Part shown: in pieces, positions 1 through 64,000 of the stretch
Position numbering within the stretch: position 1 is the first letter of the stretch
How the letters are laid out: each line of letters opens with the position of its first letter
Virus record (IMG/VR): IMGVR_UViG_3300005581_000001
Location: 33,582 to 97,581 of that record
Direction: 5' to 3' (one strand)
DNA length: 64,000 nucleotides
DNA from: a virus
Position numbers and translations under genes: made by a program
Notes under the pieces: model-generated
What the model was told of the DNA's origin: nothing
Seen by the model: the letters and a program-made list of their open reading frames with translations, nothing else
The model's database searches: none

Positions 1-2
1 GT

Positions 3-656
3 ATGCACGCTTATTTTATAAATAATATTAACGCAGACAGCCTTAGAATAGATAATCCGTTAATAGGTACTGGAATATCATCTGGATTTGATTATATTAA
101 TAATGATATTTTTATGACTTTTAATCAAACTGGAAAAGAGTCATTTACATTATCGTATAATGAAGTAAAAAATAAATTTATATCATTTTATGACTATAAG
201 CCAAGTATGTATATGAGTAGAGGAGAGCACTTAATAACAACTTCTCCAGACACTAAAAGCATATATAGACAATATGCTGGAAATTATAATACTTTTTATG
301 GATTTTATTACCCATCGTCAATAACATTTAATGTTAATCCAGAAGCAACTCAAGATTGTGTGTTTGATAATATTAACTTTAAGTCTGAGGTTTATTTAAA
401 CGATGTTGATATAGTTGATAAAACTATAACACATATTAAAGCTTATAATGATTATCAAGATTCAACACTAGTTCCATTAGTATTAGGTAGAAACAATAAC
501 CTTAGACGTAAGTTTAGGGACTGGAATGCGTTAATACCAAGAGCTGGTAGGAATAGAATAAGAGCTCCGTTTATAAAATTGAAGTTAGAATTTAATCAAC
601 CTTCTAATAATTATAAACTAATTATGCATGATGTTGGAATTTATTACACAGTATAA
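3..656 (+). CDS. C-terminal part of a crAss-like tail (stabilisation/tubular) protein, truncated by the window edge
   Basis: Beta-rich ORF ending RRKFRDWNALIPR...RIRAPFIKLKL. It lies directly upstream of the injected-protein block, the usual position of this tail gene in crAss-like phages. Confidence 0.55.
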   Translation: MHAYFINNINADSLRIDNPLIGTGISSGFDYINNDIFMTFNQTGKESFTLSYNEVKNKFISFYDYKPSMYMSRGEHLITTSPDTKSIYRQYAGNYNTFYGFYYPSSITFNVNPEATQDCVFDNINFKSEVYLNDVDIVDKTITHIKAYNDYQDSTLVPLVLGRNNNLRRKFRDWNALIPRAGRNRIRAPFIKLKLEFNQPSNNYKLIMHDVGIYYTV

Positions 657-711
657 TTTAAAATATTATAAAATATATAGTTTAAAACTTGATTATATAT
701 AATATAAATAC

Positions 712-719
712 TATATTTG
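712..719 (+). promoter_or_regulatory. Bacteroidota-type -7 promoter element (TATATTTG)
   Basis: Matches TAnnTTTG; upstream CTTGA sits where the other copies have TTAGG. Confidence 0.4.
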
Positions 720-746
720 TAGAATTACAAATATCCAATAACTAAC

Positions 747-782
747 AAGGGGATGAACGTAAAAAATTCATCCCCTTTTTTT
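747..782 (+). terminator. Intrinsic terminator hairpin
   Basis: AAGGGGATGAA-9nt loop-TTCATCCCCTT followed by a T run. Confidence 0.75.
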
Positions 783-794
783 ATATAAAATAAT

Positions 795-3464
795 ATGGAA
801 AAAAACAACTATTTTAACAACAATATCAATCCAAAATATAATAATTACTTAAATATGAGACAATATGCTCAAGGTGGAAACCTTACTCGCTTTGATGAAG
901 GCGGAACTCACGAATCATCTCCATTAGGCGGAATACCTCAAGGACAAGCTCCTGATGGGAAACAAAATACAGTTGAACAAGGAGAATCTAAAAAAGGAAA
1001 TTTTATTTATTCTAATAGAATAGCTTTAGATAAAGAATTAGTTAAGCAATTTAATCTTCCTGGTTATGTAGCTGGTAAGTCTGTCTCTGATGCTTCTAAA
1101 GCTATAGACGATAAGTTTAAAGATAGAGCTGATAAATATGCTCAAGAAACAAAATCTACACTTCTTGATAGATTATCTCAAGCTCAAGAATATCTTAAAC
1201 AACAAGAACAATCTACAGAAGAGCAAGCTAATCAATCAATGCAAGCTAATTCTCAGCAAATTCCAGACCAAATGAACGGTCAAATTCCTGAAGGAATGGA
1301 AGAGTATGCTCAAGAAGAGCCTCAGCAAGGTGAAGAAGTTCAAAACATTCAAACGCCCTCACCTATAGCTGCTTTTGGCGGCTATCAACAAAAAAGATAT
1401 GATTTTGGAGGTGTTGCGCCAATAGATGCTAGTGCTGGCGTTGGATATAATTTTAAACCGCAAGCAATGACTTCTAATTCTCCATTGACTAGTCCTTCCG
1501 TTTTAGCTAATGGACAAGGAACAACTGGAACTGGAACATCCACTTCTGCAACTCCGTCTGCTGGTCCAGGAGCTGGAGCTATAGTAGGAGCTGCGGGTAC
1601 AGCTATGGAACTAGGTCAACTAGCTTTTGGAAAAGCTGCTCAAGATACAACTGGATTAGCGGCTTCTGGACGTGTAGGTGGTGCTGGAATGGTAGGTGGA
1701 GCTGCTTTAAAAGGAGCTGCTGCTGGAACTGCTATTATGCCAGGAATAGGTACTGCTATTGGAGCTGGAGTAGGTCTTTTAGCTGGAGTTGCTGGTTTAG
1801 GAAAGGCTAGAAAAGCAGAAGAGAAAAACACTAACAATTTCGCATTAAATACAAATTCTCAATTTCAAGATCAACATGCTTTTGGTGGAGATTTAAATGG
1901 CCCTGGTAAAAAAATAAAAAATCCTGATGGTTCTTATAGTATTGTTAATACATCTACAAGACAAGTAACTCCTGGTTCTGTAGGAACTACAATTCCTGGA
2001 ACACCTGGAAGTCCAGCGGTTTTACCTTCTGCAGGTGGAGTAAATGCTACTGACCCTGGAAGAAATAAAGCTTTTGCTCAAGCTAGAGCATCTGGATTAC
2101 CAACATTCAATTATAATGGTAAAGTATATAATACTGACATTAAATTAGCAACACCTGGAAGGCCAGCTGTAAATCCTACACCAAGTATCGTAACTCCTTC
2201 AATACCTCCAACATATGAAACTCAAACATCTGTAGAGCCAATACCAAATCAAGTTTACAATGTTCAAGCTCAAAGAGGAACAGCTGGAACTGGAGTTTTA
2301 AGACCTGGAATAGGCGGTGGTATAACTACAAATAATCAATATACAGCTAATCAAGACGTGGCAAATAGAGCTATTAATGCTCAGCAAGTTTATAATGTGG
2401 ATGTTAATAGAAGATATGCTCCAGTAGTAGATGATGGAAGGAGTAATAACTCAGCTCAAATAGCTAATAGGAATGCTAAAGCTGAATTAAGAAGACAACA
2501 ACTTCAAGGAACCGCAACTGCTACTGAAATACCTACACAATTAGGTTTGGAGAGAAAGAAAGTTGAAGCTTTAAGAGGGGCAGATTCTTTTGCTTATGGA
2601 GGTAAGATGAATCAGTATCTAAAAGGAGGTCCTTTCGACGTTACTGAAGATTTGACTCCAGAAGTGACGAAATTTTTAATGCAAAAAAATCCTAATCCAG
2701 AAATAGGAAATACAACTGCTTTGTCTGCATATAATAATGAAGCTATAAATCCTGGCTTATATTCAACAACTAAAGAATTAGATGGTGATAGATATAGTCT
2801 TAAAAATAGACTTGGAAGAGCTGGAGAGACTTTAAAAGAAAATGCAGGTGATTTAATGAGATTAGCTCCAGTAGCTATGAATGCTTATCAATTAAGTAAA
2901 CTTAAAAAACCACAAGGTTTCCAATACAACACATTAAACAATAGATATGTTCCTCAATATGTTGATGAAGCCCAAATGCAAAGAACAATTGACCAAGAAG
3001 GTAATAATCAAATGGCGGCTATAACTCAAATGGGAGGTTCTGAAGGTGCTACTCGTAATGCAATACTTGGAATAGGTGCTAATAAAATGAGAGGACTAAG
3101 CGATGCTTATGCAAATGCAGCAGCTCAAAATAGAGCTCAAGATTCAGCGGCTCAACAATTTAATTTAGGAGTTGATTCTCAGAACGTAGCTATTAGAAAT
3201 AAAGCTATTGATGAAAGAAGAGCTGATGAAGGAGCTTATGATGCTGCTAAATCTAAATTTAGATCTGTAATCGGAACGGATGTTGGAGAAATTGGTAAAG
3301 AAAAGAATGCTTCTGATGCGGCTATCGCTATGTTTGGATATACTAGAAAAGGAAAATTTGTAGTAGATAAGGATGGTAATAAAGTTAGCCCAGAAACATT
3401 AGCTAGAAGGCAAGCTGATTTTGCAAAATATATATCAGAACAAAATAAAAAAGCAAATACATAA
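795..3464 (+). CDS. Virion cargo/ejection protein, 889 aa
   Basis: N-terminal GGTHESSPLGGIPQG...VEQGE...IYSNR motif typical of crAss-like virion proteins; glycine-zipper hydrophobic segment; repeated xxxGG motifs. Confidence 0.6.
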   Translation: MEKNNYFNNNINPKYNNYLNMRQYAQGGNLTRFDEGGTHESSPLGGIPQGQAPDGKQNTVEQGESKKGNFIYSNRIALDKELVKQFNLPGYVAGKSVSDASKAIDDKFKDRADKYAQETKSTLLDRLSQAQEYLKQQEQSTEEQANQSMQANSQQIPDQMNGQIPEGMEEYAQEEPQQGEEVQNIQTPSPIAAFGGYQQKRYDFGGVAPIDASAGVGYNFKPQAMTSNSPLTSPSVLANGQGTTGTGTSTSATPSAGPGAGAIVGAAGTAMELGQLAFGKAAQDTTGLAASGRVGGAGMVGGAALKGAAAGTAIMPGIGTAIGAGVGLLAGVAGLGKARKAEEKNTNNFALNTNSQFQDQHAFGGDLNGPGKKIKNPDGSYSIVNTSTRQVTPGSVGTTIPGTPGSPAVLPSAGGVNATDPGRNKAFAQARASGLPTFNYNGKVYNTDIKLATPGRPAVNPTPSIVTPSIPPTYETQTSVEPIPNQVYNVQAQRGTAGTGVLRPGIGGGITTNNQYTANQDVANRAINAQQVYNVDVNRRYAPVVDDGRSNNSAQIANRNAKAELRRQQLQGTATATEIPTQLGLERKKVEALRGADSFAYGGKMNQYLKGGPFDVTEDLTPEVTKFLMQKNPNPEIGNTTALSAYNNEAINPGLYSTTKELDGDRYSLKNRLGRAGETLKENAGDLMRLAPVAMNAYQLSKLKKPQGFQYNTLNNRYVPQYVDEAQMQRTIDQEGNNQMAAITQMGGSEGATRNAILGIGANKMRGLSDAYANAAAQNRAQDSAAQQFNLGVDSQNVAIRNKAIDERRADEGAYDAAKSKFRSVIGTDVGEIGKEKNASDAAIAMFGYTRKGKFVVDKDGNKVSPETLARRQADFAKYISEQNKKANT

Positions 3465-5299
3465 TGAATAGATATTCAAACTACGAAACATCAGCATATA
3501 AGCCAATGACCACTCAAGAGATTTGGGCTCCTGCTGCAGCTATGAGACAACAACATAACGCAGCTGATGAAAAACTACAGACACAGATAGCTGAATTAGA
3601 TAAAGTTAATCCTTTAGATGTTCATTACGATAAAGCTCAAAAAATTAAATCTGACCTCCTAAAACAAATAGAGGGTCAAGCTGAAGTTTTATCTAAAGAA
3701 GGTTTTAACGGAAATACAACATCTGGTGTATATAGAACAAATAGACAACTTCACGAACAGTTTTCACCAACAGGAGAGCTTGGTCAAATCAATGCGGCTA
3801 AAACCGCATACGATACTGAAAAAGCAACTTATTTAGATGATGCTACTAAAACTTCTAAGATAGGTCGCGAACAGGCTTTAAAGAACTGGAATAGATACGC
3901 AAAAGAAAAATATACTGGATATAGCGAAGATGGTAAAAAAATAACAAATATAGGAGCTTTAGGCTCTCCTGCTTATCAAGATTATGAAACCGACAGAAAT
4001 CAGTATCACGCATTGCTAGGTAAAATTACTAGTTCCGCAAAAGCTAGTGGACATGCTATAGTTCCTGATGCTACAACTGGATTATTAATGATGGTTAATA
4101 GAGGTGGAAACGTGGTGCATTCAGATAATATTGATGCTTTAAATAACGCAATGAAAGGTATGAAGGATAAATGGGTTAGTGAAACTGGAGAAGGTCGTAA
4201 ATGGGCTGATGCAGCTGGATGGGACCCTAATCATACTAACTATAGAATCAATCAAGACTTTAACGCGATGAAAGAAATTTCTAACGTTGATAATAGAACT
4301 GAAAATTATGATGTACTATCAGGACAAACGCCTGGCGGTAATCGACCACAGCCAATAGTTCCAACAACTATACATGACCCAAGTACGCAGAAAACGGTTG
4401 GAGAATCTATTAAAAAAATAGATTTTAGTTCTATAGGTGCTAATAGACCTGGTTCAAAATATTCAGATAGACAAACATTTCAAGGATATAATGACGCCCC
4501 TAGAAGAGATTATGTTCCTGCAGGAAAAAATACCTATAAGGACATTATTAAAGATCCCGTACAACAACAAATATATAAAAAATCTTATGAAAAACTTGTA
4601 GCTAATGGCAAGATACCGCAAGGTCAAGATATAAACGATATAAATACAGCTAAAGTTGTTGGTTTTTATATGAATAAATATGCTAAAATACCAACTATAG
4701 CCAACGATGTTATTCTTCCAGATAGTGCTACAAATTCTCAACAATTTATGGGTCAATTTGATAAAAAACCTGGAGCTCAAAGAGATGCAGAAGCTCAAAG
4801 AGATTTAAATAATGGATATAGAAGTATTATAGAGCCTGGAACTAATCGCGAATTAACTCCTGATGAATTTAGAGCAAAGGGGTATAAAGTTAAATACATA
4901 GGTTACGATAGTCATTTAAGTTATAATGGTTATAATTTTAAAGGAAATAATAAGAATAAACAAACTGTGTTAACGCACAAAGTTGAAGTTATTGGACCTG
5001 ATGGAATTTCTTTAGGACAAGCTCCTATGACTAGAAGTAGACAAGAAATGGATACTCCTGAATTTAAAAAATCATACCAAATAAGTCAAATATATAGAAA
5101 CGCTGTTGAACGTTTTGATGACTGGGTTGTTCCAAAAGCATCTGATAATACAAAAATTAAATTTAAAGAAAACGGTATGTTTGATATTATTTATAATGGA
5201 AATTTATATGAAAATGCTACTGGGCCTGAATATGAATATATTATGGATAAAGCAATGACTGAAAAACAAATAAAAGATGAGTCTAAGAAGAAAGAATAA
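3464..5299 (+). CDS. Putative virion-injected protein, 611 aa
   Basis: Long ORF coupled (TAATG) to the previous gene, inside the cargo block. Confidence 0.55.
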   Translation: MNRYSNYETSAYKPMTTQEIWAPAAAMRQQHNAADEKLQTQIAELDKVNPLDVHYDKAQKIKSDLLKQIEGQAEVLSKEGFNGNTTSGVYRTNRQLHEQFSPTGELGQINAAKTAYDTEKATYLDDATKTSKIGREQALKNWNRYAKEKYTGYSEDGKKITNIGALGSPAYQDYETDRNQYHALLGKITSSAKASGHAIVPDATTGLLMMVNRGGNVVHSDNIDALNNAMKGMKDKWVSETGEGRKWADAAGWDPNHTNYRINQDFNAMKEISNVDNRTENYDVLSGQTPGGNRPQPIVPTTIHDPSTQKTVGESIKKIDFSSIGANRPGSKYSDRQTFQGYNDAPRRDYVPAGKNTYKDIIKDPVQQQIYKKSYEKLVANGKIPQGQDINDINTAKVVGFYMNKYAKIPTIANDVILPDSATNSQQFMGQFDKKPGAQRDAEAQRDLNNGYRSIIEPGTNRELTPDEFRAKGYKVKYIGYDSHLSYNGYNFKGNNKNKQTVLTHKVEVIGPDGISLGQAPMTRSRQEMDTPEFKKSYQISQIYRNAVERFDDWVVPKASDNTKIKFKENGMFDIIYNGNLYENATGPEYEYIMDKAMTEKQIKDESKKKE

Positions 5300-8200
5300 T
5301 CCTTACGAAAGTCAGTTTAAAAACTCTGATATAATAAATAGATTTTTATCTGAAAATAAGTTTGTAAATAATGCTCCAAGTAATATGGAGACTGTTTATA
5401 ATGCAGAATCTAAAACTCCATTATTAGGAACTAATACTGGATTAGGAGAGTCTTCTTATGACGAAGATTTAAATTGGTATTCACATATAGATGAAAATGA
5501 TCCACAAGATTCAATAAATGAATATAGAGCTCAAAAACAATCTGCCTGGGATCAACTAGGTGCTGGACTCGGAAGAACAGCTGTAAAAGCTGCTGTTGAA
5601 ACTTCTAAACTTCCTGGGATCATAGGTGGTTTAGTTGGTGGCATTGCGGGTCAGATAAATGATGCTAGTACTGGAGAAGATAATACGAACTTTATAGATA
5701 CCGTTTTTAATAATGGATGGATAAAAGGTTTGGATTCAATTAATGAAGAAATAAAAAGTGAATACCTTCCAGTATATGTAAAAAAAGCTGTACGAGATGG
5801 TGACTTAGGAGACAAAATTATGTCTTCAGCATTCTGGGCTACCGATGGTGCTGACGGAGCTGGATTTGCATTAGGAATGATACTTCCTGGAGCAATGCTT
5901 GGTAAATTAGGTCTTGGCGCTAAAATGATTGGAGCGGCTAACAGGATGGACAAGGCTAGAGAATTATTTGCAGGGGCTGAACGAGCTGAAGAATTTGTAA
6001 AAGCTGCTAATAAAATTGGAGCAACTGCAAGAAACATAGACAGCGGTATATCTATAGGGTATAATACAGCTGCTGAAGCAGGTGCTGAAGCTACTCAAGC
6101 TGGAACAGAAACTAGAGCTAATGAAGGAAAAATAGTTAATGGGTGGAAGGCTTCTGGATATCTAAATACTCCAGAATATCAAATAGAAGCTAAGAAATAT
6201 ATCCAAAGTTTAGATGTTAAAAGAAGAAATGGACATCTAACAATGGATCAACAAAATGAATTAACTTCTGATCCGTTAAAAGTTCAAGAAGCTGTACTTC
6301 ATCAAAGATTTGAAAATGAAGTTACCTCTATGCAATCAAGTATTTTTGGTAGAAACGTAGCAATACTTTTAGGCCCAAATACATTAATGCATATGCAGTT
6401 ATTTGGTAGAATTGGAAGGAGTGCTGAAAAAATAGCTGAAAAAGGAGCTGTAGAAACAGTTGAAAATGTTGGCAGAATGTCTAAAATACTTAATAGCTCA
6501 ATAGGAAAAGGAGTTACTAAATTTGGAGAGAGAGTTGCTAAAAATACACTATCTGAAGGATTTTTTGAAGAAGGTTTGCAAACATCCACAGCTAATCAAT
6601 TTAAAAAATATGTTGCTGAAAACAGAGCTGAAGAGGTTGGTTTTGGAGACACCATACCAGACACATTTACTGAATATGCTAAAATGCTGGGAACTACAGA
6701 AGGTCAAGTTTCTGTAATGCTTGGAGGCGTTTTAGGAACTGGAATGACAAGTATAGCAGCTCACGGTCAAGCTAAACGCGAAGCTAAAATTAAGAATGAA
6801 ATAACAAATAGATTGTCAATTCCAATGAATAATCTTAATAATATATTCAATATCAATGATATATATAAAAAAGATGAAAATGGAGCTATAGTTTATAAAA
6901 AAGACGCTCAAGGAAATCCTACCACAGAACCAGATATAGATTTAGTTAAGTCTCAAGAAGTATTAAGAAGTTTGATACTTACTGACGATAAATTAAATAG
7001 ATATAAAGAGGCTGTTGATAATGGAGATAATAGCTACTTGGATGAACAACAAAGTAACGCTATGTTTCAACTAGCAAAAACAGCTGCTTATAATGGAGAA
7101 AAAGGATTGTCTTTACTTAAAGAGCAATTAGACGCTAATAGTCAATTAACTGATATTCAAGAAAGAGACAAAAATAACGATGGTAGTAAAAAAACTTATA
7201 AACAAATAGTTGATGAAACTATGGAAACTGCTAAGTTTTTACAAAAACAAAATGATAAGTTTCAAGATTTTAGTAGTACTATAATTAAATTAAATGACGA
7301 AAGACTTGATGACCCATCTAAAGCTAAAATATATAGAACCGCGTTCTTAAATGAGCTTAATAGTAGATATTTAAATGTTCAAAATAAACTTAGATTTAAT
7401 AAAGCTAAATTAGAACAATTAAATAAAAAAAGAAATGATATTTTTGAAGAGCTTGGAATAGACCCTTTATATATGTCTGAAGCTGAATCTCCTTTAATAA
7501 AAATGAAAAGCGGAATCGTATCTAATGAAGATATAAATACAAGAGCTAAAAAGACTAAAGAAGCTATTGATAGCAACGAATTAGTAAAACAAGTAGAGGA
7601 GGAATATAATAAAGTTTCTAAAGATATAGAAAAAAATAATAAAGATATTTCTGAAGTTTGGAAAGGAAATATTGTTGATAAATCATTTAAAGATTTTGTA
7701 GGTGACTATTTAGAAGTTGAAGAAGAAGCAAATGAAGATAGTTTACAAAATCATCAAGACGTTGTGGATACTATAAATTCTTTTGAAGATAAAGCTTCTT
7801 TAGTAGAATATCTTAAAGGTTTAGACCAAAAATTTAGAGATAATGATTTTATTCAAAATGAATTTAAAGACAGATATGCCTACATAGGTGAGCAAGATAA
7901 AATAAAAGAAGAATTAAAAAGAGTAGAAGAATTAGAAGCTGAGAGTCAAAAATTTGAAGAAGACGAATTGGTTGGTACTGATACAACTCCAGAAACTACA
8001 GAGACTGTCATAGATAATGATAACAATAATGGATTAGAAACTTCTCAAACTTCTGATAATAAAGAAGTAGATGAAAATGGAGAAGTATTTGATAAAGATC
8101 CTTCTAAAGAAAATAATTTAGATGATTCTACTAATCCACTAAAAGTTGCTAAAAATCAAGGAGCAGCTAGAATTATTAGTACTAATCAACAAACAGGAGA

Positions 8201-10589
8201 GGCTTTATATCCAAATCTAAAAGCTTTTGTAGAATTTGAAAAAATTCCAAGAGATAAAACTAATGATAAAGTTACATTTGAAGTCGGAGCTATAAATCCT
8301 AAAGACCAAACCTTTACAGCAAATGCAATATTGGATAGAGTTAAAAAAGGAGAGGCAATAACTGAAGATGAAATAACTTATTTAGCTAAATATTTACCAA
8401 TAAAAGTTACTATTACTAATGGTAAAGATTCTGCAAGTTCTTTCATAGATTCAATGACCTCTAAATCTAATAAAATAGTAGAAGTTGAAACATTACCTTT
8501 AAGAAAATCAATAGTTGAGGCTTTAATTGCTAATAAAGGGAATTTTAAATCTATAGAAGGTAAAGTTGCAAAACAATTTACAGGTACTTTAAAGCTAGGA
8601 GAGCAAAATTCAAATGTATTAGAATTAGATGTTTTTAAAGGAATGACTCCTGAAGAAAAGATTCAATATTTTAAAAAGAATACTGTTTACGTTAGTAATA
8701 AAGGAGATGTTAAATATTGTTCAAGTGACTTAATTGACGAAACCACATCTTTATCAGCTAGTAATAGAGGAGAAGTATTTTTAAAGATACCAATGATTAA
8801 TGGTAAAATGTTCTATTTAAAGTTAAATACAGCTCGTTTAAGCGAAGAAAAAGCTCAAGATGTATTAAGTCTTATAACTTTGAAATCTAACCTTATAAAA
8901 GACAAAAAAGAATTTACATTTGAAGATTTGCAAGCTTATATAGATAATGATTTGCCATTTGTTAAAAATGAATTTGAATTTATAAAAAGAAATAATGATT
9001 CTATAGATGTGAATCTAGACAGACTTATTAATTTTATAATTTTCTCTCAAAATACAAACGCAAAAACTAAGTTAATGCTTAATAAAGATGGTTCTTTTAC
9101 TGTTGGAGAGTTAATACATAAAGTTAATAATATTTTAGGACTTGAAGGCAGTAAGGGCTATACTTATACTACTGATAAATTAAATAATTTATCTGATGGA
9201 GAAAGAGCTGCTTTGGTTAAATATTTTGAATACAAAAGACATAACGTTCTTATAACTAAAGACGATACTGCAACTTTTAATAATGATGACTATGTTAATT
9301 ACTTATTAGGAATAAATAGTGATTATGCTATATTGACCACTAATGCAGTTGTAAATGAACCAACATTTCAAGGTTATTCAAATATTTACTTAAACCAAGC
9401 TGTTGTTGATAAAAATGCTAAAAAAGTTATTCCCGCTGAAGAAACTGAAGAGATTGATTTAGATAATCCTGAAGATTTATTAGCTTCATTAACTGGAAAT
9501 TATGGAGGCATTGAAACTGAAACAATCAAAGTAGAAACGCAACAGCAAGTTGAAGTTGAGAAAGTAGCCGAGCCAGTTTCAGGGGAAATCACGCAAAACC
9601 AAGAAGTATCTCCTGAAGTTGCTGATATTGAGAAAAGAAGACAAGAGGAGTTGGAAAATAAAGAAGCTCATTATTTAATTCCGATAGGAGTAGATCTTAA
9701 TTTAAGAGAAAATAAAAAATTATTAGAAAGAAAAAGAATCAAGGACGAAATCAACGCCAAATACGACGCAGAATTAAAAGCTTTAAAGCCTAAAGTATCT
9801 CCTGTAAAAGATGTAGTAAAGAACAATAAATTAGATCAAATAAATTTATTAGAATCTAAGTTAAAAGGAATTATAAATACTTCTGGAGATTTTACAACAT
9901 ATCCTAAAGAGTTTTTTGAATATTTAAATTTAATATTTAAACCAGGATTTACTGGTGATAAATCAGCACAATTTGATTTAAGAACTATTAATGATATTTA
10001 TCCTGGATATTTAATGGATTCTAATTTTTCAAAAGTAATAGAATCCGTAAAAAAAACAAATTCTTATCAAGGGATGCTTTTATCTATTAATAAGAATAAT
10101 GAAAACTTTTCTAAAACTAATGTAGTAGAAGATGTAGTTGCTACGAGTGTTGATAAACAAATAGCTGATTTAGAAACTGAAAGGCAAAAAGAACTTAAAA
10201 CAGCTAAAATAAAACTTCCTGTTTTAGATTTATCTGCGTCTGAAAATCCAGAACAATATCCTAAAGAAGCTGCTGAAAATGATAGAAAAATAGAAGAATG
10301 GAAAAAATTACCTTCTATAATTAATTCTAGGTATGATGAGCAAATAAATGCTTTAAAAGGCATCACAACTACAGAAGTTAAAACTATAAAATCCAACAAT
10401 CTTCAAGAAGTATTTAAAGCTGCAGACGCTAAAACTAAAGCTAAAATAGTAACAGTTATGGCTAAGCAATTAGGATTAATGGATAAAGTAAATCCTAAAG
10501 ATATGAACTCTAGTTTTAATGAATTATATAGTAATCTTAAAGATAACGAGTCTTTAGAAAAAGAAATTGAAAAAATATGTGGAATTTAA
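5277..10589 (+). CDS. Giant virion-injected protein associated with the vRNAP, 1770 aa
   Basis: Gly/Ala-rich membrane-like N-terminal third (EGFFEEGLQ motif), coiled-coil middle and acidic linker; directly upstream of the vRNAP. Confidence 0.6.
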   Translation: MSLRRKNNPYESQFKNSDIINRFLSENKFVNNAPSNMETVYNAESKTPLLGTNTGLGESSYDEDLNWYSHIDENDPQDSINEYRAQKQSAWDQLGAGLGRTAVKAAVETSKLPGIIGGLVGGIAGQINDASTGEDNTNFIDTVFNNGWIKGLDSINEEIKSEYLPVYVKKAVRDGDLGDKIMSSAFWATDGADGAGFALGMILPGAMLGKLGLGAKMIGAANRMDKARELFAGAERAEEFVKAANKIGATARNIDSGISIGYNTAAEAGAEATQAGTETRANEGKIVNGWKASGYLNTPEYQIEAKKYIQSLDVKRRNGHLTMDQQNELTSDPLKVQEAVLHQRFENEVTSMQSSIFGRNVAILLGPNTLMHMQLFGRIGRSAEKIAEKGAVETVENVGRMSKILNSSIGKGVTKFGERVAKNTLSEGFFEEGLQTSTANQFKKYVAENRAEEVGFGDTIPDTFTEYAKMLGTTEGQVSVMLGGVLGTGMTSIAAHGQAKREAKIKNEITNRLSIPMNNLNNIFNINDIYKKDENGAIVYKKDAQGNPTTEPDIDLVKSQEVLRSLILTDDKLNRYKEAVDNGDNSYLDEQQSNAMFQLAKTAAYNGEKGLSLLKEQLDANSQLTDIQERDKNNDGSKKTYKQIVDETMETAKFLQKQNDKFQDFSSTIIKLNDERLDDPSKAKIYRTAFLNELNSRYLNVQNKLRFNKAKLEQLNKKRNDIFEELGIDPLYMSEAESPLIKMKSGIVSNEDINTRAKKTKEAIDSNELVKQVEEEYNKVSKDIEKNNKDISEVWKGNIVDKSFKDFVGDYLEVEEEANEDSLQNHQDVVDTINSFEDKASLVEYLKGLDQKFRDNDFIQNEFKDRYAYIGEQDKIKEELKRVEELEAESQKFEEDELVGTDTTPETTETVIDNDNNNGLETSQTSDNKEVDENGEVFDKDPSKENNLDDSTNPLKVAKNQGAARIISTNQQTGEALYPNLKAFVEFEKIPRDKTNDKVTFEVGAINPKDQTFTANAILDRVKKGEAITEDEITYLAKYLPIKVTITNGKDSASSFIDSMTSKSNKIVEVETLPLRKSIVEALIANKGNFKSIEGKVAKQFTGTLKLGEQNSNVLELDVFKGMTPEEKIQYFKKNTVYVSNKGDVKYCSSDLIDETTSLSASNRGEVFLKIPMINGKMFYLKLNTARLSEEKAQDVLSLITLKSNLIKDKKEFTFEDLQAYIDNDLPFVKNEFEFIKRNNDSIDVNLDRLINFIIFSQNTNAKTKLMLNKDGSFTVGELIHKVNNILGLEGSKGYTYTTDKLNNLSDGERAALVKYFEYKRHNVLITKDDTATFNNDDYVNYLLGINSDYAILTTNAVVNEPTFQGYSNIYLNQAVVDKNAKKVIPAEETEEIDLDNPEDLLASLTGNYGGIETETIKVETQQQVEVEKVAEPVSGEITQNQEVSPEVADIEKRRQEELENKEAHYLIPIGVDLNLRENKKLLERKRIKDEINAKYDAELKALKPKVSPVKDVVKNNKLDQINLLESKLKGIINTSGDFTTYPKEFFEYLNLIFKPGFTGDKSAQFDLRTINDIYPGYLMDSNFSKVIESVKKTNSYQGMLLSINKNNENFSKTNVVEDVVATSVDKQIADLETERQKELKTAKIKLPVLDLSASENPEQYPKEAAENDRKIEEWKKLPSIINSRYDEQINALKGITTTEVKTIKSNNLQEVFKAADAKTKAKIVTVMAKQLGLMDKVNPKDMNSSFNELYSNLKDNESLEKEIEKICGI

Positions 10590-10621
10590 TTAGGAATTAT
10601 GAAATTAGTTTCGTATATTTG
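10590..10621 (+). promoter_or_regulatory. TTAGG-N19-TATATTTG promoter upstream of the vRNAP gene
   Basis: Same boxes and 24-nt start-to-start spacing as six other copies. Confidence 0.65.
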
Positions 10622-10636
10622 TATAAATTATAAAAT

Positions 10637-13600
10637 ATGGCGTGTACAAGAATAGCAATAACAGGTAAATCTGAATCATTATTATTTAATGATATTTATA
10701 GTAAAATAGCAGAATCTAATGAAGAACTAGCTGATAAAATGTTTAGTCATTTTCAAACAGAGTTATTTAAAAAAGATTTTGGAAATTTTGTAGAAGATTA
10801 TAATAACAATGTTATTTCAGATAGAACAGATGAAAATGGTGAGCCTAAGTTGTTTTATAACGAAACCGCTAAGAAACATTATTATTTAAATAAAGATAAA
10901 GAACAAGTGTATTTCCCTCTAGTTGATAGAGGGTTACGCGCTATATGGTCGTATGACCAAATCAATAAAATTAAATCTAGATTAGCGTTAGCTTATTTTA
11001 CTAAATCAAGTGCTAAATTAGATTTTAATAATATTGATTTTAGTGAAATGGAAGCCCTTCCAAGAATTAGTCAATTTATAACTAAAGAAATTAAAGAAAA
11101 AGTTGCTAGTTTAGAAGAAGAAGGTGAATATTTCTCAGCATTAAGCTTATCTGAATCTTTAAATCACATAGATGAACTTTCTGAAAATGTTACTAATTTC
11201 TTTAAAGAAATGAATATTGAGTTAGTTGAAGATGATGCTAATGGAGTTGTGTTAGAAAATGAAGAGGAAGGTAAAGATCCTGTTTTTAATCAAGATTCCG
11301 CAGAAAGAAGTACTAAAAAAAGCGTGAGTACTAATGTTAAATTAAGACTTAGTTTACTTAAAGATAATGAAAATTTAGACCCAATATGGAATGAGCCTAC
11401 ATTTTTAAGTAGAGATATGGTTTATTCTGCATTACAAGGTGTTTTAAGCGATGAAATTGCATTGCCTGGTGAAGATATATTCAATTTACATAAAGATGCT
11501 TTAAATCGCATATTAGCAAAGAAACCTTTTTTAACAGAACTACACGGTTATTTAAATAACCCTGATATAACAGAGAATCAAAAAAGCGAATTCAGTCAAG
11601 CATTTAATTTGATTAAAAATAATCATATAGTGACTCAATTTACTATAAATAAAGACAAGACTGTTTCTCATAGCGTTGTTCAAATATCTGATACTGGTTC
11701 AAAAACTACTCAAATAAAAGAACAATGGGATGAAAATTTTCAGAAAAACTTTTTAGGAGTCACTAATAAATTAAAAGATGGATCTAATGAAAGACTATCT
11801 AAAGGATTAGTGGTTGTAAAAGAATTGTCTAAAAAAATAGAGTCTTTTAAGAAGACTTTAAAAGACAGTTCTGATGAAAATTTAAAAAAGAATGAAGTTG
11901 AATTTGCTGGATTTGTAAATGATATTACAAAAATATTAAAAGTTATAGGCGTAGAAACATCAGAAGATGGTTTTCAAATATACTTAGATAATTTTGGAAA
12001 AGACATTTCCTTACCTTCTATGGTAAATAACCTACAAACACTTGTAGAACAAACAGAATATGTTTTAAAAGGCATAAAAGACAAATACGCTTCTGTATCA
12101 ACTAATTATAGCACATTTATTGGATTATCTCAAACATTAAGTAAATTAGCCTCGGCTGAAGCATTTATGATGTCTGAAGGCTCTGATGCTACTATTTTTA
12201 CAGGTGGTAATCAAAAATGGATTTATTCATATCCATCGTACTTATCAAGTACTATAAAACAATGGAAAAAGAAACCTGAAATGTTAATTAGATTATATAA
12301 GTCTGGTCAATATCAATTAGGTTCTTACTATATGGGAGTATTGTCTGGAACTATTAATAGCAACGGAGATAAGCTTCAATATAATAACAAAGAAGAACAA
12401 ATAGAAGTTTCTAGAAAACTTTTAGATAAAGTTGATTTAGGAGTAATGAATCAAATGAGTACTGAATCTGATTATAAAAAAACAACAGATTTAGCTTATA
12501 AAGACTATTTAACTGATTATATAAATAAGGTAATTTCTGGTGATTTTACTAGAACAACAACTCAAGCTGATAAAACAACTGAATTACAAATTAAATATAA
12601 TTTACCTGTATCTTCTTATAATGGTATAAAAAACGGAAATTTAACTTTAACTAGAAAGACTAAGAAAATATTTTTTGAATATTTTGCTTCTGAGTATCAT
12701 AGAATGCTTGAAGCTAATAAGGAAGTTGAAGACGCAATGTTAGATGGAAGTTTAAAATTAACTCCTCATTATCATTATGTATATAATCCAGAAGCTATTG
12801 AAAACGATCCTTCATATGTGTATAGTAAAAATGGTAACGCTTTTAAATCTCAATATTTTGAAAAATTATCAAAAGATTCTAAAGGTCAAACTCAATTAGA
12901 AAAATCTATAACAGATTTATTATATACTGACGGAAATTTAAATTTTCAAAAAATAGAACGAGGAGCTAATATAGATTTAGATAATTTATTTGACGAATAT
13001 TTAGAAGAAAATTTAGATAAAAGATTTGGTCAAACTATAGCTTATTTACAAAGTTCTGATATATTAGTCAGAAATGAGGCTGGTAATTTAGTACCTAATA
13101 AAATAGACTCTAAAATATTAAATTCTCAATATAAAAATATAAGTGAGTTGCAAAAAGCTTATGCTGTAGCGTCCGACTTTATGGTTAATGGATTAATTCA
13201 GAACATAGAGTATTCTAAAATGTTTACTGGCGATGTTGCTTTTTATAAGAATATGATTGATTATAAAAAACGTGTGCCAGCAACATATACTGATGGATTA
13301 CAATTAAGAGTTAACGAGTGGAATGAAACATTTAAAATAGCTACTATTCAAAGTGTAATGCGAACATCTCCTTTTTACGATAAATTAGTAGAAGATCTTG
13401 GAGAGGTTGGCGCAAAACCTTATGAAAAAATTAATAGTGCAGATGCGCAAGCTTGGATAACTCCAAAAAGATGGAAGTTTTTAATTAAATCTTTAGGTAA
13501 ATGGACTACTGGAAAAGATAGTCACGAGTCAGTTTATCGTAAAATGATGGACGATTCTGAAGAAGGTGTTATATATAGTCAAAAAGAATTAAAACTGGCA

Positions 13601-16600
13601 GCACAACCTTTGAAAGGCGTTTATTTTTATAGAGACAAACAAGGTAAGCCAGTTTATTTAAAATATTCTCAAGCCATAATGTCTCACGCATTAGTAAAGG
13701 GTTCTGATTTAGAAAGATTATTCAATAAAATGTCTTCTGAGCAAATAGATGAGGTTATTACTTTTGATGGCGTTAAAGTAGGATCTATTGAGCCAACTAA
13801 AATTCACGATGAAGGTGGAAACATAAAAGAAGATTTCCAACTTAATTCTCAAACTTTATATAATAGAGGTTGGAAGCTTCAACAAGACTTACCAACTAAA
13901 ACATTTAAAGATACTGCCGTAGGTTCTCAAATACAAAAAAATATATTTGCTGGATTGTTACATAATCAAGAACTTGGAAATTTTGAATTAGACGGACAAT
14001 TATACACTGGTAGAAATATAATTGATAAAATTGTAGAAACAGTTACTGGATTAACAAATAATGGTCTTCAATCATTAAAAGAAGAATTCAAAATAAGTGA
14101 TGATTTTAAAATAGGTGATATTTCTGGATTTTATAATACATTAATAGATGAATTGAAAAAAAGAGGTGGTTCTGATAATGTCATTAAAGCTTTAAAAGCC
14201 CAAACTACAATTATAGGAATACCACAATCTTCCAGCAAATTATTTAACATATTTGCTGCTGTAATGAATAGTCGATTAGTTAAAATAAAAACTAATGGAG
14301 GTTCATTTATTCAGATGTCTAATTTTGGAATGAATAAAACAGAGGTTGAAGGTAAAGGAGTTAGATGGTCTCCATTAGCAGACGAAACTACTAATGAACC
14401 ATACATTTATATTCATCCAGAAATTTTAAGACCAACAGTTAAACCTGGCGGAGTTTTAATATCTGGAGCGTTTTTATCTAAATACATTCCTGGTTGGAAT
14501 AAAGAGGATAAGGATGGTCATAAATTCACAAATGAAGAATTATTTGTTAGTTATAATGGCGGAGAACCAATTATTAGTAAAAAAATACAAGAAAATATTA
14601 TTGGATATCGTATTCCAAATCAGGGATTAGCTTCTAATGATGCTTTAAGAATTGTTGGAATATTACCAGAATCTTCTGGAGATACTATTGTAGCATATAC
14701 TGGTATTACAACTAAAACTGGTTCGGATTTTGATGTTGATAAAATGTATATAATGTTTCCTGCTGTAATAAGAAAAGAAAACAGTAAACTTTTAGAATAC
14801 GTTGATTATGATGAAAATAATATAACTAAAAAAGGTCTTCAAAACAGACTTATAGAATTATACAAATCTGTACTAACTAATACTGATGTTCATAAAGAGG
14901 TAATGAAGCCTATTGATATAGATTTTATAGAAAAAGAGCTTAACGCTTTATATCCTGAAAAATCAACAATATTTATGAATGCTTTTGATCCTGAAGTTGA
15001 TACTAAACTAAGATATTCATTTTTAGGTGGTAAAGCTGGAGTCGGTCAAGAAGCTAATGCTTTAGTTGATATTAGTAGAGAAGGTAGTTTATCCTTGTAT
15101 GATGTTAAAAGTATATTATGGGGCAATCACAATGAATTAGGAGAGTCTAAATTTGATGATGAATTTTCAGAAGAATTATCTGAAAAAGATTTAGATTATT
15201 ACGTTAACGATATGGTTAAAAATGACACTTCTAATGAAAAGAAAGAAGCTCTCAAAAATGCTTTACGTAAAGTTAAAGTTGGAGATTCATTAACAGCTAT
15301 TCTTAATGCATTTGTTGATATAGCAAAAGATCCATATATATCTAAAGGTAATTGGACGCTATCTACTACAAATGTAGGTAATATGCTTTTAAGACTAGGA
15401 GCTCATCCGTTATATGTTATTAATTTCTTAGCAAACCCTATAATTAAGCAACACGTAGATTTTCAAAAATCTAAAGAAAGTTTAACTGAAGGAACAGATA
15501 CTGGAGATAGTATTGAAAAATTTAAAAAACAAATAGTTATTGACGCTTTAAGTAAAGTAAAAGATTATAATTTAGATTTAGGTCAACTATATAAAGATTA
15601 TTTTAATAAGCTTAATATAGACTATAAGAAAACTAGATTACAACAACTATATGATCACAATGAAATATCTATAGATGAATTTACAACAAGAACATCTGAA
15701 GTAGATACTTTATTTGATACAACTTTTAAATCGTTAGTTAAAAAATTAAAAGTATCTGATGATGTTTTGAATAGTATTGTAGATAATATGAAGAAACAGC
15801 ATGAAATAGCTTTTGCGCCTAATAAATTAAATATATTTGACAACAAAAGTCTACAGTGGAATGAGTATTTGTTAAATTTAGAGTACTTTAGAAATCAAAT
15901 TAAAACCAAAACACCAAATATTAATTTTCAAATAAATCTACTTAATACTTTTAAAGAAATGCAAGAGTATAGTAAGAATGTTAGAGAGAATGTAATGGTG
16001 TCTAAATTAGATACTGATGGAATGGGGAAAAGCCATAACGACTTATTCTCACTACTTAATTTAAAAGAACAAGTTTTAGGTAAGGTTGAAAATGGTATAA
16101 AGGGCTCTATTAAAGGGTTTGAAACTAAATTTCAAGGTACAACATTAGAAGCTTATTTAAATAGCTTAGAATGGGTTAAAAACGTAGTTCAAAGCAATCC
16201 TTTGCTATTTCCTACAGGAACAGACCAAGTTCAGGGAATTTTTAACGAAGTTTCAAATGACTTGTATGGTGGAAAATTGACAAATGAAGATTTAATAACT
16301 AAATTATCAAAAGAGTACAATACTTATGCGTTAAGTAAATTCTTTGATTTATCTAAAGAAGATACTGCTGATTTGTTAAATGATTTTCCATTAAGGTTAA
16401 AACAGTTTTCTGATGCTAATAAAAGTAAATATTTTTTATTAGATGAACTAAATGTTAAAATTAGTAAATCAAAAGTTTATGGTTCTAGTGTATTTTTAAA
16501 TAATAGAAAAAAATCATCTTCTTACGAAACTTTATTTACAAATTCTTGGAGAGATTTAATCATCGACAATCCAAAATTATCTGAAGACTTAATTAAATAT

Positions 16601-18124
16601 TCTTTTGCTACTTCAGGTTTTCAAATGAATGTTAATCAATTTTTTACATACATACCAGCTGAATATTTTATACAGAAAGACATTAACAATTCTGTTAGTA
16701 AATTTATAGAAGGTAATCAGCAAGATTTCTTAGATAAATTCTACCTAAATAATCTAAATGATAAAAAATTAGTTAGGAAAGTCTTTAAAAATAATGTAGA
16801 AAGCTTAACTGGAAAAATAGATGAAGGATTTATTATATTAGAACCAGGAAAGGCTAGGTATTATGTAGAACTTGAAACGCAACAATCTCAAGAGCAACTT
16901 GAAAATAATGTAACTCCATTACCTAAATATTATAAGTTAATTGGCTATGATTCTGAAGAAAGAGGTGTTTATAAAAGAATAGCTGAAACTTCGTATAAAT
17001 TAAACAAAAAGAATCTTAATAATTACACAGATACTAGCGAGCTAGTTACTGATGAATCTCTTAGGTTGCAAAGTTTAGTTGTTAGTGATAGACAAAAAGC
17101 TACTGTTGTTCCGTCAAATTATACTCTTATTCCAAGTATTGTCTTTGAAGAAAAAAATAACAATAAGAAATCAATAAATATTTACGCAGGAACTAATGAA
17201 AACGCAAGTTTAAGTAATTTTGCGATTAGACCTTTTAAAATAGATTATGGAGGAACTTTATCTGAATTTGATTCTGTAGAACAAGCTTTTCAAGCTACTA
17301 AATTAGAATACTCTCAACCAAGTGATTTTAATTATGATTTAGAAGGAAAAATATTAAATTCTAAATCTCAAAGTGAAATAAAAAAACTTGGAAGATTATT
17401 TAAAGGATTAGATGTTGAAAAATGGAACGAAGATTCTTCTAAAATTATGAAAAGATTTATATTAGAATCATTTAAACAAAATCCTTTAGCATTAAAAGAA
17501 CTTTTAAATACTGGAGATTCTAATTTAACTCATACGCAAGATAAAGGTAGTTGGGGAAAAGAATTTCCTAGATTGCTAATGGAGGTTAGAAAAGAATTAA
17601 CTCCTGAAAATTTTTCTTATAATGAGAATCAAGTAGAAATCAGGTTTGATAATGAAAATACAAATAAGGTTGAGTATTTTAAAGGGTTCTGGAATAGAGT
17701 AGATATTGAAAAACAAACCGATAAAGTATTTTTATTTGGAGATAATACTGATGATAGATTAGTAACTAAATATGTTCCTGCTTCTACGCAAGCTGTTATT
17801 AGAGGATTGCCTAATGCTATAGGCATAGATACTAAAAAAAATAGAGGAACTTCTATTAAAAGTTATTTTACTGATTCTGATTTTAACATATTCAAACAAC
17901 AAGTTGACGAAGCAATTCAGAAAGCTAAAGATAGTGGTAAGATAATAGTAATTCCTGAAGACGGAATAGGAACAGGTAAAGCAATGTTAAAAGAAAAAGC
18001 TCCTAAATTATTTAGTTATCTTGAAGAACAATTAAATTTACTAAAAAATTCCGAAATTGAAATAGATGAAGATTTTAATTTAGACTCAATAGATTATGGA
18101 AATCCTGATATGGATTGTATTTAA
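10637..18124 (+). CDS. Virion-packaged DNA-dependent RNA polymerase (crAss-like), 2495 aa, with C-terminal NADAR and macro-like domains
   Basis: Catalytic GSDFDVDK (DFDVD at 14726-14740) after GYRIPNQG; also KRVPA and DAQAWIT motifs. NADAR motifs at ~17170-17600; VFLFGDN...GIGTG domain at ~17660-18045. Confidence 0.9.
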   Translation: MACTRIAITGKSESLLFNDIYSKIAESNEELADKMFSHFQTELFKKDFGNFVEDYNNNVISDRTDENGEPKLFYNETAKKHYYLNKDKEQVYFPLVDRGLRAIWSYDQINKIKSRLALAYFTKSSAKLDFNNIDFSEMEALPRISQFITKEIKEKVASLEEEGEYFSALSLSESLNHIDELSENVTNFFKEMNIELVEDDANGVVLENEEEGKDPVFNQDSAERSTKKSVSTNVKLRLSLLKDNENLDPIWNEPTFLSRDMVYSALQGVLSDEIALPGEDIFNLHKDALNRILAKKPFLTELHGYLNNPDITENQKSEFSQAFNLIKNNHIVTQFTINKDKTVSHSVVQISDTGSKTTQIKEQWDENFQKNFLGVTNKLKDGSNERLSKGLVVVKELSKKIESFKKTLKDSSDENLKKNEVEFAGFVNDITKILKVIGVETSEDGFQIYLDNFGKDISLPSMVNNLQTLVEQTEYVLKGIKDKYASVSTNYSTFIGLSQTLSKLASAEAFMMSEGSDATIFTGGNQKWIYSYPSYLSSTIKQWKKKPEMLIRLYKSGQYQLGSYYMGVLSGTINSNGDKLQYNNKEEQIEVSRKLLDKVDLGVMNQMSTESDYKKTTDLAYKDYLTDYINKVISGDFTRTTTQADKTTELQIKYNLPVSSYNGIKNGNLTLTRKTKKIFFEYFASEYHRMLEANKEVEDAMLDGSLKLTPHYHYVYNPEAIENDPSYVYSKNGNAFKSQYFEKLSKDSKGQTQLEKSITDLLYTDGNLNFQKIERGANIDLDNLFDEYLEENLDKRFGQTIAYLQSSDILVRNEAGNLVPNKIDSKILNSQYKNISELQKAYAVASDFMVNGLIQNIEYSKMFTGDVAFYKNMIDYKKRVPATYTDGLQLRVNEWNETFKIATIQSVMRTSPFYDKLVEDLGEVGAKPYEKINSADAQAWITPKRWKFLIKSLGKWTTGKDSHESVYRKMMDDSEEGVIYSQKELKLAAQPLKGVYFYRDKQGKPVYLKYSQAIMSHALVKGSDLERLFNKMSSEQIDEVITFDGVKVGSIEPTKIHDEGGNIKEDFQLNSQTLYNRGWKLQQDLPTKTFKDTAVGSQIQKNIFAGLLHNQELGNFELDGQLYTGRNIIDKIVETVTGLTNNGLQSLKEEFKISDDFKIGDISGFYNTLIDELKKRGGSDNVIKALKAQTTIIGIPQSSSKLFNIFAAVMNSRLVKIKTNGGSFIQMSNFGMNKTEVEGKGVRWSPLADETTNEPYIYIHPEILRPTVKPGGVLISGAFLSKYIPGWNKEDKDGHKFTNEELFVSYNGGEPIISKKIQENIIGYRIPNQGLASNDALRIVGILPESSGDTIVAYTGITTKTGSDFDVDKMYIMFPAVIRKENSKLLEYVDYDENNITKKGLQNRLIELYKSVLTNTDVHKEVMKPIDIDFIEKELNALYPEKSTIFMNAFDPEVDTKLRYSFLGGKAGVGQEANALVDISREGSLSLYDVKSILWGNHNELGESKFDDEFSEELSEKDLDYYVNDMVKNDTSNEKKEALKNALRKVKVGDSLTAILNAFVDIAKDPYISKGNWTLSTTNVGNMLLRLGAHPLYVINFLANPIIKQHVDFQKSKESLTEGTDTGDSIEKFKKQIVIDALSKVKDYNLDLGQLYKDYFNKLNIDYKKTRLQQLYDHNEISIDEFTTRTSEVDTLFDTTFKSLVKKLKVSDDVLNSIVDNMKKQHEIAFAPNKLNIFDNKSLQWNEYLLNLEYFRNQIKTKTPNINFQINLLNTFKEMQEYSKNVRENVMVSKLDTDGMGKSHNDLFSLLNLKEQVLGKVENGIKGSIKGFETKFQGTTLEAYLNSLEWVKNVVQSNPLLFPTGTDQVQGIFNEVSNDLYGGKLTNEDLITKLSKEYNTYALSKFFDLSKEDTADLLNDFPLRLKQFSDANKSKYFLLDELNVKISKSKVYGSSVFLNNRKKSSSYETLFTNSWRDLIIDNPKLSEDLIKYSFATSGFQMNVNQFFTYIPAEYFIQKDINNSVSKFIEGNQQDFLDKFYLNNLNDKKLVRKVFKNNVESLTGKIDEGFIILEPGKARYYVELETQQSQEQLENNVTPLPKYYKLIGYDSEERGVYKRIAETSYKLNKKNLNNYTDTSELVTDESLRLQSLVVSDRQKATVVPSNYTLIPSIVFEEKNNNKKSINIYAGTNENASLSNFAIRPFKIDYGGTLSEFDSVEQAFQATKLEYSQPSDFNYDLEGKILNSKSQSEIKKLGRLFKGLDVEKWNEDSSKIMKRFILESFKQNPLALKELLNTGDSNLTHTQDKGSWGKEFPRLLMEVRKELTPENFSYNENQVEIRFDNENTNKVEYFKGFWNRVDIEKQTDKVFLFGDNTDDRLVTKYVPASTQAVIRGLPNAIGIDTKKNRGTSIKSYFTDSDFNIFKQQVDEAIQKAKDSGKIIVIPEDGIGTGKAMLKEKAPKLFSYLEEQLNLLKNSEIEIDEDFNLDSIDYGNPDMDCI

Positions 18125-18141
18125 TAAATAAAATAAAGAAT

Positions 18142-18624
18142 ATGAAATTTATAACACAAGAAGTAATTGATTTACTTAATTACAGAATTCAACAAGAACA
18201 GTACAGTTCTAAAGTTTACGAGCAAATGGCTCAATGGTTACAAAATGCATCTTTTCTTAACTGCGCAAAAGTTTGGGATAAATTTTCTAAAGAAGAATTA
18301 GAACATTCTGAAATAGCCAAAGATTACCTTCTATCATTTAATATAATGCCTGAGTTAATGGTAATTGAGGAGCCTGTAAATGACTTTACTTGTCTATGCG
18401 ATGTAATAGAGAAAACATTTGACCACGAAGTTCTAATCACTCAACAATGCTTAGATTTAACTAAAAAAGCATTTGAATTACAAGATTGGACGTTATTTGC
18501 TTTAGGTCAAAAATATAATGAAATTCAAAGAGTTGAAATGGATGAAGTTTATTCATTAGTTGATATTTCTAAATTAACAACAGATATGCTTATATTAGAT
18601 AAATATATAGGTGATAATTTCTAA
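18142..18624 (+). CDS. Ferritin-like protein (FtnA-type)
   Basis: LNYRIQQEQYSSKVY, EELEH, HEVLIT and Q..E ferroxidase-like residues in ~160 aa. ATG 18142 preferred over the track start 18115. Confidence 0.8.
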   Translation: MKFITQEVIDLLNYRIQQEQYSSKVYEQMAQWLQNASFLNCAKVWDKFSKEELEHSEIAKDYLLSFNIMPELMVIEEPVNDFTCLCDVIEKTFDHEVLITQQCLDLTKKAFELQDWTLFALGQKYNEIQRVEMDEVYSLVDISKLTTDMLILDKYIGDNF

Positions 18625-18632
18625 AAATAATC

Positions 18633-18660
18633 AAGGGCTTATTAATTTAAGCCCTTTAAT
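18633..18660 (+). terminator. Hairpin / weak terminator after the ferritin gene
   Basis: AAGGGCTTA-ttaatt-TAAGCCCTT, then TAATTT. Confidence 0.5.
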
Positions 18661-18674
18661 TTAAAATATAAACA

Positions 18675-21600
18675 ATGAGTTGTACGTTCAGTTATGTTGA
18701 AAAAGCTTTAAGAGAGACGAATCCTATAGAAGCTGATAGATTAAACGAGAAAGGAATAGAAACTTGGAAGGCAATTAAAAACTCTAAGTTATTTACTTTA
18801 AACAAGAATAAACAATATATATTTAGTAAAGAAGGAACTAAACAAAGAATCAGGCAAGATAAATTCATTAATGATATAAATGAAAATGAATTTATATCAA
18901 ATAAAAATAATGAAATTAATGTTAATTTATTAAAATTATCAACACCGTTAGTTGTTGTTAAAAAAGATTTATCTGAATTTGTTGATGAATCAAAACCATT
19001 AGCTATTCAAGAATCTGTAAATGTTCCTTCTGTAAATAGAACATTTGAAACTAATAAAAAACTATTATTTGGTAATGACGATATAAATAAATCTCATTTA
19101 GCTAAAGATGTTTTACAAAATATTATAGACTCTAATTTAGACTTTTCTAGAGCTGGAATTGATTTAATATTTAAAGCTATTAATTTAGTAGGTAAAGCTA
19201 ATTCTAGAGTAAAAATTATTAGTCAAGAACGTTTTGATGAATTATCTAAAAATACTCCAGGAGAAGGCTCTGCAGTAATGGCTTATGATTCAAACTTTAA
19301 TACAATATATACTACATCTGAAAATTTATCTAAATTTAGAACTGAAGATATATTAGAAGCTTTTCTTCACGAAGTAGCTCATAATTTAAGTATAAAAGCT
19401 ATTGTTAATCCTGAAACTTGGGCTGAAAAAGATTTTAATGCATTTATTAAGAAAGCATTTGAACAATATAAATATTTAGCTGAAAAGGCAGGTTCTAAAA
19501 GTTATGGTTTTACAAATGAAAAAGAATTTGTTGCTGAAATATATGCCAATGCCAAATTTCAACAAGAACTTATTGATTTAGATAATAGTCTTTGGAAAAA
19601 ATTTAAAGACTATCTTAGAAGATTATTAGATTTACCAAAATCTTTAGCTAATGAAGAGTTAATAAATAGTATTTTATTAATTGAAAAAGTTGAAGGATTT
19701 ATAGAAAATAGCGAAGTTTCTTCTAAAATAACTAACTTTAACGAAGTTATGTTTAAAAAAGTAGAAGAAGTTAAAAACATTGAATTAGAAACTTTGTCAA
19801 AACAAGTTCAACATACTATAGACAAGTCTATAGATAGAATTACTCAGCTTATAAAAAGAACTAAATCTTCTAAAAATGCTAAAAATAAAGAAGAAAGAGC
19901 TAAATTTATAAAAGGATTTGAAGAGTTATTAGAAGAGATTAAAAGCCTTGAAAAAAATAATCAATGGAAAGCTATCACTTCATATACAAAGTCCTTTAGT
20001 TCTGCTGTAAATAGCCTTAATAATAACTTAAAAAAAGTATTTAGAACTAGTTCAGTAACTCATAATAAGATTACATATTCTTTTTCTGAAAATGAAATGT
20101 TTAAACCTACTAGTGATGGTCAAAAATATGTTATAGCTGAAGATCTTTATGAAAAATACAAAGATGTTGAAAGTGTAAAACAATTAATGGCAAAAAACCT
20201 TCTAGATATTAATGATGATTTGTATGATATTTTAGATAATAAATCTAATAAAGATATAGGAACTCAAGAAATGCTAGAGACTGTTAATAGTTATGATGAA
20301 TATCTTTCAGCTTATGATTTATTAGACGAAATAAATTCTTTAATAAAGAGAAGTCAAAATGATTCTAATTTAGATAGAAAAGCTAAAATTCAAATAGCTG
20401 AAATAAAAAATACATTGAGTGGATTGGAGCAAAATCATAAAGCACTTGTAGCTGGATTTTTAAATGTAAAAAAATCTTATGCTATAAACTTATTTGCAAG
20501 ACCAGAAAATAACACTAAAATAGTTAATATTTGGAAAAATAAAATATATGCAGAATATGTAAAGTCTGGCATTAAATCAGAAACTAAAGAAGAATATTTT
20601 GGAAGAATGATTTCTACTAAATATAAAGAAGCGTATAAAGATGCGTTATTAGAAGATGCTGGAAAAATAGTTTACGATCCATATTTTGATATATCTTCCG
20701 CAGTTTCAAAAGTTTCCGATTTATTAAATATAAATTCCCCTTTAATAAATTTAATGTCAAATGTAATAAGTAAAGTAAGGGATTCTATAATTGCAAAATA
20801 CCACGACAAACAATTTGAAATGTCTAAAGTTTTTGAAAAATATTCTAAAAAATATGGTCAAAATAGTCAATCTAAAATGTTTGGGAATATAGTTCAGTTA
20901 AGCAAAAACGGAACTTATTATTTAAAAAGCGAATATAGTACTGATTTTTTAGATTCTGTAGAAAATGAATTATATCCTATATTAAACGAAATTAAAGAAG
21001 CTATTGCATCCCATGAAGGGTTTTTTGGAAATCAAAAAGAGCTTAGAAAACAACTTAGAGCCGACGAAGAATATCAAGCATTAAGAAAGAAAAGAGCAGC
21101 TTGGTTTAAAGAACATACTGTTGTTGTAAATAATTCTACTCAGCCAAGAATGAAGTATCGAAACAAAGAACTATCTAAAGAAGAATTGGAGTTAGTTACT
21201 TATTTTAGGTCTGAAACTGAAAAAAACAATAAAGATTCTTATGATGGTAAAATGAGTTTAATAAGAAAAACTTATGGAGCAGTCTATTATAAATTACCTT
21301 CTATAACAAAAAGTGATTTAGAAAGAACATTAGAAGGAGATATTAAAGGTCAATTTAAAGACAAATGGACTGACTTAACTAAAACTAAAGCTGATGATAT
21401 AAACTATGGAAAAGCTATAGGTAAAGATAATAGAGAAAAGAACGTTATAAAGATAGGTTACAGATCTAAGGTTGATTCAAAAGAACAATCATTAGACTTA
21501 TTTACTGTTTACAGAAAAGAAGCTTTAAACGCGATAAATTATCAAGAAAAAAAGTCTAAAGAAAATGAACTTAAATTATTTGTAGATATTGCAAAAGATA

Positions 21601-23138
21601 AAGATTATAAACAAAAATCTAAATCTACTGGGAAATGGCTTCAAAATAAATATGCTGAAAATTCTCCTGGAGAAACATTTAGCGGAGAACATAGTAATGA
21701 ACTTAAAAAAATAGAAGACTTACTTGAAACTCATTTATATGATATATTATCTTATAGTGGTGAAAAAATATTTGGAACAAATATAGAGGCCGCTAAAGCT
21801 TCCTCAATGGTAAATGGATTTGCTGCAAGTATAGCAATGACTGCGAATTTAGGTTCAGGAGTAGTGAATGTGGCGAATGGTGCAACACAGATGTTTATGG
21901 AAGCTGTTGGTGGCGAGTATTTTAATAGAGAGAATTTAAGGAAAGCTGAGTATAATTACGGTAAAAACTTAATGAATATTTTAGAAGATTTAAATAAACC
22001 TGTTAAAAAATCATTCCATAATCAAATGTTAGATATGTTTGATATTTTTGGAGGATTTGATACCGCTACTCAAGAATTTATCAGAAACAGCTATGCTAAA
22101 AAAATAATATCAACACACTCAATGAATGGCTTGAATGAAATGGGTGAACATATGATGAATTCAATTCTTACGGAAGCTATTCTTAGGGATATTAAAGTAA
22201 TGAATAAGTCTAGACAATTTATTGATAAAAATGGTAATGTTGTTGATGAAAAAAAATCAGCTTCATTATTTGATATGCTTTCATTAGATGCAGACGGTAA
22301 ATTAGTAATGAGTGATAAAGTTGTCTATACAAAAAAGAATTTAGACGCAGAATATCATAAAGGAGGAAAAAGTCATATTAATTATTTAATTAAGAAAAAA
22401 GGTCACGATATTTTTGGTGTTTACGATCCGTTAATGAAAGCTTCTATTGCTAAAACGTGGTGGGGTAAAACATTGATGATGTTTAAAAATTTCTTTTTAT
22501 CTGGACTAGAATATAGATATAAAGGAGTGGCATCTTCATTAAAATCTAAAGACGAATTAACTGATGATGATATTTCTTTTAATAATGCTCAACAAGAATT
22601 TACTGAAGGAATATACACTTCTTTTGTTAGATTTATGGCAAATGGAGTTATTCCTGCATTAAAAAATCTTAGTTTATCATATATGAAAGATAATTACAAT
22701 TCTTTATCTGACTATGAAAAATCTAATTTGAATAAAACAACTTTAGAAATTGGTTTAACTATGGTAATATTACCATTAATTGGATACATATTAGCATTAG
22801 CTAAAACGGGTGATGATGACGATAAATTGTTTTTTGCATTGTATGTATTTAGAAGGTTAGAATCAGAACTTTCTCAATTTAGAGACCCAAGAGAGCTTAA
22901 TAGGATGATACAAAATCCAGTAGCCGCGAATAGGTTTATACAAAATGCCTTGACAACAGTTAGTGATATTATATCTCCATTAAACTTTGCTCCTAAAAAT
23001 AATGAAGTATTTTTTGATTACTTAAGCGAAGATGCTAAGCATAAAAACATATTAGTAAAGCATGTTAAAAAAGTATTTCCTTTTACAGCACAAATAGATA
23101 AAGAATACCAAAAACTCTATAGCCTTATAGATAAATAA
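18675..23138 (+). CDS. Giant virion protein with zincin metallopeptidase domain, 1487 aa
   Basis: FLHEVAH (HExxH) plus downstream EFVAE; hydrophobic segments near the C-terminus; third large gene of the crAss-like RNAP block. Confidence 0.7.
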   Translation: MSCTFSYVEKALRETNPIEADRLNEKGIETWKAIKNSKLFTLNKNKQYIFSKEGTKQRIRQDKFINDINENEFISNKNNEINVNLLKLSTPLVVVKKDLSEFVDESKPLAIQESVNVPSVNRTFETNKKLLFGNDDINKSHLAKDVLQNIIDSNLDFSRAGIDLIFKAINLVGKANSRVKIISQERFDELSKNTPGEGSAVMAYDSNFNTIYTTSENLSKFRTEDILEAFLHEVAHNLSIKAIVNPETWAEKDFNAFIKKAFEQYKYLAEKAGSKSYGFTNEKEFVAEIYANAKFQQELIDLDNSLWKKFKDYLRRLLDLPKSLANEELINSILLIEKVEGFIENSEVSSKITNFNEVMFKKVEEVKNIELETLSKQVQHTIDKSIDRITQLIKRTKSSKNAKNKEERAKFIKGFEELLEEIKSLEKNNQWKAITSYTKSFSSAVNSLNNNLKKVFRTSSVTHNKITYSFSENEMFKPTSDGQKYVIAEDLYEKYKDVESVKQLMAKNLLDINDDLYDILDNKSNKDIGTQEMLETVNSYDEYLSAYDLLDEINSLIKRSQNDSNLDRKAKIQIAEIKNTLSGLEQNHKALVAGFLNVKKSYAINLFARPENNTKIVNIWKNKIYAEYVKSGIKSETKEEYFGRMISTKYKEAYKDALLEDAGKIVYDPYFDISSAVSKVSDLLNINSPLINLMSNVISKVRDSIIAKYHDKQFEMSKVFEKYSKKYGQNSQSKMFGNIVQLSKNGTYYLKSEYSTDFLDSVENELYPILNEIKEAIASHEGFFGNQKELRKQLRADEEYQALRKKRAAWFKEHTVVVNNSTQPRMKYRNKELSKEELELVTYFRSETEKNNKDSYDGKMSLIRKTYGAVYYKLPSITKSDLERTLEGDIKGQFKDKWTDLTKTKADDINYGKAIGKDNREKNVIKIGYRSKVDSKEQSLDLFTVYRKEALNAINYQEKKSKENELKLFVDIAKDKDYKQKSKSTGKWLQNKYAENSPGETFSGEHSNELKKIEDLLETHLYDILSYSGEKIFGTNIEAAKASSMVNGFAASIAMTANLGSGVVNVANGATQMFMEAVGGEYFNRENLRKAEYNYGKNLMNILEDLNKPVKKSFHNQMLDMFDIFGGFDTATQEFIRNSYAKKIISTHSMNGLNEMGEHMMNSILTEAILRDIKVMNKSRQFIDKNGNVVDEKKSASLFDMLSLDADGKLVMSDKVVYTKKNLDAEYHKGGKSHINYLIKKKGHDIFGVYDPLMKASIAKTWWGKTLMMFKNFFLSGLEYRYKGVASSLKSKDELTDDDISFNNAQQEFTEGIYTSFVRFMANGVIPALKNLSLSYMKDNYNSLSDYEKSNLNKTTLEIGLTMVILPLIGYILALAKTGDDDDKLFFALYVFRRLESELSQFRDPRELNRMIQNPVAANRFIQNALTTVSDIISPLNFAPKNNEVFFDYLSEDAKHKNILVKHVKKVFPFTAQIDKEYQKLYSLIDK

Positions 23139-23144
23139 AAAGTC

Positions 23145-23186
23145 AAAAAAAAAGCCGTATATACTTAATTGTATATACGGCTTTTT
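23145..23186. terminator. Bidirectional terminator between converging blocks
   Basis: A9-GCCGTATATAC-ttaatt-GTATATACGGC-T5. Confidence 0.9.
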
Positions 23187-23194
23187 GCGTTTTA

Positions 23195-23356
23195 TTATTT
23201 TTTTATTTCTTTTGGTACTTTAACTAAAATATTTCCGTTTGGCTTTTTAAATATAGCCATAGGCACACCAGTAGTTTTTACTTGATCAGCTAATCCTTTA
23301 GCAACTTCGCGAAAATCTACTTCGTCTTCATACTCCATTATGATTTTTCTATTCAT
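23195..23356 (-). CDS. Small hypothetical protein, 53 aa (MNRKIIMEYEDEVDF...), not in the ORF track
   Basis: Open frame read by hand; ends just before the terminator. Confidence 0.5.
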   Translation of the reverse strand: MNRKIIMEYEDEVDFREVAKGLADQVKTTGVPMAIFKKPNGNILVKVPKEIKK

Positions 23357-23508
23357 TATTATTTCTTTAAATTAGTGATTCTAACCACAACAGAATCCTC
23401 GCCTTCACTTTCAATAAATCCAGCTTCTGCAGGAATATTTACAATTTCAGTCATAAATTCTTTGTAATCCTCTTCTTTTTCAAAAGTCCAAATTATTTTT
23501 TTCATTTA

Positions 23509-23706
23509 TTATTTATTTAAATTTCCTCTATTAAACAAAACTTCATTATCCATTTTTTTATAAAAATTAACAACTATATTATTAACTTTTTTTTGACATT
23601 TATCACAATACAATTGTTCTACTTTTTCACCAGTAGCTATTATTGTTCTACATTCATTACATAATGTAGCCCCGTTACCATTATTAAATTTATAAACTAC
23701 ATTCAT
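23509..23706 (-). CDS. Small Zn-ribbon protein (CNEC...CDKC)
   Basis: KFNNGNGATLCNEC; ATG 23706 overlaps the upstream stop codon. Confidence 0.55.
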   Translation of the reverse strand: MNVVYKFNNGNGATLCNECRTIIATGEKVEQLYCDKCQKKVNNIVVNFYKKMDNEVLFNRGNLNK

Positions 23707-23909
23707 AATTTTTCTATTTCTTGTTTTACTTCTTGCCAATATTCATAAAATTTTAAGCTTTGAACTAAATGTTTTCTTCTTGAATTTAAAATCTCATCAA
23801 CTGCTATTAATGCACATTGTTTTGCTTGTTTTACAGTAAACATTGGTATTATATTATCTACTAACCAATATTTATCTAAAATTTCGTTTGCTTTTTCTTT
23901 TGGTGTCAT
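23703..23909 (-). CDS. Hypothetical phage protein (MTPKEKA...AKQCALIAVDEI)
   Basis: Resembles a common small Bacteroidota-phage protein. Confidence 0.6.
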   Translation of the reverse strand: MTPKEKANEILDKYWLVDNIIPMFTVKQAKQCALIAVDEILNSRRKHLVQSLKFYEYWQEVKQEIEKL

Positions 23910-23942
23910 AATTCAAATATATTTCCATTACTTGTTAATTTT

Positions 23943-24434
23943 TTATTCATTGTGTTCTTTTATATACTTTATTACATTATTTAATATAAATATATTTTCA
24001 AAACTCATACCAAGTACAGAGTTACATTGACCACATATTAATTTTCTTACTGAATTAGTTTTATGATTATGATCCACAACTAATCCATTAAAACAATCAT
24101 CACTATGTTTTTCACATATATAACACTTATTATCTTGTTTTAATAACATGTTATTGTAATCTTCTATAGAAATATTATAAGATCTTTTTAAATTATAATT
24201 TGTATATCTTTTTTTGTTTTTTAAATATTCTCTTTTTTTTATTTCTTGTATTTTTTCTTTATTATTTTTCTTATATTCGTTGTTTATTTTCATAAAACAA
24301 GTTTTACATCTTGATTGATAATAATTTTTTAATACATTTCTTTTATAAAAATTATCTATACTTAATTCTAATCCACATTTATTACACTTTTTTACTAAAT
24401 TTTCTTTTGTATTATTACACATATATTTTATCAT
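23943..24434 (-). CDS. Free-standing homing endonuclease, endonuclease VII (HNH-fold) type
   Basis: N-terminal CxxC...CxxC; CYIC...LVVDHNHKTNSVRKLICGQCNSVLG. Confidence 0.85.
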   Translation of the reverse strand: MIKYMCNNTKENLVKKCNKCGLELSIDNFYKRNVLKNYYQSRCKTCFMKINNEYKKNNKEKIQEIKKREYLKNKKRYTNYNLKRSYNISIEDYNNMLLKQDNKCYICEKHSDDCFNGLVVDHNHKTNSVRKLICGQCNSVLGMSFENIFILNNVIKYIKEHNE

Positions 24435-24445
24435 TTTAATATATG

Positions 24446-24477
24446 CAAATATACAAAAAATAAATGGTAAAACCTAA
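24446..24477 (-). promoter_or_regulatory. TTAGG-N19-TATATTTG promoter of the EndoVII-type endonuclease
   Basis: Reverse complement of caaatata (24446-24453) and cctaa (24473-24477). Confidence 0.65.
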
Positions 24478-24480
24478 TTT

Positions 24481-25182
24481 TTATTGATATATTTTTACGT
24501 TTTTATCATTTATTTCAAAAATATTTCCATTTGAATATAGTTTTCCAAACCTCCCGTCTTTAACTACACTTCCATTTGAAAAATAAATATCATTTTGATA
24601 TAAAATTCCATTATTTTGAATATCTTCATTTGAATGGATGTGACCAAAGCAAACTAATTGTGGTTTAACTCTATTTAACATATGATTTCTAAGGCTTTTA
24701 CAGCCACAAAATTCTAATTTTCCATCTCTATCATAAGATAAGTCTAATATTCCTTTAGGAGGGCCGTGAGACACTACTATGTCTATCCAATCAGGAATAG
24801 ATGAATATAGTTTATCCATCTTACTTCTATCTTTCATAAACCACCAATTTCCAAAATTTGGACTGATTGGACTTCCCCATATTGATACACCATCAACAAG
24901 TGTCCAATCGTCTTCTAAGTATATAATATTTAAATCTTTACAAATTTTATTAACTTCTTTTTTATTGTGATACACAAAAGAGCTGTGATTTCCAGCTACA
25001 AAAACTTTATTTTTAATTGGCAGACAAGCAAACCAGTTTATAAAATCTCTAAACTCAGGTTCATTATTATATTGATCCTTAGAATTAGATTCGTCACCAC
25101 TATGAATGACGATATCTATTTCTTCAGGAATATTTAATAATCCGTGATAACTATGGGTGTCCGAAAGGTGCCATATCTTCAT
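24481..25182 (-). CDS. Metallophosphoesterase (calcineurin-like)
   Basis: SDTH, HSGD, AGNH, SHGPP and FGHIH motifs. Confidence 0.9.
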   Translation of the reverse strand: MKIWHLSDTHSYHGLLNIPEEIDIVIHSGDESNSKDQYNNEPEFRDFINWFACLPIKNKVFVAGNHSSFVYHNKKEVNKICKDLNIIYLEDDWTLVDGVSIWGSPISPNFGNWWFMKDRSKMDKLYSSIPDWIDIVVSHGPPKGILDLSYDRDGKLEFCGCKSLRNHMLNRVKPQLVCFGHIHSNEDIQNNGILYQNDIYFSNGSVVKDGRFGKLYSNGNIFEINDKNVKIYQ

Positions 25183-25522
25183 TGTCGAAATTATTTTCTT
25201 TAATTTGTATTCTATCTATAAGACTCGCTTTTTCTAACATAAGGTAAATGATTAAATCATTATATTTTTCTTCAATCATTGCCTTAGACGGTAATTTACC
25301 TTCTGCTCTTAAATCAGTTTTTATATCTTGTATAGATATATAATGTTTCATTGCAAATCCCCACAATACATCTTCTCTAAGTTGCCCTGTGACTTTAGAA
25401 CCCTCTTCAAAATTATGAAAAGGATTGCTAAATCTTCTATATTCCTTGCCTTTTATTACAAGAATATTTCTAATGTTGTCAAGGGTTTTTTCTACAACCC
25501 AATCAAAATTTTTTTCTGTCAT
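25151..25522 (-). CDS. Putative all-alpha nucleotide pyrophosphohydrolase-like / nucleotide-modification-associated protein
   Basis: KGKEY...NF...MKH...EEKYNDLIIYL pattern. Confidence 0.5.
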   Translation of the reverse strand: MTEKNFDWVVEKTLDNIRNILVIKGKEYRRFSNPFHNFEEGSKVTGQLREDVLWGFAMKHYISIQDIKTDLRAEGKLPSKAMIEEKYNDLIIYLMLEKASLIDRIQIKENNFDNEDMAPFGHP

Positions 25523-26188
25523 TTAATTACATTTTAAAATCCATAATTTAATATCATTGTCTGTATTTGGATTAATTCCAAACAAATCAATTTCAGAATT
25601 TGTGTTTAAAGATTCTATAATATTTACATTGTAAGATTCATTATTTGCGACATTTGTTGACAATAGTAAAAATAAACATTCATTTTGATAGTTTTCTATT
25701 AAATCAGTAATTAATAATTCTGCTATTTCTTTGTAAAAAGAATCAAAATCAAAATCTTCATCAATTTTGAAGTTTTTAATATTTTCATCTAAATAATTAT
25801 CAAAATATTCCTTAAAATCATTCATAAATTTCATTAATACGTCAAGACCTTCAACTGTTTTAATTCCGCAACTAATACAAGATTCTGAAATATCTAATAT
25901 TTTCTCTCCATCAAAAATATAATCTTCTTGACCGTCAATTTTAATTGTGATAATAAATCCAGGAATACCAGCTTCGTTTACAATAGAAGTTTCAGCCTCC
26001 AATCCATCGATAATTGGTATTTGAGGAATAACTTCTACAGCTTCTATAAATAAATTTTTAGCATAATTTGCTTGAATTCCTTTATCGTTTATAATAGCGT
26101 ATCTGGTTTCAGTCTCGTTAATAACTTCATATTCTTTACCAGTTGTAATTGATTTATTATTACTTTTATTTTTACAATTTAATTTCAT
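25523..26188 (-). CDS. Hypothetical protein, 221 aa
   Basis: N-terminal ITTGKEYEVI small beta domain; SCG and NPNT motifs. Confidence 0.55.
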   Translation of the reverse strand: MKLNCKNKSNNKSITTGKEYEVINETETRYAIINDKGIQANYAKNLFIEAVEVIPQIPIIDGLEAETSIVNEAGIPGFIITIKIDGQEDYIFDGEKILDISESCISCGIKTVEGLDVLMKFMNDFKEYFDNYLDENIKNFKIDEDFDFDSFYKEIAELLITDLIENYQNECLFLLLSTNVANNESYNVNIIESLNTNSEIDLFGINPNTDNDIKLWILKCN

Positions 26189-26199
26189 TTTTTTCTTTT

Positions 26200-27468
26200 T
26201 TATTTGTTTATTTTATTATATTCAGCAATACATTCTTCAACATTTCCTTTATAAATATTGTAGTCTACTGCATTTTCCATCATTTTGTTTAGCCATACAG
26301 TTTCTTGAGTTTCTAACGTATGTAATATAAATATATTACCATCTTTATCGCCATCTTGCCTTAATCTACCTATTTTTTGAATAAAACCTACCTCTGAACT
26401 GTAATAAGACATTATAATACAAGCGCCTGCTTTTTCTAGATTAGCTCCTTGAACTAACTTTTTAAAAGAGGCTATCGTTTTAATCATACCTTTATCAAAC
26501 ATAGATCTTATATCCTCATTATTTTTGTCACTATTTTTAGAGGAAACTACATATGGTGTAATCAACTCTAATTGTTTAATTGAATTTCCAAATATAACTG
26601 TTTTTTCTTTAATTTCTTTTAACAGTCTTTTAACTATAGCTACTTTTTCTGGCAAATTATATAATAAAGTAGCTCTTCTCGACGCTAATCTAGCTAATTC
26701 AATTTCTCTTTTTTCACTCCATCTATAAAAATCAATACTACTTTCTGTATGCTCGGAATCTCTTTCTTTTTTAAATAATAAATCTATATAATTATACGAA
26801 GAGGCTTCTGTTTGATAGAATTTATGTTTAGCATTTCCTGCTTCAATATTTTTATCAGTTTTATTTAAATAACTTTCTACTATAAAAATATTTAATTTTC
26901 TGGAGGTGCCTTCATTTTGCCCTTGATTAATATTGTATTTGTAACATATTGGAGCAAATCTATTTAACATTTGTTCTTTAGAAACAACCAAACCTTTAAA
27001 CACCCCTGACAATGCACTATCTTCATTCACTGAATAAAATATACTGCCATTAAACATTGCTGTTAATCCTAAAATAGCTTCAGCTTCATTATTTACATAA
27101 AACTTATAATTCATAGGTGATATAGAGTCTGGGATTTCATCAGCTATTACTAATCCAAACTTTCGTCCAGACCAATTTCTAACAGTTTGATAACATTGAA
27201 ACTCTATATCGTAATCTTGTAAAACATTGCAATTGTAAATGTTATTGAATTTAGTAACATCCTTAATAAAGTCTCTTAACCTATCTTTTTGTTCAGCTAA
27301 AAATAAATGTTTTACAGTCCTATCTAAAGGCATTGTGTATAAAGCTTTTAGAGAAAGAAATGTTTTACCTAATCCTGTTATAATTTCAGTAGTGCCACGT
27401 TTTCCAGACTTAATCCAAGCGTTTAATGCTTCATCTTGAATTTTACTTTTTTGTTCATTTAATTCCAT
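26200..27468 (-). CDS. Superfamily 2 helicase
   Basis: TGLGKT Walker A, IADEI(P), LGLTA and QKIGRLR motifs. Confidence 0.85.
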   Translation of the reverse strand: MELNEQKSKIQDEALNAWIKSGKRGTTEIITGLGKTFLSLKALYTMPLDRTVKHLFLAEQKDRLRDFIKDVTKFNNIYNCNVLQDYDIEFQCYQTVRNWSGRKFGLVIADEIPDSISPMNYKFYVNNEAEAILGLTAMFNGSIFYSVNEDSALSGVFKGLVVSKEQMLNRFAPICYKYNINQGQNEGTSRKLNIFIVESYLNKTDKNIEAGNAKHKFYQTEASSYNYIDLLFKKERDSEHTESSIDFYRWSEKREIELARLASRRATLLYNLPEKVAIVKRLLKEIKEKTVIFGNSIKQLELITPYVVSSKNSDKNNEDIRSMFDKGMIKTIASFKKLVQGANLEKAGACIIMSYYSSEVGFIQKIGRLRQDGDKDGNIFILHTLETQETVWLNKMMENAVDYNIYKGNVEECIAEYNKINK

Positions 27469-28117
27469 TTTGTTTAATTAGTTTTAAATAAGATTCTTTT
27501 GAACAATTATCTAATTTATAATTATTTTTTACTATGTTTCTGGTAAAATTATTATTTATTCCATCACCTTTATCTAATTCACACATTATTTGTTCCGTAG
27601 TAAGTGATTTACATCCACAAGGTAACATTAAGATATGATTTGAATTATATCCATAACTTGAACGTAATGGTAGTTCGTTATATTCTACACAGAATATATT
27701 ACAAGCTAATGTAAATAACAATCCTTTATCTATATCTTCAAAATATCTACATAAATTAATAAAGTGTTTTCCAATTACATGAAAAAGATCTTGAGACCCT
27801 AATTTCTCATATAAACACCTAACAACCATTCCAGTATATTGTAAATATGATTTATTTTGACCATTATAATTTAACTTTAGGTACAAATCTTTATTAATGT
27901 ATACTTCGGTAAAATCAATTATTCCTATTTTTTTTATTGATGATAAAAATAAATTTAAATCATCTTCACTATATTCACTATATTTGTAATTTTCCAGTAT
28001 TATATAGTAATCTCTTTTTAATCCGTTTTTATTATCAATAATTATTGAATTATTAAAATAACTGAAACAACCTGTTTCTCTATGCATTTCTTTACCTATC
28101 ATAAAACTATCAGCCAT
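27455..28117 (-). CDS. Hypothetical protein, 220 aa
   Basis: ORF in the operon; CFS...RCLYE...NSNH pattern. Confidence 0.55.
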   Translation of the reverse strand: MADSFMIGKEMHRETGCFSYFNNSIIIDNKNGLKRDYYIILENYKYSEYSEDDLNLFLSSIKKIGIIDFTEVYINKDLYLKLNYNGQNKSYLQYTGMVVRCLYEKLGSQDLFHVIGKHFINLCRYFEDIDKGLLFTLACNIFCVEYNELPLRSSYGYNSNHILMLPCGCKSLTTEQIMCELDKGDGINNNFTRNIVKNNYKLDNCSKESYLKLIKQNGIK

Positions 28118-28159
28118 ATTTTCTCATATTTAATTATTTATCTGTTTACTTTAAAAAAA

Positions 28160-28228
28160 ACAAGTAGCCAGGAATCGAACCTGGCTTTACTGTTAGACTT
28201 GGCGTATTACCATTCATACTATACTTGT
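28160..28228 (-). ncRNA. tRNA-like element with no paired anticodon arm
   Basis: Acceptor ACAAGTA/TACTTGT, D arm GTAT-GAATGGTA-ATAC, T arm GCCAGG-TTCGATT-CCTGGC; only ~18 unpaired nt between the D and T arms. Confidence 0.65.
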
Positions 28229-28238
28229 TAATTATTTA

Positions 28239-29987
28239 TTATATTCCGCAAGAACCCCCATGACCACTAATTTCACAAATATCGTGGAATTCTTCCTTAT
28301 ATTCGTTTCCTTCGTGTTCTTTTGCATCTTTATAGGATACTGGAGTTAGCGGTTGTCCACCCCTACTACCGTCTGGGTAACAAGTGAATCCGCGTAATCT
28401 TGAGGCGTATTTAGCAAGAACTAATGCAAAATCATTAACTCTTGTATCGTTGTTTAATTCTGTTCCCCATTTTGGGATATTTATTGTAGAACTTATTGAC
28501 ATATCAACGTAGTCTTGAATATCAGCTTGAAACTTAATCCTTCTTTCAAAGTCTTTAGCCAAATCAATTGCTGTTTCAATTTTGTTGGGGTCTAATCCAT
28601 ATTTATTAATAAGTATTTTAGCTGTCCCATCTATAACATATTGATAATGCCATTCTTTTTGCCCTTTTAAATATCTTCTTTTATATGCTACTGCAAATAA
28701 TGGTTCTATTCCAGTTGTTGTTCCTGCTAATATTCCAATAGTTCCTGTTGGTGCAATAGCTCTGTAAGCTACTGGCTTATTGATTTTTAATTTATTAGCA
28801 AGTTCATTAGCACCAGTTTCTGACCTATGTTGATAAACACTCATCCACTGATGTAATTCTGGAACTACTTCGTATCTATAATTCTTTTTTAATAGCCATT
28901 CGTGAACACCCATTAATCCAAGTCCTAATCTTCTGTTTTTTTCTCTAACATCATACACTTTCTTGTACGGTAAATCAGCTACCATTGTACCACAAAGCAA
29001 GAATTTAGAAACTAATTCGCATACTTCTTCAAATCTTTCGATTGTATCAATATTTGCCATATTTACAGAAGCTAGATTACATACATCACTATCATCTTCA
29101 GATGTGACCTCTGTACAAGCATTTCTAAGTGTTTCTAAGACTTTCTCAAAGAAGTTGAAACTGAAACCTGGTTCGCCAGTTTTCAAAGCTTGGCGACAGT
29201 TTTCCAAGAACGTTATAGGCACCTTAACTATAGGCAAGTTCGCAATTGCAGGCTTACCACCGCGCTTATAAATTTCTTCTAATTTTTTAAAAGGTATTCC
29301 GTAGATTTCCTCTAAAAAATCATTATCATAATTTAATGAAATATTTGTCATATCTAATGGAGCGGGATAGTTAAAGTCCTTCTCTTTTAGTTGCCCTATA
29401 GATAATTGATTACCATTATCATCATATGCTCCTGCAACCGGCATTGAATTCCAATCTTTACAATGTAAAAATTCTCCTGCGTCCCCGTGTTTCCAGTTTA
29501 ATGATGCATAAATAGCACTTCTTCGAGATCCGCCTTGCATGACTTCTCTTCCTATTTCATTAAGCATTTTCATTTTTGATAGAGGCCCAGAGGCAGTACC
29601 TCCAGTTCTTTTAATAATTGCCCCTCTTTTTCTATAAATAGAATAGTCATTTCCTATTCCGCCTCCAGTCATTAAACAACTTTCAGCTTTCCACGATAAA
29701 TTAGCCCAATCTTCACGACTATCCTCTTCGCTTCTTAACAAATAGCAATTGTTAAAAGCTTTAAATGGTCTTCCGCAATAATATAGATATCTACCGCCAG
29801 CGATAAATTCCATATTTGTATGCATTTCTTTAAGCTTGGCTTTATCATCCTTGCTTAAATAATCCCTACAAACATCTTCTATTAATGTGTCTGAAAGTTC
29901 TTTCCAGTCATTAGCTTTCTCGTGTTTATATTTATAGTTAAATATATTTTCACTAAATTCAGTTCTAAAATACTTATTCAAATTCAT
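28239..29987 (-). CDS. nrdJ: Ribonucleotide reductase, probably class II (B12-dependent)
   Basis: FNNCYL, GGGIG, NACTE active site, CNLASVN, APTGT and a C-terminal Cys pair; no beta-subunit gene nearby. Confidence 0.8.
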   Translation of the reverse strand: MNLNKYFRTEFSENIFNYKYKHEKANDWKELSDTLIEDVCRDYLSKDDKAKLKEMHTNMEFIAGGRYLYYCGRPFKAFNNCYLLRSEEDSREDWANLSWKAESCLMTGGGIGNDYSIYRKRGAIIKRTGGTASGPLSKMKMLNEIGREVMQGGSRRSAIYASLNWKHGDAGEFLHCKDWNSMPVAGAYDDNGNQLSIGQLKEKDFNYPAPLDMTNISLNYDNDFLEEIYGIPFKKLEEIYKRGGKPAIANLPIVKVPITFLENCRQALKTGEPGFSFNFFEKVLETLRNACTEVTSEDDSDVCNLASVNMANIDTIERFEEVCELVSKFLLCGTMVADLPYKKVYDVREKNRRLGLGLMGVHEWLLKKNYRYEVVPELHQWMSVYQHRSETGANELANKLKINKPVAYRAIAPTGTIGILAGTTTGIEPLFAVAYKRRYLKGQKEWHYQYVIDGTAKILINKYGLDPNKIETAIDLAKDFERRIKFQADIQDYVDMSISSTINIPKWGTELNNDTRVNDFALVLAKYASRLRGFTCYPDGSRGGQPLTPVSYKDAKEHEGNEYKEEFHDICEISGHGGSCGI

Positions 29988-29996
29988 TCGTTATTT

Positions 29997-30563
29997 TTAT
30001 AATTTCATTGCTATTACATCAGCAATTCTAAATGTTTCATCGTGTTTTGACACGTATTGTCCCAATTCAGCATCATCATCTATCTTAACGTTTGCTCTTT
30101 TTTCTAATTTTTCTTTAAGTATTTTATCTTTGTATAACTTTTGTTTAATCGTCAAGATAACATTGATACCTCCATAAACTTTTCCGTACATTACTGTCCA
30201 GAATTTCAATATTAATTTTTTTGCATCATCTCCAAATTTAGAATATTTACTTTCTTGTAAAAAATAATATTCTTTTAAATAATCTTCTGGAAATTTAAAA
30301 ACATAAACTACTCTATCGCTATCTTTTATATCTATTATTTTTACGAACAATTCACTATCTATAAGTTGATGTTCATATCTTGTAAACTCAGGATTTTTAA
30401 AACTGAATTCAAATAATAGAAAAAAACATTCAAAAAATTCATTATCTTCGTCAAACATGTAAGTGTTTTCTAAATAATTAATAAAATTTGAATCTATGTT
30501 TACTAATTCTGATAACAATGGTAATAAGTATGTTTTTGATGCATTATACTTAATTTTACTCAT
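29997..30563 (-). CDS. Hypothetical protein, 188 aa
   Basis: ORF coupled to the exonuclease gene. Confidence 0.55.
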   Translation of the reverse strand: MSKIKYNASKTYLLPLLSELVNIDSNFINYLENTYMFDEDNEFFECFFLLFEFSFKNPEFTRYEHQLIDSELFVKIIDIKDSDRVVYVFKFPEDYLKEYYFLQESKYSKFGDDAKKLILKFWTVMYGKVYGGINVILTIKQKLYKDKILKEKLEKRANVKIDDDAELGQYVSKHDETFRIADVIAMKL

Positions 30564-31587
30564 TTATTTCAATAAAGTTATCTTTAATATTTACAGCCCC
30601 ATTGTTCTCTACAATGTATTTTGGCACTAAATACTCTTTATTACTCCAACACCAGTCTATTTCTTCAATTAACTCATCTATGCCTTTATAAACATACTTA
30701 CCTATTTTAAATCCCTTTATAGCAGCATCTACCCACTTATCTGTCATTGTGTATAACAAAGGTGTTTTGTCTGATTTTGAAATATATAAAAATTGAAATT
30801 TTTCAATAGAATATCCAGTTAAATTTAAATCTTTTAGTATCTGTTCTGCTGCTAATAAATATATAGCTCCTTGAAAGTAATATCTCCATTTTATAAAGCT
30901 TTCTTCAAACTCTATAGCTGGATTTTTACCTGTTTTAAGGTCTGTGAATCGTACTGATTTATTTTTATGGTCTATTGATATCAAATCTAAAATACCTCTC
31001 ACTAAAAAGCCTTTATATTGAATTTCAAATCTATGTTGATAAATGTTTTCGTAATTATTAATTATTATGTCTTTTGAATATTTATGAGTTTTTAATATAC
31101 TTACAATTTCAACTGCATCTATATATTCTTCAGTTGTTATTAATATCTTATCTCCAATCTCATACATAGCGTCTATGTAATTCCAAAACTCAGGAATATC
31201 AAATTTTTCAATTAATACTGCTTCATTTTTAATATTTCCCCAAAATTTATTCAATTTAATTATATCAACTATATCATCTAAATTAGTAGGAACTGTTAAA
31301 TAATTTCTTAAAATTACATCACATAATAATCCTAGTGTTGCTGATGGCTTTTCACCATCAAATTTGTAGTATCTTTCTTCGCAGAAATTACTACCCGTCA
31401 TATTATCAACAAGTAAGTCATCTACTAATGACCCATGTTTCACAGCTGCTCCTTCAGAAGATGTTCTTCTAATTAAAGACATTGCTCCATTACGGTCAAA
31501 ATCCGATAACTTACTATATGATAATGTTAGATCTTTATTATCATTGCTCTCTAGCAATTGATTTAACGATTCTTCTCTCATCTGCAT
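30556..31587 (-). CDS. PD-(D/E)XK exonuclease (RecE/Cas4-like)
   Basis: LSYS, HGSLVD, RGILDL...DLKT and YYFQGAIY motifs. Confidence 0.8.
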   Translation of the reverse strand: MQMREESLNQLLESNDNKDLTLSYSKLSDFDRNGAMSLIRRTSSEGAAVKHGSLVDDLLVDNMTGSNFCEERYYKFDGEKPSATLGLLCDVILRNYLTVPTNLDDIVDIIKLNKFWGNIKNEAVLIEKFDIPEFWNYIDAMYEIGDKILITTEEYIDAVEIVSILKTHKYSKDIIINNYENIYQHRFEIQYKGFLVRGILDLISIDHKNKSVRFTDLKTGKNPAIEFEESFIKWRYYFQGAIYLLAAEQILKDLNLTGYSIEKFQFLYISKSDKTPLLYTMTDKWVDAAIKGFKIGKYVYKGIDELIEEIDWCWSNKEYLVPKYIVENNGAVNIKDNFIEINE

Positions 31588-31822
31588 CTACATCAATCTC
31601 AATTAAATCAATTAATAAATCAACAATTCTGTTTGACATTGCTTGTTCAAAGCTAATTTCCATAAAAAATGACCATTGGTTTTGGTCTAGTATTTCTTTG
31701 TCAAGCATCAATCTAGCGTCATTGTACATTTTATTATTAATAAATAATAAAAATTTTTGATAATTTTCATCATCAAATACAAATGCTGCTAACTGTTCGA
31801 TTTCAATAATTGTTTTATTCAT
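31541..31822 (-). CDS. Hypothetical protein, 93 aa
   Basis: ORF in the operon. Confidence 0.5.
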   Translation of the reverse strand: MNKTIIEIEQLAAFVFDDENYQKFLLFINNKMYNDARLMLDKEILDQNQWSFFMEISFEQAMSNRIVDLLIDLIEIDVDADERRIVKSIAREQ

Positions 31823-31833
31823 TGTGTTTTTTT

Positions 31834-32295
31834 TTAATGAATGTTAATATAAACTCCAGGACTTTCCTTGTTTACTGAATACCATTCATAATTATTCATA
31901 TTCTCTTCTGTTGGCAATACACCATCCATACTCATTACAGACGGAAAAACAAATTCTACATTGTCGTCTGGAATGATTCCATGAGCTGTCATCAAATCAA
32001 AAATGACCTCGGTAGCATTACCGAAGTCAAATTTTCTTTTTGATTCCCTCACAAAATGAAAGCTTATTAAAACAGGAAATTGCTTGTCTTTAAACAGTTC
32101 TTTAAATTGAGGTATTAAAAACTCAAATTCATTAGGTCTTGTCTTATAACCAATAACAACTCTTTTAGAAGATGAATATGATTGAATTCCAAGTAATCCT
32201 AAATATTTTTTAACTGTTTTAGAACAAAATATTCCTTTTGATGTTTTAACTTTACTATTCTTCAACGATGGTGTATTGTGTGGTATAAAAATCAT
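31834..32295 (-). CDS. RusA-like Holliday junction resolvase
   Basis: PSLKN...RKFDFGN...FDLM...IPDDN. Confidence 0.75.
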   Translation of the reverse strand: MIFIPHNTPSLKNSKVKTSKGIFCSKTVKKYLGLLGIQSYSSSKRVVIGYKTRPNEFEFLIPQFKELFKDKQFPVLISFHFVRESKRKFDFGNATEVIFDLMTAHGIIPDDNVEFVFPSVMSMDGVLPTEENMNNYEWYSVNKESPGVYINIH

Positions 32296-32314
32296 TTATT
32301 AATAAAGTTTAAGG

Positions 32315-34138
32315 TTAAATATCAGACATAATTATAATAGGCTCTTCTTCTGTTCTTTCAACATTAAAAGCATTGTCAGAACCGTAAGTATAATCAATCT
32401 TACCTAATACACCTTCAGCTATACTTCCTTGAACTATCCACTCTTTTTTCATCTCCACACCAAATCTATCTATTATTTTTTGAACCTCTATTTTTTTTTG
32501 AATTTTTTCAAAAGCGTTTTTAAGAGAATCGATTCTAGATTCTATAGGTGAAGGTTGATCTAATTGTTTTCGATTGTTACGTTTATTTAAAATTGGTTTA
32601 TTTTTTAAAGAATAATTTAAATTCTGAGATTCATCCCAATCTATTGATTTGTAGCAATAAATATTTTCCTCTTTACCTACTATATCCCCTTTGCAATTTT
32701 CGTCATAAATAACTCTTTTTCTTGCCTCTATGTAGTTTAAATGATAATTTACTAGTAAATCTTTATCTCCACTATTTAAGTTAATAAAATTTATAGAGTA
32801 ATTGCAAATCAATCTGTTAAGACTTATTCCATTTTTACCATCCAAAAAATAAGGATCGCTTAATATCCTATTTTGATTAGCAATAGTATAATTTATTAAA
32901 TAAGAATTAATAAACAGAAAGTTTAATATCTTATCGATATCATAAGTCGGTGTATGAATTCTAAACTCAATAGTCTCTTTATTACCAAAAATTAAAGGTA
33001 TAAGGTTGTGTGCATAATATCTTTTTTTGATATTCCACTTTTGATTACCATTAGGGTCTGAAGGGTGATTTTTAACGTTGTTTAAGTCACATTTATAATC
33101 ATAAAAGCTACTACCTTCAGTTAAGTGAGTGAACAAAACATCAAAGTTTCTATTTACTTGTTCCTTATTAGAATAATCTATAGAAGGTTCTAATTTAGAA
33201 TTTATTTGATGAAATGGAAATGGCTCTGAATAATTTTTTCTTTTTATTCCAAAATTATATTTTTTATAAAGTGGAAATAAAGAAAATATTTCTTCTTGAT
33301 AATTAGTTATTAATTTATAAAAAGCTAATATGAATTCAGGTGTTCTTGGTACATTTCCAATATGTAAATGTAAAGAGCAATCATCGTTATATTCAGTTCT
33401 TTTTTCTAATTCTTTAACGCAATCAATAAGGGCTTTAATTCCTTTTGCACCACTTAAAGGTATTGTTACATATTCTAATCCAGCTATACTACCATCTCTT
33501 AAAGGTATTAAGGGAAGTGCATTTAATTTTTCTTCTGGAAGAATACCTTTAATTGTTTCAAATTCAAATCCAAAAGTTAAATCTTTAAGTATTTTACTAT
33601 ATTTTTGAATAGTGGTATTTATTACAGGATTATAATTTTTATCATATCTAATTATATGATTATTCATCATTCCTTTTGAGTCATAAGGTAATGATTCTTT
33701 ATATTCCCTTTTAACCGTTCTAATCAAATTAAACTGATATGCACTTTTTAATGATATATGATAAAAATTACCACTAGATAATTCTTCTCTAAAAGATCTA
33801 TTTATTATATTCTCATTAATACAAACATACATTTTTTTATCTTTGTCTATTAAATATGCATTACTAAAATCAGTATTAAAATAGCCAAAAACAAAATCGG
33901 AATTTTTTTCCATCTCAATTATTCCGTAAGTTAAATTATCATTTTTTAATTGATAATTTTTAAAAGTATTATTAAAAACTACTCTTCCAGTATTCATTCT
34001 AATATATCTTCCATCAATTAAGTAAACATCTCCTGAGTTTTCGATATTACTATCTCCAATTAAGTAATATTTTTGATCTATTAGTCTGCAATTAGATTTT
34101 TTAGATACTTTACCACTTATCGTTATAACTTCATCCAT
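32315..34138 (-). CDS. Putative amidoligase (glutamine synthetase/GCS-fold COOH-NH2 ligase)
   Basis: FGFEFE, RDGSI..LEYVT.PL, SLHLHIG and TIEFRIH motifs. Confidence 0.8.
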   Translation of the reverse strand: MDEVITISGKVSKKSNCRLIDQKYYLIGDSNIENSGDVYLIDGRYIRMNTGRVVFNNTFKNYQLKNDNLTYGIIEMEKNSDFVFGYFNTDFSNAYLIDKDKKMYVCINENIINRSFREELSSGNFYHISLKSAYQFNLIRTVKREYKESLPYDSKGMMNNHIIRYDKNYNPVINTTIQKYSKILKDLTFGFEFETIKGILPEEKLNALPLIPLRDGSIAGLEYVTIPLSGAKGIKALIDCVKELEKRTEYNDDCSLHLHIGNVPRTPEFILAFYKLITNYQEEIFSLFPLYKKYNFGIKRKNYSEPFPFHQINSKLEPSIDYSNKEQVNRNFDVLFTHLTEGSSFYDYKCDLNNVKNHPSDPNGNQKWNIKKRYYAHNLIPLIFGNKETIEFRIHTPTYDIDKILNFLFINSYLINYTIANQNRILSDPYFLDGKNGISLNRLICNYSINFINLNSGDKDLLVNYHLNYIEARKRVIYDENCKGDIVGKEENIYCYKSIDWDESQNLNYSLKNKPILNKRNNRKQLDQPSPIESRIDSLKNAFEKIQKKIEVQKIIDRFGVEMKKEWIVQGSIAEGVLGKIDYTYGSDNAFNVERTEEEPIIIMSDI

Positions 34139-36093
34139 TATTTATAATTTTTATCTATTATTTCGTCTAAGAACATTAAATAGTCTTCATTAATTTCGAT
34201 GATTTCTTGAACAAAATCTTCTTCTTTGAATTTAGAAAGAGTATCTACGCTTTCTTGAATTTGTAAATAAATAGGAGACATTAACATATCTACAGATTTT
34301 TTTATACAATCTTTTTCAATTTTATTAATCTCTATTTCTTTATCTTCAGTTTCATCATCACTAGTTACTTCTAGGTTATTTAATTTACATAAATCAACAA
34401 ACTTTCCTTGTATTGAATTATTTTCTATGTTTTTATTTATAAAAGGAAATTTTGAATCTTGTTTAATATCTAAAGATAATTGATTGTTTTTATTGTATAA
34501 ATCAACTGCTGAAAAATCATCTTTAACACTTTGTTTTTCCAATAATATAGTATTAACTAAAGAGCCTTGATCTATGTAATAAATTTTACTACTACCTAAA
34601 GGACAAACATTACCAGTAAAAGAAGTTCTTTTAAAGATAATTGTTTTAGATTTTTGGTGATAGCTAACTTTACTACTTATTTCAATAATAGGATGCTTAG
34701 ACATTTCTGATAAATCCCAAATATTATAATTTTTGATTTTTTGATCAATAACTTCATAATCAAGTTTTGTTTCAAGCATAATTCCTTCATAAAAATAATG
34801 TAAAGATGGAACTTTTTTATTTTCAGTTGTAAATGGAGTTATAGTAAATTCATCTTCAGCATTTTCAACTTCGTCTTCATTAAAATATCCATATTCTAAA
34901 TCAAAAGGCCTATCAATCATTGTTTTAGTTTTTTCTTCAGCTAATTTTACATCTTTAGTTAAAGACACAAATCCGTATTCTTTAATCCAAACACAAATTC
35001 CACTTATTAAATGGCCATTTCTATTGTATCTTAATTTATTAAAAGTTATGGGGGATTTAAAAATTCTAACGTCTTTTTCGTTTAAAATTTCTTCTTCCTT
35101 TTCGTTCTTTTTTGACTCTTTTCTTAAGTCCTCCCACTCAGTATCTTGTTCCGTATCTTTCCTTCTAACGTCCCATTGATATCCGCAAACATTATAATGT
35201 TTCTTAATTGTAGCTGGTTTTTGAGAAGTATTCTTTCTTGAAATTTCAAATTTTTCAGCATTAGCAATATTTCCATCAGTTATTTTGTAGATTGTATTTG
35301 GGCTAAAGCTAAATAAATCTTCATTTGCAATTCCTCCAATAGCTTCTAAACTTTCTTGTAATGAGGAAATGTATAAACTATTTTTAGATTCTTTATAATA
35401 ATATAAAGGTCTTTCTTCTAAATCAGCACCCTTATCGTAATCATCTAATCTTGACGCTCCTTTAAATGCATATAATATATTAGGCTCTAATGTGTTTGTA
35501 AATAATAAAGCAGCCCCTCCTACGTAGTCAGATAATACTTTAAAGTTTTTATTTTGATATATGATTTCTAATAATATTTCAGAATCAATTTTATTTCTCT
35601 TAAATGTATTTACTCCGTATGCATTAACTTCTTTTACATCGGTTTCCAATCCATGCATTTTTGCTAAATCATTTTGATTATATAATGTTCCATTATGAAC
35701 GCCTACAAATTCAAAAGATTTTTCATAGTCTCCAAAACCAAAAGGATGAGCGTTATCTGAATTTACATTTCCGCTACTAGATTTTCTAGTATGCCCTATT
35801 ACAGTTGGTATTAAAACAGGGGTATCATACCCCTGTTTATATAAAAAATCACTATAATGTTTAGAGCCTGTAATTCCATAATAGATTTCTCCATCTGTAC
35901 TTATCCCACAAGAATCACCGCCTCTTGAATCATTATATAATCCTTGAATATCAAATTTAGCTTTGTTGAAAGTTTTAACACTCTTACCTGCCCAACCGAA
36001 TATTCCACAAGATAAAATATTCATCTTTGGTTTAAAAATTATTATTCCTAATAAGTGTATTGTTAATAATATTAATATTATTTTTACTTCCAT
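34138..36093 (-). CDS. Class II (Ntn) glutamine amidotransferase with long C-terminal extension
   Basis: CGIFG, RGGDSCG, GHTRKS, NAHPF, HNGTL and DSE motifs. Confidence 0.85.
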   Translation of the reverse strand: MEVKIILILLTIHLLGIIIFKPKMNILSCGIFGWAGKSVKTFNKAKFDIQGLYNDSRGGDSCGISTDGEIYYGITGSKHYSDFLYKQGYDTPVLIPTVIGHTRKSSSGNVNSDNAHPFGFGDYEKSFEFVGVHNGTLYNQNDLAKMHGLETDVKEVNAYGVNTFKRNKIDSEILLEIIYQNKNFKVLSDYVGGAALLFTNTLEPNILYAFKGASRLDDYDKGADLEERPLYYYKESKNSLYISSLQESLEAIGGIANEDLFSFSPNTIYKITDGNIANAEKFEISRKNTSQKPATIKKHYNVCGYQWDVRRKDTEQDTEWEDLRKESKKNEKEEEILNEKDVRIFKSPITFNKLRYNRNGHLISGICVWIKEYGFVSLTKDVKLAEEKTKTMIDRPFDLEYGYFNEDEVENAEDEFTITPFTTENKKVPSLHYFYEGIMLETKLDYEVIDQKIKNYNIWDLSEMSKHPIIEISSKVSYHQKSKTIIFKRTSFTGNVCPLGSSKIYYIDQGSLVNTILLEKQSVKDDFSAVDLYNKNNQLSLDIKQDSKFPFINKNIENNSIQGKFVDLCKLNNLEVTSDDETEDKEIEINKIEKDCIKKSVDMLMSPIYLQIQESVDTLSKFKEEDFVQEIIEINEDYLMFLDEIIDKNYK

Positions 36094-36103
36094 TTTATTT
36101 TAA

Positions 36104-36910
36104 TTATATTGTTACTAGTTCTCTTTTTTCACTATTAATATTAATTAATAATTTAGTTGCTAAATCTAAATTAGCAGTATCTATTGCCTCTCTAACTTGT
36201 TCTGAATACAAATCTATTAATTCGTCAATTTCATTGTTTAAAACAGTCTCTATTGCCTTAATTGATTGTCTGTATACCCATCTCATATTTTCTTCAGATT
36301 TAATCCAAAAATTAGATAATGCTCTACATTCAACTCCAAAATCTTTTACTCTAAAAGACCCTGCTTTTCCATATAACTCTCTTCGACGCGTATCATTGTC
36401 TTTGAAAAGAGCTGGTAAAGTAACAAACATATCAAAAGCTTTTACAATTTTTTCAGATGTTTCAAATTGAGGATTTTCGTAGCCAAAAGCTACATGTCCA
36501 CCTGCACATCTTAAATTAGTATTATTATCAGGCGGCTCATTAATAGATTTTGCATAGACATTAAAATCTGGCTCACATCCAAAAGTGGTTGCTTGCAACG
36601 ATCTTAAATATTTTTTATTAACAACACCGCTCACGGCATCGCTTAAATAATATCCATGGATGCCTGCTAATATGTCTAAATAATCTATACAAGTTTTATG
36701 TGCGTTGACCCACTCATCTTCAGTTTTACAAGGCGGAATATTGTACTCAAACATAATTCCATCTTCTTGAATTGCGTGTCCATATTCACTAATCTTTTTT
36801 GGATTTTTTTTAGTTCCTCCTTCAGTTAATCCTTCTGCAGAAACTATTTCTTTATCATCGCAAATAAATGTTTCTGGATCTGCACCTAATGTTATATTAA
36901 ATTTATTCAT
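36104..36910 (-). CDS. phiEco32-like COOH-NH2 ligase type 2
   Basis: GADPE, QEDG..EYNIPP, FGCEPD, AGGHV, RRELYGKAG.FR.K.FGVE.R.LSNFW. Confidence 0.85.
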   Translation of the reverse strand: MNKFNITLGADPETFICDDKEIVSAEGLTEGGTKKNPKKISEYGHAIQEDGIMFEYNIPPCKTEDEWVNAHKTCIDYLDILAGIHGYYLSDAVSGVVNKKYLRSLQATTFGCEPDFNVYAKSINEPPDNNTNLRCAGGHVAFGYENPQFETSEKIVKAFDMFVTLPALFKDNDTRRRELYGKAGSFRVKDFGVECRALSNFWIKSEENMRWVYRQSIKAIETVLNNEIDELIDLYSEQVREAIDTANLDLATKLLININSEKRELVTI

Positions 36911-36927
36911 TTTTCTGTTTATTTATT

Positions 36928-37611
36928 TTATAATCTTAAATAGTTTTCAATTAAATTCAAGCATTCTTCAACTGTGTTTTCTGGACAATTACTATATTCT
37001 GGATGACCTTGTATACATAAAGATCTTGTATTAGGATAAAACACTATTTCACATTCTTCAAAGTTTTTAGGTAATTCTTTTTCAGAATTTATACCATCTA
37101 AATATGTATTTGAAAGAAAATGAGTAGCTGTTGCTAATATTTCATAACTTTCTTTTGGAAGATTGTAAGGAAACATCATTTGATGATGTGTAGAAGTTAT
37201 TTGAAACTCTCCATTAATTCCTAAGTATTTCATGTCTAATGGATGAGAACCACTTAATCCATGACCACTAACGTGTTGGATTAATTTTCCGAAATTCATA
37301 ACAGTCAAAAACTGAGCTCCTCTGCATATCCCTAATTTAGGAACTTTATACATTCCACTTCTGTTAAACATATAATCGTTTTCAGTAGAATCTCTTTTTT
37401 CATTTATACTTGTATATCTACCCTTACTTTCTCCATAGAAACTTGGACTAACATCTTCTCCTCCTGTAAACAAAACTAAATCTATTTTTATAAAATCTAT
37501 ATTTTCTTTACAATCAATTGAAGTGACTTCAAATCTTTTTGATAAAAATTCTACACAAGCACCGTGTCCAGCAGAACTATTAACTAATACTGTTATTTTT
37601 TTCTTATTCAT
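36928..37611 (-). CDS. Class I glutamine amidotransferase / peptidase C26-like (copy 1)
   Basis: TGGEDV, GICRGAQ, HHQ and QGHPE catalytic motifs. Confidence 0.85.
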   Translation of the reverse strand: MNKKKITVLVNSSAGHGACVEFLSKRFEVTSIDCKENIDFIKIDLVLFTGGEDVSPSFYGESKGRYTSINEKRDSTENDYMFNRSGMYKVPKLGICRGAQFLTVMNFGKLIQHVSGHGLSGSHPLDMKYLGINGEFQITSTHHQMMFPYNLPKESYEILATATHFLSNTYLDGINSEKELPKNFEECEIVFYPNTRSLCIQGHPEYSNCPENTVEECLNLIENYLRL

Positions 37612-37616
37612 TTTAT

Positions 37617-38330
37617 TTATTTTAATAATTTATTAATTTCATTTACTGTGAATTCACAATTAAATTCTTCTGGATGCCATTGAACTCCTAATATAGGTAA
37701 TTCAATGTGTTTAAATGCTTCAATCGTTACAGGCATATCAACTCTATTATCAATATGACCTTCTTTATTGAAATATCTCCAAGTAGCTGTTGTTTCTTGA
37801 TTAGAATAACATCCTCTAAATTGTTGAGAATATGCGATTAATTCCAATCCATTACCTAATACCTCAACTGATTGATGATGCATTGTATTAATATAATACT
37901 CTTGTTCACTATTAGTAAATTGAAGTTTTTGTCTAGTAGACTGCCTATCATCTCCTTGATGATGCCCAATTATGTGTTGATTTAAATTACCTCCTAAAAA
38001 GCAATTTATAGCCTGCATTCCTCGACAAATACCTATAATAGGTTTGTTTGCTTGAATAAATTTAGGAAGTAATAAACTATCTAAATATTCATAATGTTGA
38101 TTAGCTCTTCCATCCATAGCGCCTGGCACTTTTCCGTACAAAGCAGAATTAACATCAGCCCCTCCTGGAGATACCAACACATCTATTTCATTTTCGATAT
38201 TGTCAAAATTGTCTAATGTAGAAATTAATCTAACATATCCAAACTGACTAAAGAATTGCATATAAGGCATTGTTTGACCTACTTTTCCATTAAAAGCGTC
38301 AGCATAAATACCAATGATTTTTTTATTCAT
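37617..38330 (-). CDS. Class I glutamine amidotransferase / peptidase C26-like (copy 2)
   Basis: PGGADV, GICRGMQ, HHQ and VQWHPE motifs. Confidence 0.85.
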   Translation of the reverse strand: MNKKIIGIYADAFNGKVGQTMPYMQFFSQFGYVRLISTLDNFDNIENEIDVLVSPGGADVNSALYGKVPGAMDGRANQHYEYLDSLLLPKFIQANKPIIGICRGMQAINCFLGGNLNQHIIGHHQGDDRQSTRQKLQFTNSEQEYYINTMHHQSVEVLGNGLELIAYSQQFRGCYSNQETTATWRYFNKEGHIDNRVDMPVTIEAFKHIELPILGVQWHPEEFNCEFTVNEINKLLK

Positions 38331-38343
38331 TATTTCTTTTTAT

Positions 38344-39039
38344 TTATTTTAATTTTAATTTAAATCCTTTAATATTATCTGTCTTATTATTTATAACATT
38401 ATTAATTTTACTTATACTACAATTATATTCAATAGATAATTCTTTTATATGCGACCATTCTTTTATAAAATTACCGTTTAAATCATATTGTAAAATAGCT
38501 TTTCTTTTTTTAATTCCAGATATTGGTATTATTATATTAGCTAAATTTATTCTTTCATTTGTAATTTCTGATTCATATGACCAAATTTCATTCTTAAGGG
38601 GTCTATTTCTTAATCTAGCACATTTAGCTATTCCTGCTACACTATGATTTAATAAATTTGCAGCTTTAGTACAACTTTCGTATTTACATATAAACTTACC
38701 ATTTAATGAAAATCTATATACTGGAATTTTATTTCTACCACCTAATTCTTGAACATTTTGAAACATATTATATCCCTTATCTGTTTTATATGATTCATAT
38801 AAATCTATATAATATTGTTCTCTTTTTAAAATATCAATATTTTGTTCAATATTTTCAATTACAATTATTTTAAAAAAATCTACTCCATTTTTATTGTATG
38901 AATTTTGTAAATACTTACAATGATGATTATTTTTTTTTAAACGATTAAAGTGTTCTTTTTTTCTTCGTGAAAAATTAGTTGTACTTCCAATGTATTTTTT
39001 ACCATTAATTAAATTAATAATTGCATAAATTACTTTCAT
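38344..39039 (-). CDS. GIY-YIG homing endonuclease with NUMOD1-like repeats
   Basis: VIY...YIGST...R, REQYYI, GYN; repeats VYRFSLNGKFI and LQYDLNGNFIKEW. Confidence 0.85.
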   Translation of the reverse strand: MKVIYAIINLINGKKYIGSTTNFSRRKKEHFNRLKKNNHHCKYLQNSYNKNGVDFFKIIVIENIEQNIDILKREQYYIDLYESYKTDKGYNMFQNVQELGGRNKIPVYRFSLNGKFICKYESCTKAANLLNHSVAGIAKCARLRNRPLKNEIWSYESEITNERINLANIIIPISGIKKRKAILQYDLNGNFIKEWSHIKELSIEYNCSISKINNVINNKTDNIKGFKLKLK

Positions 39040-39064
39040 ATATTATTGTATTAAATTATACATA

Positions 39065-39096
39065 CAAATATATGTATTATTTTTTAATAATCCTAA
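39065..39096 (-). promoter_or_regulatory. TTAGG-N19-TATATTTG promoter of the GIY-YIG endonuclease
   Basis: Reverse complement of caaatata (39065-39072) and cctaa (39092-39096). Confidence 0.65.
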
Positions 39097-39137
39097 TAAT
39101 TCACTAATTATTTTATAATTATTTTTATTATAATTTT

Positions 39138-39545
39138 TTATTTTGGTAATTGTAATTGTCTTACTAAACTTAATTTTATAAGTAATATATTCATTTCGCT
39201 TCCATTTGTTGATGTATAAGGCATATTACCAATTATAGATCCAGGAGCCATCCATTCTATTACATCTAAAGCGTGATTTCTGTTTAAATCTAATAATAAT
39301 ATTCTTTTTAATCCAGGATAATAACTACGTCTCATCTTTATAAATAAATCTCTAATTTTATATTTATTTAAATAAGGCATCATAGCACAAAAAGCATAAG
39401 CGCTCGCTAATTGACAATTATCTGTTGGAGCTTCTATATATTTAAATTCCGTTCTATATCCTCCTTTTATGGATATTATTACAGTATTAGGTTCACGACT
39501 CATATTAAAATCTTCTACTTCTCTTGGATCTTTAATTTCTTTCAT
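39138..39545 (-). CDS. Hypothetical protein within the amide-ligase cluster, 135 aa
   Basis: Overlaps the end of the ATP-grasp gene. Confidence 0.55.
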   Translation of the reverse strand: MKEIKDPREVEDFNMSREPNTVIISIKGGYRTEFKYIEAPTDNCQLASAYAFCAMMPYLNKYKIRDLFIKMRRSYYPGLKRILLLDLNRNHALDVIEWMAPGSIIGNMPYTSTNGSEMNILLIKLSLVRQLQLPK

Positions 39546-40440
39546 TGTATTTTTCTATTAAAAGTTTTGGCAATTCTTCTTTGTATTTTTCTAATGTAAC
39601 TTCTCCGAATGATGGCGCTGAATTCACTTCAATTACTATGAAATCACAATACGGTCTTTCGTCGCCATTTTCATCAATATTATTTTGAACTCTTAAATCA
39701 CAAGCTCCAAAATCTAATCCGCAAGAAACTACTGCATCGGTACAATGTTTAACTATTTCATCCCAATTTGAAGGTTTATCAAAGTTTTCATTGCCTTCTA
39801 AAATCCACACAGAGTTATCATCGTGTCTTTGCCAAGCATTAGGATGATCTTTAAATTCAGTTTTTAACATTTTTCTACAAGAGTAAAAACATCCATTTTT
39901 AGTACAGTGAAGCCTATATTCTTTATTAAAATTAATAAATCTTTCAAAAAGATAATTATCTAATTTTTTATCTTTTGCCCAGTTTTCTAATTCTTTTTGA
40001 GACTTGAGCAGATAGTTGCCAGTTCCTCTTGATCCAAAAAAATGTTTTGCTACAATAGGATATTTTAAATCCATAGGATCTACGTCAAAATCTTCGCTTT
40101 CAGATTCAATACTTCTATCTTGAAATTTTGATCCATTAAACATATACCATTGAGCTGTATTAACTCCTCCAGCACTAAAACATTCTTTCATTCTAAATTT
40201 AGAAGAACTATTTCTAATAGCTTCTTTAGAATTTAATTCAATTCTTTTACCTTCTAATGAAGACCTGTCAACTAATTCAGTTAAAGATCCAAATCTTACA
40301 ACTGATCTAAATGGTAATTTTGCAATTTCATATCTTAATTTATTATGAGATGGATGACGACTACGTATCATAGGTCTGTATTTATTACCATTAACATCTC
40401 CAATTGATTTTCTTAAAACTCTTTTAACTAATACTCCCAT
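39532..40440 (-). CDS. ATP-grasp peptide ligase (RimK/YheC-like)
   Basis: PIVAK...GSRGTG, EYRLH, GLDFGACD and IEVNSAP motifs. Confidence 0.85.
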   Translation of the reverse strand: MGVLVKRVLRKSIGDVNGNKYRPMIRSRHPSHNKLRYEIAKLPFRSVVRFGSLTELVDRSSLEGKRIELNSKEAIRNSSSKFRMKECFSAGGVNTAQWYMFNGSKFQDRSIESESEDFDVDPMDLKYPIVAKHFFGSRGTGNYLLKSQKELENWAKDKKLDNYLFERFINFNKEYRLHCTKNGCFYSCRKMLKTEFKDHPNAWQRHDDNSVWILEGNENFDKPSNWDEIVKHCTDAVVSCGLDFGACDLRVQNNIDENGDERPYCDFIVIEVNSAPSFGEVTLEKYKEELPKLLIEKYNERN

Positions 40441-40862
40441 TCGTTATATATTTTAACATTGTTTTTTGTTTCTTGCATTTTCATCCACGAACACCAATCT
40501 CCACACTCTATTTTTTCAAGGTTTGAAGAATCGTAATTAAATAAATAAATAAAAGCTTCTCCATAAGGAGTTTCTATTGTTTCTTTATTGTAATAATTAT
40601 CTTCTTTATCAAAGTCTTCAGAATATCCTTCTAACTGATCTAATTTTTTTTGTATGTCTTCATCTGCCTCAAAAACTTCCATAATTATTGAAGTAGACCC
40701 TTCATTTATTACAGCAGGATATCTATCATTTACATTAAACATTGTGAATACAGGTTCAGAATTAAATGTTCCAATATATTCTGATTTCCCTAATGTATAA
40801 TGATTATGCATTCCTTGCCTTAGAGAACCATAAACTGCTACTAATTTTTTTTCGTTTTTCAT
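40428..40862 (-). CDS. Gamma-glutamylcyclotransferase (AIG2-like)
   Basis: VAVYGSLRQG...YPA...LDQLEGY...GDW. Confidence 0.9.
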   Translation of the reverse strand: MKNEKKLVAVYGSLRQGMHNHYTLGKSEYIGTFNSEPVFTMFNVNDRYPAVINEGSTSIIMEVFEADEDIQKKLDQLEGYSEDFDKEDNYYNKETIETPYGEAFIYLFNYDSSNLEKIECGDWCSWMKMQETKNNVKIYNEWEY

Positions 40863-40892
40863 TTTTATATTATTTCTAATTATTTTTTTATT

Positions 40893-41915
40893 TTAAAAAG
40901 GTATTTCTATTAGTTCCATTAAAATCTCTTTCGCTACTTTTTTACCTTTAGCAGCAACTAAATCACTAAAATCTTTTGATTTATATGATTTATGTATCTG
41001 TATTTGAGCTATATCATATTTCATTGATATTTTAGCCCCAAATTCTTTGCCCCAATTAACTTCTTTATCATAATCATTATCATACAATAAAAATATAATT
41101 TCAAATCTTGATTTTAATTCGTCAATAACTTGTTGTTTAGGCATAACTCCCTCAGCTTGTAATGACACTGCTGGTATTCCACAAACATCATTAATAGCCA
41201 TAACGTCTTTTAATGATTTAGTTATTATTAATACATCTCCTTTTTCAGGTAACTGTTCCCAGCCCTGCCAAACTGATTCGTTATGATTATTAATCCATTT
41301 GTAATGCTCGCTTTCTGGCTGATAAATTTTATAAGTTATTTTTCCATCTTTACGTTCTTCAAATACATATGCCAATTTTTCAGCTAATACAATTTTATCT
41401 CCATAAAATAAATGACTAACTGGCTGTACTTTATATCTTAATAAAGTTTTATGAGTTATTCCAAATAAAGACCAAAATGCAAAATCGTACAAATGAAATT
41501 CTCTTGCTTTTTTTCCAAGTTTAAAAGAATTAACTGTAGCTATCATTTTTTCTCTAGACATTCCTTGAGCTGAAGCATTAATATTAGTTTTAAATGTATT
41601 TTTTATTATAAATTGACCATCTAAATTTGCATCTAATACTATTTTACTCATAGCTTCAAAAAAATCTAATCCAAACTTTAATTGTACAAATTTAATACAA
41701 TCTCCTGCTCCTAGCAAAAAGTCTTTAAAACAAACTTCTCCATTTTCGCCTATAAAGAATCCAAATGAAGCATTTTCTTCATCTCTTAATGGGGATTTAA
41801 TTGTCTTATTAAATACAAATTGTTCTGGTAAATACATTTGATATATTTCTATATCAGTAAGCTCGTTTAATAAAGCTTCTTTTGTTACGAATTTTTTATT
41901 TAAATTGATTACCAT
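40893..41915 (-). CDS. DNA primase (crAss-like, TOPRIM)
   Basis: SPLR.E..SF, FKDF..GDC, ITKSLKDVM, YDND and KDFSD motifs. Confidence 0.8.
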   Translation of the reverse strand: MVINLNKKFVTKEALLNELTDIEIYQMYLPEQFVFNKTIKSPLRDEENASFGFFIGENGEVCFKDFLLGAGDCIKFVQLKFGLDFFEAMSKIVLDANLDGQFIIKNTFKTNINASAQGMSREKMIATVNSFKLGKKAREFHLYDFAFWSLFGITHKTLLRYKVQPVSHLFYGDKIVLAEKLAYVFEERKDGKITYKIYQPESEHYKWINNHNESVWQGWEQLPEKGDVLIITKSLKDVMAINDVCGIPAVSLQAEGVMPKQQVIDELKSRFEIIFLLYDNDYDKEVNWGKEFGAKISMKYDIAQIQIHKSYKSKDFSDLVAAKGKKVAKEILMELIEIPF

Positions 41916-42303
41916 TTTTTACTATTTCTATTAATTTTTTAAGACATTCAAGTTCTGCTTTTTCATAAGTAGTAAACATACCGCTCATTTCACAATCTCC
42001 ACTTTCTCCTGAATCACATATATGAGTACCACCTCTTTCTTGATTATAATGTAATTCCCACATATAACCACTTGCATTTGAATAAACAGTATGCACTAAA
42101 TTATACTTCTCTCTAAACCATCTAAAAGCTTGTTGATAAAGTGGTGCTTTATAAGTTTTTCTATTATAATGTTCTTCTTTACCTATTATTGTTAATAGTG
42201 AAGGATTTGCGCCAAAACTACCATAGTATCCAAAACATTCTTCATTAAATCCTAATTCTTTTAAAGCTAATGCTTGTTCGTAAGGTGTAAATTCTTTTTC
42301 CAT
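41896..42303 (-). CDS. Hypothetical phage protein (ALALKELGF...APLYQQAFRWFREK)
   Basis: Resembles a common Bacteroidota-phage protein. Confidence 0.6.
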   Translation of the reverse strand: MEKEFTPYEQALALKELGFNEECFGYYGSFGANPSLLTIIGKEEHYNRKTYKAPLYQQAFRWFREKYNLVHTVYSNASGYMWELHYNQERGGTHICDSGESGDCEMSGMFTTYEKAELECLKKLIEIVKNGNQFK

Positions 42304-42506
42304 TTTATAATTTTTTTAAACGATTATAACATCTTATAATAATTTCCATTTCTTTTTCTAATTTACTATAAAAGAATCCAGGCCTATATCTACATAATAA
42401 AAATAAATAATCATTTATAGATTCTTTATACTTTTTTAAAAGTTTTTGTTTTTTAATTAATTTTTTTATATATTTTATCATATTTATTTATTTTAATTAT
42501 TTATTT

Positions 42507-42577
42507 GCGGAGTGTGGGGAATTGAACCCCTTCCCACCATTACGTGCTGCCTTTACCAATCAGGCTACAACTCCTGC
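42507..42577 (-). ncRNA. tRNA-like element with truncated anticodon arm
   Basis: Acceptor-like GGAGT/ACTCC, D arm GCCT-GATTGGTAA-AGGC, T arm GGGG-TTCAATT-CCCC; only ~17 nt between the arms. Confidence 0.6.
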
Positions 42578-42623
42578 CATTAATAATTCCTACGTTTTTA
42601 AACTGCTTATTAATTATTTATTA

Positions 42624-43205
42624 TTAGATCCAGTCATCAGTTGCTGGTGTTGCAACATTTGCAGGCGCTTCGTCTTGCTCAATAGCCTCCATAAGGTCAT
42701 TATATTGAGGTTTAGCTGGATTACTTGTTCTTCGTAATTTAGATGGTGTGGCGCCTCCTTGTTCAACAAAGTCAAATATTTTATAAACTCCAAGATATTT
42801 CTTTGGAGTACCTAATGTACCGTAGGTTACAAAAACATTTACTTTAGCACCTTCACTATTCTTTTTAGAAACTTTCATACATAAATCGATAGCTTCTTTA
42901 GCATTACTAACTGCATCAAATACATAATCATTTCCCATAATAGCTCTAGTAATAGCCAAGGCTTTACTAACTTGCGTTTTAACTTGTTGCTCTGTCGCAT
43001 CAGAACTTGGATAATAAATACCCATATTAACAGAACCATTTTCGTCAGTAAAATTGACTTTATAATCAGGTGCATTATCTGCATCTGTTGGCTGTTTTTT
43101 ATCTATACTAATAGACACGTTTTCTACTTTCCCTGCTACTCCATTGTTAAAAATCGAAAAACTTTTCGATTTAAAATCTTCTCCATTCAGATTGAAATCA
43201 CTCAT
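42624..43205 (-). CDS. Putative single-stranded DNA-binding protein
   Basis: Follows the AAA ATPase; flexible acidic/aromatic tail (ATPATDDWI). Confidence 0.55.
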   Translation of the reverse strand: MSDFNLNGEDFKSKSFSIFNNGVAGKVENVSISIDKKQPTDADNAPDYKVNFTDENGSVNMGIYYPSSDATEQQVKTQVSKALAITRAIMGNDYVFDAVSNAKEAIDLCMKVSKKNSEGAKVNVFVTYGTLGTPKKYLGVYKIFDFVEQGGATPSKLRRTSNPAKPQYNDLMEAIEQDEAPANVATPATDDWI

Positions 43206-43382
43206 ATTATTTTATTATATTTTTTATTATTATTTAAAATTGGATTTTTTAAATACCCCCAGAATCCTAACTGTGCTAACCTACGATTTAGAGGACGTCC
43301 ACGCCAACAATGACTATCCCGAAGGATTTGTTATTTCAAGTCAAGTCTGTAATTCCTGTCTTCGATCCTGTGTACTTTAGGC

Positions 43383-44150
43383 TTATTCTTTTAAAAATAT
43401 TTTAGACCAATCTACCGTAATTTTTCCAGATTCATCAGAAGTAATTAACGCTATTTTTTTGTCTTTAAGGTGCTCACATCTTGAGCCACAAGTTATTGAT
43501 TCAGACGGCATAAAGTTTACTAATGTTTCGTTATCTTCACGATACATATAACCTAACGCATCAACGTGTGCTGACAATATAGTGGCTGATTTACCAATAA
43601 GGTCTATACCACGCTCATTCATCTCTTTTCCGTCTTTTTCAAGCAATTTATCTTTCAGGTGAGAGATTATAATCAATGTTTCAAAACATTGCTTTAATTC
43701 ATCTAAAACCATCCATAATGCTTTTCTTGTGTATTGATAACCGCCACCATTAGCTAAATCTAAAACATTATCTCCTTGGAAATTTCTTCCCTGAACTGTA
43801 TTTTTATAAAGGCTTAAAGCTACTGGCATTACCATATCTTCTAAGACACTAATAGTGTCTATTGCTCCAAATTTATATACAAACCCTCCTTTAGCTTCAT
43901 TAGCTTTTTTAAGTGAATCTATAACATTTTTAAGCACCTTTATTGGTGATAATTTTTCTTCTTCTGCTATTTTAATTACATCTATTTTAAGAGCATCTAA
44001 ATAATCAGTACCTCCTTCTAAATCTATAATTAAACAATTTTCTAATTGAGAAATTGCGGTTGTTTTGCCTATTTTAGGCTTACCAAAAAGAATTATGCTT
44101 CTTGGATTTACTCTATTTGCTTTAACCATCTCGGTTGGCAATTTTATCAT
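43383..44150 (-). CDS. AAA ATPase (Sak4/AAA_24-like recombinase)
   Basis: GKPKIGKT, IIDLEGG, AIDTI and ISH motifs. Confidence 0.8.
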   Translation of the reverse strand: MIKLPTEMVKANRVNPRSIILFGKPKIGKTTAISQLENCLIIDLEGGTDYLDALKIDVIKIAEEEKLSPIKVLKNVIDSLKKANEAKGGFVYKFGAIDTISVLEDMVMPVALSLYKNTVQGRNFQGDNVLDLANGGGYQYTRKALWMVLDELKQCFETLIIISHLKDKLLEKDGKEMNERGIDLIGKSATILSAHVDALGYMYREDNETLVNFMPSESITCGSRCEHLKDKKIALITSDESGKITVDWSKIFLKE

Positions 44151-44160
44151 TCTTTATTTT

Positions 44161-44745
44161 TTAGTTTTCTAACCTAAAAAAGCTTTGCATATCGTCGTGG
44201 TATTTTTCAGAATTCCAATTTCTTAAATCGTTAATATTTTTTATTAATATTATTTGATCTTCAGTAGTTGTTATTCCGTGACCTCCGCCTTGAAACATTT
44301 CACTTTTTTGGTAATAATATATTAGCCTTTCTAACATATCTTTATATCCACTATTGTTTTTTATTTTAATATAATTATTAAGAAATAAAATATTTTTTTC
44401 TTTATAATTTTTACCATAAGCTGGATAATATTCAAATAAAATTCTAAATAATGTTGTAAATACTTTAATGTAAAATATATTTTTAAATCTAGTTAATTCG
44501 ATTGTATCATCATCAATTATCTTTAGTTTTAAATCACATATTTTAGCTAATCTTTTAATATAAATCCTGGAATATTTACCAGTATCTTCAGTGAAAAAGT
44601 TACTCAATATTAATTTATCCTTGATATTTAAACTTTCTCTATATAATGATGAATAACAAACGTGATCTTTTTCTTTTCTTAAGATTTTTCCTTTTTCATC
44701 TTGTATTGAATATGTAACAAGATAATCTGATGATAGTTTTCTCAT
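44161..44745 (-). CDS. Hypothetical protein, 194 aa
   Basis: CYS...RILFE...GH pattern like 27455-28117. Confidence 0.55.
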   Translation of the reverse strand: MRKLSSDYLVTYSIQDEKGKILRKEKDHVCYSSLYRESLNIKDKLILSNFFTEDTGKYSRIYIKRLAKICDLKLKIIDDDTIELTRFKNIFYIKVFTTLFRILFEYYPAYGKNYKEKNILFLNNYIKIKNNSGYKDMLERLIYYYQKSEMFQGGGHGITTTEDQIILIKNINDLRNWNSEKYHDDMQSFFRLEN

Positions 44746-45858
44746 TTAATTTTTTTTAATATTTTTCATAAAATTATAAACTTTTTCTATTCCAGCTTTA
44801 TTTTCTGGCTTTGGTAATTCTTTAAAATAATTAACTGCTCCATTGAAATATAGAGGGCATATTGTCCCAGCGCCTCCATCTCTAGCTGTAATTATTTCAA
44901 GAAATCTGATATTATCTTTAAATTCAGTAATATCATAACCCATATATTCAGGTATTTCATTACGATAAGGACTGAATAATCCAAAAGCTACATTAATATC
45001 TCTACTAGTTAATTTATTATCTCCTAAATTAGCTAAAGAAGGCCTTAACATTCCTGCTTTCTTATGCTCTATATTTTCACCAACCAATGCTTGTTGCTGA
45101 ACAATTACTCCAATGTAATTAAACCTATTACGTAGTTTAATTAAGTAATCTGATGATAATACTGACATACTTTCGTGAAGACTTAAATGCACTCCATTTC
45201 GTTTCTCTGATGATATTAATCCAATATGGTCTATAATCGTTATTACATATTCATCAGGATCTTTTGGCTCATAATAATCCACTACTTTTGTAATATTACC
45301 ATCTATATCAATATCTTTATAATGAATTTCCCCATTAGCCATTGCATAATCTCTTACTAATGTAAATATTCCAAAAGGATGTCTTACTGAATCTATAAAT
45401 TCAACAACTTCTTCTATTTTATCAAAATATGGTTGATATTTTGTTATTATATCAAGATATTCTTGACTTAATGGTTTAGAATATTGTGTTGATTTTAATT
45501 CTTTAGGAGAAACAACTATACCTTCTTTCATATATAGTATATTTGAAAAGCAAGATAACATTTTCTCCTCTTTAGACATTTCTAATGTAAAATAGAATAT
45601 TTTTAATCTAATATCTAAATTATTATCAATTACCTGCTGTATAACATTATATAAAAATAACCAATCGGTAATTTGTGTTTTGCCAACCTTAGTCGCAGCT
45701 GTTACTAAATATATCTTACCCTTTTCAATTCCTGGAGATTCTTCTTCAAATCTTGGTAAGCCCCAGGGGATACAATTTATTTTTCCGTCAAGTATCCTTT
45801 GACGTTTATCTTGAATACTTTTAAATGTTCTTAAAAATAATTCTCCTTTTTTATTCAT
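44746..45858 (-). CDS. DnaB-like replicative helicase
   Basis: AATKVGKT, FTLEMS, IIDHIGL, VQQQ and RDG motifs. Confidence 0.85.
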   Translation of the reverse strand: MNKKGELFLRTFKSIQDKRQRILDGKINCIPWGLPRFEEESPGIEKGKIYLVTAATKVGKTQITDWLFLYNVIQQVIDNNLDIRLKIFYFTLEMSKEEKMLSCFSNILYMKEGIVVSPKELKSTQYSKPLSQEYLDIITKYQPYFDKIEEVVEFIDSVRHPFGIFTLVRDYAMANGEIHYKDIDIDGNITKVVDYYEPKDPDEYVITIIDHIGLISSEKRNGVHLSLHESMSVLSSDYLIKLRNRFNYIGVIVQQQALVGENIEHKKAGMLRPSLANLGDNKLTSRDINVAFGLFSPYRNEIPEYMGYDITEFKDNIRFLEIITARDGGAGTICPLYFNGAVNYFKELPKPENKAGIEKVYNFMKNIKKN

Positions 45859-45923
45859 TTATCGCCATAATTTATTAATTACGTTGACATTTTTTGTTTT
45901 ATCTTTTTATTTTTTTATTATAT

Positions 45924-46352
45924 TTATAATTTGTTTGAAATGTCATCATACATTCTTAAAGAATATCCATCAACTCCGATATTTTCGTAGTAGTTGCTTT
46001 CGCTATAGTTGGTAATATAGTAACCATTGCTGTTTTCCATATATTTAATCACAACTTTATTAATTTGCGTACACCAAACTAAAGCAATACATTTTTCTTC
46101 ATCAATTATTTCTTTAATAATTTTTATTAAAGATTTCAAAGAAGTTAATCTAAATCTAGTTTTAACTATTAAATGTAGTTCACTAATACTTCTATATGCT
46201 GATTTATTGTCACATTGAATGTCTAAGCATTTTTCATCTCTATAAGTTATAACTCCTTTTTGCATAATCAACTTCCTCATAAAAGCTTTTCTAGTCTGAG
46301 TAGGTGCAATATCAATTTCAGATACATATATTTTTTCAGCAATTTCTTTCAT
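45924..46352 (-). CDS. Hypothetical protein, 142 aa
   Basis: ORF in the operon. Confidence 0.5.
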   Translation of the reverse strand: MKEIAEKIYVSEIDIAPTQTRKAFMRKLIMQKGVITYRDEKCLDIQCDNKSAYRSISELHLIVKTRFRLTSLKSLIKIIKEIIDEEKCIALVWCTQINKVVIKYMENSNGYYITNYSESNYYENIGVDGYSLRMYDDISNKL

Positions 46353-46356
46353 TTTT

Positions 46357-46938
46357 TTATGTTAATTTTTTAGTCCAATCACTTTCTACACTTGCATCTT
46401 CATCTATAAAACTAGACAGCCTACTTTGCTCTCCAAATGCGTCTTTTTTGTATATAAAATAATCAGCTTGTTGTAAATATTTATAATCATCAACTGATTT
46501 TATATAAGCTTTTGAAGCATTATATATGTTATCAATTGAATATTTTGGATTCTCTAACATCCATCTTTGTAATTTTTCTCTACAACCATTTGTAGAGCCC
46601 ATAGAACCAGGTTTCAATCCCTTCCATAGTTCTCTGTACTTATCTACAAAGTTTTCTAAATCACTATCGATTGCTCTTGATGATTTTTTAACTGTTTTTT
46701 TATTATTTATTGAGCCAATACTATCTATTGTAAGAAACTCTATTAAAAGCTTACCTTTTTCTCTGATTACATTTTCATCTTGTAATATTTTTATATAATT
46801 TTTTTCTTGTAAACTTAATAGATGTTTGTCTTCTAAATCATCTTCTTTATTATAGATGGATAATAAGCATACAAATTCTTTTAATGTAATATTTTGCTCT
46901 TTAAACAGATTTAAATCTATTATATAAGCTTTATCCAT
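46357..46938 (-). CDS. Putative replication initiator / helicase loader
   Basis: wHTH-like N-terminus and DnaD-like C-terminus (YLQQADYFIYK), upstream of DnaB; function inferred. Confidence 0.4.
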   Translation of the reverse strand: MDKAYIIDLNLFKEQNITLKEFVCLLSIYNKEDDLEDKHLLSLQEKNYIKILQDENVIREKGKLLIEFLTIDSIGSINNKKTVKKSSRAIDSDLENFVDKYRELWKGLKPGSMGSTNGCREKLQRWMLENPKYSIDNIYNASKAYIKSVDDYKYLQQADYFIYKKDAFGEQSRLSSFIDEDASVESDWTKKLT

Positions 46939-47104
46939 TAATCTGTCCTATTTTTATTTCAATAAACTTTACACTTTCTTTTTCTTCCCAAGTAAATCCT
47001 TTTGTTGAAAAATCTTTTTTATTAACAACAAATGCTTCAGGATAATTATACATCATAACTAGCCATTTAGGTTGAATAACTTTAGTTTTTTCTGTTTTAC
47101 TCAT
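46931..47104 (-). CDS. Small hypothetical protein
   Basis: Coupled short ORF (MSKTEKT...). Confidence 0.4.
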   Translation of the reverse strand: MSKTEKTKVIQPKWLVMMYNYPEAFVVNKKDFSTKGFTWEEKESVKFIEIKIGQING

Positions 47105-47282
47105 CGAAATCAATTATATCTTCATTTAAACTTAACACATAGTCTTCTTCAAGCTCTGATGTCACGTATCCGTCACCATTACATAAATCACATTTCTTAT
47201 ATTCAAATCCACGTGCCTCTTTAGCTACCATAATTTCTTTAGCACCTACACATTTAGGGCATATTTCTAATCCTTTTCTCAT
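47097..47282 (-). CDS. Small DnaJ-type Zn-finger protein
   Basis: CPKCVG...CDLCNGDG. Confidence 0.6.
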   Translation of the reverse strand: MRKGLEICPKCVGAKEIMVAKEARGFEYKKCDLCNGDGYVTSELEEDYVLSLNEDIIDFDE

Positions 47283-47284
47283 AA

Positions 47285-47515
47285 TTAATAAATTAAGTTA
47301 TAATATTGTTTTATCGATTCTACTTCATAATCTATTCTATTCATATCTAAATAATCTGCTATAGCGTGAATACTAATACATAATCCTAATGATTCCCATA
47401 TAAATTCAGATATTTCAATAGGATTAGATGTTTTATATTCTTCCATAATTAAATCAACAGCCATTGATAATTCTGAATAAGGTTTTGTTGCCATAATTAT
47501 TTTGTTAAAATCCAA
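47285..47515 (-). CDS. Hypothetical protein, 76 aa
   Basis: ORF in the operon. Confidence 0.45.
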   Translation of the reverse strand: MDFNKIIMATKPYSELSMAVDLIMEEYKTSNPIEISEFIWESLGLCISIHAIADYLDMNRIDYEVESIKQYYNLIY

Positions 47516-47886
47516 TACGTTAAAAATAACTGTATATAATGTAATAATTGGTCGAATCCAATACTTACAAAAAAGTTATGTATTTTACCATTTTCCCATA
47601 ACTTACTATTTAGCCTACTAGTAAAATAATCTGTTATTGTGTGAAAAATAAATGTAATAATTACGAATTTAGTTAAATCAAATTCATTATAATTCCAGTA
47701 TTCAAAACTAAAATTTCCAATAACAAGTCCAACCCCAATTGCATACCAAAAAGAACTATATATAAATGTATGTGATAGCAAATCATTCCAGTTCTTACTT
47801 TTTCCTTTTGCTTGTTTATCTGTTTGTAATACAAAATCAGCAAACCAATGTATCGTTAAGATACTAAATATTTCTATTAAATTCAT
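47497..47886 (-). CDS. DUF3307-like membrane protein
   Basis: HWFADFVLQ, SH, HTITD and DQLLH motifs with transmembrane segments. Confidence 0.75.
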   Translation of the reverse strand: MNLIEIFSILTIHWFADFVLQTDKQAKGKSKNWNDLLSHTFIYSSFWYAIGVGLVIGNFSFEYWNYNEFDLTKFVIITFIFHTITDYFTSRLNSKLWENGKIHNFFVSIGFDQLLHYIQLFLTYWILTK

Positions 47887-48119
47887 AAAAATTTTTTTAT
47901 TATTTCATAATCAACTTCTTCAAATCTATCTTCTTCTATAAATTTCACCGTTGCTATGTATTTATCATTAAATCCTTTCATTGTTGTATTTCTAAGACCT
48001 GATAAATAACATAATTTACCACTTTTAGACGAGAATATATGTGCGTTGTAGGGTATTATATATTTAACACCGTTAATTTCATAATACCCTTCCCCACATC
48101 TTAATCTTTTAGAGTTCAA
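47883..48119 (-). CDS. Hypothetical protein, 78 aa
   Basis: Coupled ORF. Confidence 0.45.
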   Translation of the reverse strand: MNSKRLRCGEGYYEINGVKYIIPYNAHIFSSKSGKLCYLSGLRNTTMKGFNDKYIATVKFIEEDRFEEVDYEIIKKFL

Positions 48120-48330
48120 AACTTGTAGCTCCTAAATCGTGAGCAGTATCTTCAAAAACTTCTAATATATCGTCTAAATTTTTATCACGTTTTTTATCGT
48201 TATAAAAAATAGATTTATTAATAGGTTGACGTTGCTTTACTCCATTTTCATAGATATAAGTAACGTGACCTCCTCCTTCAAATTTAGCTGAATTTAGCTT
48301 TTCTAATAATTCTTGTTTAGTTTGTGGCAT
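48109..48330 (-). CDS. Hypothetical protein, 73 aa
   Basis: Coupled ORF. Confidence 0.5.
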   Translation of the reverse strand: MPQTKQELLEKLNSAKFEGGGHVTYIYENGVKQRQPINKSIFYNDKKRDKNLDDILEVFEDTAHDLGATSFEL

Positions 48331-48333
48331 AAT

Positions 48334-49092
48334 TTATTTATTTAATTTTTGTTTTACTAATTCTTTTAGTTTTTCTCTTATTATTTTTTTATAATGAGCT
48401 GATATGTCACGATGTAACATTATATCTGAAGCTTCTTTATAGGATAAACAAGGTTTATTCATTAAAATATATTCTTCAGCTTTTTCTTTTGTTGAATATA
48501 ACACTTTACTTTTTATTAAATTAATATAATTAATTCTTTTTTCAGCAATACTCTTAGTTATTTCCCAATCTTCTGGGTAATGAATTTGATAATAATAATC
48601 ATCTTCAAAAATATCAACACCATCTTCAGTTTGAAAAATTGGTTGTTTAGCTTTTACTAATTTATCTAAAGGTTGATTATATACCCAGCATCCATCTAAA
48701 TTTTTGTAATTAACTTTAATATCATCATTAGTAACAAAAATATAATCGATAATACAAATTTTATCTATAAAACGATCATTTATAACTTTATCACCAACAG
48801 TAAATACTTCACCATCAGATAATCTTTTAATTGAGTGAATTTTATAAAATCTTTCACAATATTCTACAGTGTGTTCCTGCATAAATTCTTTAGATAAAAA
48901 ATAATTATTTTTATTTTCTTTTATATAAATTGAAAGATTGTTTTCATTTAAATAAGATAATACTTCATAATCTTTTTCAATAATTTCTTCCCAAAATTCA
49001 GGATATTTACTACAATCAGATATAATATATTCATTTGTACATCCTAACTTAACACTTCCGGGATATTCTTTAATTAATTTATATTTTTTCAT
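48334..49092 (-). CDS. Hypothetical phage protein, 252 aa
   Basis: YKLIKEYPGS, KRLSDGEVFTVGD and TEDGVDIFE motifs. Confidence 0.6.
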   Translation of the reverse strand: MKKYKLIKEYPGSVKLGCTNEYIISDCSKYPEFWEEIIEKDYEVLSYLNENNLSIYIKENKNNYFLSKEFMQEHTVEYCERFYKIHSIKRLSDGEVFTVGDKVINDRFIDKICIIDYIFVTNDDIKVNYKNLDGCWVYNQPLDKLVKAKQPIFQTEDGVDIFEDDYYYQIHYPEDWEITKSIAEKRINYINLIKSKVLYSTKEKAEEYILMNKPCLSYKEASDIMLHRDISAHYKKIIREKLKELVKQKLNK

Positions 49093-49437
49093 AATTAATG
49101 TTGTTTAATTAATGAATTTTCATATAAAACTGTATTATTTTTATTGAAGAAATAATCATCAATAATATTTTGTTTTTTGGTAGTAAATGTTGTTTTTGTG
49201 TGTAATAAATACACAGGAAATCCTAATATGTCTACACATATTCTGCAATAAAATAATACTATAATCTTTTTCATATTTATTTAGTTTTAATTAGTTAATT
49301 GTTTGTTTATCATATATTGTTAATTATTAAAAAATGTGGGCTTATCAGCCGCTGCTTCACCGTTACAACTCCTCTTTCAAGTTGCACTGAGTTCACCCAC
49401 ATTAATCAACTAACTAAACATATTATGAAAATGTTTG

Positions 49438-49504
49438 TGAGATAAGGAAGAATCGAACTTCCATACACGGATATTCACCGCCCTAGCTTACTCATCGCTA
49501 TCTC
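49438..49504 (-). ncRNA. tRNA-like element with no D stem and a non-canonical anticodon loop
   Basis: Acceptor GAGATAG/TTATCTC+A, T arm GGAAG-TTCGATT-CTTCC, stem GCGG-TGAATAT-CCGT lacking U33. Confidence 0.55.
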
Positions 49505-49840
49505 ATCACTTTTTACCAAAGTATCGACATTATACACGTATGTATAATTTATTATTTAAGCATATGGATCAGGCGTGTCATCGTCTAATATATACATTAT
49601 AAATCCAATTAATATACCAGCTATAATTGCAGTTGTTATTGTCATAATATTTTTTGTTTTAGTTAATAATAAAATAATAGTGTAGGTTGTTAATCTACAT
49701 TTCCCCAATTATAAGTTTTATTCTTATGTTATACGACTAGATTTAAGAATTTATATAACTGCTTATAATTGTTACATCTACTGATAAGGGTGCTAAACGT
49801 TTGCACTAACTATTATTTTTAACACATACACACTTATTTG

Positions 49841-49914
49841 TGATCTAAAAAGTAATCGAACCTTTGACCTACTGATTATGAGTCAGTTGCTCTAACCTAC
49901 TGAGCTATTAGATC
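49841..49914 (-). tRNA. tRNA with CAT anticodon (Ile2/lysidine-type or Met)
   Basis: GATCTAA-TA-GCTC AGTAGGTTA GAGC-A-ACTGA CTCATAA TCAGT-AGGTC-AAAGG TTCGATT ACTTT-TTAGATC-A; one T-stem mismatch. Confidence 0.85.
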
Positions 49915-50072
49915 GTTGATAGAACTTCACATACTATGTAATCCTATTCTATCTGGTAACACTGAGCTGTTACAGGGTTTGTCGTGATGCTAACTACATC
50001 CACAAACACGATACTTTCTTAGTGTTAGATCAAGTATCACAATCTTAACTGATTGATTATCAGTACTATACG

Positions 50073-50546
50073 TGGAGGTGGCGGTAATCGAAACCGCGTC
50101 GATCAATACTTTTGTTATATAATTTTATACAGCTTTTTGTAGAATTTAATCTTTAATGTCCCTTAAAAACTACTAAATGTGGACTAATACATAAAAGTTG
50201 CTTCTACATTGTAAGGGTTTTATGCTAAAATAATTTACTTCCTATTACTTTATGAACTGGTAAATCAACAGAATCCTCATAACCGTCGATAGGATACGTT
50301 TTGGTTCAGGGTTAGCGCACAACGCGAATTCTAACTTGCTGACCGTTTTAAACTTATGCTGCCAATTCTAATTCACCATAAATGATGTCAGATTTAACCT
50401 CAGTTCCACCATTTAAGATGTTATGAACTACTTGCATATTCGCTGATACTTGATCTTTGCCGTTTAAAAATATTCACCTTAGTTTACAGTTATCTCTCTG
50501 GCTGAATTATATAATTACTTGCACAACCTCAAAACCTGGCACCCCC
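50073..50546 (-). ncRNA. ssrA: tmRNA, 474 nt
   Basis: 5' GGGGGTG pairs with 3' CACCTCC-A, giving G3.U70 and A73 (Ala identity). T arm GCGGT-TTCGATT-ACCGC; 5' GGTTTTGA motif; internal frame ending LAA-stop. Confidence 0.9.
50354..50461 (-). other. tmRNA tag reading frame: GKDQVSANMQVVHNILNGGTEVKSDIIYGELELAA*
   Basis: GGC after TTTAAAC (inferred resume codon), then 35 codons to TTG GCA GCA TAA. Confidence 0.7.
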
Positions 50547-50670
50547 TTTATTTATTTTATTATAAAACCATTGGAATTAATAGTTAATTCCAATGATTTA
50601 TTTTTATACCGAATTAAGACTTGTTATATAACACTCTTTTTTAAAGATTTTAGTCTATTCCAGCGTTTAT

Positions 50671-51120
50671 TTATTCTTCTTCATCATCTTCTTCTTCATC
50701 ATCTTCTTCTTCAATAGCATTGCCTGCTTCTTGAAAAGCTTCAAAATATTCTTTTGTTAAAGAATCAACGCCTTCAATTTTAGCAAACAATTTAGCCGCA
50801 GTAGCATTAAATTCTTTCTTTTTGGCAACTTCTAAAGCATTTAATTTTTTACGTTCTTCAACAAGTGAACTGTTTAAAGTAACGTATCCTTTCAACATAC
50901 TTTTTAAATCTTCTTTTACTTGTTTAACAGTAGCTTCAGATTCTTCCTTAAATAGTTCTTCAACTAATTCTTGCATTGCGTCTTTTTTTACTTTGCTAGT
51001 AAGTTTAAGATTTTCTGGGCCTTTAACAATTGCTGTTAATTTTTTAACTGTTTGTTCAAATCCAGCTAATACTTTTTTAGCTTCTTTACCTTGATCTTGA
51101 TTTTGATTTTCTGTATTCAT
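50671..51120 (-). CDS. Coiled-coil protein with acidic tail, 149 aa
   Basis: Ends EEEDDEEEDDEEE. Confidence 0.65.
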   Translation of the reverse strand: MNTENQNQDQGKEAKKVLAGFEQTVKKLTAIVKGPENLKLTSKVKKDAMQELVEELFKEESEATVKQVKEDLKSMLKGYVTLNSSLVEERKKLNALEVAKKKEFNATAAKLFAKIEGVDSLTKEYFEAFQEAGNAIEEEDDEEEDDEEE

Positions 51121-51132
51121 TTTTATTTAATT

Positions 51133-51579
51133 TTAAAAAGTTATATTTTCTAATTTTTCGTAATCAACAATACCGTCTAGGTTTGTTATTTTTGTGTAAT
51201 CTTTTGTTTTATCATTTATTTGATGTAAATCATTAAATTTTATAAAGTCAAATAATAGTATAAATTTATTAAATGATGTTGCAATTGTAGTTTGATTCAA
51301 TTCAGATAAATTTAAATCAATATTAATTAACTTATTTTTATCTATTATATATAATGGATAATTATTTCTAATATATTGATTATATATTATCCAACTAAAT
51401 TTTTGTTTAAAGAATTTAGCAAAGTAACTTCTAAATAAACTTAATCTATCATTATAGTCAGGTTTTTTATCATTTAATTCCCAATTATGTAATACTCTAT
51501 TAAATTCTAATATAGTATTTTCAATAATATACTTAAATTTTTCATTTTGTACATCATCTGTTAATGTTATATTTTCCAT
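51133..51579 (-). CDS. Hypothetical protein, 148 aa
   Basis: ORF track. Confidence 0.5.
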   Translation of the reverse strand: MENITLTDDVQNEKFKYIIENTILEFNRVLHNWELNDKKPDYNDRLSLFRSYFAKFFKQKFSWIIYNQYIRNNYPLYIIDKNKLINIDLNLSELNQTTIATSFNKFILLFDFIKFNDLHQINDKTKDYTKITNLDGIVDYEKLENITF

Positions 51580-51635
51580 TTTATTGTAAATTTTTTCATA
51601 TTCATAATTTTAATATTTAGTTTATTTTGTAATTT

Positions 51636-51671
51636 AAAAAAAGACTCTTAACTTATTAATCAAGAGTCTTT
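51636..51671 (-). terminator. Intrinsic terminator
   Basis: On the - strand AAGACTCTT...AAGAGTCTT followed by a T run. Confidence 0.7.
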
Positions 51672-51929
51672 ATATATATTAAAAGAGTGTTTAAGGCACA
51701 CTCTTTGAAAGCCTAAATTAGAAAATGAAAATAGCTTTTATACTATAAAAGTTGTTCAGGTTACAAACGTTACTTTACTTTAGTCGCTTTATTACTATTT
51801 TCCTATTAATTATCCAGTGGCGAGTGCTGGTGAGTTTATGAGACTTAGCCTAAAACTGCTGTACGATTTCAATATAAATACCTTCTCGAATATGGATTTA
51901 GCGATGTGATCCCTTAGCTCGTAACCATT

Positions 51930-52202
51930 CTACTTAATTAATAGTTCTTCTAAGTTTTTGTTAAGTGAGACTAATTCAGCCTCGTTTTTTTCTAATTCGA
52001 TGAGTTTATCTTCAATCTCTTGTTTTCTAAATTCAACAAGATTTCTATTTATTTCATCTAATAAATACTTTTGATCTTCTCTACTAAAATTTTCAGTAAT
52101 ATAACTTACTAATCTTTTAGCTTCTAATTGAGCGATCTTTTGTATACTTGGTATATATCTTATTAATAGATGGTTAAACCAAGATTTAACCCTTTTATTC
52201 AT
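51930..52202 (-). CDS. Hypothetical coiled-coil protein, 90 aa
   Basis: ORF track. Confidence 0.5.
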   Translation of the reverse strand: MNKRVKSWFNHLLIRYIPSIQKIAQLEAKRLVSYITENFSREDQKYLLDEINRNLVEFRKQEIEDKLIELEKNEAELVSLNKNLEELLIK

Positions 52203-52383
52203 TATCCTTTTACAGTTAATTTAACTTGATAACGAACTTTATTTCCAAATTTTACAAACTTGTCAACAATGCTATTTCTCAATTCTTGTTGATTTTTAAA
52301 TGGAGTTTCATATACACCCAACACTTCTTTTTCTTTTTGAATTTTCATAATCTTTAATTTATTTAGTTATTTAATTTATTTAG

Positions 52384-52458
52384 TAGCGGGAATAGGATTC
52401 GAACCTATGTAACTGAGCTTATGAGACTCGGCTGGAACCAACTCCAGTCCATCCCGCA
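52384..52458 (-). tRNA. tRNA-Met(CAT), initiator-like acceptor end
   Basis: TGCGGGA...TCCCGCT-A with a 1:72 mismatch; loop CTCATAA; T arm ATAGG-TTCGAAT-CCTAT. Confidence 0.75.
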
Positions 52459-52463
52459 ATATG

Positions 52464-52534
52464 AGTTTCTAAATGGATTCGAACCAATACTAATAGTTTT
52501 GCAAACTACTGCACTACCGTTATACTATAGAAAC
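52464..52534 (-). tRNA. tRNA-Cys(GCA)
   Basis: Acceptor GTTTCTA/TAGAAAC, U73 discriminator, anticodon arm GTAGT-TTGCAAA-ACTAT. Confidence 0.8.
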
Positions 52535-52650
52535 ATTTAAAGATAGGGAACATTCGTTAAAACATTCCCTTCTCTTCTATAAAATATGTGGTACGAAAAC
52601 TTCTTATTCCACTTTCTTCCTGCACTTTTGTGCTTGTCCGAGATATTTTA

Positions 52651-53082
52651 TTATCTTATAAAGTATTCTATTAGATATAGCTTTGGCGCTGTATACAAGA
52701 ATATTAGATCGTATAAATTTGTTGATAATATAGCAAGTCCTCCAAATACACCTATTAAAAATATTACCGCTGGCGGTGGTGAATCAAAAAAATCATTTTT
52801 ATTAATATATTTTGCTGATTTGAACGATAAAACCCATCCTAAAATAATAATTAAAACACCAATGGATATATAAAATATATTTTCATATAGATGCCATTGA
52901 TAAAACTCTTGAATTAATTCAGGGGCTTGTTCAATAACAAATGTACCTGTTTTTTCAGCTAATGCCAATCCTTTTTCCACTACTGTAGCTAACACATCGT
53001 CTAACTTAGACGGTTCTGTTTCATTAGACGCATAAAACGTTGTCGATAGCATAAAAAATGCTAATAATAAATACTTTTTCAT
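52651..53082 (-). CDS. Membrane protein with signal peptide, 143 aa
   Basis: MKKYLLLAFFML signal, two transmembrane segments, APKLYLIE end. Confidence 0.6.
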   Translation of the reverse strand: MKKYLLLAFFMLSTTFYASNETEPSKLDDVLATVVEKGLALAEKTGTFVIEQAPELIQEFYQWHLYENIFYISIGVLIIILGWVLSFKSAKYINKNDFFDSPPPAVIFLIGVFGGLAILSTNLYDLIFLYTAPKLYLIEYFIR

Positions 53083-53110
53083 AATTTTAATTGTTTTAAC
53101 TGTTTTTTGT

Positions 53111-53542
53111 TTAATTTAATTCAATACTTAATAATTTTTCAGGCAAATACTTTTCAGGACAATGTAAATATATATTATCATTATATCCTATGTATTGTAA
53201 TATTTGAGCATCAGTTTTTTCCCAATTGCTTTGCTCTGTTACTGTTAAATATGGTTTATTTATTTTATTATCTATAACCACATTTACATCTTCAAGGTTT
53301 AATTTTAATAGTTTATAATAACTATTATCAACCTTTACAAACATTTTTATAACATCTCTCCTTTCCTCACTTGAAGAATATCCTCCCATTATAACAAAGA
53401 AAGAGCCACTACTGTTTTTAGTAATGATTTCTTTACTTACAAGTTGCCTTAATTCCATTTTAGTTGTTGAAACTGTTCCATTAGTTTCTTGACAACTTAC
53501 AAATATTCCTAAAAGAAATATTAATAATAATACTTTTTTCAT
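53111..53542 (-). CDS. Putative lipoprotein, 143 aa
   Basis: MKKVLLLIFLLGIFVSC lipobox. Confidence 0.65.
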   Translation of the reverse strand: MKKVLLLIFLLGIFVSCQETNGTVSTTKMELRQLVSKEIITKNSSGSFFVIMGGYSSSEERRDVIKMFVKVDNSYYKLLKLNLEDVNVVIDNKINKPYLTVTEQSNWEKTDAQILQYIGYNDNIYLHCPEKYLPEKLLSIELN

Positions 53543-53868
53543 AATCCTAGTTCTAATTGATTTAACATTTGCATACCAATGTGCTTTGGTTCTGCTTTGG
53601 TTATTCCCGTAACCACAGTGTATTGTTTTGATTTATCACTAAATCTATAATCATTAAGAACAAAGTTCCAATAGATATTCCATAGAAGATTCATTTCTGT
53701 TTTTGAAATATAACCTAATTTGAAGTATTTATTCTTAATAGAAGATAAGTTATCTAATTGCACCAAACGAAGATGCTTCTTCATTTCCACACATAAACAG
53801 GCGCTTAACATTGATGTTACTTTAATACCTGTATAACCTTGTTGTTGTAATACTGTAGCTGTTTTCAT
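53539..53868 (-). CDS. Hypothetical protein, 109 aa
   Basis: ORF track; overlaps the next gene (ATGA). Confidence 0.5.
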   Translation of the reverse strand: MKTATVLQQQGYTGIKVTSMLSACLCVEMKKHLRLVQLDNLSSIKNKYFKLGYISKTEMNLLWNIYWNFVLNDYRFSDKSKQYTVVTGITKAEPKHIGMQMLNQLELGL

Positions 53869-54037
53869 AATTTTGCTTTAGTTTAGTTTTAAAAATAACC
53901 GACTATAACGGTTTAATAAGGATATTATCCACCTTAAGTTTTGAATTTCACTATTTATAAGATTTACTTACAATGAAGCTTTCAAAGTTTCACGGAATAT
54001 AACTATCATATTCGTTATATTGCGACTCATAAATATA

Positions 54038-54301
54038 TTATACTTTATTCTTTTTAATCTTTTTAGTAGTAATAATTATATTTTTATCAATACTATTATC
54101 CTCTAAAGACTTTGTTTTTGCTTTAGGTTTTCTTGGTTTATATTTTCTTTTTGCTTTTGCAACAACATTGTCTTCTGATACATAAGGATCCAATGGTGAT
54201 TTATGCTCTACTTTATTTTCTTTAATAGTTGTATGGTCTGGCACATATACATTTAGCATAACTACTAAGAAAATTGCTAGTATTATTATAATTGTAATCA
54301 T
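54038..54301 (-). CDS. Membrane-anchored basic protein, 87 aa
   Basis: N-terminal transmembrane helix and Lys-rich tail. Confidence 0.55.
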   Translation of the reverse strand: MITIIIILAIFLVVMLNVYVPDHTTIKENKVEHKSPLDPYVSEDNVVAKAKRKYKPRKPKAKTKSLEDNSIDKNIIITTKKIKKNKV

Positions 54302-54322
54302 AATTTATTTATTTAATTGTTT

Positions 54323-55225
54323 TTATTTCTTTTTAAATTGTTCAAACCATTCTTTCATTTCTTTTTTATCAATATCATTATTACAAGAAGATTCAAACAA
54401 AATTTCTAACACTTCTTCCTCACTATACATTCTTTTAGCTTGCCATTTAACACCACTAATAAACAACATTCTGTCTACTTGTCTATCTACTCCTGGGTAT
54501 AATCTTTCAGCAGCTTCTTCAAGTGTTTCTTGTTTGTCAAAATCAATAAACTCGTAAGCACTACTTCTTCCTTCCATTACTTCTTTTGTAGTTAGTACTT
54601 TAGATTCATGTTTGAACTCCTTAATCTTTTCATCAAACTCATCAATGTTTTTATTGATTAATTCAACGTGTTCTTTCGGAAGATAACCATAATCAACACC
54701 AGTGGCATCAACACACCTATCGCATTGCTCTAAACATTTATCATCATAATCAACTTCATCACCACAATAGAAATTCTTTTTAGGTTCTTCTTTTGGAATT
54801 ATTATTTTGTAAAATATCTTATTAGATAATTTGTAATACACATCGTCTTTATACATTCCGTGTTCAGCCTTATCAACCTCAACACTCTCACAACCTGGAT
54901 TTTTAACAAACCATTCTAAAAATTCATCATCAATAGCTTGTACACCATCTTTCATTAAGTCTTGATCTGTTGTTAGGATGATTTTTTTACACCAATGAGA
55001 AAGACATATATTTTTTTCACAAATTATATCTTCACATTTACCAATTTTATCAGTAAGTGCTACAAAAAACCAATCTCCTTCTTTAATTTCTTCATCAGAA
55101 GTGATATAGATGTTTTTACATCTTTTATCTATAGTTAGATTTTTGAGTAATGTAAATTCTTTACCAGATGATATTAACTTACTTGATTTTTCTGTTAATA
55201 ATATATGTATGTTTTTCATTACCAT
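54323..55225 (-). CDS. Mosaic hypothetical phage protein, 300 aa
   Basis: IYITSDEEIKEGDW, KIILTTDQDL..DGVQAIDDEFLEWF and KQETLEEAAE...RMYSEEEV modules typical of Flavobacteriia phages. Confidence 0.65.
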   Translation of the reverse strand: MVMKNIHILLTEKSSKLISSGKEFTLLKNLTIDKRCKNIYITSDEEIKEGDWFFVALTDKIGKCEDIICEKNICLSHWCKKIILTTDQDLMKDGVQAIDDEFLEWFVKNPGCESVEVDKAEHGMYKDDVYYKLSNKIFYKIIIPKEEPKKNFYCGDEVDYDDKCLEQCDRCVDATGVDYGYLPKEHVELINKNIDEFDEKIKEFKHESKVLTTKEVMEGRSSAYEFIDFDKQETLEEAAERLYPGVDRQVDRMLFISGVKWQAKRMYSEEEVLEILFESSCNNDIDKKEMKEWFEQFKKK

Positions 55226-56008
55226 CTTGTTTCTTTAGGACAATTCCTTGAAATTTCTTTTAATTCATTTGCCAACCAAATGATAAAGTTTTCTATTCTA
55301 TTTCTTAAATTATTCATAATATTTAATTGTTTAGTTTATATTTATTTTAGCACCCTTCATTATAGCCTTGCAAGTTAGCCCTCGCTGCTTACTTAATGAT
55401 TAAGGTCACGTAGTTAAGTAGGAGACCGCTAGGGAATATTATTACTCTTTCTTTTAACTACTTGCTGAGAACTCATTTGTGTTGTAGTGATTATACATCA
55501 TATCAGTTATCATTTTGAATTATAAATAATTCAATCTGCTTTACACTCTCCATATATTCCTTTCTCAAGGGAACAACACATCTACCATTACTGATAGTAT
55601 CTTTATGTACTAACTCATATTGAGCAGGCCTTGGGAGATTTCGAGTCTCTAATATCTGTACAAAGGTATTCAATGTTTAACCTGTTTATTATAAAATCAC
55701 ACATCTTTCAAGATAGGAAATCACATTTGTCGTGCTAACAATTTAATGTCTGATTCATACTCAACAAACATAACACTTCTTGTAGCATTGTAGCCTTCGA
55801 TAACTGCTCCACATCCACTTCAATTTTAAGCCTTATATGAAGTAATTTAGTAATGTAGGATTGCCACTTGTTTGTCTTTCTATGTGTGATTTAATTTCTT
55901 TAATTCAATCACATCTCATATAAGCTTATTGCCAATTATCACTAAAGGTATGTGATTATATGAGATATGTTGTAATTCAGTAGTTTTCTAACTTTACTGA
56001 GGTTATAG

Positions 56009-56206
56009 TTATTTTTTACTTAATTCTTCTTGCGTAGAAAATATAGAAATAATAATTGTCGCTAATACTAACAATGTTTGGATAAAATACCCAAACCAGT
56101 TATATTGTTCAAAAATAAATGCTTGACCCAATGTCAGTATTCCTTCTATAAATATTAAGACTAATAATCCTAATATTACTCCTAAAATGTATTTTAATGT
56201 TTTCAT
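56009..56206 (-). CDS. Small two-TM membrane protein, 65 aa
   Basis: Two hydrophobic helices. Confidence 0.55.
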   Translation of the reverse strand: MKTLKYILGVILGLLVLIFIEGILTLGQAFIFEQYNWFGYFIQTLLVLATIIISIFSTQEELSKK

Positions 56207-56994
56207 AATTTTTGTTTTAGTAATTTATGTTTTACACCTAAAACTATACTTAACAATCGGTTGAACATATCAACTTGTATTGTATAGAAACTGGTGCACT
56301 TAACATTAGTTATTGAGTTTTTTATTAAGCAGATTGTTAGTCATAATATGATTGCACATTAACTATCTATCCACGATGGGTATATAATAGTTATTTACAC
56401 ATTACTATTCTCATTTATTTCTATTAGCTGAGAATACTCATTTGCACATACATTCAACCATTACTATCTAGTGCGTCAAGTAATTGTACTATAAAAGACT
56501 CATAAAAGAGCCCATTATTATTCTGATAATTTATCTGTTATTAAGAATAACATACTTGATACAAATCCTCCAATAAAGCAATACAATATTAAATTTTGTG
56601 TTAAGTCTGATAAATTAAATGATAGATATAATCCATAAGATAAAAATAATATACCTATTAATGCGAATGCTAATGATAATTTTTTCATAATGTTTAATTG
56701 TTAATTGTTTTTTATTGATTAAAATATGCTTGAAAATGTATAAATTATCATTGCAATAATAGCTAATGATATTAGTGATTTGATTATAAATGTCTTCATA
56801 AAATGCTATAGTATAATTATAATTGTTATGATAAAATTGTTGTGTGAATTGTTGGATGTGTGTGTTATGATATAGTCAATCACTCACTATCGATAAGATG
56901 TCACACAAAGATAATATCTTCGGACGAATGTGGATAGATTGGATATCTGTTGACAAAAAAAGACGTCTGAAACTCAAGTGTGTGTTGAAAGTTG

Positions 56995-57017
56995 AAAAGA
57001 AAACCCTCTTTCGAGGG
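56995..57017 (-). terminator. Intrinsic terminator with GAAA tetraloop
   Basis: On the - strand CCCTC-GAAA-GAGGG-TTTTCTTTT. Confidence 0.75.
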
Positions 57018-57040
57018 CTATCTATTGCTAATTACGATTG

Positions 57041-57529
57041 TTAAACATCTGCCTCTGCAACTTTAAGTTCAGGTTGAACTGCAGTTGATGCTGGCAATGT
57101 ATCCAATGTAATAAACTGACGGTGAAGACTTGCGTGTTTATCCGCAGGACACAACCTTACTTGGCTGAAACGACCTAATGGTTGTTCAGTAGTAGGATTG
57201 ATATCTTCCTCTTGGTCTTCGTAAAACGGTGTTTCACTAAAGGCTCTGTAAGGTTTGATTGTACCGCTATTAACCTGTTTTATTACAGAGTTAATAGTTT
57301 TATCAACCAATTCTTCAGAGTTACCTTTAATCCACACCATAGATTTTTCTTCTGCAACAAACAATGTTGTAGGATTCAAAACCTCGTCAATGATTTCAAC
57401 ACAAGCCGATACTATCGTTCTTGGTTGTCCATTAACGATTGTGTCTTTTGACCATACAGTTTGGTCGTCTTTGATAAATCTTTTAGCGTTCATAACGTTT
57501 AGAGTATTGTGACGACAGTGCTGATTCAT
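57041..57529 (-). CDS. Hypothetical protein, first gene of the - strand block (start may be 57493)
   Basis: ORF with higher GC than its neighbours, followed by its own terminator. Confidence 0.6.
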   Translation of the reverse strand: MNQHCRHNTLNVMNAKRFIKDDQTVWSKDTIVNGQPRTIVSACVEIIDEVLNPTTLFVAEEKSMVWIKGNSEELVDKTINSVIKQVNSGTIKPYRAFSETPFYEDQEEDINPTTEQPLGRFSQVRLCPADKHASLHRQFITLDTLPASTAVQPELKVAEADV

Positions 57530-57692
57530 AGCTACGTGTCATCTGATTAGACATCTACAGGACAACTCCATACATTGCAGTACGGGTATATCCCAAAATT
57601 TTGAAGAAGTCGGGGTATGATCTTGGCTTAGCAAGCGCACTCATTAATAATTAAAATTTTAAAAAACTTTTCAAAAAATTTTTCCAAAAAAA

Positions 57693-57725
57693 TTAGGAAA
57701 TGTCAAATATATTTATTATCTTTAC
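57693..57725 (+). promoter_or_regulatory. TTAGGAAATGTCAAA...TATCTTTAC promoter
   Basis: Copy of the repeated motif. Confidence 0.65.
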
Positions 57726-57740
57726 ATAAATAATAAAACT

Positions 57741-58079
57741 ATGATTAAACAAACAATAAAGATTCCTATATATCAAGGAACTTTAACTATAATATTTGAT
57801 AAAGATTTGTCATATGTACAGGAAAAATACAAGACTATAAAGCTAGATAACTACGGAGCTGTATTTTTATCTAATGAAAAACATTTTAGAAAATATATAG
57901 TAGCTTTTGAAACTGAAGACTTAGGAACTATAGCACATGAAGTTACTCATATCAAAAATCAGATATTTAAAGATTGTATGATGGAATTAGATGTTGATAA
58001 TGATGAAGCAGAAGCGTATTTAGTTGGATGGTTGTATAGAGAAATACATAAAGTGCTATTACGTAATACAAATATTTGA
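57741..58079 (+). CDS. Small zincin-like protein, 112 aa
   Basis: IAHEVTH...EAEAY. Confidence 0.65.
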   Translation: MIKQTIKIPIYQGTLTIIFDKDLSYVQEKYKTIKLDNYGAVFLSNEKHFRKYIVAFETEDLGTIAHEVTHIKNQIFKDCMMELDVDNDEAEAYLVGWLYREIHKVLLRNTNI

Positions 58080-58096
58080 AAATAAGTGACAAAAAA

Positions 58097-58128
58097 TTAG
58101 GATATGTCAAATATTAATTGTATCTTTG
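58097..58128 (+). promoter_or_regulatory. TTAGGATATGTCAAA...TATCTTTG promoter
   Basis: Copy of the repeated motif; no ORF follows it. Confidence 0.7.
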
Positions 58129-58131
58129 TAG

Positions 58132-58388
58132 CTCAGTAAAATAAAATGCAACTTATTTAGGATATTGTTGCTCCACTATAACACTAATGGGCAATTAGAT
58201 GTGGAGATCACGGGTTTTGCGAGGTATGACGACTTCAATAACACTGGTAAGCCAAGATTTTCTAAGGAATTACGATTCTTTGGGAAACCTCGCTACGCTT
58301 AATAAGTAATGATAAATATATATAACTATAGTAGATATAGTTATTAGCTAACTCCTATGTAGTAAATCTATGTATGGAGTTTTTTTTT
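58132..58388 (+). ncRNA. Candidate structured small RNA, ~250 nt
   Basis: Promoter upstream; nested stems ACTTATT/AATAAGT, CTCCAC/GTGGAG, GCGAGGT/ACCTCGC; terminator AACTCC...GGAGTT plus T run. Confidence 0.6.
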
Positions 58389-58417
58389 GCTTTTTTTTAA
58401 AAATAAATCACTTTTTA

Positions 58418-58449
58418 TTAGGATATGTCAAATATTATTATTATCTTTG
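58418..58449 (+). promoter_or_regulatory. TTAGGATATGTCAAA...TATCTTTG promoter
   Basis: Copy of the repeated motif. Confidence 0.7.
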
Positions 58450-58468
58450 TATAAATAAATTAAAGAGT

Positions 58469-58696
58469 ATGAGTTTTAGAGAAGGTACTATAAAAGAATA
58501 TGAAGGACCAGATCCTTATAAAGGAATATTAGATTTTGAAATATTAAACCAACAAGAAGATTACTTAGAGAGAGTTAAAACTCCAGGAACATTAGAATAT
58601 AAACTTAATGAGAAATATAAACATATGACATTATATGAGTTCCTTATGTATACTGGATTAAAAGATAATAAAATAGAATCAACATGGCAGAAATAG
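58469..58696 (+). CDS. Hypothetical protein, 75 aa (MSFREG...)
   Basis: Start moved to the ATG downstream of the promoter. Confidence 0.55.
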   Translation: MSFREGTIKEYEGPDPYKGILDFEILNQQEDYLERVKTPGTLEYKLNEKYKHMTLYEFLMYTGLKDNKIESTWQK

Positions 58697-58920
58697 TAAT
58701 ATGTAATGAATCAGCACCTTACTTTAAAGCTGAAGTAATAGTAAGAGACACAGATCCAGTAGGGTTTCAAACCTGGGCTGCTAAAATGGAACAATGCAAG
58801 TATATAGCTTATCTTGCAGATGGTACAACTATAGATGTGCAAATGTTTATAGATATGAATGATGTTTTCGATAATGGGTCTTATACTAACTTTTTATTGA
58901 ATAGATACAATGAGTTATGA
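58684..58920 (+). CDS. Hypothetical protein, 78 aa
   Basis: Coupled ORF. Confidence 0.55.
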   Translation: MAEIVICNESAPYFKAEVIVRDTDPVGFQTWAAKMEQCKYIAYLADGTTIDVQMFIDMNDVFDNGSYTNFLLNRYNEL

Positions 58921-59077
58921 AGATTGGATTAAAACTGAAAAACTAATTAAAGAGTTAACACAAGAAATGACTAGTCAGTTTAGGTTAGGAAACTTTAAAG
59001 AGTCTCAAGATATTTACAATAAGATTATAGAGATAAAAGACGAAGAATTAAATAAAACTAAATTTATTAAAAAATAA
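58910..59077 (+). CDS. Hypothetical protein, 55 aa (MSYEDWIK...), not in the ORF track
   Basis: Open frame read by hand; fills the gap before the next promoter. Confidence 0.45.
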   Translation: MSYEDWIKTEKLIKELTQEMTSQFRLGNFKESQDIYNKIIEIKDEELNKTKFIKK

Positions 59078-59088
59078 ATACGATTTTA

Positions 59089-59120
59089 TTAGGATATGTC
59101 AAAAACATTTTGTACCTTTG
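59089..59120 (+). promoter_or_regulatory. TTAGGATATGTCAAA...TACCTTTG promoter
   Basis: Copy of the repeated motif. Confidence 0.7.
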
Positions 59121-59137
59121 TATAAATAAATAAAAAA

Positions 59138-59404
59138 ATGGGAGAATATATATATAATAGAATAAGACAAGATTTGATTTCAAATCAAAAAGATTTACTT
59201 AACATGCAACATTATTATACGCATAAGCACAGAAGTAATGATAGATTATTAGATATTAATGTAGCTATATTTAAAGACACTAGAGATACTAATATAGTTC
59301 AGATATATGTAGCAGATAAGAATTTTAAAGTAAGAGAAAGATTAGTGCTTACGGATAGTAGTGTTTTAATAGACACAGATGTAATAATTAAAAGATATAA
59401 TTAG
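59138..59404 (+). CDS. Hypothetical protein, 88 aa
   Basis: ORF track. Confidence 0.5.
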   Translation: MGEYIYNRIRQDLISNQKDLLNMQHYYTHKHRSNDRLLDINVAIFKDTRDTNIVQIYVADKNFKVRERLVLTDSSVLIDTDVIIKRYN

Positions 59405-59405
59405 A

Positions 59406-59678
59406 ATGAAAGATTTAAGAATACAGGGAGAAACAGTATTAGACATGCCAACAAAAAATGGCGTATTAAACGAAGAGAATGTTAATTTTGCACAAAGAAC
59501 AGTATTGTTTGATGCACTAAGAAGTCATAAAGATTTAGTTAAATACAAGCAAGGGTATCCATTAGATGAAGTATCTAACGTATCGTTTAAGGCAGACTTT
59601 ATGATACTAAGTATAGATAGATATATGGAACTGTTAGTAATGTCTGGAGAGTCTAAATATAAAACTTTTAAGGCATAA
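59406..59678 (+). CDS. Hypothetical protein, 90 aa
   Basis: ORF track. Confidence 0.5.
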   Translation: MKDLRIQGETVLDMPTKNGVLNEENVNFAQRTVLFDALRSHKDLVKYKQGYPLDEVSNVSFKADFMILSIDRYMELLVMSGESKYKTFKA

Positions 59679-59950
59679 TGGAATCGTATAAATCATCACA
59701 AAGAAAGTTTAAACTTCAAGAAAAGAAGAAAGTTAAACAACATCTTAAAGAGTTTTACAAAGGACTTGGCAATATGGAGGCAATAGCTGTAGACCTTAGA
59801 AAACTGGATGTTATTTTTACAGAAGATAATTTACAAGAATATGTGACTCCGTTATTAGGAAGAGATTTAGATTCAATGGAGAAGTTTGTCTTGTTAGGGA
59901 AGTTAAATTATAAACAAGAATTAGATGAAGCACGAGATAACATTAAGTAA
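59678..59950 (+). CDS. Hypothetical protein, 90 aa
   Basis: Coupled ORF. Confidence 0.5.
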   Translation: MESYKSSQRKFKLQEKKKVKQHLKEFYKGLGNMEAIAVDLRKLDVIFTEDNLQEYVTPLLGRDLDSMEKFVLLGKLNYKQELDEARDNIK

Positions 59951-60212
59951 TATATATAATTACATATCAGGTAATGCTAATATGATATTAGATAAAGCAG
60001 GATTAGTATCTCAAGCATTTAAAGAACAAATAGCGTTTAGGCATTTTAAATGTAAAGATGATTGTGTTAAGGCTGGTGAATGCCAACACTGTGGATGTAA
60101 ACTTCCAGGCAGATTCTTTACAACTAAGAGTTGTAATAATGGTCAAAGATTCCCAGATTTAATGGAAGATGATAAATGGGAACAATATAAAAAAGATAAT
60201 AAAATTGAATAA
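59925..60212 (+). CDS. Cys-rich Zn-binding protein, 95 aa
   Basis: CKDDC...CQHCGC...C pattern. Confidence 0.55.
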   Translation: MKHEITLSNIYNYISGNANMILDKAGLVSQAFKEQIAFRHFKCKDDCVKAGECQHCGCKLPGRFFTTKSCNNGQRFPDLMEDDKWEQYKKDNKIE

Positions 60213-60376
60213 CACATACGAAATACCAGGAACAGGAATAAAAGAAATACTAGATAAGGTAGATAGGTTTGTAACAAATATGGAAACATTTAGAAAAGAA
60301 CATTCTAACTACGATTATAAAATAGTATTAAATAATAATAACAATGACTTATGGTCAGCTAAAATTAAAATAACAA

Positions 60377-60697
60377 ATGGAAAGCAAGAAGGTAACGGAA
60401 TACCTGATAGCGCTATCTAATCACCTTCACTACTATAATGTATTATCTCCGTTTCCGGTGTTTGATACAGAATATATTAAAGACTTAGACAACAAAATTA
60501 GGGAGATTAAGGAGAATAAATTAAAAGACTACGACAGCGAACCTGTAGTAGCTTGTAAGCACTGTAATAGTTTGCATATTGTAGTAGATGAAATTGATAA
60601 CAATGTATGTTTTAGATGTGGATCAGTGAATGATTTACGAGATTTTAAAAACATATATGAATACAATGATTACGTACAAAAAAGAAAAAATGATTAA
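60377..60697 (+). CDS. Zn-ribbon protein, 106 aa
   Basis: EPVVACKHCNSLHI...CFRCGS. Confidence 0.6.
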   Translation: MESKKVTEYLIALSNHLHYYNVLSPFPVFDTEYIKDLDNKIREIKENKLKDYDSEPVVACKHCNSLHIVVDEIDNNVCFRCGSVNDLRDFKNIYEYNDYVQKRKND

Positions 60698-61088
60698 TGT
60701 TAAAGAGGCTAATTTAAATGTTAAGTTAAAAGATTTATTTCTTAAATGGTTAGATGTTACAAGCAGCTTTCACAAACTTAACAATCAGCAGCAGCAGGTA
60801 TTGTCATTACTTTTATATTATCATTATCAATATAAGAAAGAAATAACTAACAATAAGATATTATGGAAAGTTATATTTGATTATGATACTAAAATAAAGA
60901 TAATGGACGACGCTTTGTTTGAAGGAAAAAAAATGAATAGTAATGGTCTTCATAACATACTTACAACTCTTAGAAAAAAAGGAGTTATAGTTGATGGAGA
61001 AATATCTAAAAAGTTTATTCCTGAATTGACAAACAATTGTAAAAACTTTAAAATTATATTTAATTTTAATATAGTAGATAATGAATAA
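60690..61088 (+). CDS. Winged-helix-like protein
   Basis: LNNQQQQVLSLL...LHNILTTLRKKGVI; ATG 60690 chosen. Confidence 0.45.
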   Translation: MINVKEANLNVKLKDLFLKWLDVTSSFHKLNNQQQQVLSLLLYYHYQYKKEITNNKILWKVIFDYDTKIKIMDDALFEGKKMNSNGLHNILTTLRKKGVIVDGEISKKFIPELTNNCKNFKIIFNFNIVDNE

Positions 61089-61389
61089 AGTAGATAGTGA
61101 TAAGGTTAAACTATTAATGCATAAAATTGGTTTAAAACATCATCTACAAGACAGTGTTATAAATAAAATAGTAAATTCACCATATAGGTTTGCAAGAGAA
61201 ACTATAGTGAATATAAAATTAGATGGGATAGAAGATGAAGTTGAATTTAATAAATTAAAAACAAATTTTATCTTCGCGCATCTAGGAAAATTATATACTA
61301 CATACAATGTATATAAAAAGCTTTTAAAGCAAAAAGATAAGTTAAAAGAATATCATAATTTAAAACAAAATAAGAATGAGATTGAGTAA
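61081..61389 (+). CDS. HU/IHF-like DNA-binding protein
   Basis: Helix-turn-helix then NFIFAHLGKL; usual crAss-like position upstream of the terminase region. Confidence 0.5.
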   Translation: MNKVDSDKVKLLMHKIGLKHHLQDSVINKIVNSPYRFARETIVNIKLDGIEDEVEFNKLKTNFIFAHLGKLYTTYNVYKKLLKQKDKLKEYHNLKQNKNEIE

Positions 61390-61735
61390 AGAAGAGGTTG
61401 GAGAAATTATAGTTGACTTTCCGTTGCAACCATTATTTAATAAAGTTATTATAACATTAAATAATTTAGAAGAAGATGGGGAATTAGTATTGTCAGAAAA
61501 CGTGTTATCGGATAGGCAATTTATCGTTGCTGGTGGATTCACATTTAAAGATATAACTGTTGGTCCTGGAGATGAAGTGCTTATTGATTTAGAAAAAATG
61601 ATGGCACCAGTAAAAACAGAAACAAATAATGCATATGAAATGAAAATGCAAATTAAGGTAGATCCAATTGAGATTGGACTTAATACTTTCGCAATAATTG
61701 AAGATAGATTTATTAAAGCAAAAATTTTAAAATAA
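61376..61735 (+). CDS. GroES-like co-chaperonin
   Basis: LQPLFNKVII...GELVL...IVAGG...VGPGDEVL aligns by eye to GroES PLxDRV...GGIVL...VxxGDxV. Confidence 0.55.
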   Translation: MRLSKEEVGEIIVDFPLQPLFNKVIITLNNLEEDGELVLSENVLSDRQFIVAGGFTFKDITVGPGDEVLIDLEKMMAPVKTETNNAYEMKMQIKVDPIEIGLNTFAIIEDRFIKAKILK

Positions 61736-61920
61736 TGGGAGATATGCAACAAGTAGTTAATATAATAGATCAGGCATTAAATATGGCTTCATCAAAAGGA
61801 GTATTTGGATTGAAAGATGCTGCAGTAGTTAGTCAGGCGTTAGATCTTTTAAAAGCTCATTTTGAGCCAGTTAAAGAACCAGAAGTTCTTGAAGCTGAGC
61901 CAATTACTAAAGATAAATAA
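61735..61920 (+). CDS. Hypothetical protein, 61 aa
   Basis: Coupled ORF. Confidence 0.5.
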   Translation: MGDMQQVVNIIDQALNMASSKGVFGLKDAAVVSQALDLLKAHFEPVKEPEVLEAEPITKDK

Positions 61921-62486
61921 TGAAATTATTTACAATGGTAGATTTCTCGCTCCAGGTTTCAGAAGAAGCTTGGGGCGTTTTGCCATTTAAGGCAATACTA
62001 AAAAGAGATAAATCTAGACAAAAAGAAACAGCATTTAAAGAGATGTTATTTATATATTATTATTCAGACATTAGGTCTGACTATGTAGATATGACAAACA
62101 ATGAAGTTAGATGTAAAGAGATAATAAAAGATATTGGTTTAGACGCTGATTGGAAAATAGACAACGTAATTAGTGAAGCTATTAAGTTTTATGAAAAAAT
62201 GTCTATTAGTCCAATAGCTAAACTATACAAGAGCTCATTGAAGTCTGCTGATGATATATCAGATTACCTTCTAAAAACAAATGAATTACTTGATGAAAGA
62301 ACTAGTAGTGGCGGAACGGTAACAACGCTTCCAATGATTGTAGCTGCTAATAAAGGAATACCAGATATTATGCGTAATCTTAAAGCTGCTTATAAAGAAG
62401 TTTTAAGCGAACAAAAAGAAATGGACGGAAGAAATAAAGGGAGTAGAACACTTAACGCATTTGAAGATGGACTTAACTACGAATAA
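61920..62486 (+). CDS. Conserved crAss-like protein upstream of the terminase region, 188 aa
   Basis: RDKS..KE.A.KEM.FIYY..D.RSDY motif. Confidence 0.55.
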   Translation: MKLFTMVDFSLQVSEEAWGVLPFKAILKRDKSRQKETAFKEMLFIYYYSDIRSDYVDMTNNEVRCKEIIKDIGLDADWKIDNVISEAIKFYEKMSISPIAKLYKSSLKSADDISDYLLKTNELLDERTSSGGTVTTLPMIVAANKGIPDIMRNLKAAYKEVLSEQKEMDGRNKGSRTLNAFEDGLNYE

Positions 62487-63939
62487 GGAGATATATTTTA
62501 AAGATGAAGCTAGAAAACTATTATTTAGCGGAGTATCAAAGATGGAGCAAGCAGTTGCTTCCACAATGGGCCCCAAAGGTAAGACGGTGATTATATCAAA
62601 TCAATATGGAGACCCAGAAATAACTAAAGACGGAGTTAAAGTAGCTAGAGAGATTTATTTTAGAAATGCTATAGAGAATATTGGAGCTAAAATAGTGAAA
62701 GAAGTTGCTGAATTACAAGTTGATTTAGCTGGAGATGGAACTACAACAGCTATAGTATTAGCTAATGCTTTTATACAAAACCTTAAAGACTTTGATTCAA
62801 ATGAAATAAACAAAGCTTTTGATGAGATTATACCTAAAGTAATTGAGCAACTAAAACTAGGTTCAAAAAAATTAGAGCATAAAGACATTAAATACCTTGC
62901 TAGCATATCAGCTAATAACGATATACATATTGGAGAAATTATACAACAAGCTTATAATCACGCAAGTATAATTAAAGTAGAAGAAAGTAATGACAATGAA
63001 GACTCTTTAGAGTTAATAGATGGTATGTCGTTACCAGTATCTTACTTTTCAAAACACTTTATAAACACAAATAAAAAAGCTGAATGTAATTTTGAAGACC
63101 CATATGTTTTATTAATAGATGGTAAGTTAGAAAATCTTAAATCATTTGAAACTCCAATTAAGCAAATAGCAGAAAACAATGAGTCCTTGTTAATTATTAC
63201 AGAAGGTTTATCTGAAAATTTACTAAGATTACTTGAATCGAATGTATTAAGTGGATCACTTAAGTTATGTGTTATCAAAGCGCCTGGATTTTCTCAATAT
63301 AGAAAAGATTTACTTAGTGATATTGCCGACTTTACTGGAGCTGATCTAATAAGCAATCTTACTAAGCAGTATAGTCTAACATCATTTGGTAGATTAAAGT
63401 CTTTAAAAGTAACTAAAAATAATAGCATACTAGTTAAACATAGCGATGTTGATATTAAAGAATACATAGACGACTTAAAGGCTTTGTCAAAACTTAAAGA
63501 ACTAACTAAGCAAGATAAGGAATTAATAGAACAAAGAGTAACAAATCTTACTGGCAAGATATCTATAATTAAAGTTGGAGGAATTTCTGAAATAGAAATG
63601 AAAGAGCGTAAGGATAGATATGATGACGCAGTCCTGGCAACAGCTTGTGCGTTAGAAGAAGGTATCGTCCAAGGAGGTGGAGTTGCTTTGTATAATACAA
63701 ATCAAGTAGTGGTTAAAACAATTAAAAATTTATCACATAACTCAGTAGAGTTGGGAATTTTGATGAGTTTAAATAAACCTATTGAAATAATTGGAGTTCC
63801 AGCTTTGACTAATATGTTTGAAAAGAATATAATTGATCCACTTAAAGTTACTAGATGTGCATTAGAAAATGCGGTATCTGTAGCTAAAACAATACTATCA
63901 ACAGATACTGTTGTGTTGAACGAACGCCAATGGACTTAA
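62467..63939 (+). CDS. groEL: GroEL-like chaperonin, ~490 aa
   Basis: TMGPKG, ITKDGV.VA, AGDGTTTA, KAPGF, EEGIV.GGG and IIDP.KVTR.ALENA.S.A motifs. Confidence 0.92.
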   Translation: MDLTTNKEIYFKDEARKLLFSGVSKMEQAVASTMGPKGKTVIISNQYGDPEITKDGVKVAREIYFRNAIENIGAKIVKEVAELQVDLAGDGTTTAIVLANAFIQNLKDFDSNEINKAFDEIIPKVIEQLKLGSKKLEHKDIKYLASISANNDIHIGEIIQQAYNHASIIKVEESNDNEDSLELIDGMSLPVSYFSKHFINTNKKAECNFEDPYVLLIDGKLENLKSFETPIKQIAENNESLLIITEGLSENLLRLLESNVLSGSLKLCVIKAPGFSQYRKDLLSDIADFTGADLISNLTKQYSLTSFGRLKSLKVTKNNSILVKHSDVDIKEYIDDLKALSKLKELTKQDKELIEQRVTNLTGKISIIKVGGISEIEMKERKDRYDDAVLATACALEEGIVQGGGVALYNTNQVVVKTIKNLSHNSVELGILMSLNKPIEIIGVPALTNMFEKNIIDPLKVTRCALENAVSVAKTILSTDTVVLNERQWT

Positions 63940-64000
63940 ATAGACTTAATGATTATCAAACACCTATATCGTATTATAGGAAGATGCTTGATAATAAAGA
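63930..64000 (+). CDS. Start of the next gene (MDLNRLNDYQTP...), possibly terminase large subunit; truncated by the window edge
   Basis: ATG overlapping the groEL stop, open to the window end; identity from gene order only. Confidence 0.35.
   Translation, partial: MDLNRLNDYQTPISYYRKMLDNK

What the first reader, a model, noticed from the sequence alone, without database searches (positions are those of the whole stretch)
17170..18045. Virion RNA polymerase carries tandem NADAR and macro-like domains: candidate injected anti-ADP-ribosylation module
Seen: after the RNAP core comes LSNF...FDSVEQAFQATK...KKLGR...W...MK...FKQNP...LLNTG...LMEVR (NADAR/YbiA pattern). It is followed by VFLFGDN...AVIRGLPNAIGIDTKK...IVIPEDGIGTG.A (macro-like alpha/beta pattern, less certain). 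Known: crAss-like vRNAP is injected with the DNA. NADAR enzymes remove ADP-ribose from guanine (DarT1 antitoxins) and macrodomains remove it from thymidine (DarG); DarTG systems are anti-phage. Inference: the polymerase delivers erasers for both DNA ADP-ribosylation types at entry, before any phage gene is expressed.
Basis: partly seen in the sequence, partly recalled or inferred. Interest (0 to 1): 0.75.

Follow-up and report, generated by a model that had tools for sequence, protein, structure and literature searches.

The report
ADP-ribose enzyme cassettes on phage polymerase
A crAss-like phage's giant RNA polymerase, of a type that a related phage injects with its DNA, ends in two plug-in domains (a genuine NADAR ADP-ribose remover and the virus-only DUF7831) that close relatives gain, lose or swap, which looks like a ready-made antidote to ADP-ribosylating host defences but is a variant of a known phage strategy.

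Summary
ORF 10637-18124 (2495 aa) is a crAss-like virion RNA polymerase (E 6.5e-206 to phi14:2 gp66; DFDVD at aa 1364). It has a ~360-aa tail that gp66 lacks.

DUF7831 does belong to the NAD/ADP-ribose network. It sits directly beside NADAR (in both orders), cpYpsA or ART-PolyVal in hundreds of giant proteins, many on 90-105 kb contigs, and is almost absent from cellular genomes.

The tail is modular. A 96%-identical polymerase lacks exactly the NADAR domain. An 81%-identical (DNA) relative carries other inserts in a different slot. More distant relatives have no tail.

Most likely this is an injected ADP-ribose-processing counter-defence kit, a crAss-polymerase variant of polyvalent proteins and AdfN. 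The dual G/T eraser claim is unproven. This scan has noted the same theme on other crAss-like genomes.

The parts
10637..18124 (+). Virion RNA polymerase gene (2495 aa) including the C-terminal tail
   Evidence: Single ORF. phmmer E 6.5e-206 to PDB 6VR4, phi14:2 gp66.
10733..16999 (+). RNA polymerase body homologous to gp66 (aa 33-2121)
   Evidence: Three HMMER stretches align aa 33-2121 to gp66 residues 52-2102.
14726..14740 (+). Catalytic DFDVD motif (aa 1364-1368)
   Evidence: Located. It corresponds to 1361-DFDID-1365 of gp66, whose Asp-to-Ala mutants are inactive (bioRxiv 10.1101/2020.03.07.982082).
17136..17598 (+). Slot A cassette holding the NADAR domain (Pfam match nt 17195-17560; catalytic E2215 at nt 17279-17281, K2222 at 17300-17302, H2299 at 17531-17533)
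17599..17662 (+). Conserved linker (FSYNENQVEIRFDNEN) between the two slots
   Evidence: 89% DNA identity to L005:8880-8943, where it lies after the inserted domains rather than before.
17663..18029 (+). Slot B cassette holding the DUF7831 domain (Pfam match nt 17678-18031)
   Evidence: Pfam PF25176, 96.6 bits. AlphaFold2 model pLDDT 91.2. This stretch is absent from L005 at this position. Near-invariant FGDN, TQA, R2389, N2393, TK and GIGTG in 182 homologues.
18030..18121 (+). Conserved, predicted disordered C-terminal peptide ending ...IDYGNPDMDCI
   Evidence: Conserved in P0002 and L005 whatever the cassette content. pLDDT below 50.

Best explanation
The gene encodes a phi14:2 gp66-type RNA polymerase, which by analogy with that phage is packed in the virion and ejected with the DNA. 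Two independently swappable domain cassettes have been inserted between the polymerase body and a conserved C-terminal peptide, joined by disordered linkers. Cassette A is an active-looking NADAR N-glycosidase. It most likely removes ADP-ribose from guanine (possibly also cytosine) in single-stranded DNA. That is the modification DarT1-like host toxins place on phage DNA to block replication and transcription. Because it is tethered to the enzyme that reads the incoming genome, it would be present from the first moment of infection and close to the exposed template. Cassette B, DUF7831, is a highly conserved, essentially virus-restricted alpha/beta domain. It is predicted to be an enzyme or binder of another NAD/ADP-ribose-derived substrate, which remains unknown. 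Shown here: the polymerase homology, the NADAR family, fold and catalytic residues, the DUF7831 family and its domain associations, and the cassette behaviour. Inferred: virion delivery of the tail, the DNA-ADP-ribose substrate, the anti-defence role, and any activity of DUF7831.
For: Polymerase: with motif. gp66 and its two neighbours are virion proteins, and gp66 transcribes early genes. The same gene order of giant ORFs occurs here.

DUF7831 in the ADP-ribose network: among 249 hits, 26 proteins carry both domains and 16 have them directly adjacent, in both orders. It lies directly next to cpYpsA SLOG, ART-PolyVal or a GNAT in other giant proteins. 771 giant proteins carry one or both tail domains, DUF7831 being the one on most of the 120 listed.

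Modularity: P0002 is 95.8% identical over aa 1-2168 and 93.4% over aa 2329-2495, but lacks exactly the NADAR. L005 has different inserts with sharp DNA breakpoints at 17135, 17599, 17662 and 18030. L006 and gp66 have no tail. Linkers are predicted disordered.
Against: No activity, substrate or virion-proteomics data exist for this protein. Its NADAR is only marginally similar to T4 AdfN (BLASTP E 0.004 over 36 aa; PF08010 E 0.036). It is closer to YbiA/8BAU-type NADARs, some of which have metabolic roles. The host, and whether it has a DarT, is unknown. DUF7831 has no assigned fold or chemistry. Iyer et al. 2022 (PMC9503650) argue that phage NADAR, Macro and SLOG domains mainly target soluble ADP-ribose signals rather than modified DNA.
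Confidence: 0.55

Rival explanations
1. The two domains degrade soluble NAD/ADP-ribose-derived immune signals or toxic metabolites (cyclic ADP-ribose variants, ADPr-1''-phosphate and the like) rather than repairing modified DNA. Being ejected with the DNA, they would blunt signalling-based defences such as Thoeris-like systems.
For: This is the published prediction for phage NADAR, Macro, SLOG and Nudix domains (PMC9503650). DUF7831 is repeatedly fused to cpYpsA SLOG, a predicted nucleotide-signal binder. Its very high conservation (about 70% identity across unrelated giant proteins) fits an invariant small-molecule substrate.
Against: All NADARs tested in the studies read here hydrolysed base-linked ADP-ribose on DNA. 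No NADAR has been shown to act on cyclic ADP-ribose signals. Tethering to a DNA-reading polymerase gives no obvious benefit for a soluble substrate.
Confidence: 0.2
2. One reading: DUF7831 is a divergent DarG-like macrodomain that removes thymidine-linked ADP-ribose. The polymerase would then deliver erasers for both DarT1 (guanine) and DarT2 (thymine) marks.
Confidence: 0.12
3. The tail serves the phage's own transcription or self-regulation rather than counter-defence. For example, it might process NAD-capped or ADP-ribosylated RNA made by the polymerase, or reverse ADP-ribosylation by phage-encoded transferases.
For: Relatives place DUF7831 immediately beside an ART-PolyVal ADP-ribosyltransferase in the same polypeptide, which suggests writer and eraser (or reader) pairs. 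RNA ADP-ribosylation and its reversal are known (PMC11833690, listed).
Against: No ART was detected in the two flanking giant proteins here. A near-identical phage does without the NADAR and more distant ones without the whole tail, so it is accessory, not part of the core transcription mechanism.
Confidence: 0.08
4. DUF7831 is not an enzyme but a structural or packaging adaptor that helps target giant cargo proteins to the capsid, and the NADAR is an incidental passenger.
For: DUF7831 occurs in hundreds of crAss-like giant proteins at N-terminal, internal and C-terminal positions.
Against: It also occurs as a roughly 140-aa stand-alone protein among small non-structural genes of unrelated Rhizobium and Rhodobacter phages, and tblastn matches it in many Caulobacter and Streptomyces phage genomes and in giant eukaryotic viruses. 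Its invariant residues are polar or glycine-loop residues typical of an active site. The polymerases of L006 and phi14:2 lack it.
Confidence: 0.05

Closest known systems
Polyvalent proteins of phages and conjugative elements (Iyer, Burroughs, Anand, de Souza, Aravind 2017, PMC5512222) and the viral NAD+/ADP-ribose network (Iyer et al. 2022, PMC9503650)
   Same: A giant, probably virion-borne, injected polypeptide combines several independently folding effector domains that are shuffled between relatives. ADP-ribose-related domains (ART-PolyVal, NADAR, SLOG) are typical components, and their virion packaging has been predicted.
   Different: Here the carrier is the crAss-like two-barrel virion RNA polymerase itself. 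Neither paper mentions crAss-like phages (0 occurrences in PMC9503650), NADAR does not occur in the 2017 paper, and no indexed paper mentions DUF7831. PMC9503650 describes phage NADAR and Macro domains as typically stand-alone.
AdfN (T4 gp30.3) and other phage NADAR anti-DarTG1 factors (bioRxiv 10.1101/2024.07.11.602962; PMC11125620)
   Same: A phage-encoded NADAR with the Glu/Lys catalytic pair and His at the third catalytic position. The predicted role is removal of guanine-linked ADP-ribose from phage DNA.
   Different: AdfN is a free-standing protein, not a virion component, whereas this NADAR is fused to an injected polymerase. Sequence similarity to T4 gp30.3 is marginal (E 0.004 over 36 aa). 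The nearest solved structures are 8BAU and YbiA.
phi14:2 gp66 virion RNA polymerase (PDB 6VR4; Drobysheva et al., bioRxiv 10.1101/2020.03.07.982082)
   Same: Homologous over about 2100 residues with the DFDxD catalytic motif, and the same gene neighbourhood of giant virion proteins.
   Different: gp66 (2180 aa) ends where this protein's tail begins. It has neither NADAR nor DUF7831.
DarG antitoxins of DarTG systems (NADAR-type DarG1, PDB 8BAT; macro-type DarG, PDB 5M3I; PMC11543638)
   Different: No DarT partner. The third catalytic residue is His, not the Asp of DarT1-associated NADARs. DUF7831 matches no macro model.

Membership tests
crAss-like virion RNA polymerase (phi14:2 gp66 family) | Full-length sequence homology to gp66 | tested here: met
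   phmmer E 6.5e-206, aa 33-2121 aligned to 6VR4 residues 52-2102.
crAss-like virion RNA polymerase (phi14:2 gp66 family) | DFDxD catalytic motif | tested here: met
   DFDVD at aa 1364-1368; gp66 has 1361-DFDID-1365.
crAss-like virion RNA polymerase (phi14:2 gp66 family) | Protein present in the virion and ejected into the host | not testable with these tools
   Inferred from phi14:2 and crAss001. No proteomics exist for this phage.
NADAR superfamily (PF08719) | Profile match above the curated threshold | tested here: met
   52.8 bits (57.1 for the isolated tail) against a cut-off of 35.1.
NADAR superfamily (PF08719) | NADAR fold | tested here: met
NADAR superfamily (PF08719) | Catalytic Glu and Lys seven residues apart, plus an acidic or His residue in the last strand | tested here: met
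   E2215, K2222 and H2299, conserved in 83/83, 83/83 and 82/83 homologues. The roles of these residues come from PMC11543638 and PMC11125620.
NADAR superfamily (PF08719) | ADP-ribosyl N-glycohydrolase activity | not testable with these tools
   Needs a biochemical assay.
T4 gp30.3 / AdfN family (PF08010) | Profile or sequence match to gp30.3 | tested here: not met
   PF08010 E 0.036, 14.3 bits against a cut-off of 36. BLASTP to T4 gp30.3 gives E 0.004 over 36 aa only. It shares the His variant but is a different NADAR clade.
DarT1-associated NADAR antitoxin (DarG1, BC4488 family) | Asp at the third catalytic position and an adjacent darT gene | tested here: not met
   His2299 replaces the Asp. 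The flanking genes are giant cargo proteins and a ferritin-like ORF, with no DarT.
Macrodomain (PF01661 and relatives; DarG-type) | Sequence or profile match to a macro family | tested here: not met
   No Macro or DarG hit in Pfam, NCBIfam or PADLOC at E<=10. The DUF7831 profile against PDB sequences finds none. hhalign against a shallow YmdB-type profile gives P 0.031, probability 1.6%, no better than the control.
Macrodomain (PF01661 and relatives; DarG-type) | Macro fold (three-layer alpha/beta/alpha with a mixed sheet and two phosphate-binding loops) | tested here: inconclusive
DUF7831 (PF25176) | Profile match above the curated threshold | tested here: met
   96.6 bits against a cut-off of 27, covering 116 of 118 profile positions. 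BFVD Foldseek E 7e-13 to DUF7831 proteins of giant viruses and phages.
Polyvalent proteins (Iyer et al. 2017) | Large multidomain protein of a phage combining two or more effector domains, with shuffled architectures among relatives | tested here: met
   Polymerase plus NADAR plus DUF7831. Relatives carry GNAT, ART-PolyVal, cpYpsA, helicase or AlkB with DUF7831. Cassette presence/absence among close relatives.
Polyvalent proteins (Iyer et al. 2017) | Delivery into the recipient cell with the DNA | not testable with these tools
   Inferred from gp66.

The most novel reading that the evidence does not exclude
DUF7831 is a new, essentially virus-restricted enzyme family of the NAD/ADP-ribose conflict network, and the most widespread effector module on the ejected giant proteins of crAss-like phages. 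Tethering it and NADAR to the virion RNA polymerase would create a 'repair-as-you-read' machine that strips defence-imposed ADP-ribose marks from the template it is about to transcribe. Hosts and phages would trade these cassettes at two defined slots in the polymerase tail.
Probability: 0.3. Interest if true: 0.75.

Novelty: new variant of a known kind. Interest (0 to 1): 0.55.

Why it matters
crAss-like phages are among the most abundant viruses in gut and environmental viromes, yet how they survive host defences is largely unknown.

If the tail works as proposed, counter-defence enzymes are not only early gene products. They can be physically built into the first enzyme that touches the incoming genome, and exchanged between strains as cassettes. 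The natural pair of polymerases that differ only by the NADAR domain is a ready-made experiment for testing this.

DUF7831 is a strongly conserved, uncharacterised domain, the commoner of the two tail domains among the hundreds of giant proteins found, and also occurs in giant eukaryotic viruses. That makes it a good target for finding a new ADP-ribose-related activity.

The general principle (injected polyvalent proteins, phage NADARs against DarTG1) is already published, so this extends a known strategy rather than opening a new one.

Tried and rejected
1. Macro assignment by sequence. Pfam, NCBIfam and PADLOC at E<=10, and the DUF7831 profile against PDB sequences, gave nothing. hhalign against a YmdB-type macro profile gave P 0.031, against 0.055 for a NADAR control. 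The macro profile was shallow (>=69% identity), so the test has low power.

3. My own SLOG/LOG idea, prompted by the PxxGxGT loop and the 'DprA-like' label on cr130_1. No SLOG, LOG or DprA structure appears among the 50 listed VIA matches, and there is no Pfam hit. I dropped the idea, but it is not excluded.

5. Repeated DNA linkers at the cassette borders. Only short AT-rich chance-level repeats were found.

6. Composition as a sign of recent transfer. GC3 is 0.094 in the NADAR segment against 0.144 in the core, a small difference in a 27% GC genome that is not decisive.

8. No whole genome is held for the window, so other ADP-ribose genes of this phage and the host's DarT content could not be surveyed.

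9. The JGI metagenome scan found no relatives. Megablast against GenBank phages found none.

10. Literature. No indexed paper mentions DUF7831 or links NADAR with crAss-like phages.
Full report
**What is there.** The window holds one uninterrupted ORF, 10637-18124 on the + strand, of 2495 aa. It sits in a run of giant co-directional ORFs (1770 aa upstream, 1487 aa downstream) in DNA of about 27% GC.

phmmer against all PDB sequences returns a single hit: the virion RNA polymerase gp66 of the crAss-like Cellulophaga phage phi14:2 (6VR4). The E-value is 6.5e-206, and aa 33-2121 align with gp66 residues 52-2102. The catalytic motif is present as DFDVD at aa 1364-1368. In gp66 it is 1361-DFDID-1365, and each aspartate is needed for activity (bioRxiv 10.1101/2020.03.07.982082). 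That study showed that gp66 and both its neighbours are virion proteins, and that gp66 enters the cell and transcribes the early genes. The polymerase call is therefore sound. About aa 2130-2495 is an extension that gp66 (2180 aa) does not have.

**Domain 1.** Pfam places NADAR (PF08719) at aa 2187-2308 with 52.8 bits, against a cut-off of 35.1. PHROG 1017 also matches.

An AlphaFold2 model of the last 357 aa shows two well-folded domains (pLDDT mostly above 90). They are separated by low-confidence linkers at model residues 1-33 and 189-201, and from model residue 337 on confidence is mostly below 50.

- Foldseek matches E. coli YbiA (E 1.5e-6) and the ADP-ribose-bound Phytophthora NADAR 8BAU (E 3.2e-6).
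- The catalytic Glu and Lys, seven residues apart, are E2215 and K2222. Their counterparts are E88/K95 in E. coli C7 NADAR and E36/K43 in T4 AdfN.
- The third catalytic position aligns with the conserved Glu of 8BAU and is His2299. This is the variant described for phage NADARs (PMC11543638, PMC11125620).
- In 83 homologous domains these residues are conserved 83/83, 83/83 and 82/83.
- The domain is not a close relative of T4 gp30.3/AdfN: BLASTP E 0.004 over 36 aa and PF08010 E 0.036.

**Domain 2.** No indexed paper mentions this family.

*Macro test by sequence.* No Macro or DarG model matches in Pfam, NCBIfam or PADLOC, even at E<=10. A profile of the family finds no macro sequence in the PDB. 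hhalign of a 182-sequence DUF7831 profile against a (shallow) YmdB-type macro profile gives P 0.031 and probability 1.6%. The control against the unrelated NADAR profile gives P 0.055. The alignment is nevertheless collinear, and it pairs the IVIPxDGIGTG loop with the macro FPAISTG loop.

*Macro test by structure.* A domain-only model is confident (pLDDT 91.2, pTM 0.83).

- Foldseek finds nothing better than E 0.07 in the PDB, with dual-specificity phosphatases on top.
- With the two-domain model the macro hits are diluted among other Rossmann-like folds.

**What DUF7831 keeps company with.** A search restricted to proteins of 1372-4367 aa found 771 giant proteins carrying one or both tail domains; of the 120 listed, 115 carry DUF7831 by their precomputed Pfam annotation, and many lie on contigs of 90-105 kb, the size of crAss-like genomes. 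The DUF7831 domain is typically about 70% identical to this one. An exhaustive search of 1.84 billion representatives gave 2235 hits.

- In the 249 retrieved proteins, DUF7831 sits at the N-terminus (69), internally (67) or at the C-terminus (24) of giant proteins.
- 26 proteins have both NADAR and DUF7831. In 16 the two are directly adjacent, in both orders (6 NADAR-first, 10 DUF7831-first).
- At least 36 of 182 giant proteins align across the polymerase catalytic motif.
- Immediate Pfam neighbours in other giant proteins are a GNAT (in the same slot as the NADAR here), cpYpsA SLOG, ART-PolyVal and an SF1 helicase.
- Outside crAss-like phages it is a stand-alone protein of about 140 aa among small genes of Rhizobium and Rhodobacter phages. 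tblastn also finds it in many Caulobacter and Streptomyces phage genomes. It also occurs in giant eukaryotic viruses such as Tupanvirus, Hyperionvirus and Yasminevirus.
- In 185,579 representative prokaryotic genomes only six loci were found, all in MAG contigs.
- Near-invariant residues (FGDN, TQA, R2389, N2393, TK, GIGTG, AP) look like an active or ligand-binding site.

This places DUF7831 in the NAD/ADP-ribose conflict network by association, but without a known reaction.

**The tail is built from cassettes.** P0002 is a 2344-aa protein on a 96-kb contig. It is 95.8% identical to this polymerase over aa 1-2168 without a gap, and 93.4% identical over aa 2329-2495. Residues 2169-2328, the whole NADAR domain, are replaced by nine residues. 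P0002 is itself a gp66 homologue (E 8.8e-204).

An IMG/VR relative (L005; tail-proximal polymerase segment 85% identical in protein, 81% in DNA) has no NADAR. Instead it carries an unknown segment of about 110 aa plus a divergent DUF7831 (32.8 bits) in the first slot, and nothing in the second. DNA identity between the two phages runs to 17135, resumes for 17599-17662 (a conserved linker), and resumes again from 18030. This defines slot A (17136-17598) and slot B (17663-18029). The last 30 residues, ending ...IDYGNPDMDCI, are kept in all three.

A 43%-identical relative (L006, 2188 aa) and gp66 have no tail. I found no repeated DNA linker at the borders.

**How it probably works.** The best reading is an ejected polymerase that carries exchangeable counter-defence enzymes.

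- Phage NADARs remove guanine-linked ADP-ribose from DNA. T4 AdfN and two unrelated phage NADARs restore growth on DarTG1 hosts (bioRxiv 10.1101/2024.07.11.602962; PMC11125620).
- DarT1 modifies single-stranded phage DNA and blocks replication and transcription (PMC11543638).
- A NADAR tethered by a flexible linker to the enzyme that first reads the genome would act before any phage gene is expressed. This last step is inference.
- The main rival is the view of Iyer et al. 2022 that phage NADAR, Macro and SLOG domains target soluble ADP-ribose-derived signals.

**Comparison with what is known.** The principle is published: polyvalent injected proteins (PMC5512222), predicted virion packaging of NADAR, Macro and Nudix (PMC9503650), and NADAR as an anti-DarTG1 factor.

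Not published, as far as the held library shows, are:

- the use of the crAss-like virion polymerase as the carrier;
- the very wide spread of DUF7831 on giant proteins, many of them on crAss-sized contigs;
- the two-slot cassette structure, with a natural NADAR-plus/NADAR-minus pair.

Yutin et al. 2021 note only that the transcription block consists of large multidomain proteins. Earlier notes of this scan describe the same theme on other crAss-like genomes. My results agree with them and were obtained independently.

**Limits.** There is no genome, host or read data for this phage. Delivery, activity and substrate are all untested.

Noticed in passing
window 10637-10648, 18110-18121; also 10572-10589 and 18675-18686: Terminal cysteines are a family-wide trait of these giant proteins. 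Of 183 giant NADAR- or DUF7831-bearing proteins, 92 have a Cys in the first four residues and 92 in the last four. Overall Cys content is only 0.17%, so about 0.7% would be expected per four-residue window. Here the polymerase starts MAC and ends DCI, the upstream protein ends ICGI, and the downstream one starts MSC. This suggests a conserved role for end cysteines (cross-linking, processing or packaging).
   Followed up: partly
window 18115-18624: A 169-aa ferritin-like ORF (PF00210, E 1.7e-14) overlaps the polymerase stop codon and sits between the polymerase and the next giant cargo gene. A 165-aa ORF at the same position is present in L005 but absent from L006. Its role in a virion-protein operon is unexplained.
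   Followed up: no
P0236, P0164, P0142 (alignment A2, columns about 800-960): Some DUF7831 domains are split by an insert of about 100 aa between the NAIGIxTK strand and the following helix. In P0155 a larger insert lies further on, inside the long helix before the last strand. The domain tolerates nested insertions. The inserts were not identified.
   Followed up: no
L005:8030-8400 (about 110 aa after the polymerase body): The close relative L005 carries, in place of the NADAR, a segment with no Pfam or PHROG match, followed by a divergent DUF7831.
   Followed up: partly
L001 (cr130_1), L003 (cr272_1): In gut Suoliviridae the NADAR-DUF7831 pair lies inside single annotated proteins of about 5800 and 6400 aa. 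One is labelled 'DprA-like DNA recombination-mediator protein', a label that probably comes from a SLOG-type domain elsewhere in the protein.
   Followed up: no
BFVD hits: DUF7831 is present in giant eukaryotic viruses (Tupanvirus, Hyperionvirus, Yasminevirus) as well as phages. This is the same phage-plus-NCLDV distribution reported for NADAR, Macro, SLOG and DUF4326.
   Followed up: no

Follow-up and report, generated by a model that had tools for sequence, protein, structure and literature searches.

Directly after the ribonucleotide reductase (RNR) gene of the phage genome analysed here lies a 69-nt element (el1, minus strand, 28228 to 28160) with the shape of a tRNA from which the anticodon arm is missing. 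The locus raises the question of whether such an RNA is the relic of a tRNA gene, a signal forming the ends of phage messages, or a product acting away from its gene. An earlier sequence-only reading had placed it in a possible tRNA-punctuation system. The window (the whole 64-kb stretch of DNA analysed, to which coordinates refer unless a locus is named) displayed 28% GC and came from a phage that encodes giant proteins and has a long replication module with its genes on one strand; the runs containing this phage were freshwater metagenomes. A Bacteroidota host is suggested because several genes were preceded by TAnnTTTG-type boxes. Relationships at the DNA level were weak, with 64-72% identity between the window RNR and RNR genes of Roseobacter phages, and a weak likeness between the window and a hypothetical gene of Cellulophaga phage phi14:2.

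A tRNA shape without an anticodon arm

The perfect acceptor stem, D arm and T arm and the approximately 18 unpaired nucleotides described in the sequence-only reading were all present in el1 (Table 1), and its distance of 10 nt from the RNR stop codon followed from the extent of the RNR reading frame, as that reading had it. Its description of the T arm held for the loop (TTCGATT) and overlooked an extra C (28167) between the T stem CCAGG/CCTGG and the acceptor 3' strand, which can pair with G44 and so lengthen the T stem to 6 bp and the coaxial stack of acceptor and T stems to 13 bp. The acceptor 5' strand and the D stem were separated by TA. The thermodynamic model gave the D stem a low pair probability (0.06). 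The spacer consisted of G26 and 17 bases without usable pairing, with CCA at its start. Altogether, 16 of 16 stem pairs were intact outside the anticodon region, against none of the five pairs of an anticodon stem. Base -1 was an A and the terminal CCA was not encoded, two features that count against a processed RNA. The element adjoined a protein gene at 21 kb from the tRNA cluster, and a search within the window for antisense targets, complementary to the unpaired spacer of el1 or to that of its sister element el2, returned none.

Table 1. Location of the RNA elements, their parts and the adjoining genes. Coordinates are those of the window, except for elX, whose coordinates are given per locus.
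Feature	Position	Strand	Remarks
RNR gene, class II-like	28239-29987	-	Last gene before el1; Pfam Ribonuc_red_lgC, E 2.8e-49; stop codon 28239-28241
12-mer ATAAATAATTAA, upstream of el1	28228-28239	-	Overlaps the RNR stop codon and the first base of el1
el1 acceptor stem, 5' strand	28222-28228	-	ACAAGTA; pairs with 28160-28166 (7/7); pair probabilities 0.31-0.94
el1 D arm	28204-28219	-	4-bp stem GTAT/ATAC, loop GAATGGTA with elbow GG; from the Rfam alignment
el1 spacer	28186-28203	-	18 bases, unpaired, replacing anticodon arm and variable loop; contains CCA and T-CTA-A, no stem
el1 T arm	28167-28185	-	6-bp GC-rich stem GCCAGG/CCTGGC, loop TTCGATT; pair probability 1.0
el1 acceptor stem, 3' strand	28160-28166	-	TACTTGT
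T-run (eight T)	28153-28160	-	First T is the last acceptor base of el1; common to elX-bearing strains
12-mer ATAAATAATTAA, downstream of el1	28130-28141	-	12 nt before the next start codon
Downstream gene (220 aa)	27455-28117	-	Adjoins the RNA slot in all relatives
12-mer ATAAATAATTAA, copies at el2	42610-42621, 42493-42504	-	Exact repeat
Hairpin just upstream of el2	42579-42614	-	Compensatory changes in three genomes (pairs 17-59, 19-57, 24-48)
el2	42507-42578	-	Bulged acceptor, D arm, 3-bp mini stem mid-element, 4-bp T stem, loop TTCAATT
el3	49439-49504	-	Inside the RNA gene cluster; acceptor, T arm, weak 4-bp pseudo-anticodon stem, loop with G at 33
tmRNA-like gene	50070-50546	-	Rfam tmRNA 33.7 bits, E 7e-10 (gathering score 47)
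elX	L042:1373-1490; L022:6120-6235; L097 about 4590-4710	+; -; +	Also in L096 and L098-L102

Tests for membership in the tRNA class

ARAGORN made no call for el1 in its bacterial, relaxed (lowered thresholds) and intron modes, and its metazoan-mitochondrial mode called the element among 28 mostly spurious calls. Against the Rfam tRNA model (RF00005), el1 obtained 18.3 bits (E 0.11 when 131 nt were searched), where the gathering score is 29 bits, and the alignment passed over the anticodon arm as a local gap; el1 was also unlisted in the Rfam search of the 64 kb. Searches of the whole window and of the narrow region with Rfam 15 returned only this weak tRNA match for el1. The element thus lay below tRNA thresholds both by score and by ARAGORN, in keeping with what the earlier reading had expected of tRNA callers. 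It lacked a 5-bp anticodon stem with a 7-nt loop and U33 (0/5 pairs), and displayed the 7-bp acceptor, the D arm with GG and the T loop TTCRA of a tRNA. el1 is unable to read codons.

Two other folds were considered and rejected. The D-armless tRNA-Trp fold of the ARAGORN mitochondrial mode, with a CCA loop, has a G at position 33 and ignores the clear D-arm homology; its predicted energy was -8.7 kcal/mol, against -16.8 kcal/mol for the cloverleaf without anticodon arm. A former amber suppressor, with T-CTA-A of the spacer as its anticodon loop, was unsupported because no stem remnant flanks CTA (the flanking bases give 0/5 stem pairs).

A stringent search pattern that combined, in register, the T loop, a 5-bp T stem, 7/7 acceptor pairs and a 4-bp D stem had el1 as its sole match in the window. 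Random 64-kb sequences contained 0.08 matches each, and 21 of 300 contained at least one.

When el1 was compared with 49 tRNAs from related phages and from the window itself, the best match was a tRNA-Trp(CCA), at z about 2.3. This tRNA has a similar D arm, and its acceptor (ACAGGTA/TACCTGT) differs from that of el1 by one compensatory difference. A derivation of el1 from a phage tRNA-Trp would accordingly stand at a chance of about one half.

Conservation and distribution of el1

Among IMG/VR contigs, el1 was carried only by G001 (95.5 kb, 98% complete; locus L023) and G002 (34 kb; locus L022). The element was identical to that of the window in G002 (69/69) and 94% identical in G001 (65/69). 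The stretch from the T-run to the next ATG reached 82% (G002) and 86% (G001), the downstream gene 73% and 67%, and the sequence upstream of el1 was unrelated to that of the window in both genomes. The changes in G001 were distributed over three parts of the element. In the D stem, replacement of C25 by T leaves a G-U pair; in the T loop, TTTAATT took the place of TTCGATT, keeping T54, A58 and a purine at 57, with the universally conserved C56 replaced by T; the remaining change fell in the unpaired spacer. One spacer base was also altered in the el1 variant of metagenome run X6. No stem-breaking change was seen in any el1 variant (three full sequences and partial contigs), and the three full sequences contained no double compensatory change. 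The 5' half (acceptor 5' strand, D arm and spacer; 43 nt) carried 0 and 2 changes in the two relatives and was conserved like the T arm. By our own estimate the pattern of changes was weakly non-random (p about 0.1), and the statistical support from the el1 variants is weak because the events are so few.

The selective retention of acceptor, D and T parts claimed in the sequence-only reading is borne out by the intact pairs outside the anticodon region, by an identity far above that of the flanks, and by compensated T stems in the sister elements (below). The element therefore appears to be under conservation rather than drifting, and its high identity could partly reflect recent cassette exchange among strains and not selection.

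Beyond these genomes, a 17-mer of the D arm had 33 further IMG/VR matches, all without the rest of el1 and most in what is apparently one conserved coding stretch. GenBank phage records contained nothing resembling el1 beyond chance matches of 21-37 nt. Since the exact T arm and acceptor 3' half had no match in 185,579 prokaryote genomes, there was no sign of an origin of el1 from a host tRNA or attachment site. An intact tRNA at this site in relatives, which would have pointed to ordinary tRNA decay, was found in no relative, and 21 more distant RNR loci harbored neither a tRNA nor a tRNA-like element after RNR.

Exchange of RNA cassettes in the slot after RNR

The slot between RNR and the 220-aa gene was occupied differently in close strains. 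The strain of run X5 had the downstream gene of the window and an RNR of the window type at 94% identity, with another RNA, elX, placed exactly between 28159 and 28237 and before the same T-run. Locus L042 displayed the same arrangement with elX alone, and G002 harbored elX and el1 in tandem. Contigs from runs X4 and X6 joined el1 to yet other flanks, these differences being located in part, as metagenome contigs covered the region 27700-28700 partially. In the more distant relative L045, a third structure occupied the slot, with a 9-bp closing helix before a T-run. Because strains have el1, elX or both in the same slot, el1 behaves as an optional, exchangeable cassette, in a slot that always ends in a helix abutting a U-run.

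Direct repeats of the 12-mer ATAAATAATTAA flanked el1 and el2, and these four copies were its only exact ones in 64 kb. Relatives displayed matching variants of the 12-mer on both sides of el1. The repeats fit cassette insertion at gene-junction motifs, and may be either boundary marks or a gene-junction signal.

The T arm and tail of el1 were scored as terminator-like (site 28186-28166; 7 pairs, 5 of them GC; 7-nt loop; tail ACTTGTTTTT), one of five such sites listed on the minus strand in 19 kb, and el1 displayed the GC-rich hairpin with a T-rich tract within 0-2 nt that defines an intrinsic terminator. The pure T8 begins 7 nt past the T-arm hairpin, directly past the closing acceptor helix. 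The strength of this terminator is uncertain because the acceptor is AU-rich and T8 lies 7 nt from the T-arm hairpin. In four of the 21 distant loci (L001, L005, L006 and L011), a plain GC hairpin with a T-run came directly after RNR, followed by a promoter-like box.

elX, the alternative RNA

elX was a structured, pseudoknotted RNA of 115-130 nt. Its hairpin loop GAAAAAGGGTTAAYAGTA, which can pair with a downstream TAACCC, was conserved, as were the motifs CTGTAG and GAAAGACCCGAA, and its closing helix co-varied. The elX core was found in seven other phage contigs, and in at least three of them (L097, L098 and L100) it lay directly between two tRNAs of a tRNA cluster, with its parts in circularly permuted order. 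No Rfam 15 family matched elX, and no ribozyme or riboswitch family could be assigned to it. In G002, el1 occupied next to elX the place that a tRNA occupies next to elX elsewhere. Because relatives of elX lie between tRNAs elsewhere, the RNR slot behaves as a miniature tRNA-cluster island. Islands of tRNA-cluster type are matured by tRNA enzymes. elX is a candidate for a new tRNA-associated RNA, possibly a ribozyme.

Sister elements and other RNAs of the clade

The two further elements that the sequence-only reading had located at 42507 and 49438 both existed (el2 and el3, Table 1), with compensatory changes in their T stems. The T stem of el2 was GGGG/CCCC in the window and GCAG/CTGC in G001 (locus L025), with two compensatory pairs. 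Despite an architecture like that of el1, el2 was not followed by a T-run. At the place of el2, G002 harbored a different, 61-nt tRNA-like RNA. In el3, five of 20 predicted pairs showed compensatory changes (three in the T stem, one in the acceptor), and the middle of the element was poorly conserved and without a conserved anticodon. Directly downstream of el3, the stretch 49330-49436 (minus strand) was very well conserved; it contained a hairpin AAACAT...ATGTTT and a structure of approximately 80 nt closed by GTGGG/CCCAC and followed by T5, and it closed the RNA cluster as a further unassigned RNA.

The tRNAs of the window (Met, Met-like and Cys) were clustered with the tmRNA-like gene at 49.8-52.5 kb. 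The latter was partly conserved in G001 and G002, received no ARAGORN call and did not encode CCA. The scan of the whole G001 genome gave about four tRNA shapes, two of them in the RNA gene cluster, along with one tRNA and the tmRNA-like gene. Canonical tRNAs were thus few and sub-threshold tRNA shapes several in the clade of the window, whereas more distant RNR-sharing phages encoded up to 25 normal tRNAs and almost no sub-threshold shapes. One more distant relative (G006, 3291-3359; L047:90-162, plus strand) encoded a perfect cloverleaf in which a 7-bp stem with a CCAA tetraloop replaced the anticodon loop. The same relative also encoded a 91-nt RNA (L048:46-136, plus strand) with acceptor and T arm and with other hairpins between them.

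Relation to known tRNA-like RNAs

The literature searched contained no account of elements like el1 in comparable phages. In its proposed working, el1 comes closest to plant mitochondrial t-elements, the mascRNA module of MALAT1, the T4 species 1 and 2 RNAs and YrlA. Phage tRNA genes usually enter the discussion only as decoders or as a means of countering anticodon nucleases. Canonical phage tRNAs and tRNA pseudogenes have the acceptor, D and T arms in common with el1, which departs from them by the missing anticodon stem, the extra base at the T/acceptor junction, the sub-threshold score, and conservation instead of decay.

Phage T4 encodes the species 1 and 2 RNAs (rnaC and rnaD), non-decoding RNAs with tRNA-like ends, which are made and processed with the tRNAs. 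Compared by description only, they are like el1 phage-encoded, non-decoding and tRNA-like; they are longer and lie inside the tRNA cluster, whereas el1 lies 21 kb away after a protein gene. In mammals, RNase P cleavage at the 3' end of MALAT1 frees the small mascRNA and leaves the preceding RNA with its 3' end. Both mascRNA and, on the preferred reading, el1 are tRNA-like folds at the 3' end of a longer transcript, but mascRNA is nuclear, keeps a shortened anticodon arm and has no U-run terminator, unlike el1 with its U-run.

Plant mitochondrial t-elements are non-canonical tRNA-like folds with the motif GGTTCRANYCC, situated beside coding regions in polycistrons, and mRNA ends ascribed to the action of RNase P and RNase Z fall at their boundaries (Forner et al. 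2007, PMC1920247). el1 contained this motif (GGTTCGATTCC at 28171-28181, minus strand) and resembles t-elements in its tRNA-like fold and its position beside genes. They are organellar and their processing has been mapped, whereas el1 is a phage element known from its sequence, abutting a U-run and behaving as an exchangeable cassette. The YrlA and Y RNAs (RF02553) mimic a tRNA in its acceptor, D and T parts, have no anticodon, and are acted on by tRNA enzymes through RNase P cleavage, CCA addition and modifications (Chen et al. 2014, PMC4201824). YrlA joins its tRNA-like domain to a Ro60-binding helix and its gene lies near rsr, neither of which applies to el1; a search of the window for RF02553 found nothing at E values of 10 or below, and no Ro60-like family was found among the 26 window proteins scanned, so that el1 falls outside this class by these tests. 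Nor was el1 a tRNA-like domain of the tmRNA type, its pair 3-70 being A-T instead of the alanine identity pair G3:U70, and its D stem being present.

Proposed working of el1 and alternative explanations

The reading that we prefer, at a probability of roughly 0.4, is that el1 is a tRNA-derived, perhaps tRNA-Trp-derived, non-decoding RNA that forms the tail of RNR transcripts, terminates them through its T arm and the U-run, and is probably freed by tRNA-processing enzymes. From the arrangement of its parts we infer how el1 would be transcribed, terminated and cleaved and what role the released RNA would have. Transcription of RNR would continue through el1, which would become the 3' tail of the message, and would stop at the eight U abutting the acceptor stem, past the GC-rich T-arm hairpin. 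In recognising their substrates, RNase P, RNase Z and the CCA-adding enzyme rely on the elbow and on the stacked acceptor and T stems and not on the anticodon. Because el1 has its acceptor stem, its D/T elbow and its T arm in intact form, the tRNA-end enzymes of the host would be expected to accept el1 like a pre-tRNA. Cleavage by RNase P would fall between 28229 and 28228, with trimming of the U tail and addition of CCA. A stable tRNA-shaped RNA of approximately 70 nt would be released, and the 3' end of the RNR mRNA would be set at the same time. The 13-bp stack arising from the extra C may shift or weaken the RNase P cleavage.

The slot always ends in a helix abutting the common T-run, whether el1, elX or the L045 structure fills it, distant relatives have a simple hairpin terminator there, and the T arm and tail of el1 follow the terminator rule. 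A tRNA remnant could therefore have been co-opted as nothing but the intrinsic-terminator hairpin and 3'-end protector of the RNR unit, with a tRNA shape devoid of a role and no tRNA enzyme acting on it. This is somewhat unlikely, as conservation of the 5' half, superfluous in a terminator, equals that of the T arm, elX with its length, its pseudoknot and its tRNA-cluster relatives exceeds the needs of a terminator, and el2 shares the architecture without a T-run; the first two points in particular argue against a mere terminator. The optional character of the cassette leaves some probability to this reading and to that of a relic. It is unlikely that el1 is a neutral relic, i.e., a former tRNA gene of an RNA island that has lost its anticodon stem and is itself being lost, its apparent conservation reflecting recent divergence or cassette exchange. 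The narrow distribution (the window genome, G001, G002 and a few metagenome strains), the loss or replacement of el1 in close strains, its position below tRNA thresholds and the loss of C56 from the G001 T loop would all fit a relic. The concentration of the damage in the anticodon stem (0/5 against 16/16 pairs) is, however, unlike uniform decay, the identity of 94-100% exceeds the 67-73% of the adjacent gene, no variant seen carries a stem-breaking change, and compensatory changes have kept the sister elements.

The released RNA might instead act in trans as a decoy or sponge, binding a host protein that reads tRNA shape (a defence toxin acting on the acceptor end, or a processing or modification enzyme), with presence and absence among strains reflecting an arms race. 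Elbow and acceptor are kept with decoding abolished, el1 behaves as an accessory cassette, the clade has several different anticodon-less tRNA shapes, and with the YrlA RNAs there is a precedent for tRNA mimics on which tRNA enzymes act (PMC4201824). None of the 26 window proteins scanned was a tRNA-related enzyme, no candidate presents itself as the partner, and we regard the decoy as quite improbable. Least of all is a genome-wide punctuation of mRNAs to be expected, in which tRNA-shaped signals would cut polycistrons into single messages as in mitochondria. el1 and el2 do lie between same-strand genes of a long array, and plant t-elements work in this way (PMC1920247), but only two sites were found among about 50 same-strand genes of the window. 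The punctuation system suggested as possible in the sequence-only reading is unsupported because G001, 98% complete, has only about four such elements over 95.5 kb, two of them in the RNA gene cluster; moreover, the el1 site is dispensable, the element being optional and replaced in close strains and absent from the 21 distant RNR loci.

The conservation in a phage of a whole tRNA minus its codon-reading part suggests that the tRNA shape itself is in use, in RNA-end formation, stability or the binding of a host factor. A wider conjecture is that the clade uses the bare tRNA shape as a carrier of trans-acting accessory small RNAs (e.g., soaking up a host defence or processing protein that reads tRNA ends), traded as cassettes with elX, which may help to process tRNAs; this we consider improbable. 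Close strains with el1, a different RNA, or both in exactly the same slot and before the same U-run constitute an unusually clean natural experiment. Because they vary at one slot, the question can be addressed by reporter constructs and RNase P assays.

Neighbouring genes

The 220-aa protein encoded downstream of el1 had no Pfam or PHROG family and no clear Foldseek match. Its AlphaFold model (pLDDT 88.6) resembled tandem KH domains over residues 1-108 at a middling Z of 8.2, a likeness that may be due to chance. When used to search for further loci, the single protein gave none and its alignment one new locus only.

The replication module also encoded an amidoligase, a glutamine amidotransferase and a RimK-like ATP-grasp protein (PHROG matches; 32315-36093 and 39532-40440, minus strand), a gene set known from other phages and without a settled role. 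A 58-aa, lysine-rich basic reading frame with two Cys (42308-42481, minus strand) started 25 nt after el2 and was conserved in G002.

Follow-up and report, generated by a model that had tools for sequence, protein, structure and literature searches.

The nine-gene block described here is almost certainly the crAss-lineage form of the phiEco32/LUZ24-type amidoligase cassette, gained once by one branch of crAss-like phages between the genes for primase and a RusA-like resolvase and retained since. It lies in a 64,000-nucleotide stretch (the window) of a viral genome of ~98 kb, and its open reading frames (ORFs) all occupy the minus strand, running from position 40862 to 32315 in the order gamma-glutamyl cyclotransferase (GGCT), ATP-grasp ligase, a 135-aa protein, a GIY-YIG endonuclease, two class I glutamine amidotransferases (GATases) of the Peptidase C26 family (C26a and C26b), COOH-NH2 ligase, a class II GATase (GAT-II) and Amidoligase_2. 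ORF calls, Pfam and PHROGs bear out, gene for gene and at the same coordinates, the parts list given in a preliminary description of this DNA. Apart from the surroundings of the endonuclease, packing is tight: neighbouring genes are separated by 5-30 nt or overlap by 1-14 nt. The upstream boundary is marked by a DNA primase (40893..41915, minus strand; phrog_12622, 1e-66) whose best match is that of Cellulophaga phage phi14:2 of the Crassvirales (g036, 43% identity), followed by those of gut crAss-like phages; together with a Pfam crAss_CARG1 match to the ORF at 795-3464, this identifies the phage as crAss-like, as had been proposed. The downstream boundary is the RusA-like resolvase (31834..32295, minus strand; phrog_1682), and the cassette as a whole is placed between primase and the RusA/exonuclease/RNR genes.

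The cassette follows primase in all 28 informative IMG/VR relatives with a primase identity of at least 44%. It is absent from 21 more distant relatives, where primase is followed by RusA and/or the exonuclease; in many cassette-free relatives RusA is the very next gene, and sister crAss lineages have this replication module but not the cassette. The order of the whole block is kept in dozens of related contigs, and dN/dS against a close relative (L005) ranges from 0.06 to 0.52 across the block (0.06 to 0.34 for the enzymes alone), indicating that these are no chance ORFs. The cassette is thus conserved and under purifying selection, and the genes do co-occur, in synteny, across relatives, which is a point on which the preliminary description had staked its reading.

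The phiEco32/LUZ24/PaP3-type amidoligase cassette, described from genomes in 2009, is credited in citing papers to Iyer, Abhiman, Burroughs and Aravind (2009), and the same enzyme parts occur in LUZ24-like phages (PMC3890496). Kuravirus NJ01 and Aeromonas phage BUCT695 share with the window a COOH-NH2 ligase type 2, Amidoligase_2, class II GATase and RimK-like ATP-grasp, and NJ01 a GGCT as well, so that the suspected kinship with a phiEco32-type core holds. In both versions the genes are co-directional and lie in the early/replication region. However, protein identities are only 22-34%, and the phiEco32/LUZ24-type order (COOH-NH2 ligase, a ~200-aa protein, amidoligase, GAT-II, ATP-grasp) differs from that of the window, where GGCT and ATP-grasp come first and C26a, C26b, COOH-NH2 ligase, GAT-II and amidoligase close the series. 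No homologue of the conserved ~200-aa protein is detectable in the window. The crAss version, for its part, carries two C26 genes, and its GAT-II and amidoligase are longer and contain additional domains.

The best cultured relative is phi14:2 (NC_021806; Steigviridae), which carries GGCT, ATP-grasp, COOH-NH2 ligase, GAT-II and amidoligase in the same order (g037-g041) and in the same place, flanked by primase and RusA-exonuclease, with identities of 31-53%; it also shares the GAT-II N-terminal extension and the amidoligase N-domain. Unlike the window, it has neither C26 nor the 135-aa gene, and a UDG gene stands between amidoligase and RusA. Its RefSeq record already annotates the cassette in a crAss-like phage. 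In many uncultured non-crAss phage contigs (IMG/VR L028-L067) the order is C26, COOH-NH2 ligase, ~200-aa protein, amidoligase, GAT-II and ATP-grasp. As in the window, C26 directly precedes the COOH-NH2 ligase, GAT-II adjoins amidoligase and the C26 genes group with C26b; unlike it, these contigs have a single C26, mostly no GGCT, the reversed GAT-II/amidoligase order and the ~200-aa protein.

GGCT (40428..40862, minus strand), an AIG2-like gamma-glutamyl(amine) cyclotransferase (Pfam GGACT/AIG2, 1.6e-17; phrog_2520, 2.4e-26), is the first cassette gene past primase and shares 13 nt with the start of the ATP-grasp gene. A YGSL motif and the EGY-motif Glu can be recognised in its translation; it is 37% identical to phi14:2 g037, and its dN/dS is 0.34. 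The ATP-grasp protein (39532..40440, minus strand), a distantly RimK-like ligase of the alpha-L-glutamate ligase type, matches phrog_2599 ('S6 glutaminyl transferase', 7e-29) and is 53% identical to phi14:2 g038. Its Pfam match lies under the cut-off (20.4 bits versus 27) and, among NCBIfam models, the RimK family scores best, followed by PurK, MptN and CofF, all far under their cut-offs; like Amidoligase_2, it matches curated models only weakly. Among 41 dereplicated loci, 23 have GGCT ahead of ATP-grasp.

C26a (37617..38330, minus strand; Pfam Peptidase_C26, 2.3e-26) and C26b (36928..37611, minus strand; Pfam, 4.7e-16; phrog_7218, 1.6e-35) both retain the Cys-His-Glu triad, which is intact in 107 of 110 C26 sequences. 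The closest characterised relatives of these genes are two gamma-glutamyl-amide hydrolases, PuuD and gamma-glutamyl-CDP-amidate hydrolase, together with GMP synthase subunit A. The preliminary description took them for a doubled gene, but no duplication is involved: C26a forms a separate clade (SH-aLRT 99, branch length 1.22) and, judging from this phylogeny, is an old paralogue added in this lineage rather than a recent duplicate. It has the lowest dN/dS of the block (0.06); its nearest solved structures are Lin1909, 7d4r, PuuD and GuaA-A, and it also matches the NCBIfam gamma-glutamyl-GABA hydrolase at family level, far under the curated cut-off. C26b clusters with the C26 genes that non-crAss cassettes carry. 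In other phages such a gene is the usual upstream companion of the COOH-NH2 ligase: C26 lies immediately upstream of that ligase in 46 of 69 dereplicated loci and never in the reverse order. As this is the normal state in most other phage contigs, the term 'expanded' applied earlier to the cluster was an overstatement. C26 is missing from phi14:2 and none is detectable in NJ01 or BUCT695; given such absences, neither C26 nor GGCT is an obligatory partner of the ligases.

The phiEco32-type COOH-NH2 ligase type 2 (36104..36910, minus strand), a GCS2-like carboxylate-amine ligase (PF14395, 31.8 bits versus a cut-off of 25; phrog_3815, 8e-69), has a dN/dS of 0.07 and homologues in 312 phage records. 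It is followed by GAT-II (34138..36093, minus strand; Pfam GATase_6), an Ntn glutamine amidotransferase in which Cys, Arg80, Asn111-Gly112 and Asp147 (numbered from Met24) are invariant, constituting the full glutamine site. Profile alignment places the Cys, residue 29 of the long ORF, at residue 1 of PurF/GlmS chains. The segment preceding it is either a 28-aa hydrophobic extension (hydropathy 2.4), which could denote a membrane link, or, should the ATG at 36024 be the start codon, a short MNILS propeptide. The glutaminase domain is followed by a conserved C-terminal domain, whose AF2 model (pLDDT 80.7) matched no fold at a Z above 2.7, and finally by a variable, acidic tail. Amidoligase_2 (32315..34138, minus strand; PF12224, 22.5 bits versus a cut-off of 22; phrog_2443, 1e-38) is GS-like; its start and the GAT-II stop share 1 nt. 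Its alignment reveals a lineage-specific conserved N-domain (~1-185), a catalytic core (~186-500) and a variable tail; sequence searches found no solved relative. Of 68 dereplicated loci, 63 have GAT-II next to amidoligase, 38 in one gene order and 25 in the other; the search for a fused glutaminase-ligase protein found none, a weak negative.

Two genes previously listed in the run have looser ties. The GIY-YIG + NUMOD1 homing endonuclease (38344..39039, minus strand; Pfam, PHROGs) is a mobile insertion outside the pathway: the inserted stretch (~38357-39106) is missing from the three closest relatives, where the 135-aa gene and C26a lie ~18 nt apart. The 135-aa gene (39138..39545, minus strand) is without a match in Pfam, PHROGs or NCBIfam. 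Its family, large and unnamed (1031 representative relatives), has invariant N-C-Q, D and Y.S.N.S.M motifs and is only loosely tied to the cassette, as copies also occur away from it in crAss-like contigs. The dN/dS of the 135-aa gene is the highest of the block (0.52). A GNAT-like fold is predicted from the AF2 model of its product (pLDDT 84, pTM 0.77), the 50 fold matches listed being all of the GNAT-type acyltransferase fold (Z 6.1-8.6).

As had been noted before, the literature searched contains no product, substrate or phenotype for any cassette member. Judging from the families to which the enzymes belong, there is an even chance that the cassette encodes an ATP- and glutamine/glutamate-dependent pathway that forms gamma-glutamyl-type amide bonds on a small acceptor, a metabolite or short peptide, and afterwards trims them. 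Three carboxylate-amine ligases (GCS2-like COOH-NH2, GS-like Amidoligase_2 and RimK-like ATP-grasp) and one true glutaminase, GAT-II, would form its invariant core. GAT-II and Amidoligase_2 may act as one unit, GAT-II either passing ammonia from glutamine to an acyl-phosphate that the ligase has made or cleaving the gamma-glutamyl amide that the ligase forms. C26b could work for the COOH-NH2 ligase as GAT-II does for Amidoligase_2, C26a would be a third, added enzyme of this kind, and GGCT, presumably coupled translationally to ATP-grasp, may release the gamma-glutamyl group as 5-oxoproline.

Similar combinations of folds are found in cellular pathways. In Puu/Pau polyamine catabolism the GS-like ligase PuuA adds a gamma-glutamyl group to an amine and the C26 hydrolase PuuD removes it, and in butirosin synthesis the group is added by BtrJ (ATP-grasp) and then removed by BtrG (an AIG2-like cyclotransferase). 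However, there is no orthology to the cassette, all matches being far under family cut-offs, and the cassette, unlike these pathways, has three ligases and an Ntn glutaminase and no oxidising or transferring enzyme for a 'protected' intermediate.

The preliminary interpretation is supported in part, namely in its parts list, the crAss-like genome and the phiEco32-type kinship. Reversible modification by writers and erasers is possible, yet the three GATase-type enzymes could equally well supply the ligases with nitrogen or carry out deprotection during biosynthesis; GAT-II has the full glutamine site and a near-constant adjacency to amidoligase. A reversible mark on a macromolecule is probably not what is made. 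The alternative in which the ligases tag a host or phage protein with glutamate or short peptides and C26, GAT-II and GGCT strip the tags, on the model of RimK-type polyglutamylation or pupylation-like gamma-glutamyl-lysine bonds, appears unlikely. RimK is the best family match of the ATP-grasp, and RimK-family enzymes also act on proteins, which counts against a small acceptor and makes a protein target conceivable; GGACT-type enzymes, by their Pfam family name, target gamma-glutamyl-amine bonds, and Aravind-group papers see peptide ligases, sometimes with protein targets, in linked enzymes of these ligase folds (PMC4431377). Nevertheless, the block contains no conserved candidate substrate, since its sole non-enzyme candidate, the 135-aa protein, is optional, lacks a Glu-rich end and is GNAT-fold-like; GAT-II retains its binding residues for the free alpha-amino and alpha-carboxyl groups of glutamine, which suits a free gamma-glutamyl compound better; and the supposed erasers are dispensable in several cassettes.

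It is doubtful that the cassette modifies cytoplasmic peptidoglycan precursors or envelope building blocks, for instance by amidating stem-peptide carboxylates so as to exclude superinfection. In its favour, pairs of a GATase and a ligase (MurT/GatD, AsnB1/LtsA) carry out just such glutamine-dependent amidation. The idea is attributed to Iyer et al. (2009) by later papers (PMC10580990, PMC11706807). The membrane-like GAT-II extension of many members points the same way, and also counts against a small acceptor, but 7 of 16 aligned GAT-II relatives lack it. No wall-binding or Mur-ligase-like domain was recognised with Pfam or PHROGs, nor any nucleic-acid-binding domain in any block protein, and amidoligase and GATase genes are reported in a mycobacteriophage and in predicted viruses of Poseidoniales, archaea that are not known to have peptidoglycan.

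Gamma-glutamylation of an abundant amine such as a polyamine, which would sequester, detoxify or reroute it during infection with the C26 enzymes as hydrolases, is improbable. The match of C26a to PuuD, to 7d4r ('probable glutamine amidotransferase') and to gamma-glutamyl-GABA hydrolase, and the Puu-like architecture of GS-like ligase plus C26 hydrolase, are consistent with it, and a universal target would suit the very broad host range of the cassette; yet these matches are at family level and far under curated cut-offs, three different ligases and GAT-II exceed the needs of such a pathway, and Amidoligase_2, with no solved relative, is only distantly GS-like. Decoration of a DNA base or nucleotide is very improbable: it would account for the location between primase and RusA/exonuclease/RNR, and Pfam matches to amidoligase and glutamine amidotransferase are noted in contigs with thymidine-hypermodification genes (Lee et al. 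2021, PMC8989533), but most larger ORFs of the window, searched with Pfam/PHROGs, contain no dNMP hydroxymethylase, 5-HMUDK, aGPT-Pplase, DpdA or TET/JBP, and the sister crAss lineages keep the replication module without the cassette.

The same kind of cassette is common to hundreds of unrelated phages. If the gamma-glutamyl pathway on a small acceptor is what it encodes, this pathway would be cytoplasmic and may be expressed alongside the replication genes.

ORF calling recovered all nine genes named in the preliminary description, on the minus strand and with identical coordinates, and each of its domain calls was confirmed with Pfam and PHROGs. In transcription order the block opens with a GGACT/AIG2-like cyclotransferase (GGCT, 40428-40862), followed by an ATP-grasp ligase (39532-40440; phrog_2599, 7e-29, with Pfam under the cut-off), a 135-aa protein for which no family match was obtained (39138-39545), a GIY-YIG endonuclease carrying a NUMOD1 domain (38344-39039), and two class I glutamine amidotransferases of the Peptidase_C26 type, C26a (37617-38330) and C26b (36928-37611). 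The remaining three genes encode a type 2 COOH-NH2 ligase (PF14395, 36104-36910; 31.8 bits against a cut-off of 25; phrog_3815, 8e-69), a class II amidotransferase with a GATase_6 domain (GAT-II, 34138-36093) and a glutamine synthetase-like Amidoligase_2 protein (PF12224, 32315-34138), whose Pfam match is borderline (22.5 bits against a cut-off of 22) and which also matches phrog_2443 over residues 4-411 (1e-38). Except around the endonuclease, the genes are tightly packed, with gaps of 5-30 nt or overlaps of 1-14 nt. A promoter and terminator scan gave signals no better than those of shuffled sequences, and no terminator inside the block.

The crAss-like identity proposed for the phage was borne out by the primase, which matches that of Cellulophaga phage phi14:2 (Crassvirales) best and those of gut crAss-like phages next, with Flavobacterium phages also among the main matches, and by a crAss_CARG1 domain detected by Pfam on the ORF at 795-3464. 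The cassette forms a co-directional block on one strand of the replication region, flanked upstream by the primase and downstream by RusA, an exonuclease and a ribonucleotide reductase. Elsewhere the window encodes a GroEL-like chaperonin (62461-63939; phrog_5725, 5e-117) and an endonuclease VII adjoining a calcineurin-like phosphoesterase (23943-25182).

Homologues of the COOH-NH2 ligase occur in 312 deposited phage records, with Pseudomonas, Escherichia, Vibrio and Aeromonas among the hosts. Kuravirus NJ01 and Aeromonas phage BUCT695 have the same parts list as the window, as do LUZ24-like phages (PMC3890496). Between primase and RusA, the cultured crAss-like phage phi14:2 carries GGCT, ATP-grasp, COOH-NH2 ligase, GAT-II and amidoligase genes that already bear these names in its RefSeq record, and its cassette proteins share 31-53% identity with those of the window. 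At the nucleotide level, no deposited phage matched the block in a megablast search. Most non-crAss contigs follow the order C26, COOH-NH2 ligase, ~200-aa protein, amidoligase, GAT-II, ATP-grasp. NJ01 and BUCT695 are among the 34 non-crAss loci in which the ~200-aa protein lies between COOH-NH2 ligase and amidoligase, but an HMM search of the window gave no match to it, and hhalign showed no similarity to any crAss cassette protein. Instead, the window cassette has a conserved N-terminal domain of ~185 residues in the amidoligase and a conserved C-terminal domain in GAT-II. Because the cassette varies in this part, absence of the ~200-aa protein is a variant feature and not a ground for exclusion. 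It is nearly certain that the window cassette is the crAss-lineage form of the known phiEco32/LUZ24-type phage amidoligase cassette. None of the papers found in the literature search reports a product for it, and none was found that describes it in crAss-like phages.

Two scans of IMG/VR were used to follow the block among relatives. In the ligase-anchored scan (65 loci), the crAss-like loci retain the entire block between primase and RusA. A primase-anchored scan, restricted to loci with enough downstream sequence, is the fairer test: the cassette directly follows the primase in all 28 loci whose primase identity is at least 44%, whereas in 21 loci with identities of about 44% or less RusA and/or the exonuclease directly follow it, with nothing between. 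This split suggests what looks like a single old gain, retained by one crAss-like branch and absent from its sister branches. The genes thus stay together and syntenic across relatives, in agreement with the co-occurrence on which the preliminary description had depended.

Against a close relative (L005), dN/dS was 0.06 for C26a and 0.07 for the COOH-NH2 ligase, 0.18-0.34 for C26b, GAT-II, amidoligase, ATP-grasp and GGCT, and 0.52 for the 135-aa gene, with 0.11 for the primase. At the DNA level, conservation of the block (78-83%) is somewhat below that of its flanks (88-91%). In another close relative (L003, 6129-6499), C26b and COOH-NH2 ligase are separated by an additional ~370 nt with no counterpart in the window. 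A second GGCT-like gene is also common among relatives, lying upstream of DnaB in some (L072, L074, L075, L082, L084, L085, L090, L092, L099) and in tandem with the first in others (L101-L109); the window has one GGCT only.

The cassette had been described as expanded, with a doubled class I amidotransferase. Its parts list, crAss-like genome and gene co-occurrence stood, but this reading of the C26 genes did not. A C26 gene beside the COOH-NH2 ligase is standard in most non-crAss contigs, and in a quick tree C26b clusters with the C26 genes of non-crAss cassettes. C26a falls in a separate, long-branched clade (SH-aLRT 99) common to most of the crAss branch and two other contigs, which rules out a recent duplication; judged by its tree position, C26a is an old second paralogue. 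The Cys-His-Glu triad is kept in both proteins and in 107 of 110 relatives. Of their closest characterised relatives, PuuD and gamma-glutamyl-CDP-amidate hydrolase act by cleaving gamma-glutamyl amides and GMP synthase subunit A by supplying ammonia; since all these matches lie far under curated cut-offs, sequence cannot separate a nitrogen donor from an eraser in this family.

Neighbour counts were made on 79 dereplicated loci. C26 precedes the COOH-NH2 ligase in 46/69, GGCT precedes ATP-grasp in 23/41, and in one crAss subclade C26a stands immediately before ATP-grasp. GAT-II adjoins the amidoligase in 63 of 68 dereplicated loci, in both orders (38 and 25), and in the window its stop overlaps the amidoligase start. 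From this conserved adjacency we infer functional units that each pair a ligase with a glutamine-type hydrolase. C26 and GGCT are missing from some cassettes, and the obligatory core is therefore the three ligases plus GAT-II.

In class II amidotransferases, Cys, Arg, Asn-Gly and Asp residues of the active site hold glutamine by its free amino-acid end. In GAT-II the nucleophile Cys, Arg80, Asn111-Gly112 and Asp147 (numbered from Met24) are invariant across 16 aligned sequences, and profile alignment places the Cys at residue 1 of mature PurF and GlmS. Because these glutamine-site residues are kept, GAT-II is predicted to act as a true glutaminase or else to hydrolyse a gamma-glutamyl compound whose alpha end is free. 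Past residue ~200 it has no Pfam match; the model of this C-terminal domain is confident (pLDDT 80.7), and a fold search with it matched no solved fold (best Z 2.7). As an acceptor domain of phosphoribosyltransferase, SIS or AsnB type, it gave no match with the tools used. Searches of the ESM Atlas with this domain and with the amidoligase N-terminal domain returned no usable match, the amidoligase alignment retrieved nothing in a PDB profile search, and stand-alone homologues of the amidoligase N-terminal domain were truncated fragments only. GAT-II also has 28 codons ahead of its catalytic Cys (36010-36093), encoding a hydrophobic stretch with a mean hydropathy of 2.4 over 19 residues. Nine of the 16 aligned relatives conserve this extension, as does the phi14:2 annotation, and the remaining seven begin directly with Met-Cys. 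The extension may be a propeptide or a membrane anchor, or may have arisen as an artefact of T-rich sequence.

As for the remaining ligases, the window ATP-grasp protein has the expected fold, but RimK-type specificity is only putative, because the Pfam and NCBIfam matches are under their cut-offs. A single-sequence PDB search with it returned nothing beyond marginal PurK matches. Longer, fused forms of the COOH-NH2 ligase were not found, in a search that constitutes weak evidence.

Two of the nine genes are less firmly attached to the cassette. A stretch of ~750 nt between the 135-aa gene and C26a (38357-39106), containing the GIY-YIG/NUMOD1 gene, is missing in the three closest relatives; this gene is therefore a free-standing homing-endonuclease insertion, and its membership of the pathway is ruled out. 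In one relative (L009) a GIY-YIG gene lies one position upstream, between ATP-grasp and the 135-aa gene. The amidoligase gene of the same locus is interrupted exactly at its most conserved motif, between KWNIxTR and YYxxNLIPLIFGN, by an insert of ~870 nt (13869-14739) with a 237-aa ORF that resembles HNH-type endonucleases when the translation is judged by eye and with a group I intron match just short of the gathering score (Rfam RF00028, 49.9 bits against 50, E 1.6e-11), suggesting that a cassette gene has been used as an intron homing site. In a further contig (L023, also present as L086/L167) the COOH-NH2 ligase is split at the conserved motif RCAG/GHV by ~420 nt (5308-5729) with no ORF of at least 30 aa and no intron match in Rfam; a divergent intron and a true splitting of the gene are both conceivable.

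The 135-aa gene is optional in the clade, being absent, single or doubled. A full HMMER search gathered 1031 representatives of its family at E<=1e-3, in which N-C-Q, D and Y.S.N.S.M motifs are invariant; no relatives were found in deposited phages, and single non-crAss representatives were also unmatched in IMG/VR. All 50 fold matches listed for the AF2 model (pLDDT 84) are GNAT-fold proteins, at moderate Z scores of 6.1-8.6. Pfam, acetyltransferase models included, matched neither the protein nor family members, and the family alignment shows no glycine-rich loop of the acyl-CoA pyrophosphate-binding type (Q/R-x-x-G-x-G/A) following the 'LLLD' strand. With its conserved cysteine and predicted GNAT-like fold, the family seems to consist of uncharacterised enzymes. 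Since crAss-like contigs (L156, L157, L160, L164-L166) hold as many as four family members, often in tandem and including at sites well away from any amidoligase cassette, the tie of this protein to the pathway is loose.

Regarding function, there is about an even chance that the cassette encodes a cytoplasmic pathway that requires ATP and glutamine/glutamate and both makes and trims amide bonds of the gamma-glutamyl type on a small acceptor. The hydrolase-type enzymes would then donate nitrogen to the ligases or carry out deprotection steps for them. Reversible tagging of proteins, as first suggested for these genes, is unlikely. Modification of wall precursors is less probable again; papers citing Iyer et al. 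2009 contain proposals only, namely wall modification blocking superinfection, or secondary metabolites (PMC10580990, PMC11706807). Gamma-glutamylation of polyamines or other amines is doubtful to a slightly greater degree.

A similarly small likelihood attaches to a reading in which the amidotransferase-type enzymes are dedicated nitrogen donors and not erasers, forming a three-module, glutamine-dependent amidation line by which as many as three carboxylates on a single acceptor would become carboxamides. C26a would then supply the ATP-grasp ligase, C26b the COOH-NH2 ligase and GAT-II the Amidoligase_2 protein, on an acceptor that might be an oligo-glutamate-type metabolite or the stem peptide of a peptidoglycan precursor. 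To our knowledge, no virus has been reported to encode such a type of pathway. Hypermodification of DNA is very improbable: thymidine-modification genes co-occur with such domains in some contigs (Lee et al. 2021, PMC8989533), but no base-entry enzyme was found among the scanned ORFs of the 64-kb window, which covers about two thirds of the genome, and sister lineages replicate without the cassette.

The window thus carries a lineage-specific form of a phage cassette that is known but biochemically unsolved and that ranks among the most widespread tailed-phage enzyme sets still without a known product; the finding does not change what is known of the cassette's kind. Its retention at a fixed site under purifying selection in one crAss branch, against cassette-free sisters, provides a natural presence/absence comparison, and the cultured phi14:2, with a five-gene core, an experimental system in Bacteroidota. 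The main value of the finding lies in these two together, as a route to testing the function of the cassette.

Follow-up and report, generated by a model that had tools for sequence, protein, structure and literature searches.

Peptide tags encoded by tmRNAs are normally short degrons of about 10 residues. Does a phage tmRNA carry a tag of 35 residues, as the sequence of one viral locus suggests, and if so what would the added residues do? The locus lies in a stretch of 64,000 nucleotides (positions 33,582 to 97,581 of IMG/VR record IMGVR_UViG_3300005581_000001), which we refer to as the window. Phage tmRNAs as such are already known from cluster C mycobacteriophages, Bacillus phage G and huge phages (PMC4131195, PMC7162821). 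A 2025 tmRNA database covers RefSeq viruses without discussing the tags described here, and against its commonest tag length of 10 aa a tag of 35 codons is atypical (PMC11915505). For the phage family to which the window RNA belongs, our literature search returned only a gene count, the statement of 'one tmRNA gene' in Calle (PMC8776804), and no paper describing a long tag. Our comparison of the window RNA with its relatives makes it highly likely that this is a real tmRNA, with a 35-residue tag translated from a Gly codon by means of host factors.

Structure and detection of the tmRNA gene

The window is DNA of a crAss-like phage of flavobacteria, and the nearest contig found (L065) is about 76% identical or less over the tmRNA and about 67% identical elsewhere. 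The tmRNA gene occupies 474 nt of the minus strand, 50073-50546, with G1 at 50546 and the discriminator A at 50073; the features of the locus are collected in Table 1. Its acceptor stem comprises 7 bp, formed by GGGGGUG and CACCUCC, includes the G3.U70 pair and is followed by the discriminator A. A T arm with a UUCGAnU-type loop lies directly 5' of the acceptor 3' strand, and CCA is not encoded by the gene. The original prediction, which was made from the letters alone, had described a complete one-piece tmRNA of alanine identity with an intact T arm. That description is confirmed by the exact end coordinates, the G3.U70 pair, the discriminator A, the T arm GCGGU-UUCGAUU-ACCGC, a full-length alignment to RF00023 and covariation within the family.

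The two programs proposed as a check, ARAGORN and the Rfam tmRNA model, gave a divided answer. A permissive Rfam scan of 1.4 kb aligned the window RNA to RF00023 at full length (1-374; 50070-50546, minus) with 33.7 bits and an E value of 1.6e-11, but only below the gathering score of 47. Because of this shortfall, the default scan at the gathering threshold called no tmRNA in the window. ARAGORN reported three tRNAs in the window and made no tmRNA call. The single-sequence fold of the window tmRNA (z = -0.84) was uninformative. We considered a remnant of an integration site, that is, an attP-type partial copy of ssrA, and rejected it: both ends of the gene are intact, its sequence covaries, and the phages that carry it are of lytic type. 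Judged by its sequence and its relatives, the window RNA is a phage-encoded one-piece tmRNA that is predicted to be functional.

Table 1. Features of the tmRNA locus in the window, with the basis for each.
Feature	Position	Strand	Basis
Complete one-piece tmRNA gene	50073..50546	minus	full-length RF00023 match, sequence and family covariation
Acceptor stem 5' strand GGGGGUG, which contains G3 of the alanine identity pair G3.U70	50540..50546	minus	sequence
Acceptor stem 3' strand CACCUCC plus discriminator A (50073); U70 equivalent at 50076	50073..50080	minus	sequence
T arm GCGGU-UUCGAUU-ACCGC	50081..50097	minus	Rfam alignment, sequence, covariation
P2 helix 5' strand	50501..50528	minus	RNAalifold, 71 distinct family sequences
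P2 helix 3' strand (GCUGUAUAAAAUUAUAUAAC...)	50101..50133	minus	RNAalifold, family alignment
PK1-region motif AGAGAGAUAACUG-UAA-ACUAAGGUGAA, family signature	50473..50499	minus	common to cultured phage tmRNAs and more than 118 IMG/VR contigs among the matches listed
Frame-setting context UAAAC ahead of the resume codon, U(-5)A(-4)	50462..50466	minus	UAA(A/U)N in 77/77 family tags
Tag reading frame, 35 codons: GKDQVSANMQVVHNILNGGTEVKSDIIYGELELAA; resume codon GGC at 50459-50461	50357..50461	minus	sequence and family comparison
Conserved tag core Q4-N17 (Q..ANM..V..IL); ANM codons 50435-50443	50411..50452	minus	family tags; predicted helical
Tag stop codon UAA	50354..50356	minus	sequence
Post-tag domain, 220 nt, putative helix 5 / PK2-PK4 region, longest of the family	50134..50353	minus	low-confidence Rfam alignment
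Promoter match of sigma-70 type, TTAACT-17-TATAAT; its end lies 13 nt ahead of the mature 5' end	50559..50587	minus	consensus match only; no enrichment of such sites relative to shuffled versions of the region

A family of related tmRNAs in phages

Searching cultured phages by blastn, we found matches to the 5' part of the tmRNA in the Cellulophaga phages Calle_1-3, phi38:1, phi40:1 and phi14:2 (crAss-like, Steigviridae) and in about 29 Flavobacterium psychrophilum phages of the FpV4 / Fpv1-3 / FPSV group. The tmRNAs of these cultured phages share with the window family the PK1-region motif, the context of the resume codon, an Ala-Asn-Met (ANM) core in the tag and a long tag, and their genes score 46-88 bits with Rfam. 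A tmRNA is annotated in Calle_1; in most other cultured-phage records the site is unannotated or overlaid by small hypothetical ORFs. The phi14:2 gene maps to 4031-4502 of KC821624.

The shared PK1-region motif served as an exact pattern with which the family was collected, and the invariance of the motif is in part a product of that construction. Its family-wide form is AGAGAGAUAACUG-N(1-10)-ACUAAGGUGAA, followed 10-12 nt on by a Gly or Asp resume codon, and the window conforms to it. The pattern is present in more than 118 IMG/VR contigs among the matches listed, from which we extracted 104 complete tmRNAs, 78 of them distinct; counts of tags rest on the 77 that have the ANM core. The sequences are partly related to one another, and the counts given here are not counts of independent events. 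Rfam places PK1 on the conserved motif, about 10-12 nt ahead of the resume codon. We tried to pair the motif by hand in several ways to form PK1, none of which was consistent across members. The invariant ACUAAGGUGAA (50473-50483, minus, in the window; present at all family loci) holds AGGUG, a Shine-Dalgarno-like sequence, 11-13 nt upstream of the resume codon.

Secondary structure in the family was recovered by MAFFT and RNAalifold applied to the 5' and 3' parts of 71 distinct sequences, which yielded the acceptor stem, a long P2 helix and the T arm. Compensatory changes among these relatives are abundant in all three elements, with many two-sided ones in P2. The five pairs of the T arm are all standard in 71/71 sequences and show 3-4 pair types per position. 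G3.U70 and the discriminator A are found in 78/78 members, and the detection rule forced neither. The part that follows the tag measures 126-281 nt in the family, of which the window tmRNA, at 474 nt, is the longest member. The family occurs in at least three unrelated phage lineages, namely Crassvirales, Pervagoviridae and Fipvunavirus.

Outside phages, the PK1-region pattern matched only 1 of 185,579 species genomes. The sole match is a 4.9-kb contig of a Flavobacteriales MAG (JBIPLT010000239.1, L124) that IMG/VR lists as viral too (L116 = L124). Apart from its family tmRNA, we found none in that MAG that exceeds the Rfam cut-off. The contig is probably a phage fragment binned into the MAG. 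Since the one match falls on a contig that is viral in IMG/VR as well, the long-tag tmRNA family is phage-only within the IMG/VR contigs, cultured phages and 185,579 species genomes searched.

Chromosomal SsrA of Flavobacteriales (RF00023) resembles the window RNA in being a one-piece molecule with G3.U70 and discriminator A, a T arm, a long P2, a Gly or Asp resume codon after UAAUU/UAAAY and an Ala-Ala end. The differences lie in score, tag and motif. Thirty chromosomal tmRNAs from this order scored 118-181 bits, whereas the window RNA scored 33.7, and their tags are 9-10 residues long (GENNYALAA, GNNDYAMAA, DNNNSYALAA, with Gly/Asp resume codons after UAAUU), in contrast to 35 residues with a Q..ANM..V..IL core. 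The phage PK1-region motif is likewise foreign to the host molecules, with the single match in species genomes described above. For the host tags, a length of about 9-10 aa and a Gly start had been given for Bacteroidota in the original prediction; the Flavobacteriales tmRNAs agree, with either Gly or Asp at the start.

A blind spot in gene finding has helped to hide the long tag. ARAGORN detected 59 of the 78 tmRNAs, missing a quarter, and returned the full tag frame in 9; in 50 of the 59 it chose a later in-frame resume codon, which shortens the tag. Public annotations of the family tags are likely truncated, and this blind spot of annotation is in part why the long tag has gone unremarked so far. 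Some pattern matches fall outside the canonical set. One locus, L036 (IMGVR_UViG_3300048835_000649), has the motif and a Gly resume codon without the ANM core, and its open frame is longer and unrelated (GNIDNDAQEVVDINYTFSTPMMVVHKGERK...). Ten others (L100, L117, L118, L013, L038, L054, L064, L094, L026 and L041) have both motif and ANM core with ample flanks, and our detector found no T arm or acceptor within 650 nt at these loci, which could have variant T arms or insertions.

Tag frame and resume codon

The frame quoted in the original prediction was recovered from the sequence letter for letter (Table 1), and it ends in ...ELELAA-UAA. Tags in the family range from 24 to 45 residues, most commonly 35, and close with UAA in 61 cases and UAG in 16. 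In E. coli, the frame is set by the five nucleotides that precede the resume codon (U85/A86), with A86, at position -4, nearly universal and the resume codon 12 nt after PK1 (PMC2481249). The resume context in the family agrees with this rule (PMC2481249). Alignment of the phage tmRNAs points to an upstream Gly or Asp codon (GGC, GGA or GAC) as the resume codon in 77/77 tags, 10-12 nt past the motif and after UAA(A/U)N. In several members an in-frame UAA stands two codons upstream (UGA AUU UAA UUA AAU before GGC), and the tag frame is therefore unable to begin earlier in those members.

A normal short tag would result if translation resumed instead at a later in-frame codon, either the GGU of GELELAA, an outcome that had been raised together with the prediction itself, or one of the sites that ARAGORN selects in relatives, so that the frame upstream would go untranslated. 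The preference of ARAGORN for such codons speaks for this reading, as does the fact that a 35-codon open frame is expected by chance in about 6% of cases in this base composition. However, the sites picked by ARAGORN vary between members, whereas the U(-5)A(-4) context and the fixed spacing from the PK1-region motif are conserved only at the upstream Gly/Asp codon. The portion of the frame that a short tag would leave untranslated also evolves as coding sequence, with an excess of third-position change and a synonymous fraction of 0.41 before the core, against 0.23 expected. We therefore regard a short tag as very improbable.

The same signature of selection on the peptide, the codon-level conservation of the insert, extends over the whole tag. 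Pairwise differences between family tags at codon positions 1, 2 and 3 are 0.31, 0.30 and 0.50, and 57% of single-base codon differences are synonymous versus 23% expected. The synonymous fraction is 0.76 in the core (0.21 expected) and 0.56 after it (0.27 expected), and at the invariant Ala, Asn and Val positions every synonymous codon is in use. Both other frames contain stops in 77/77 tags. Lengths are equally telling: the distance from the frame-setting context to ANM takes eight values (15-51 nt) and that from ANM to the first GCN-GCN-UAR takes 12 (48-87 nt), all of them multiples of 3 although no frame was imposed on either measurement. These 20 length classes require at least 18 frame-preserving indels. 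The C-terminal module of the window tag (GGTEVKSDII...ELAA) recurs in two relatives, L058 and L123, behind different N-terminal modules, and between the window and L058 the module differs by 11 synonymous and 5 non-synonymous codon changes. Because this module recurs with mostly synonymous differences, the whole insert of the window tag is selected as peptide.

The AUG of ANM is invariant in 77/77 tags, and bacteria of the phylum Bacteroidota often start translation without a Shine-Dalgarno sequence. On these two grounds the AUG might be taken for an ordinary start codon, with the RNA doubling as an mRNA for a free peptide (MQVVHNILN...LAA). Yet the codons upstream of it are open, in frame and in synonymous excess over eight length classes, which would be pointless for a peptide initiated at AUG, and the RNA has all the elements of a chargeable tmRNA. 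An AUG-initiated peptide is scarcely credible in this light. The comparative evidence favors tagging: the 35-residue tag is very probably real, and translation most probably resumes at GGC (50461-50459) and not near the end of the frame.

Tags of the family are mosaics in which the C-terminal module GGTEVKS(N)DII..ELAA is joined to three N-terminal modules (L058:440-574, L123:3986-4102 and window 50357-50461), an arrangement that suggests recombination inside the tag-coding region.

Tag core, host factors and possible fate of tagged chains

The tag combines a host-like start (G-K/N) with a conserved core and a linker, acidic and variable, whose Ala-Ala C-terminus again resembles that of the host. 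In the family, starts are GK, GN, DN or DK in 77/77 tags, and 69/77 end in -AA, among them VAA (43), LAA (7), IAA (7) and MAA (6); ends that depart from -AA include VGV in Calle and MVA in phi14:2. Together with host tags of 9-10 aa, these counts uphold the proposal that the phage RNA has kept the Gly resume codon and the LAA end of its host counterpart and gained about 25 residues between them. Across 68 distinct tags the core positions Q4, A7, N8 and M9 never vary, and V12 is conserved in at least 90%. We saw the core Q..ANM..V..IL only in phage tmRNAs of this family, and host tags are without it. A profile of the tag had no match in the PDB and, among 1.84 billion protein representatives, retrieved only 76 short ORFs miscalled across tmRNA genes; a search of the ESM Atlas with the tag gave no usable match.

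AlphaFold2, run with the family alignment, places a helix at residues 2-17 (block pLDDT 89 and 79). The model then breaks at GGTEVK and continues in a second helix that is weaker. The tag core is probably helical by this model. Its hydrophobic moment is 0.37 compared with 0.24 +/- 0.12 for shuffles, of which 15% reach 0.37; the difference is not significant, and we dropped an amphipathic helix as evidence for that reason.

Any action of the tag would depend on the host. SmpB is present in 30/31 Flavobacteriales genomes. Calle_1, phi14:2, FpV4 and two IMG/VR genomes, of which one is 100% complete, lack it (PF01668). An HMM built from 25 Flavobacteriales SmpB sequences found nothing among 365 six-frame ORFs of the window (best E 0.84) and recovered 25/25 in a control. 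ClpP and the CCA-adding enzyme are absent from five phage relatives. Pfam searches of 30 window ORFs identified no Clp, Lon, SspB, Pth or release-factor domain, and no protease, adaptor or rescue factor. As genes for SmpB, ClpP and the CCA-adding enzyme were not found in the window or its relatives, the phage tmRNA is, on gene content, in need of host factors; the reliance on host SmpB, previously proposed from the window, holds for the window by HMM and for complete relatives by PF01668. A search for a partner gene among 992 neighboring ORFs from 78 loci gave clusters that each occur in 16 loci at most, the most widespread of them without translation or protease domains.

A phage without its own SmpB might also use such an RNA mainly as a decoy that titrates host SmpB, the tag being irrelevant. 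There is precedent in mycobacteriophage DS6A, whose RNA consists of the tRNA-like domain only and is proposed to be an inhibitor that titrates SmpB (PMC4131195). A decoy, however, needs neither the strong peptide-level selection seen across the whole tag nor the conserved frame-setting context and Ala-Ala-stop end, and we consider this role highly unlikely. We favor an RNA that tags. By homology, it would be transcribed from the phage genome and trimmed; host enzymes would add CCA and charge it with alanine through G3.U70 and A73, and host SmpB would bind it for entry into stalled host ribosomes. Comparative sequence evidence then points to resumption at the GGC Gly codon (50461-50459) and addition of the 35-residue tag ending in LAA. 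The Ala-Ala end would still hand tagged chains to host AAA+ proteases, and an infecting phage would benefit from the ribosomes set free and the amino acids recycled.

What the core adds is a matter of more tentative interpretation. The ideas in the original prediction that the inserted residues could alter protease or adaptor specificity, and that the RNA may rescue ribosomes after attack by host nucleases, are speculation. To judge from its conservation, the tag probably has a role beyond marking proteins for destruction: an invariant peptide core under purifying selection implies a specific binding partner or activity that has so far been overlooked. The invariant helix face, in a peptide that has no partner gene in its neighborhood, points to a conserved target in the host. 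Our best guess, offered with reserve, is that the conserved helix serves as a built-in docking or adaptor-like element, making the tag a two-part degron and altering which protease acts or how fast. Conceivably, and with equal reserve, the helix would be a cis-acting adaptor or anti-adaptor that docks tagged proteins on a particular host protease or jams that protease.

It is also possible, if doubtful, that the tmRNA and its 35-residue tag are real and the helix is not a degradation aid. It might give rescued chains another fate, such as targeting to membranes or aggregates, chaperone binding, or blocking or saturating a protease, or it might act in the exit tunnel while the tag is translated. 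Consistent with such roles, the core is invariant while some C-termini leave -AA (those of Calle and phi14:2 above); ANM stands 18-31 residues from the C-terminus, which would put it inside the exit tunnel at termination; and the tmRNA of the unrelated phage Bxz1 likewise has a long tag. On the other side, the canonical -AA end in 69/77 tags argues that degradation is still the end point.

Two known systems bear comparison. The tmRNAs of Bxz1-group mycobacteriophages (Hudson, Lau and Williams 2014, PMC4131195) are also phage-encoded and complete and have a long tag; in Bxz1 (L187:1501-1935) ARAGORN gives a 25 aa tag, ATDTDATVTDAEIEAFFAEEAAALV, and the gene lies inside a tRNA cluster. Their sequence, host phylum and tag are unrelated to those of the window RNA, and the ANM core is missing. 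The second is the long ssrA tag of M. pneumoniae, a Lon degron read by a protease other than ClpXP (PMC8403727). It resembles the phage tags in its unusual length and is a precedent for length going with protease choice (PMC8403727). It differs in belonging to a cellular tmRNA from a lineage without ClpXP, whereas the window RNA is viral. If the helix does act as proposed, phages would reprogram the fate of rescued chains, with phage-tagged chains handled unlike host-tagged ones. Long tags in unrelated phage tmRNAs, such as the 25 aa of Bxz1, would then reflect a general viral strategy and not a quirk of one lineage; as it stands, long tags may be a recurrent viral theme. Cultured pairs make the idea testable, namely Cellulophaga baltica with phi14:2 or phi38:1 and Flavobacterium psychrophilum with FpV4, and strand-specific RNA-seq of phi14:2 infection is on record (GSE133609, according to a preprint).

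The DNA around the gene has several features of its own. A perfect 12-bp hairpin (CATTGGAATTAA-TAG-TTAATTCCAATG, 50569-50595) lies between the upstream ORF (50671-51120, minus) and the tmRNA and overlaps the promoter-like match. ARAGORN places tRNA genes on either side of the tmRNA (49840-49914, 52383-52458 and 52463-52534, minus), two with a CAU anticodon and one tRNA-Cys; one of the CAU tRNAs may serve as an initiator or as tRNA-Ile2. Rfam also matched 'Plastid-ycf2' opposite the first tRNA, on the other strand, and we dismissed this match as an artefact of that tRNA. Within the family, tRNAs occur within 2.5 kb of the tmRNA in only 19/78 loci, and a tRNA-island context is not general. Further away, at 36104-40862 (minus), Pfam identifies a phiEco32-type COOH-NH2 ligase, two Peptidase_C26 / GATase proteins, a GIY-YIG/NUMOD1 endonuclease and a gamma-glutamyl cyclotransferase, a ligase/GATase cluster unrelated to the tmRNA.
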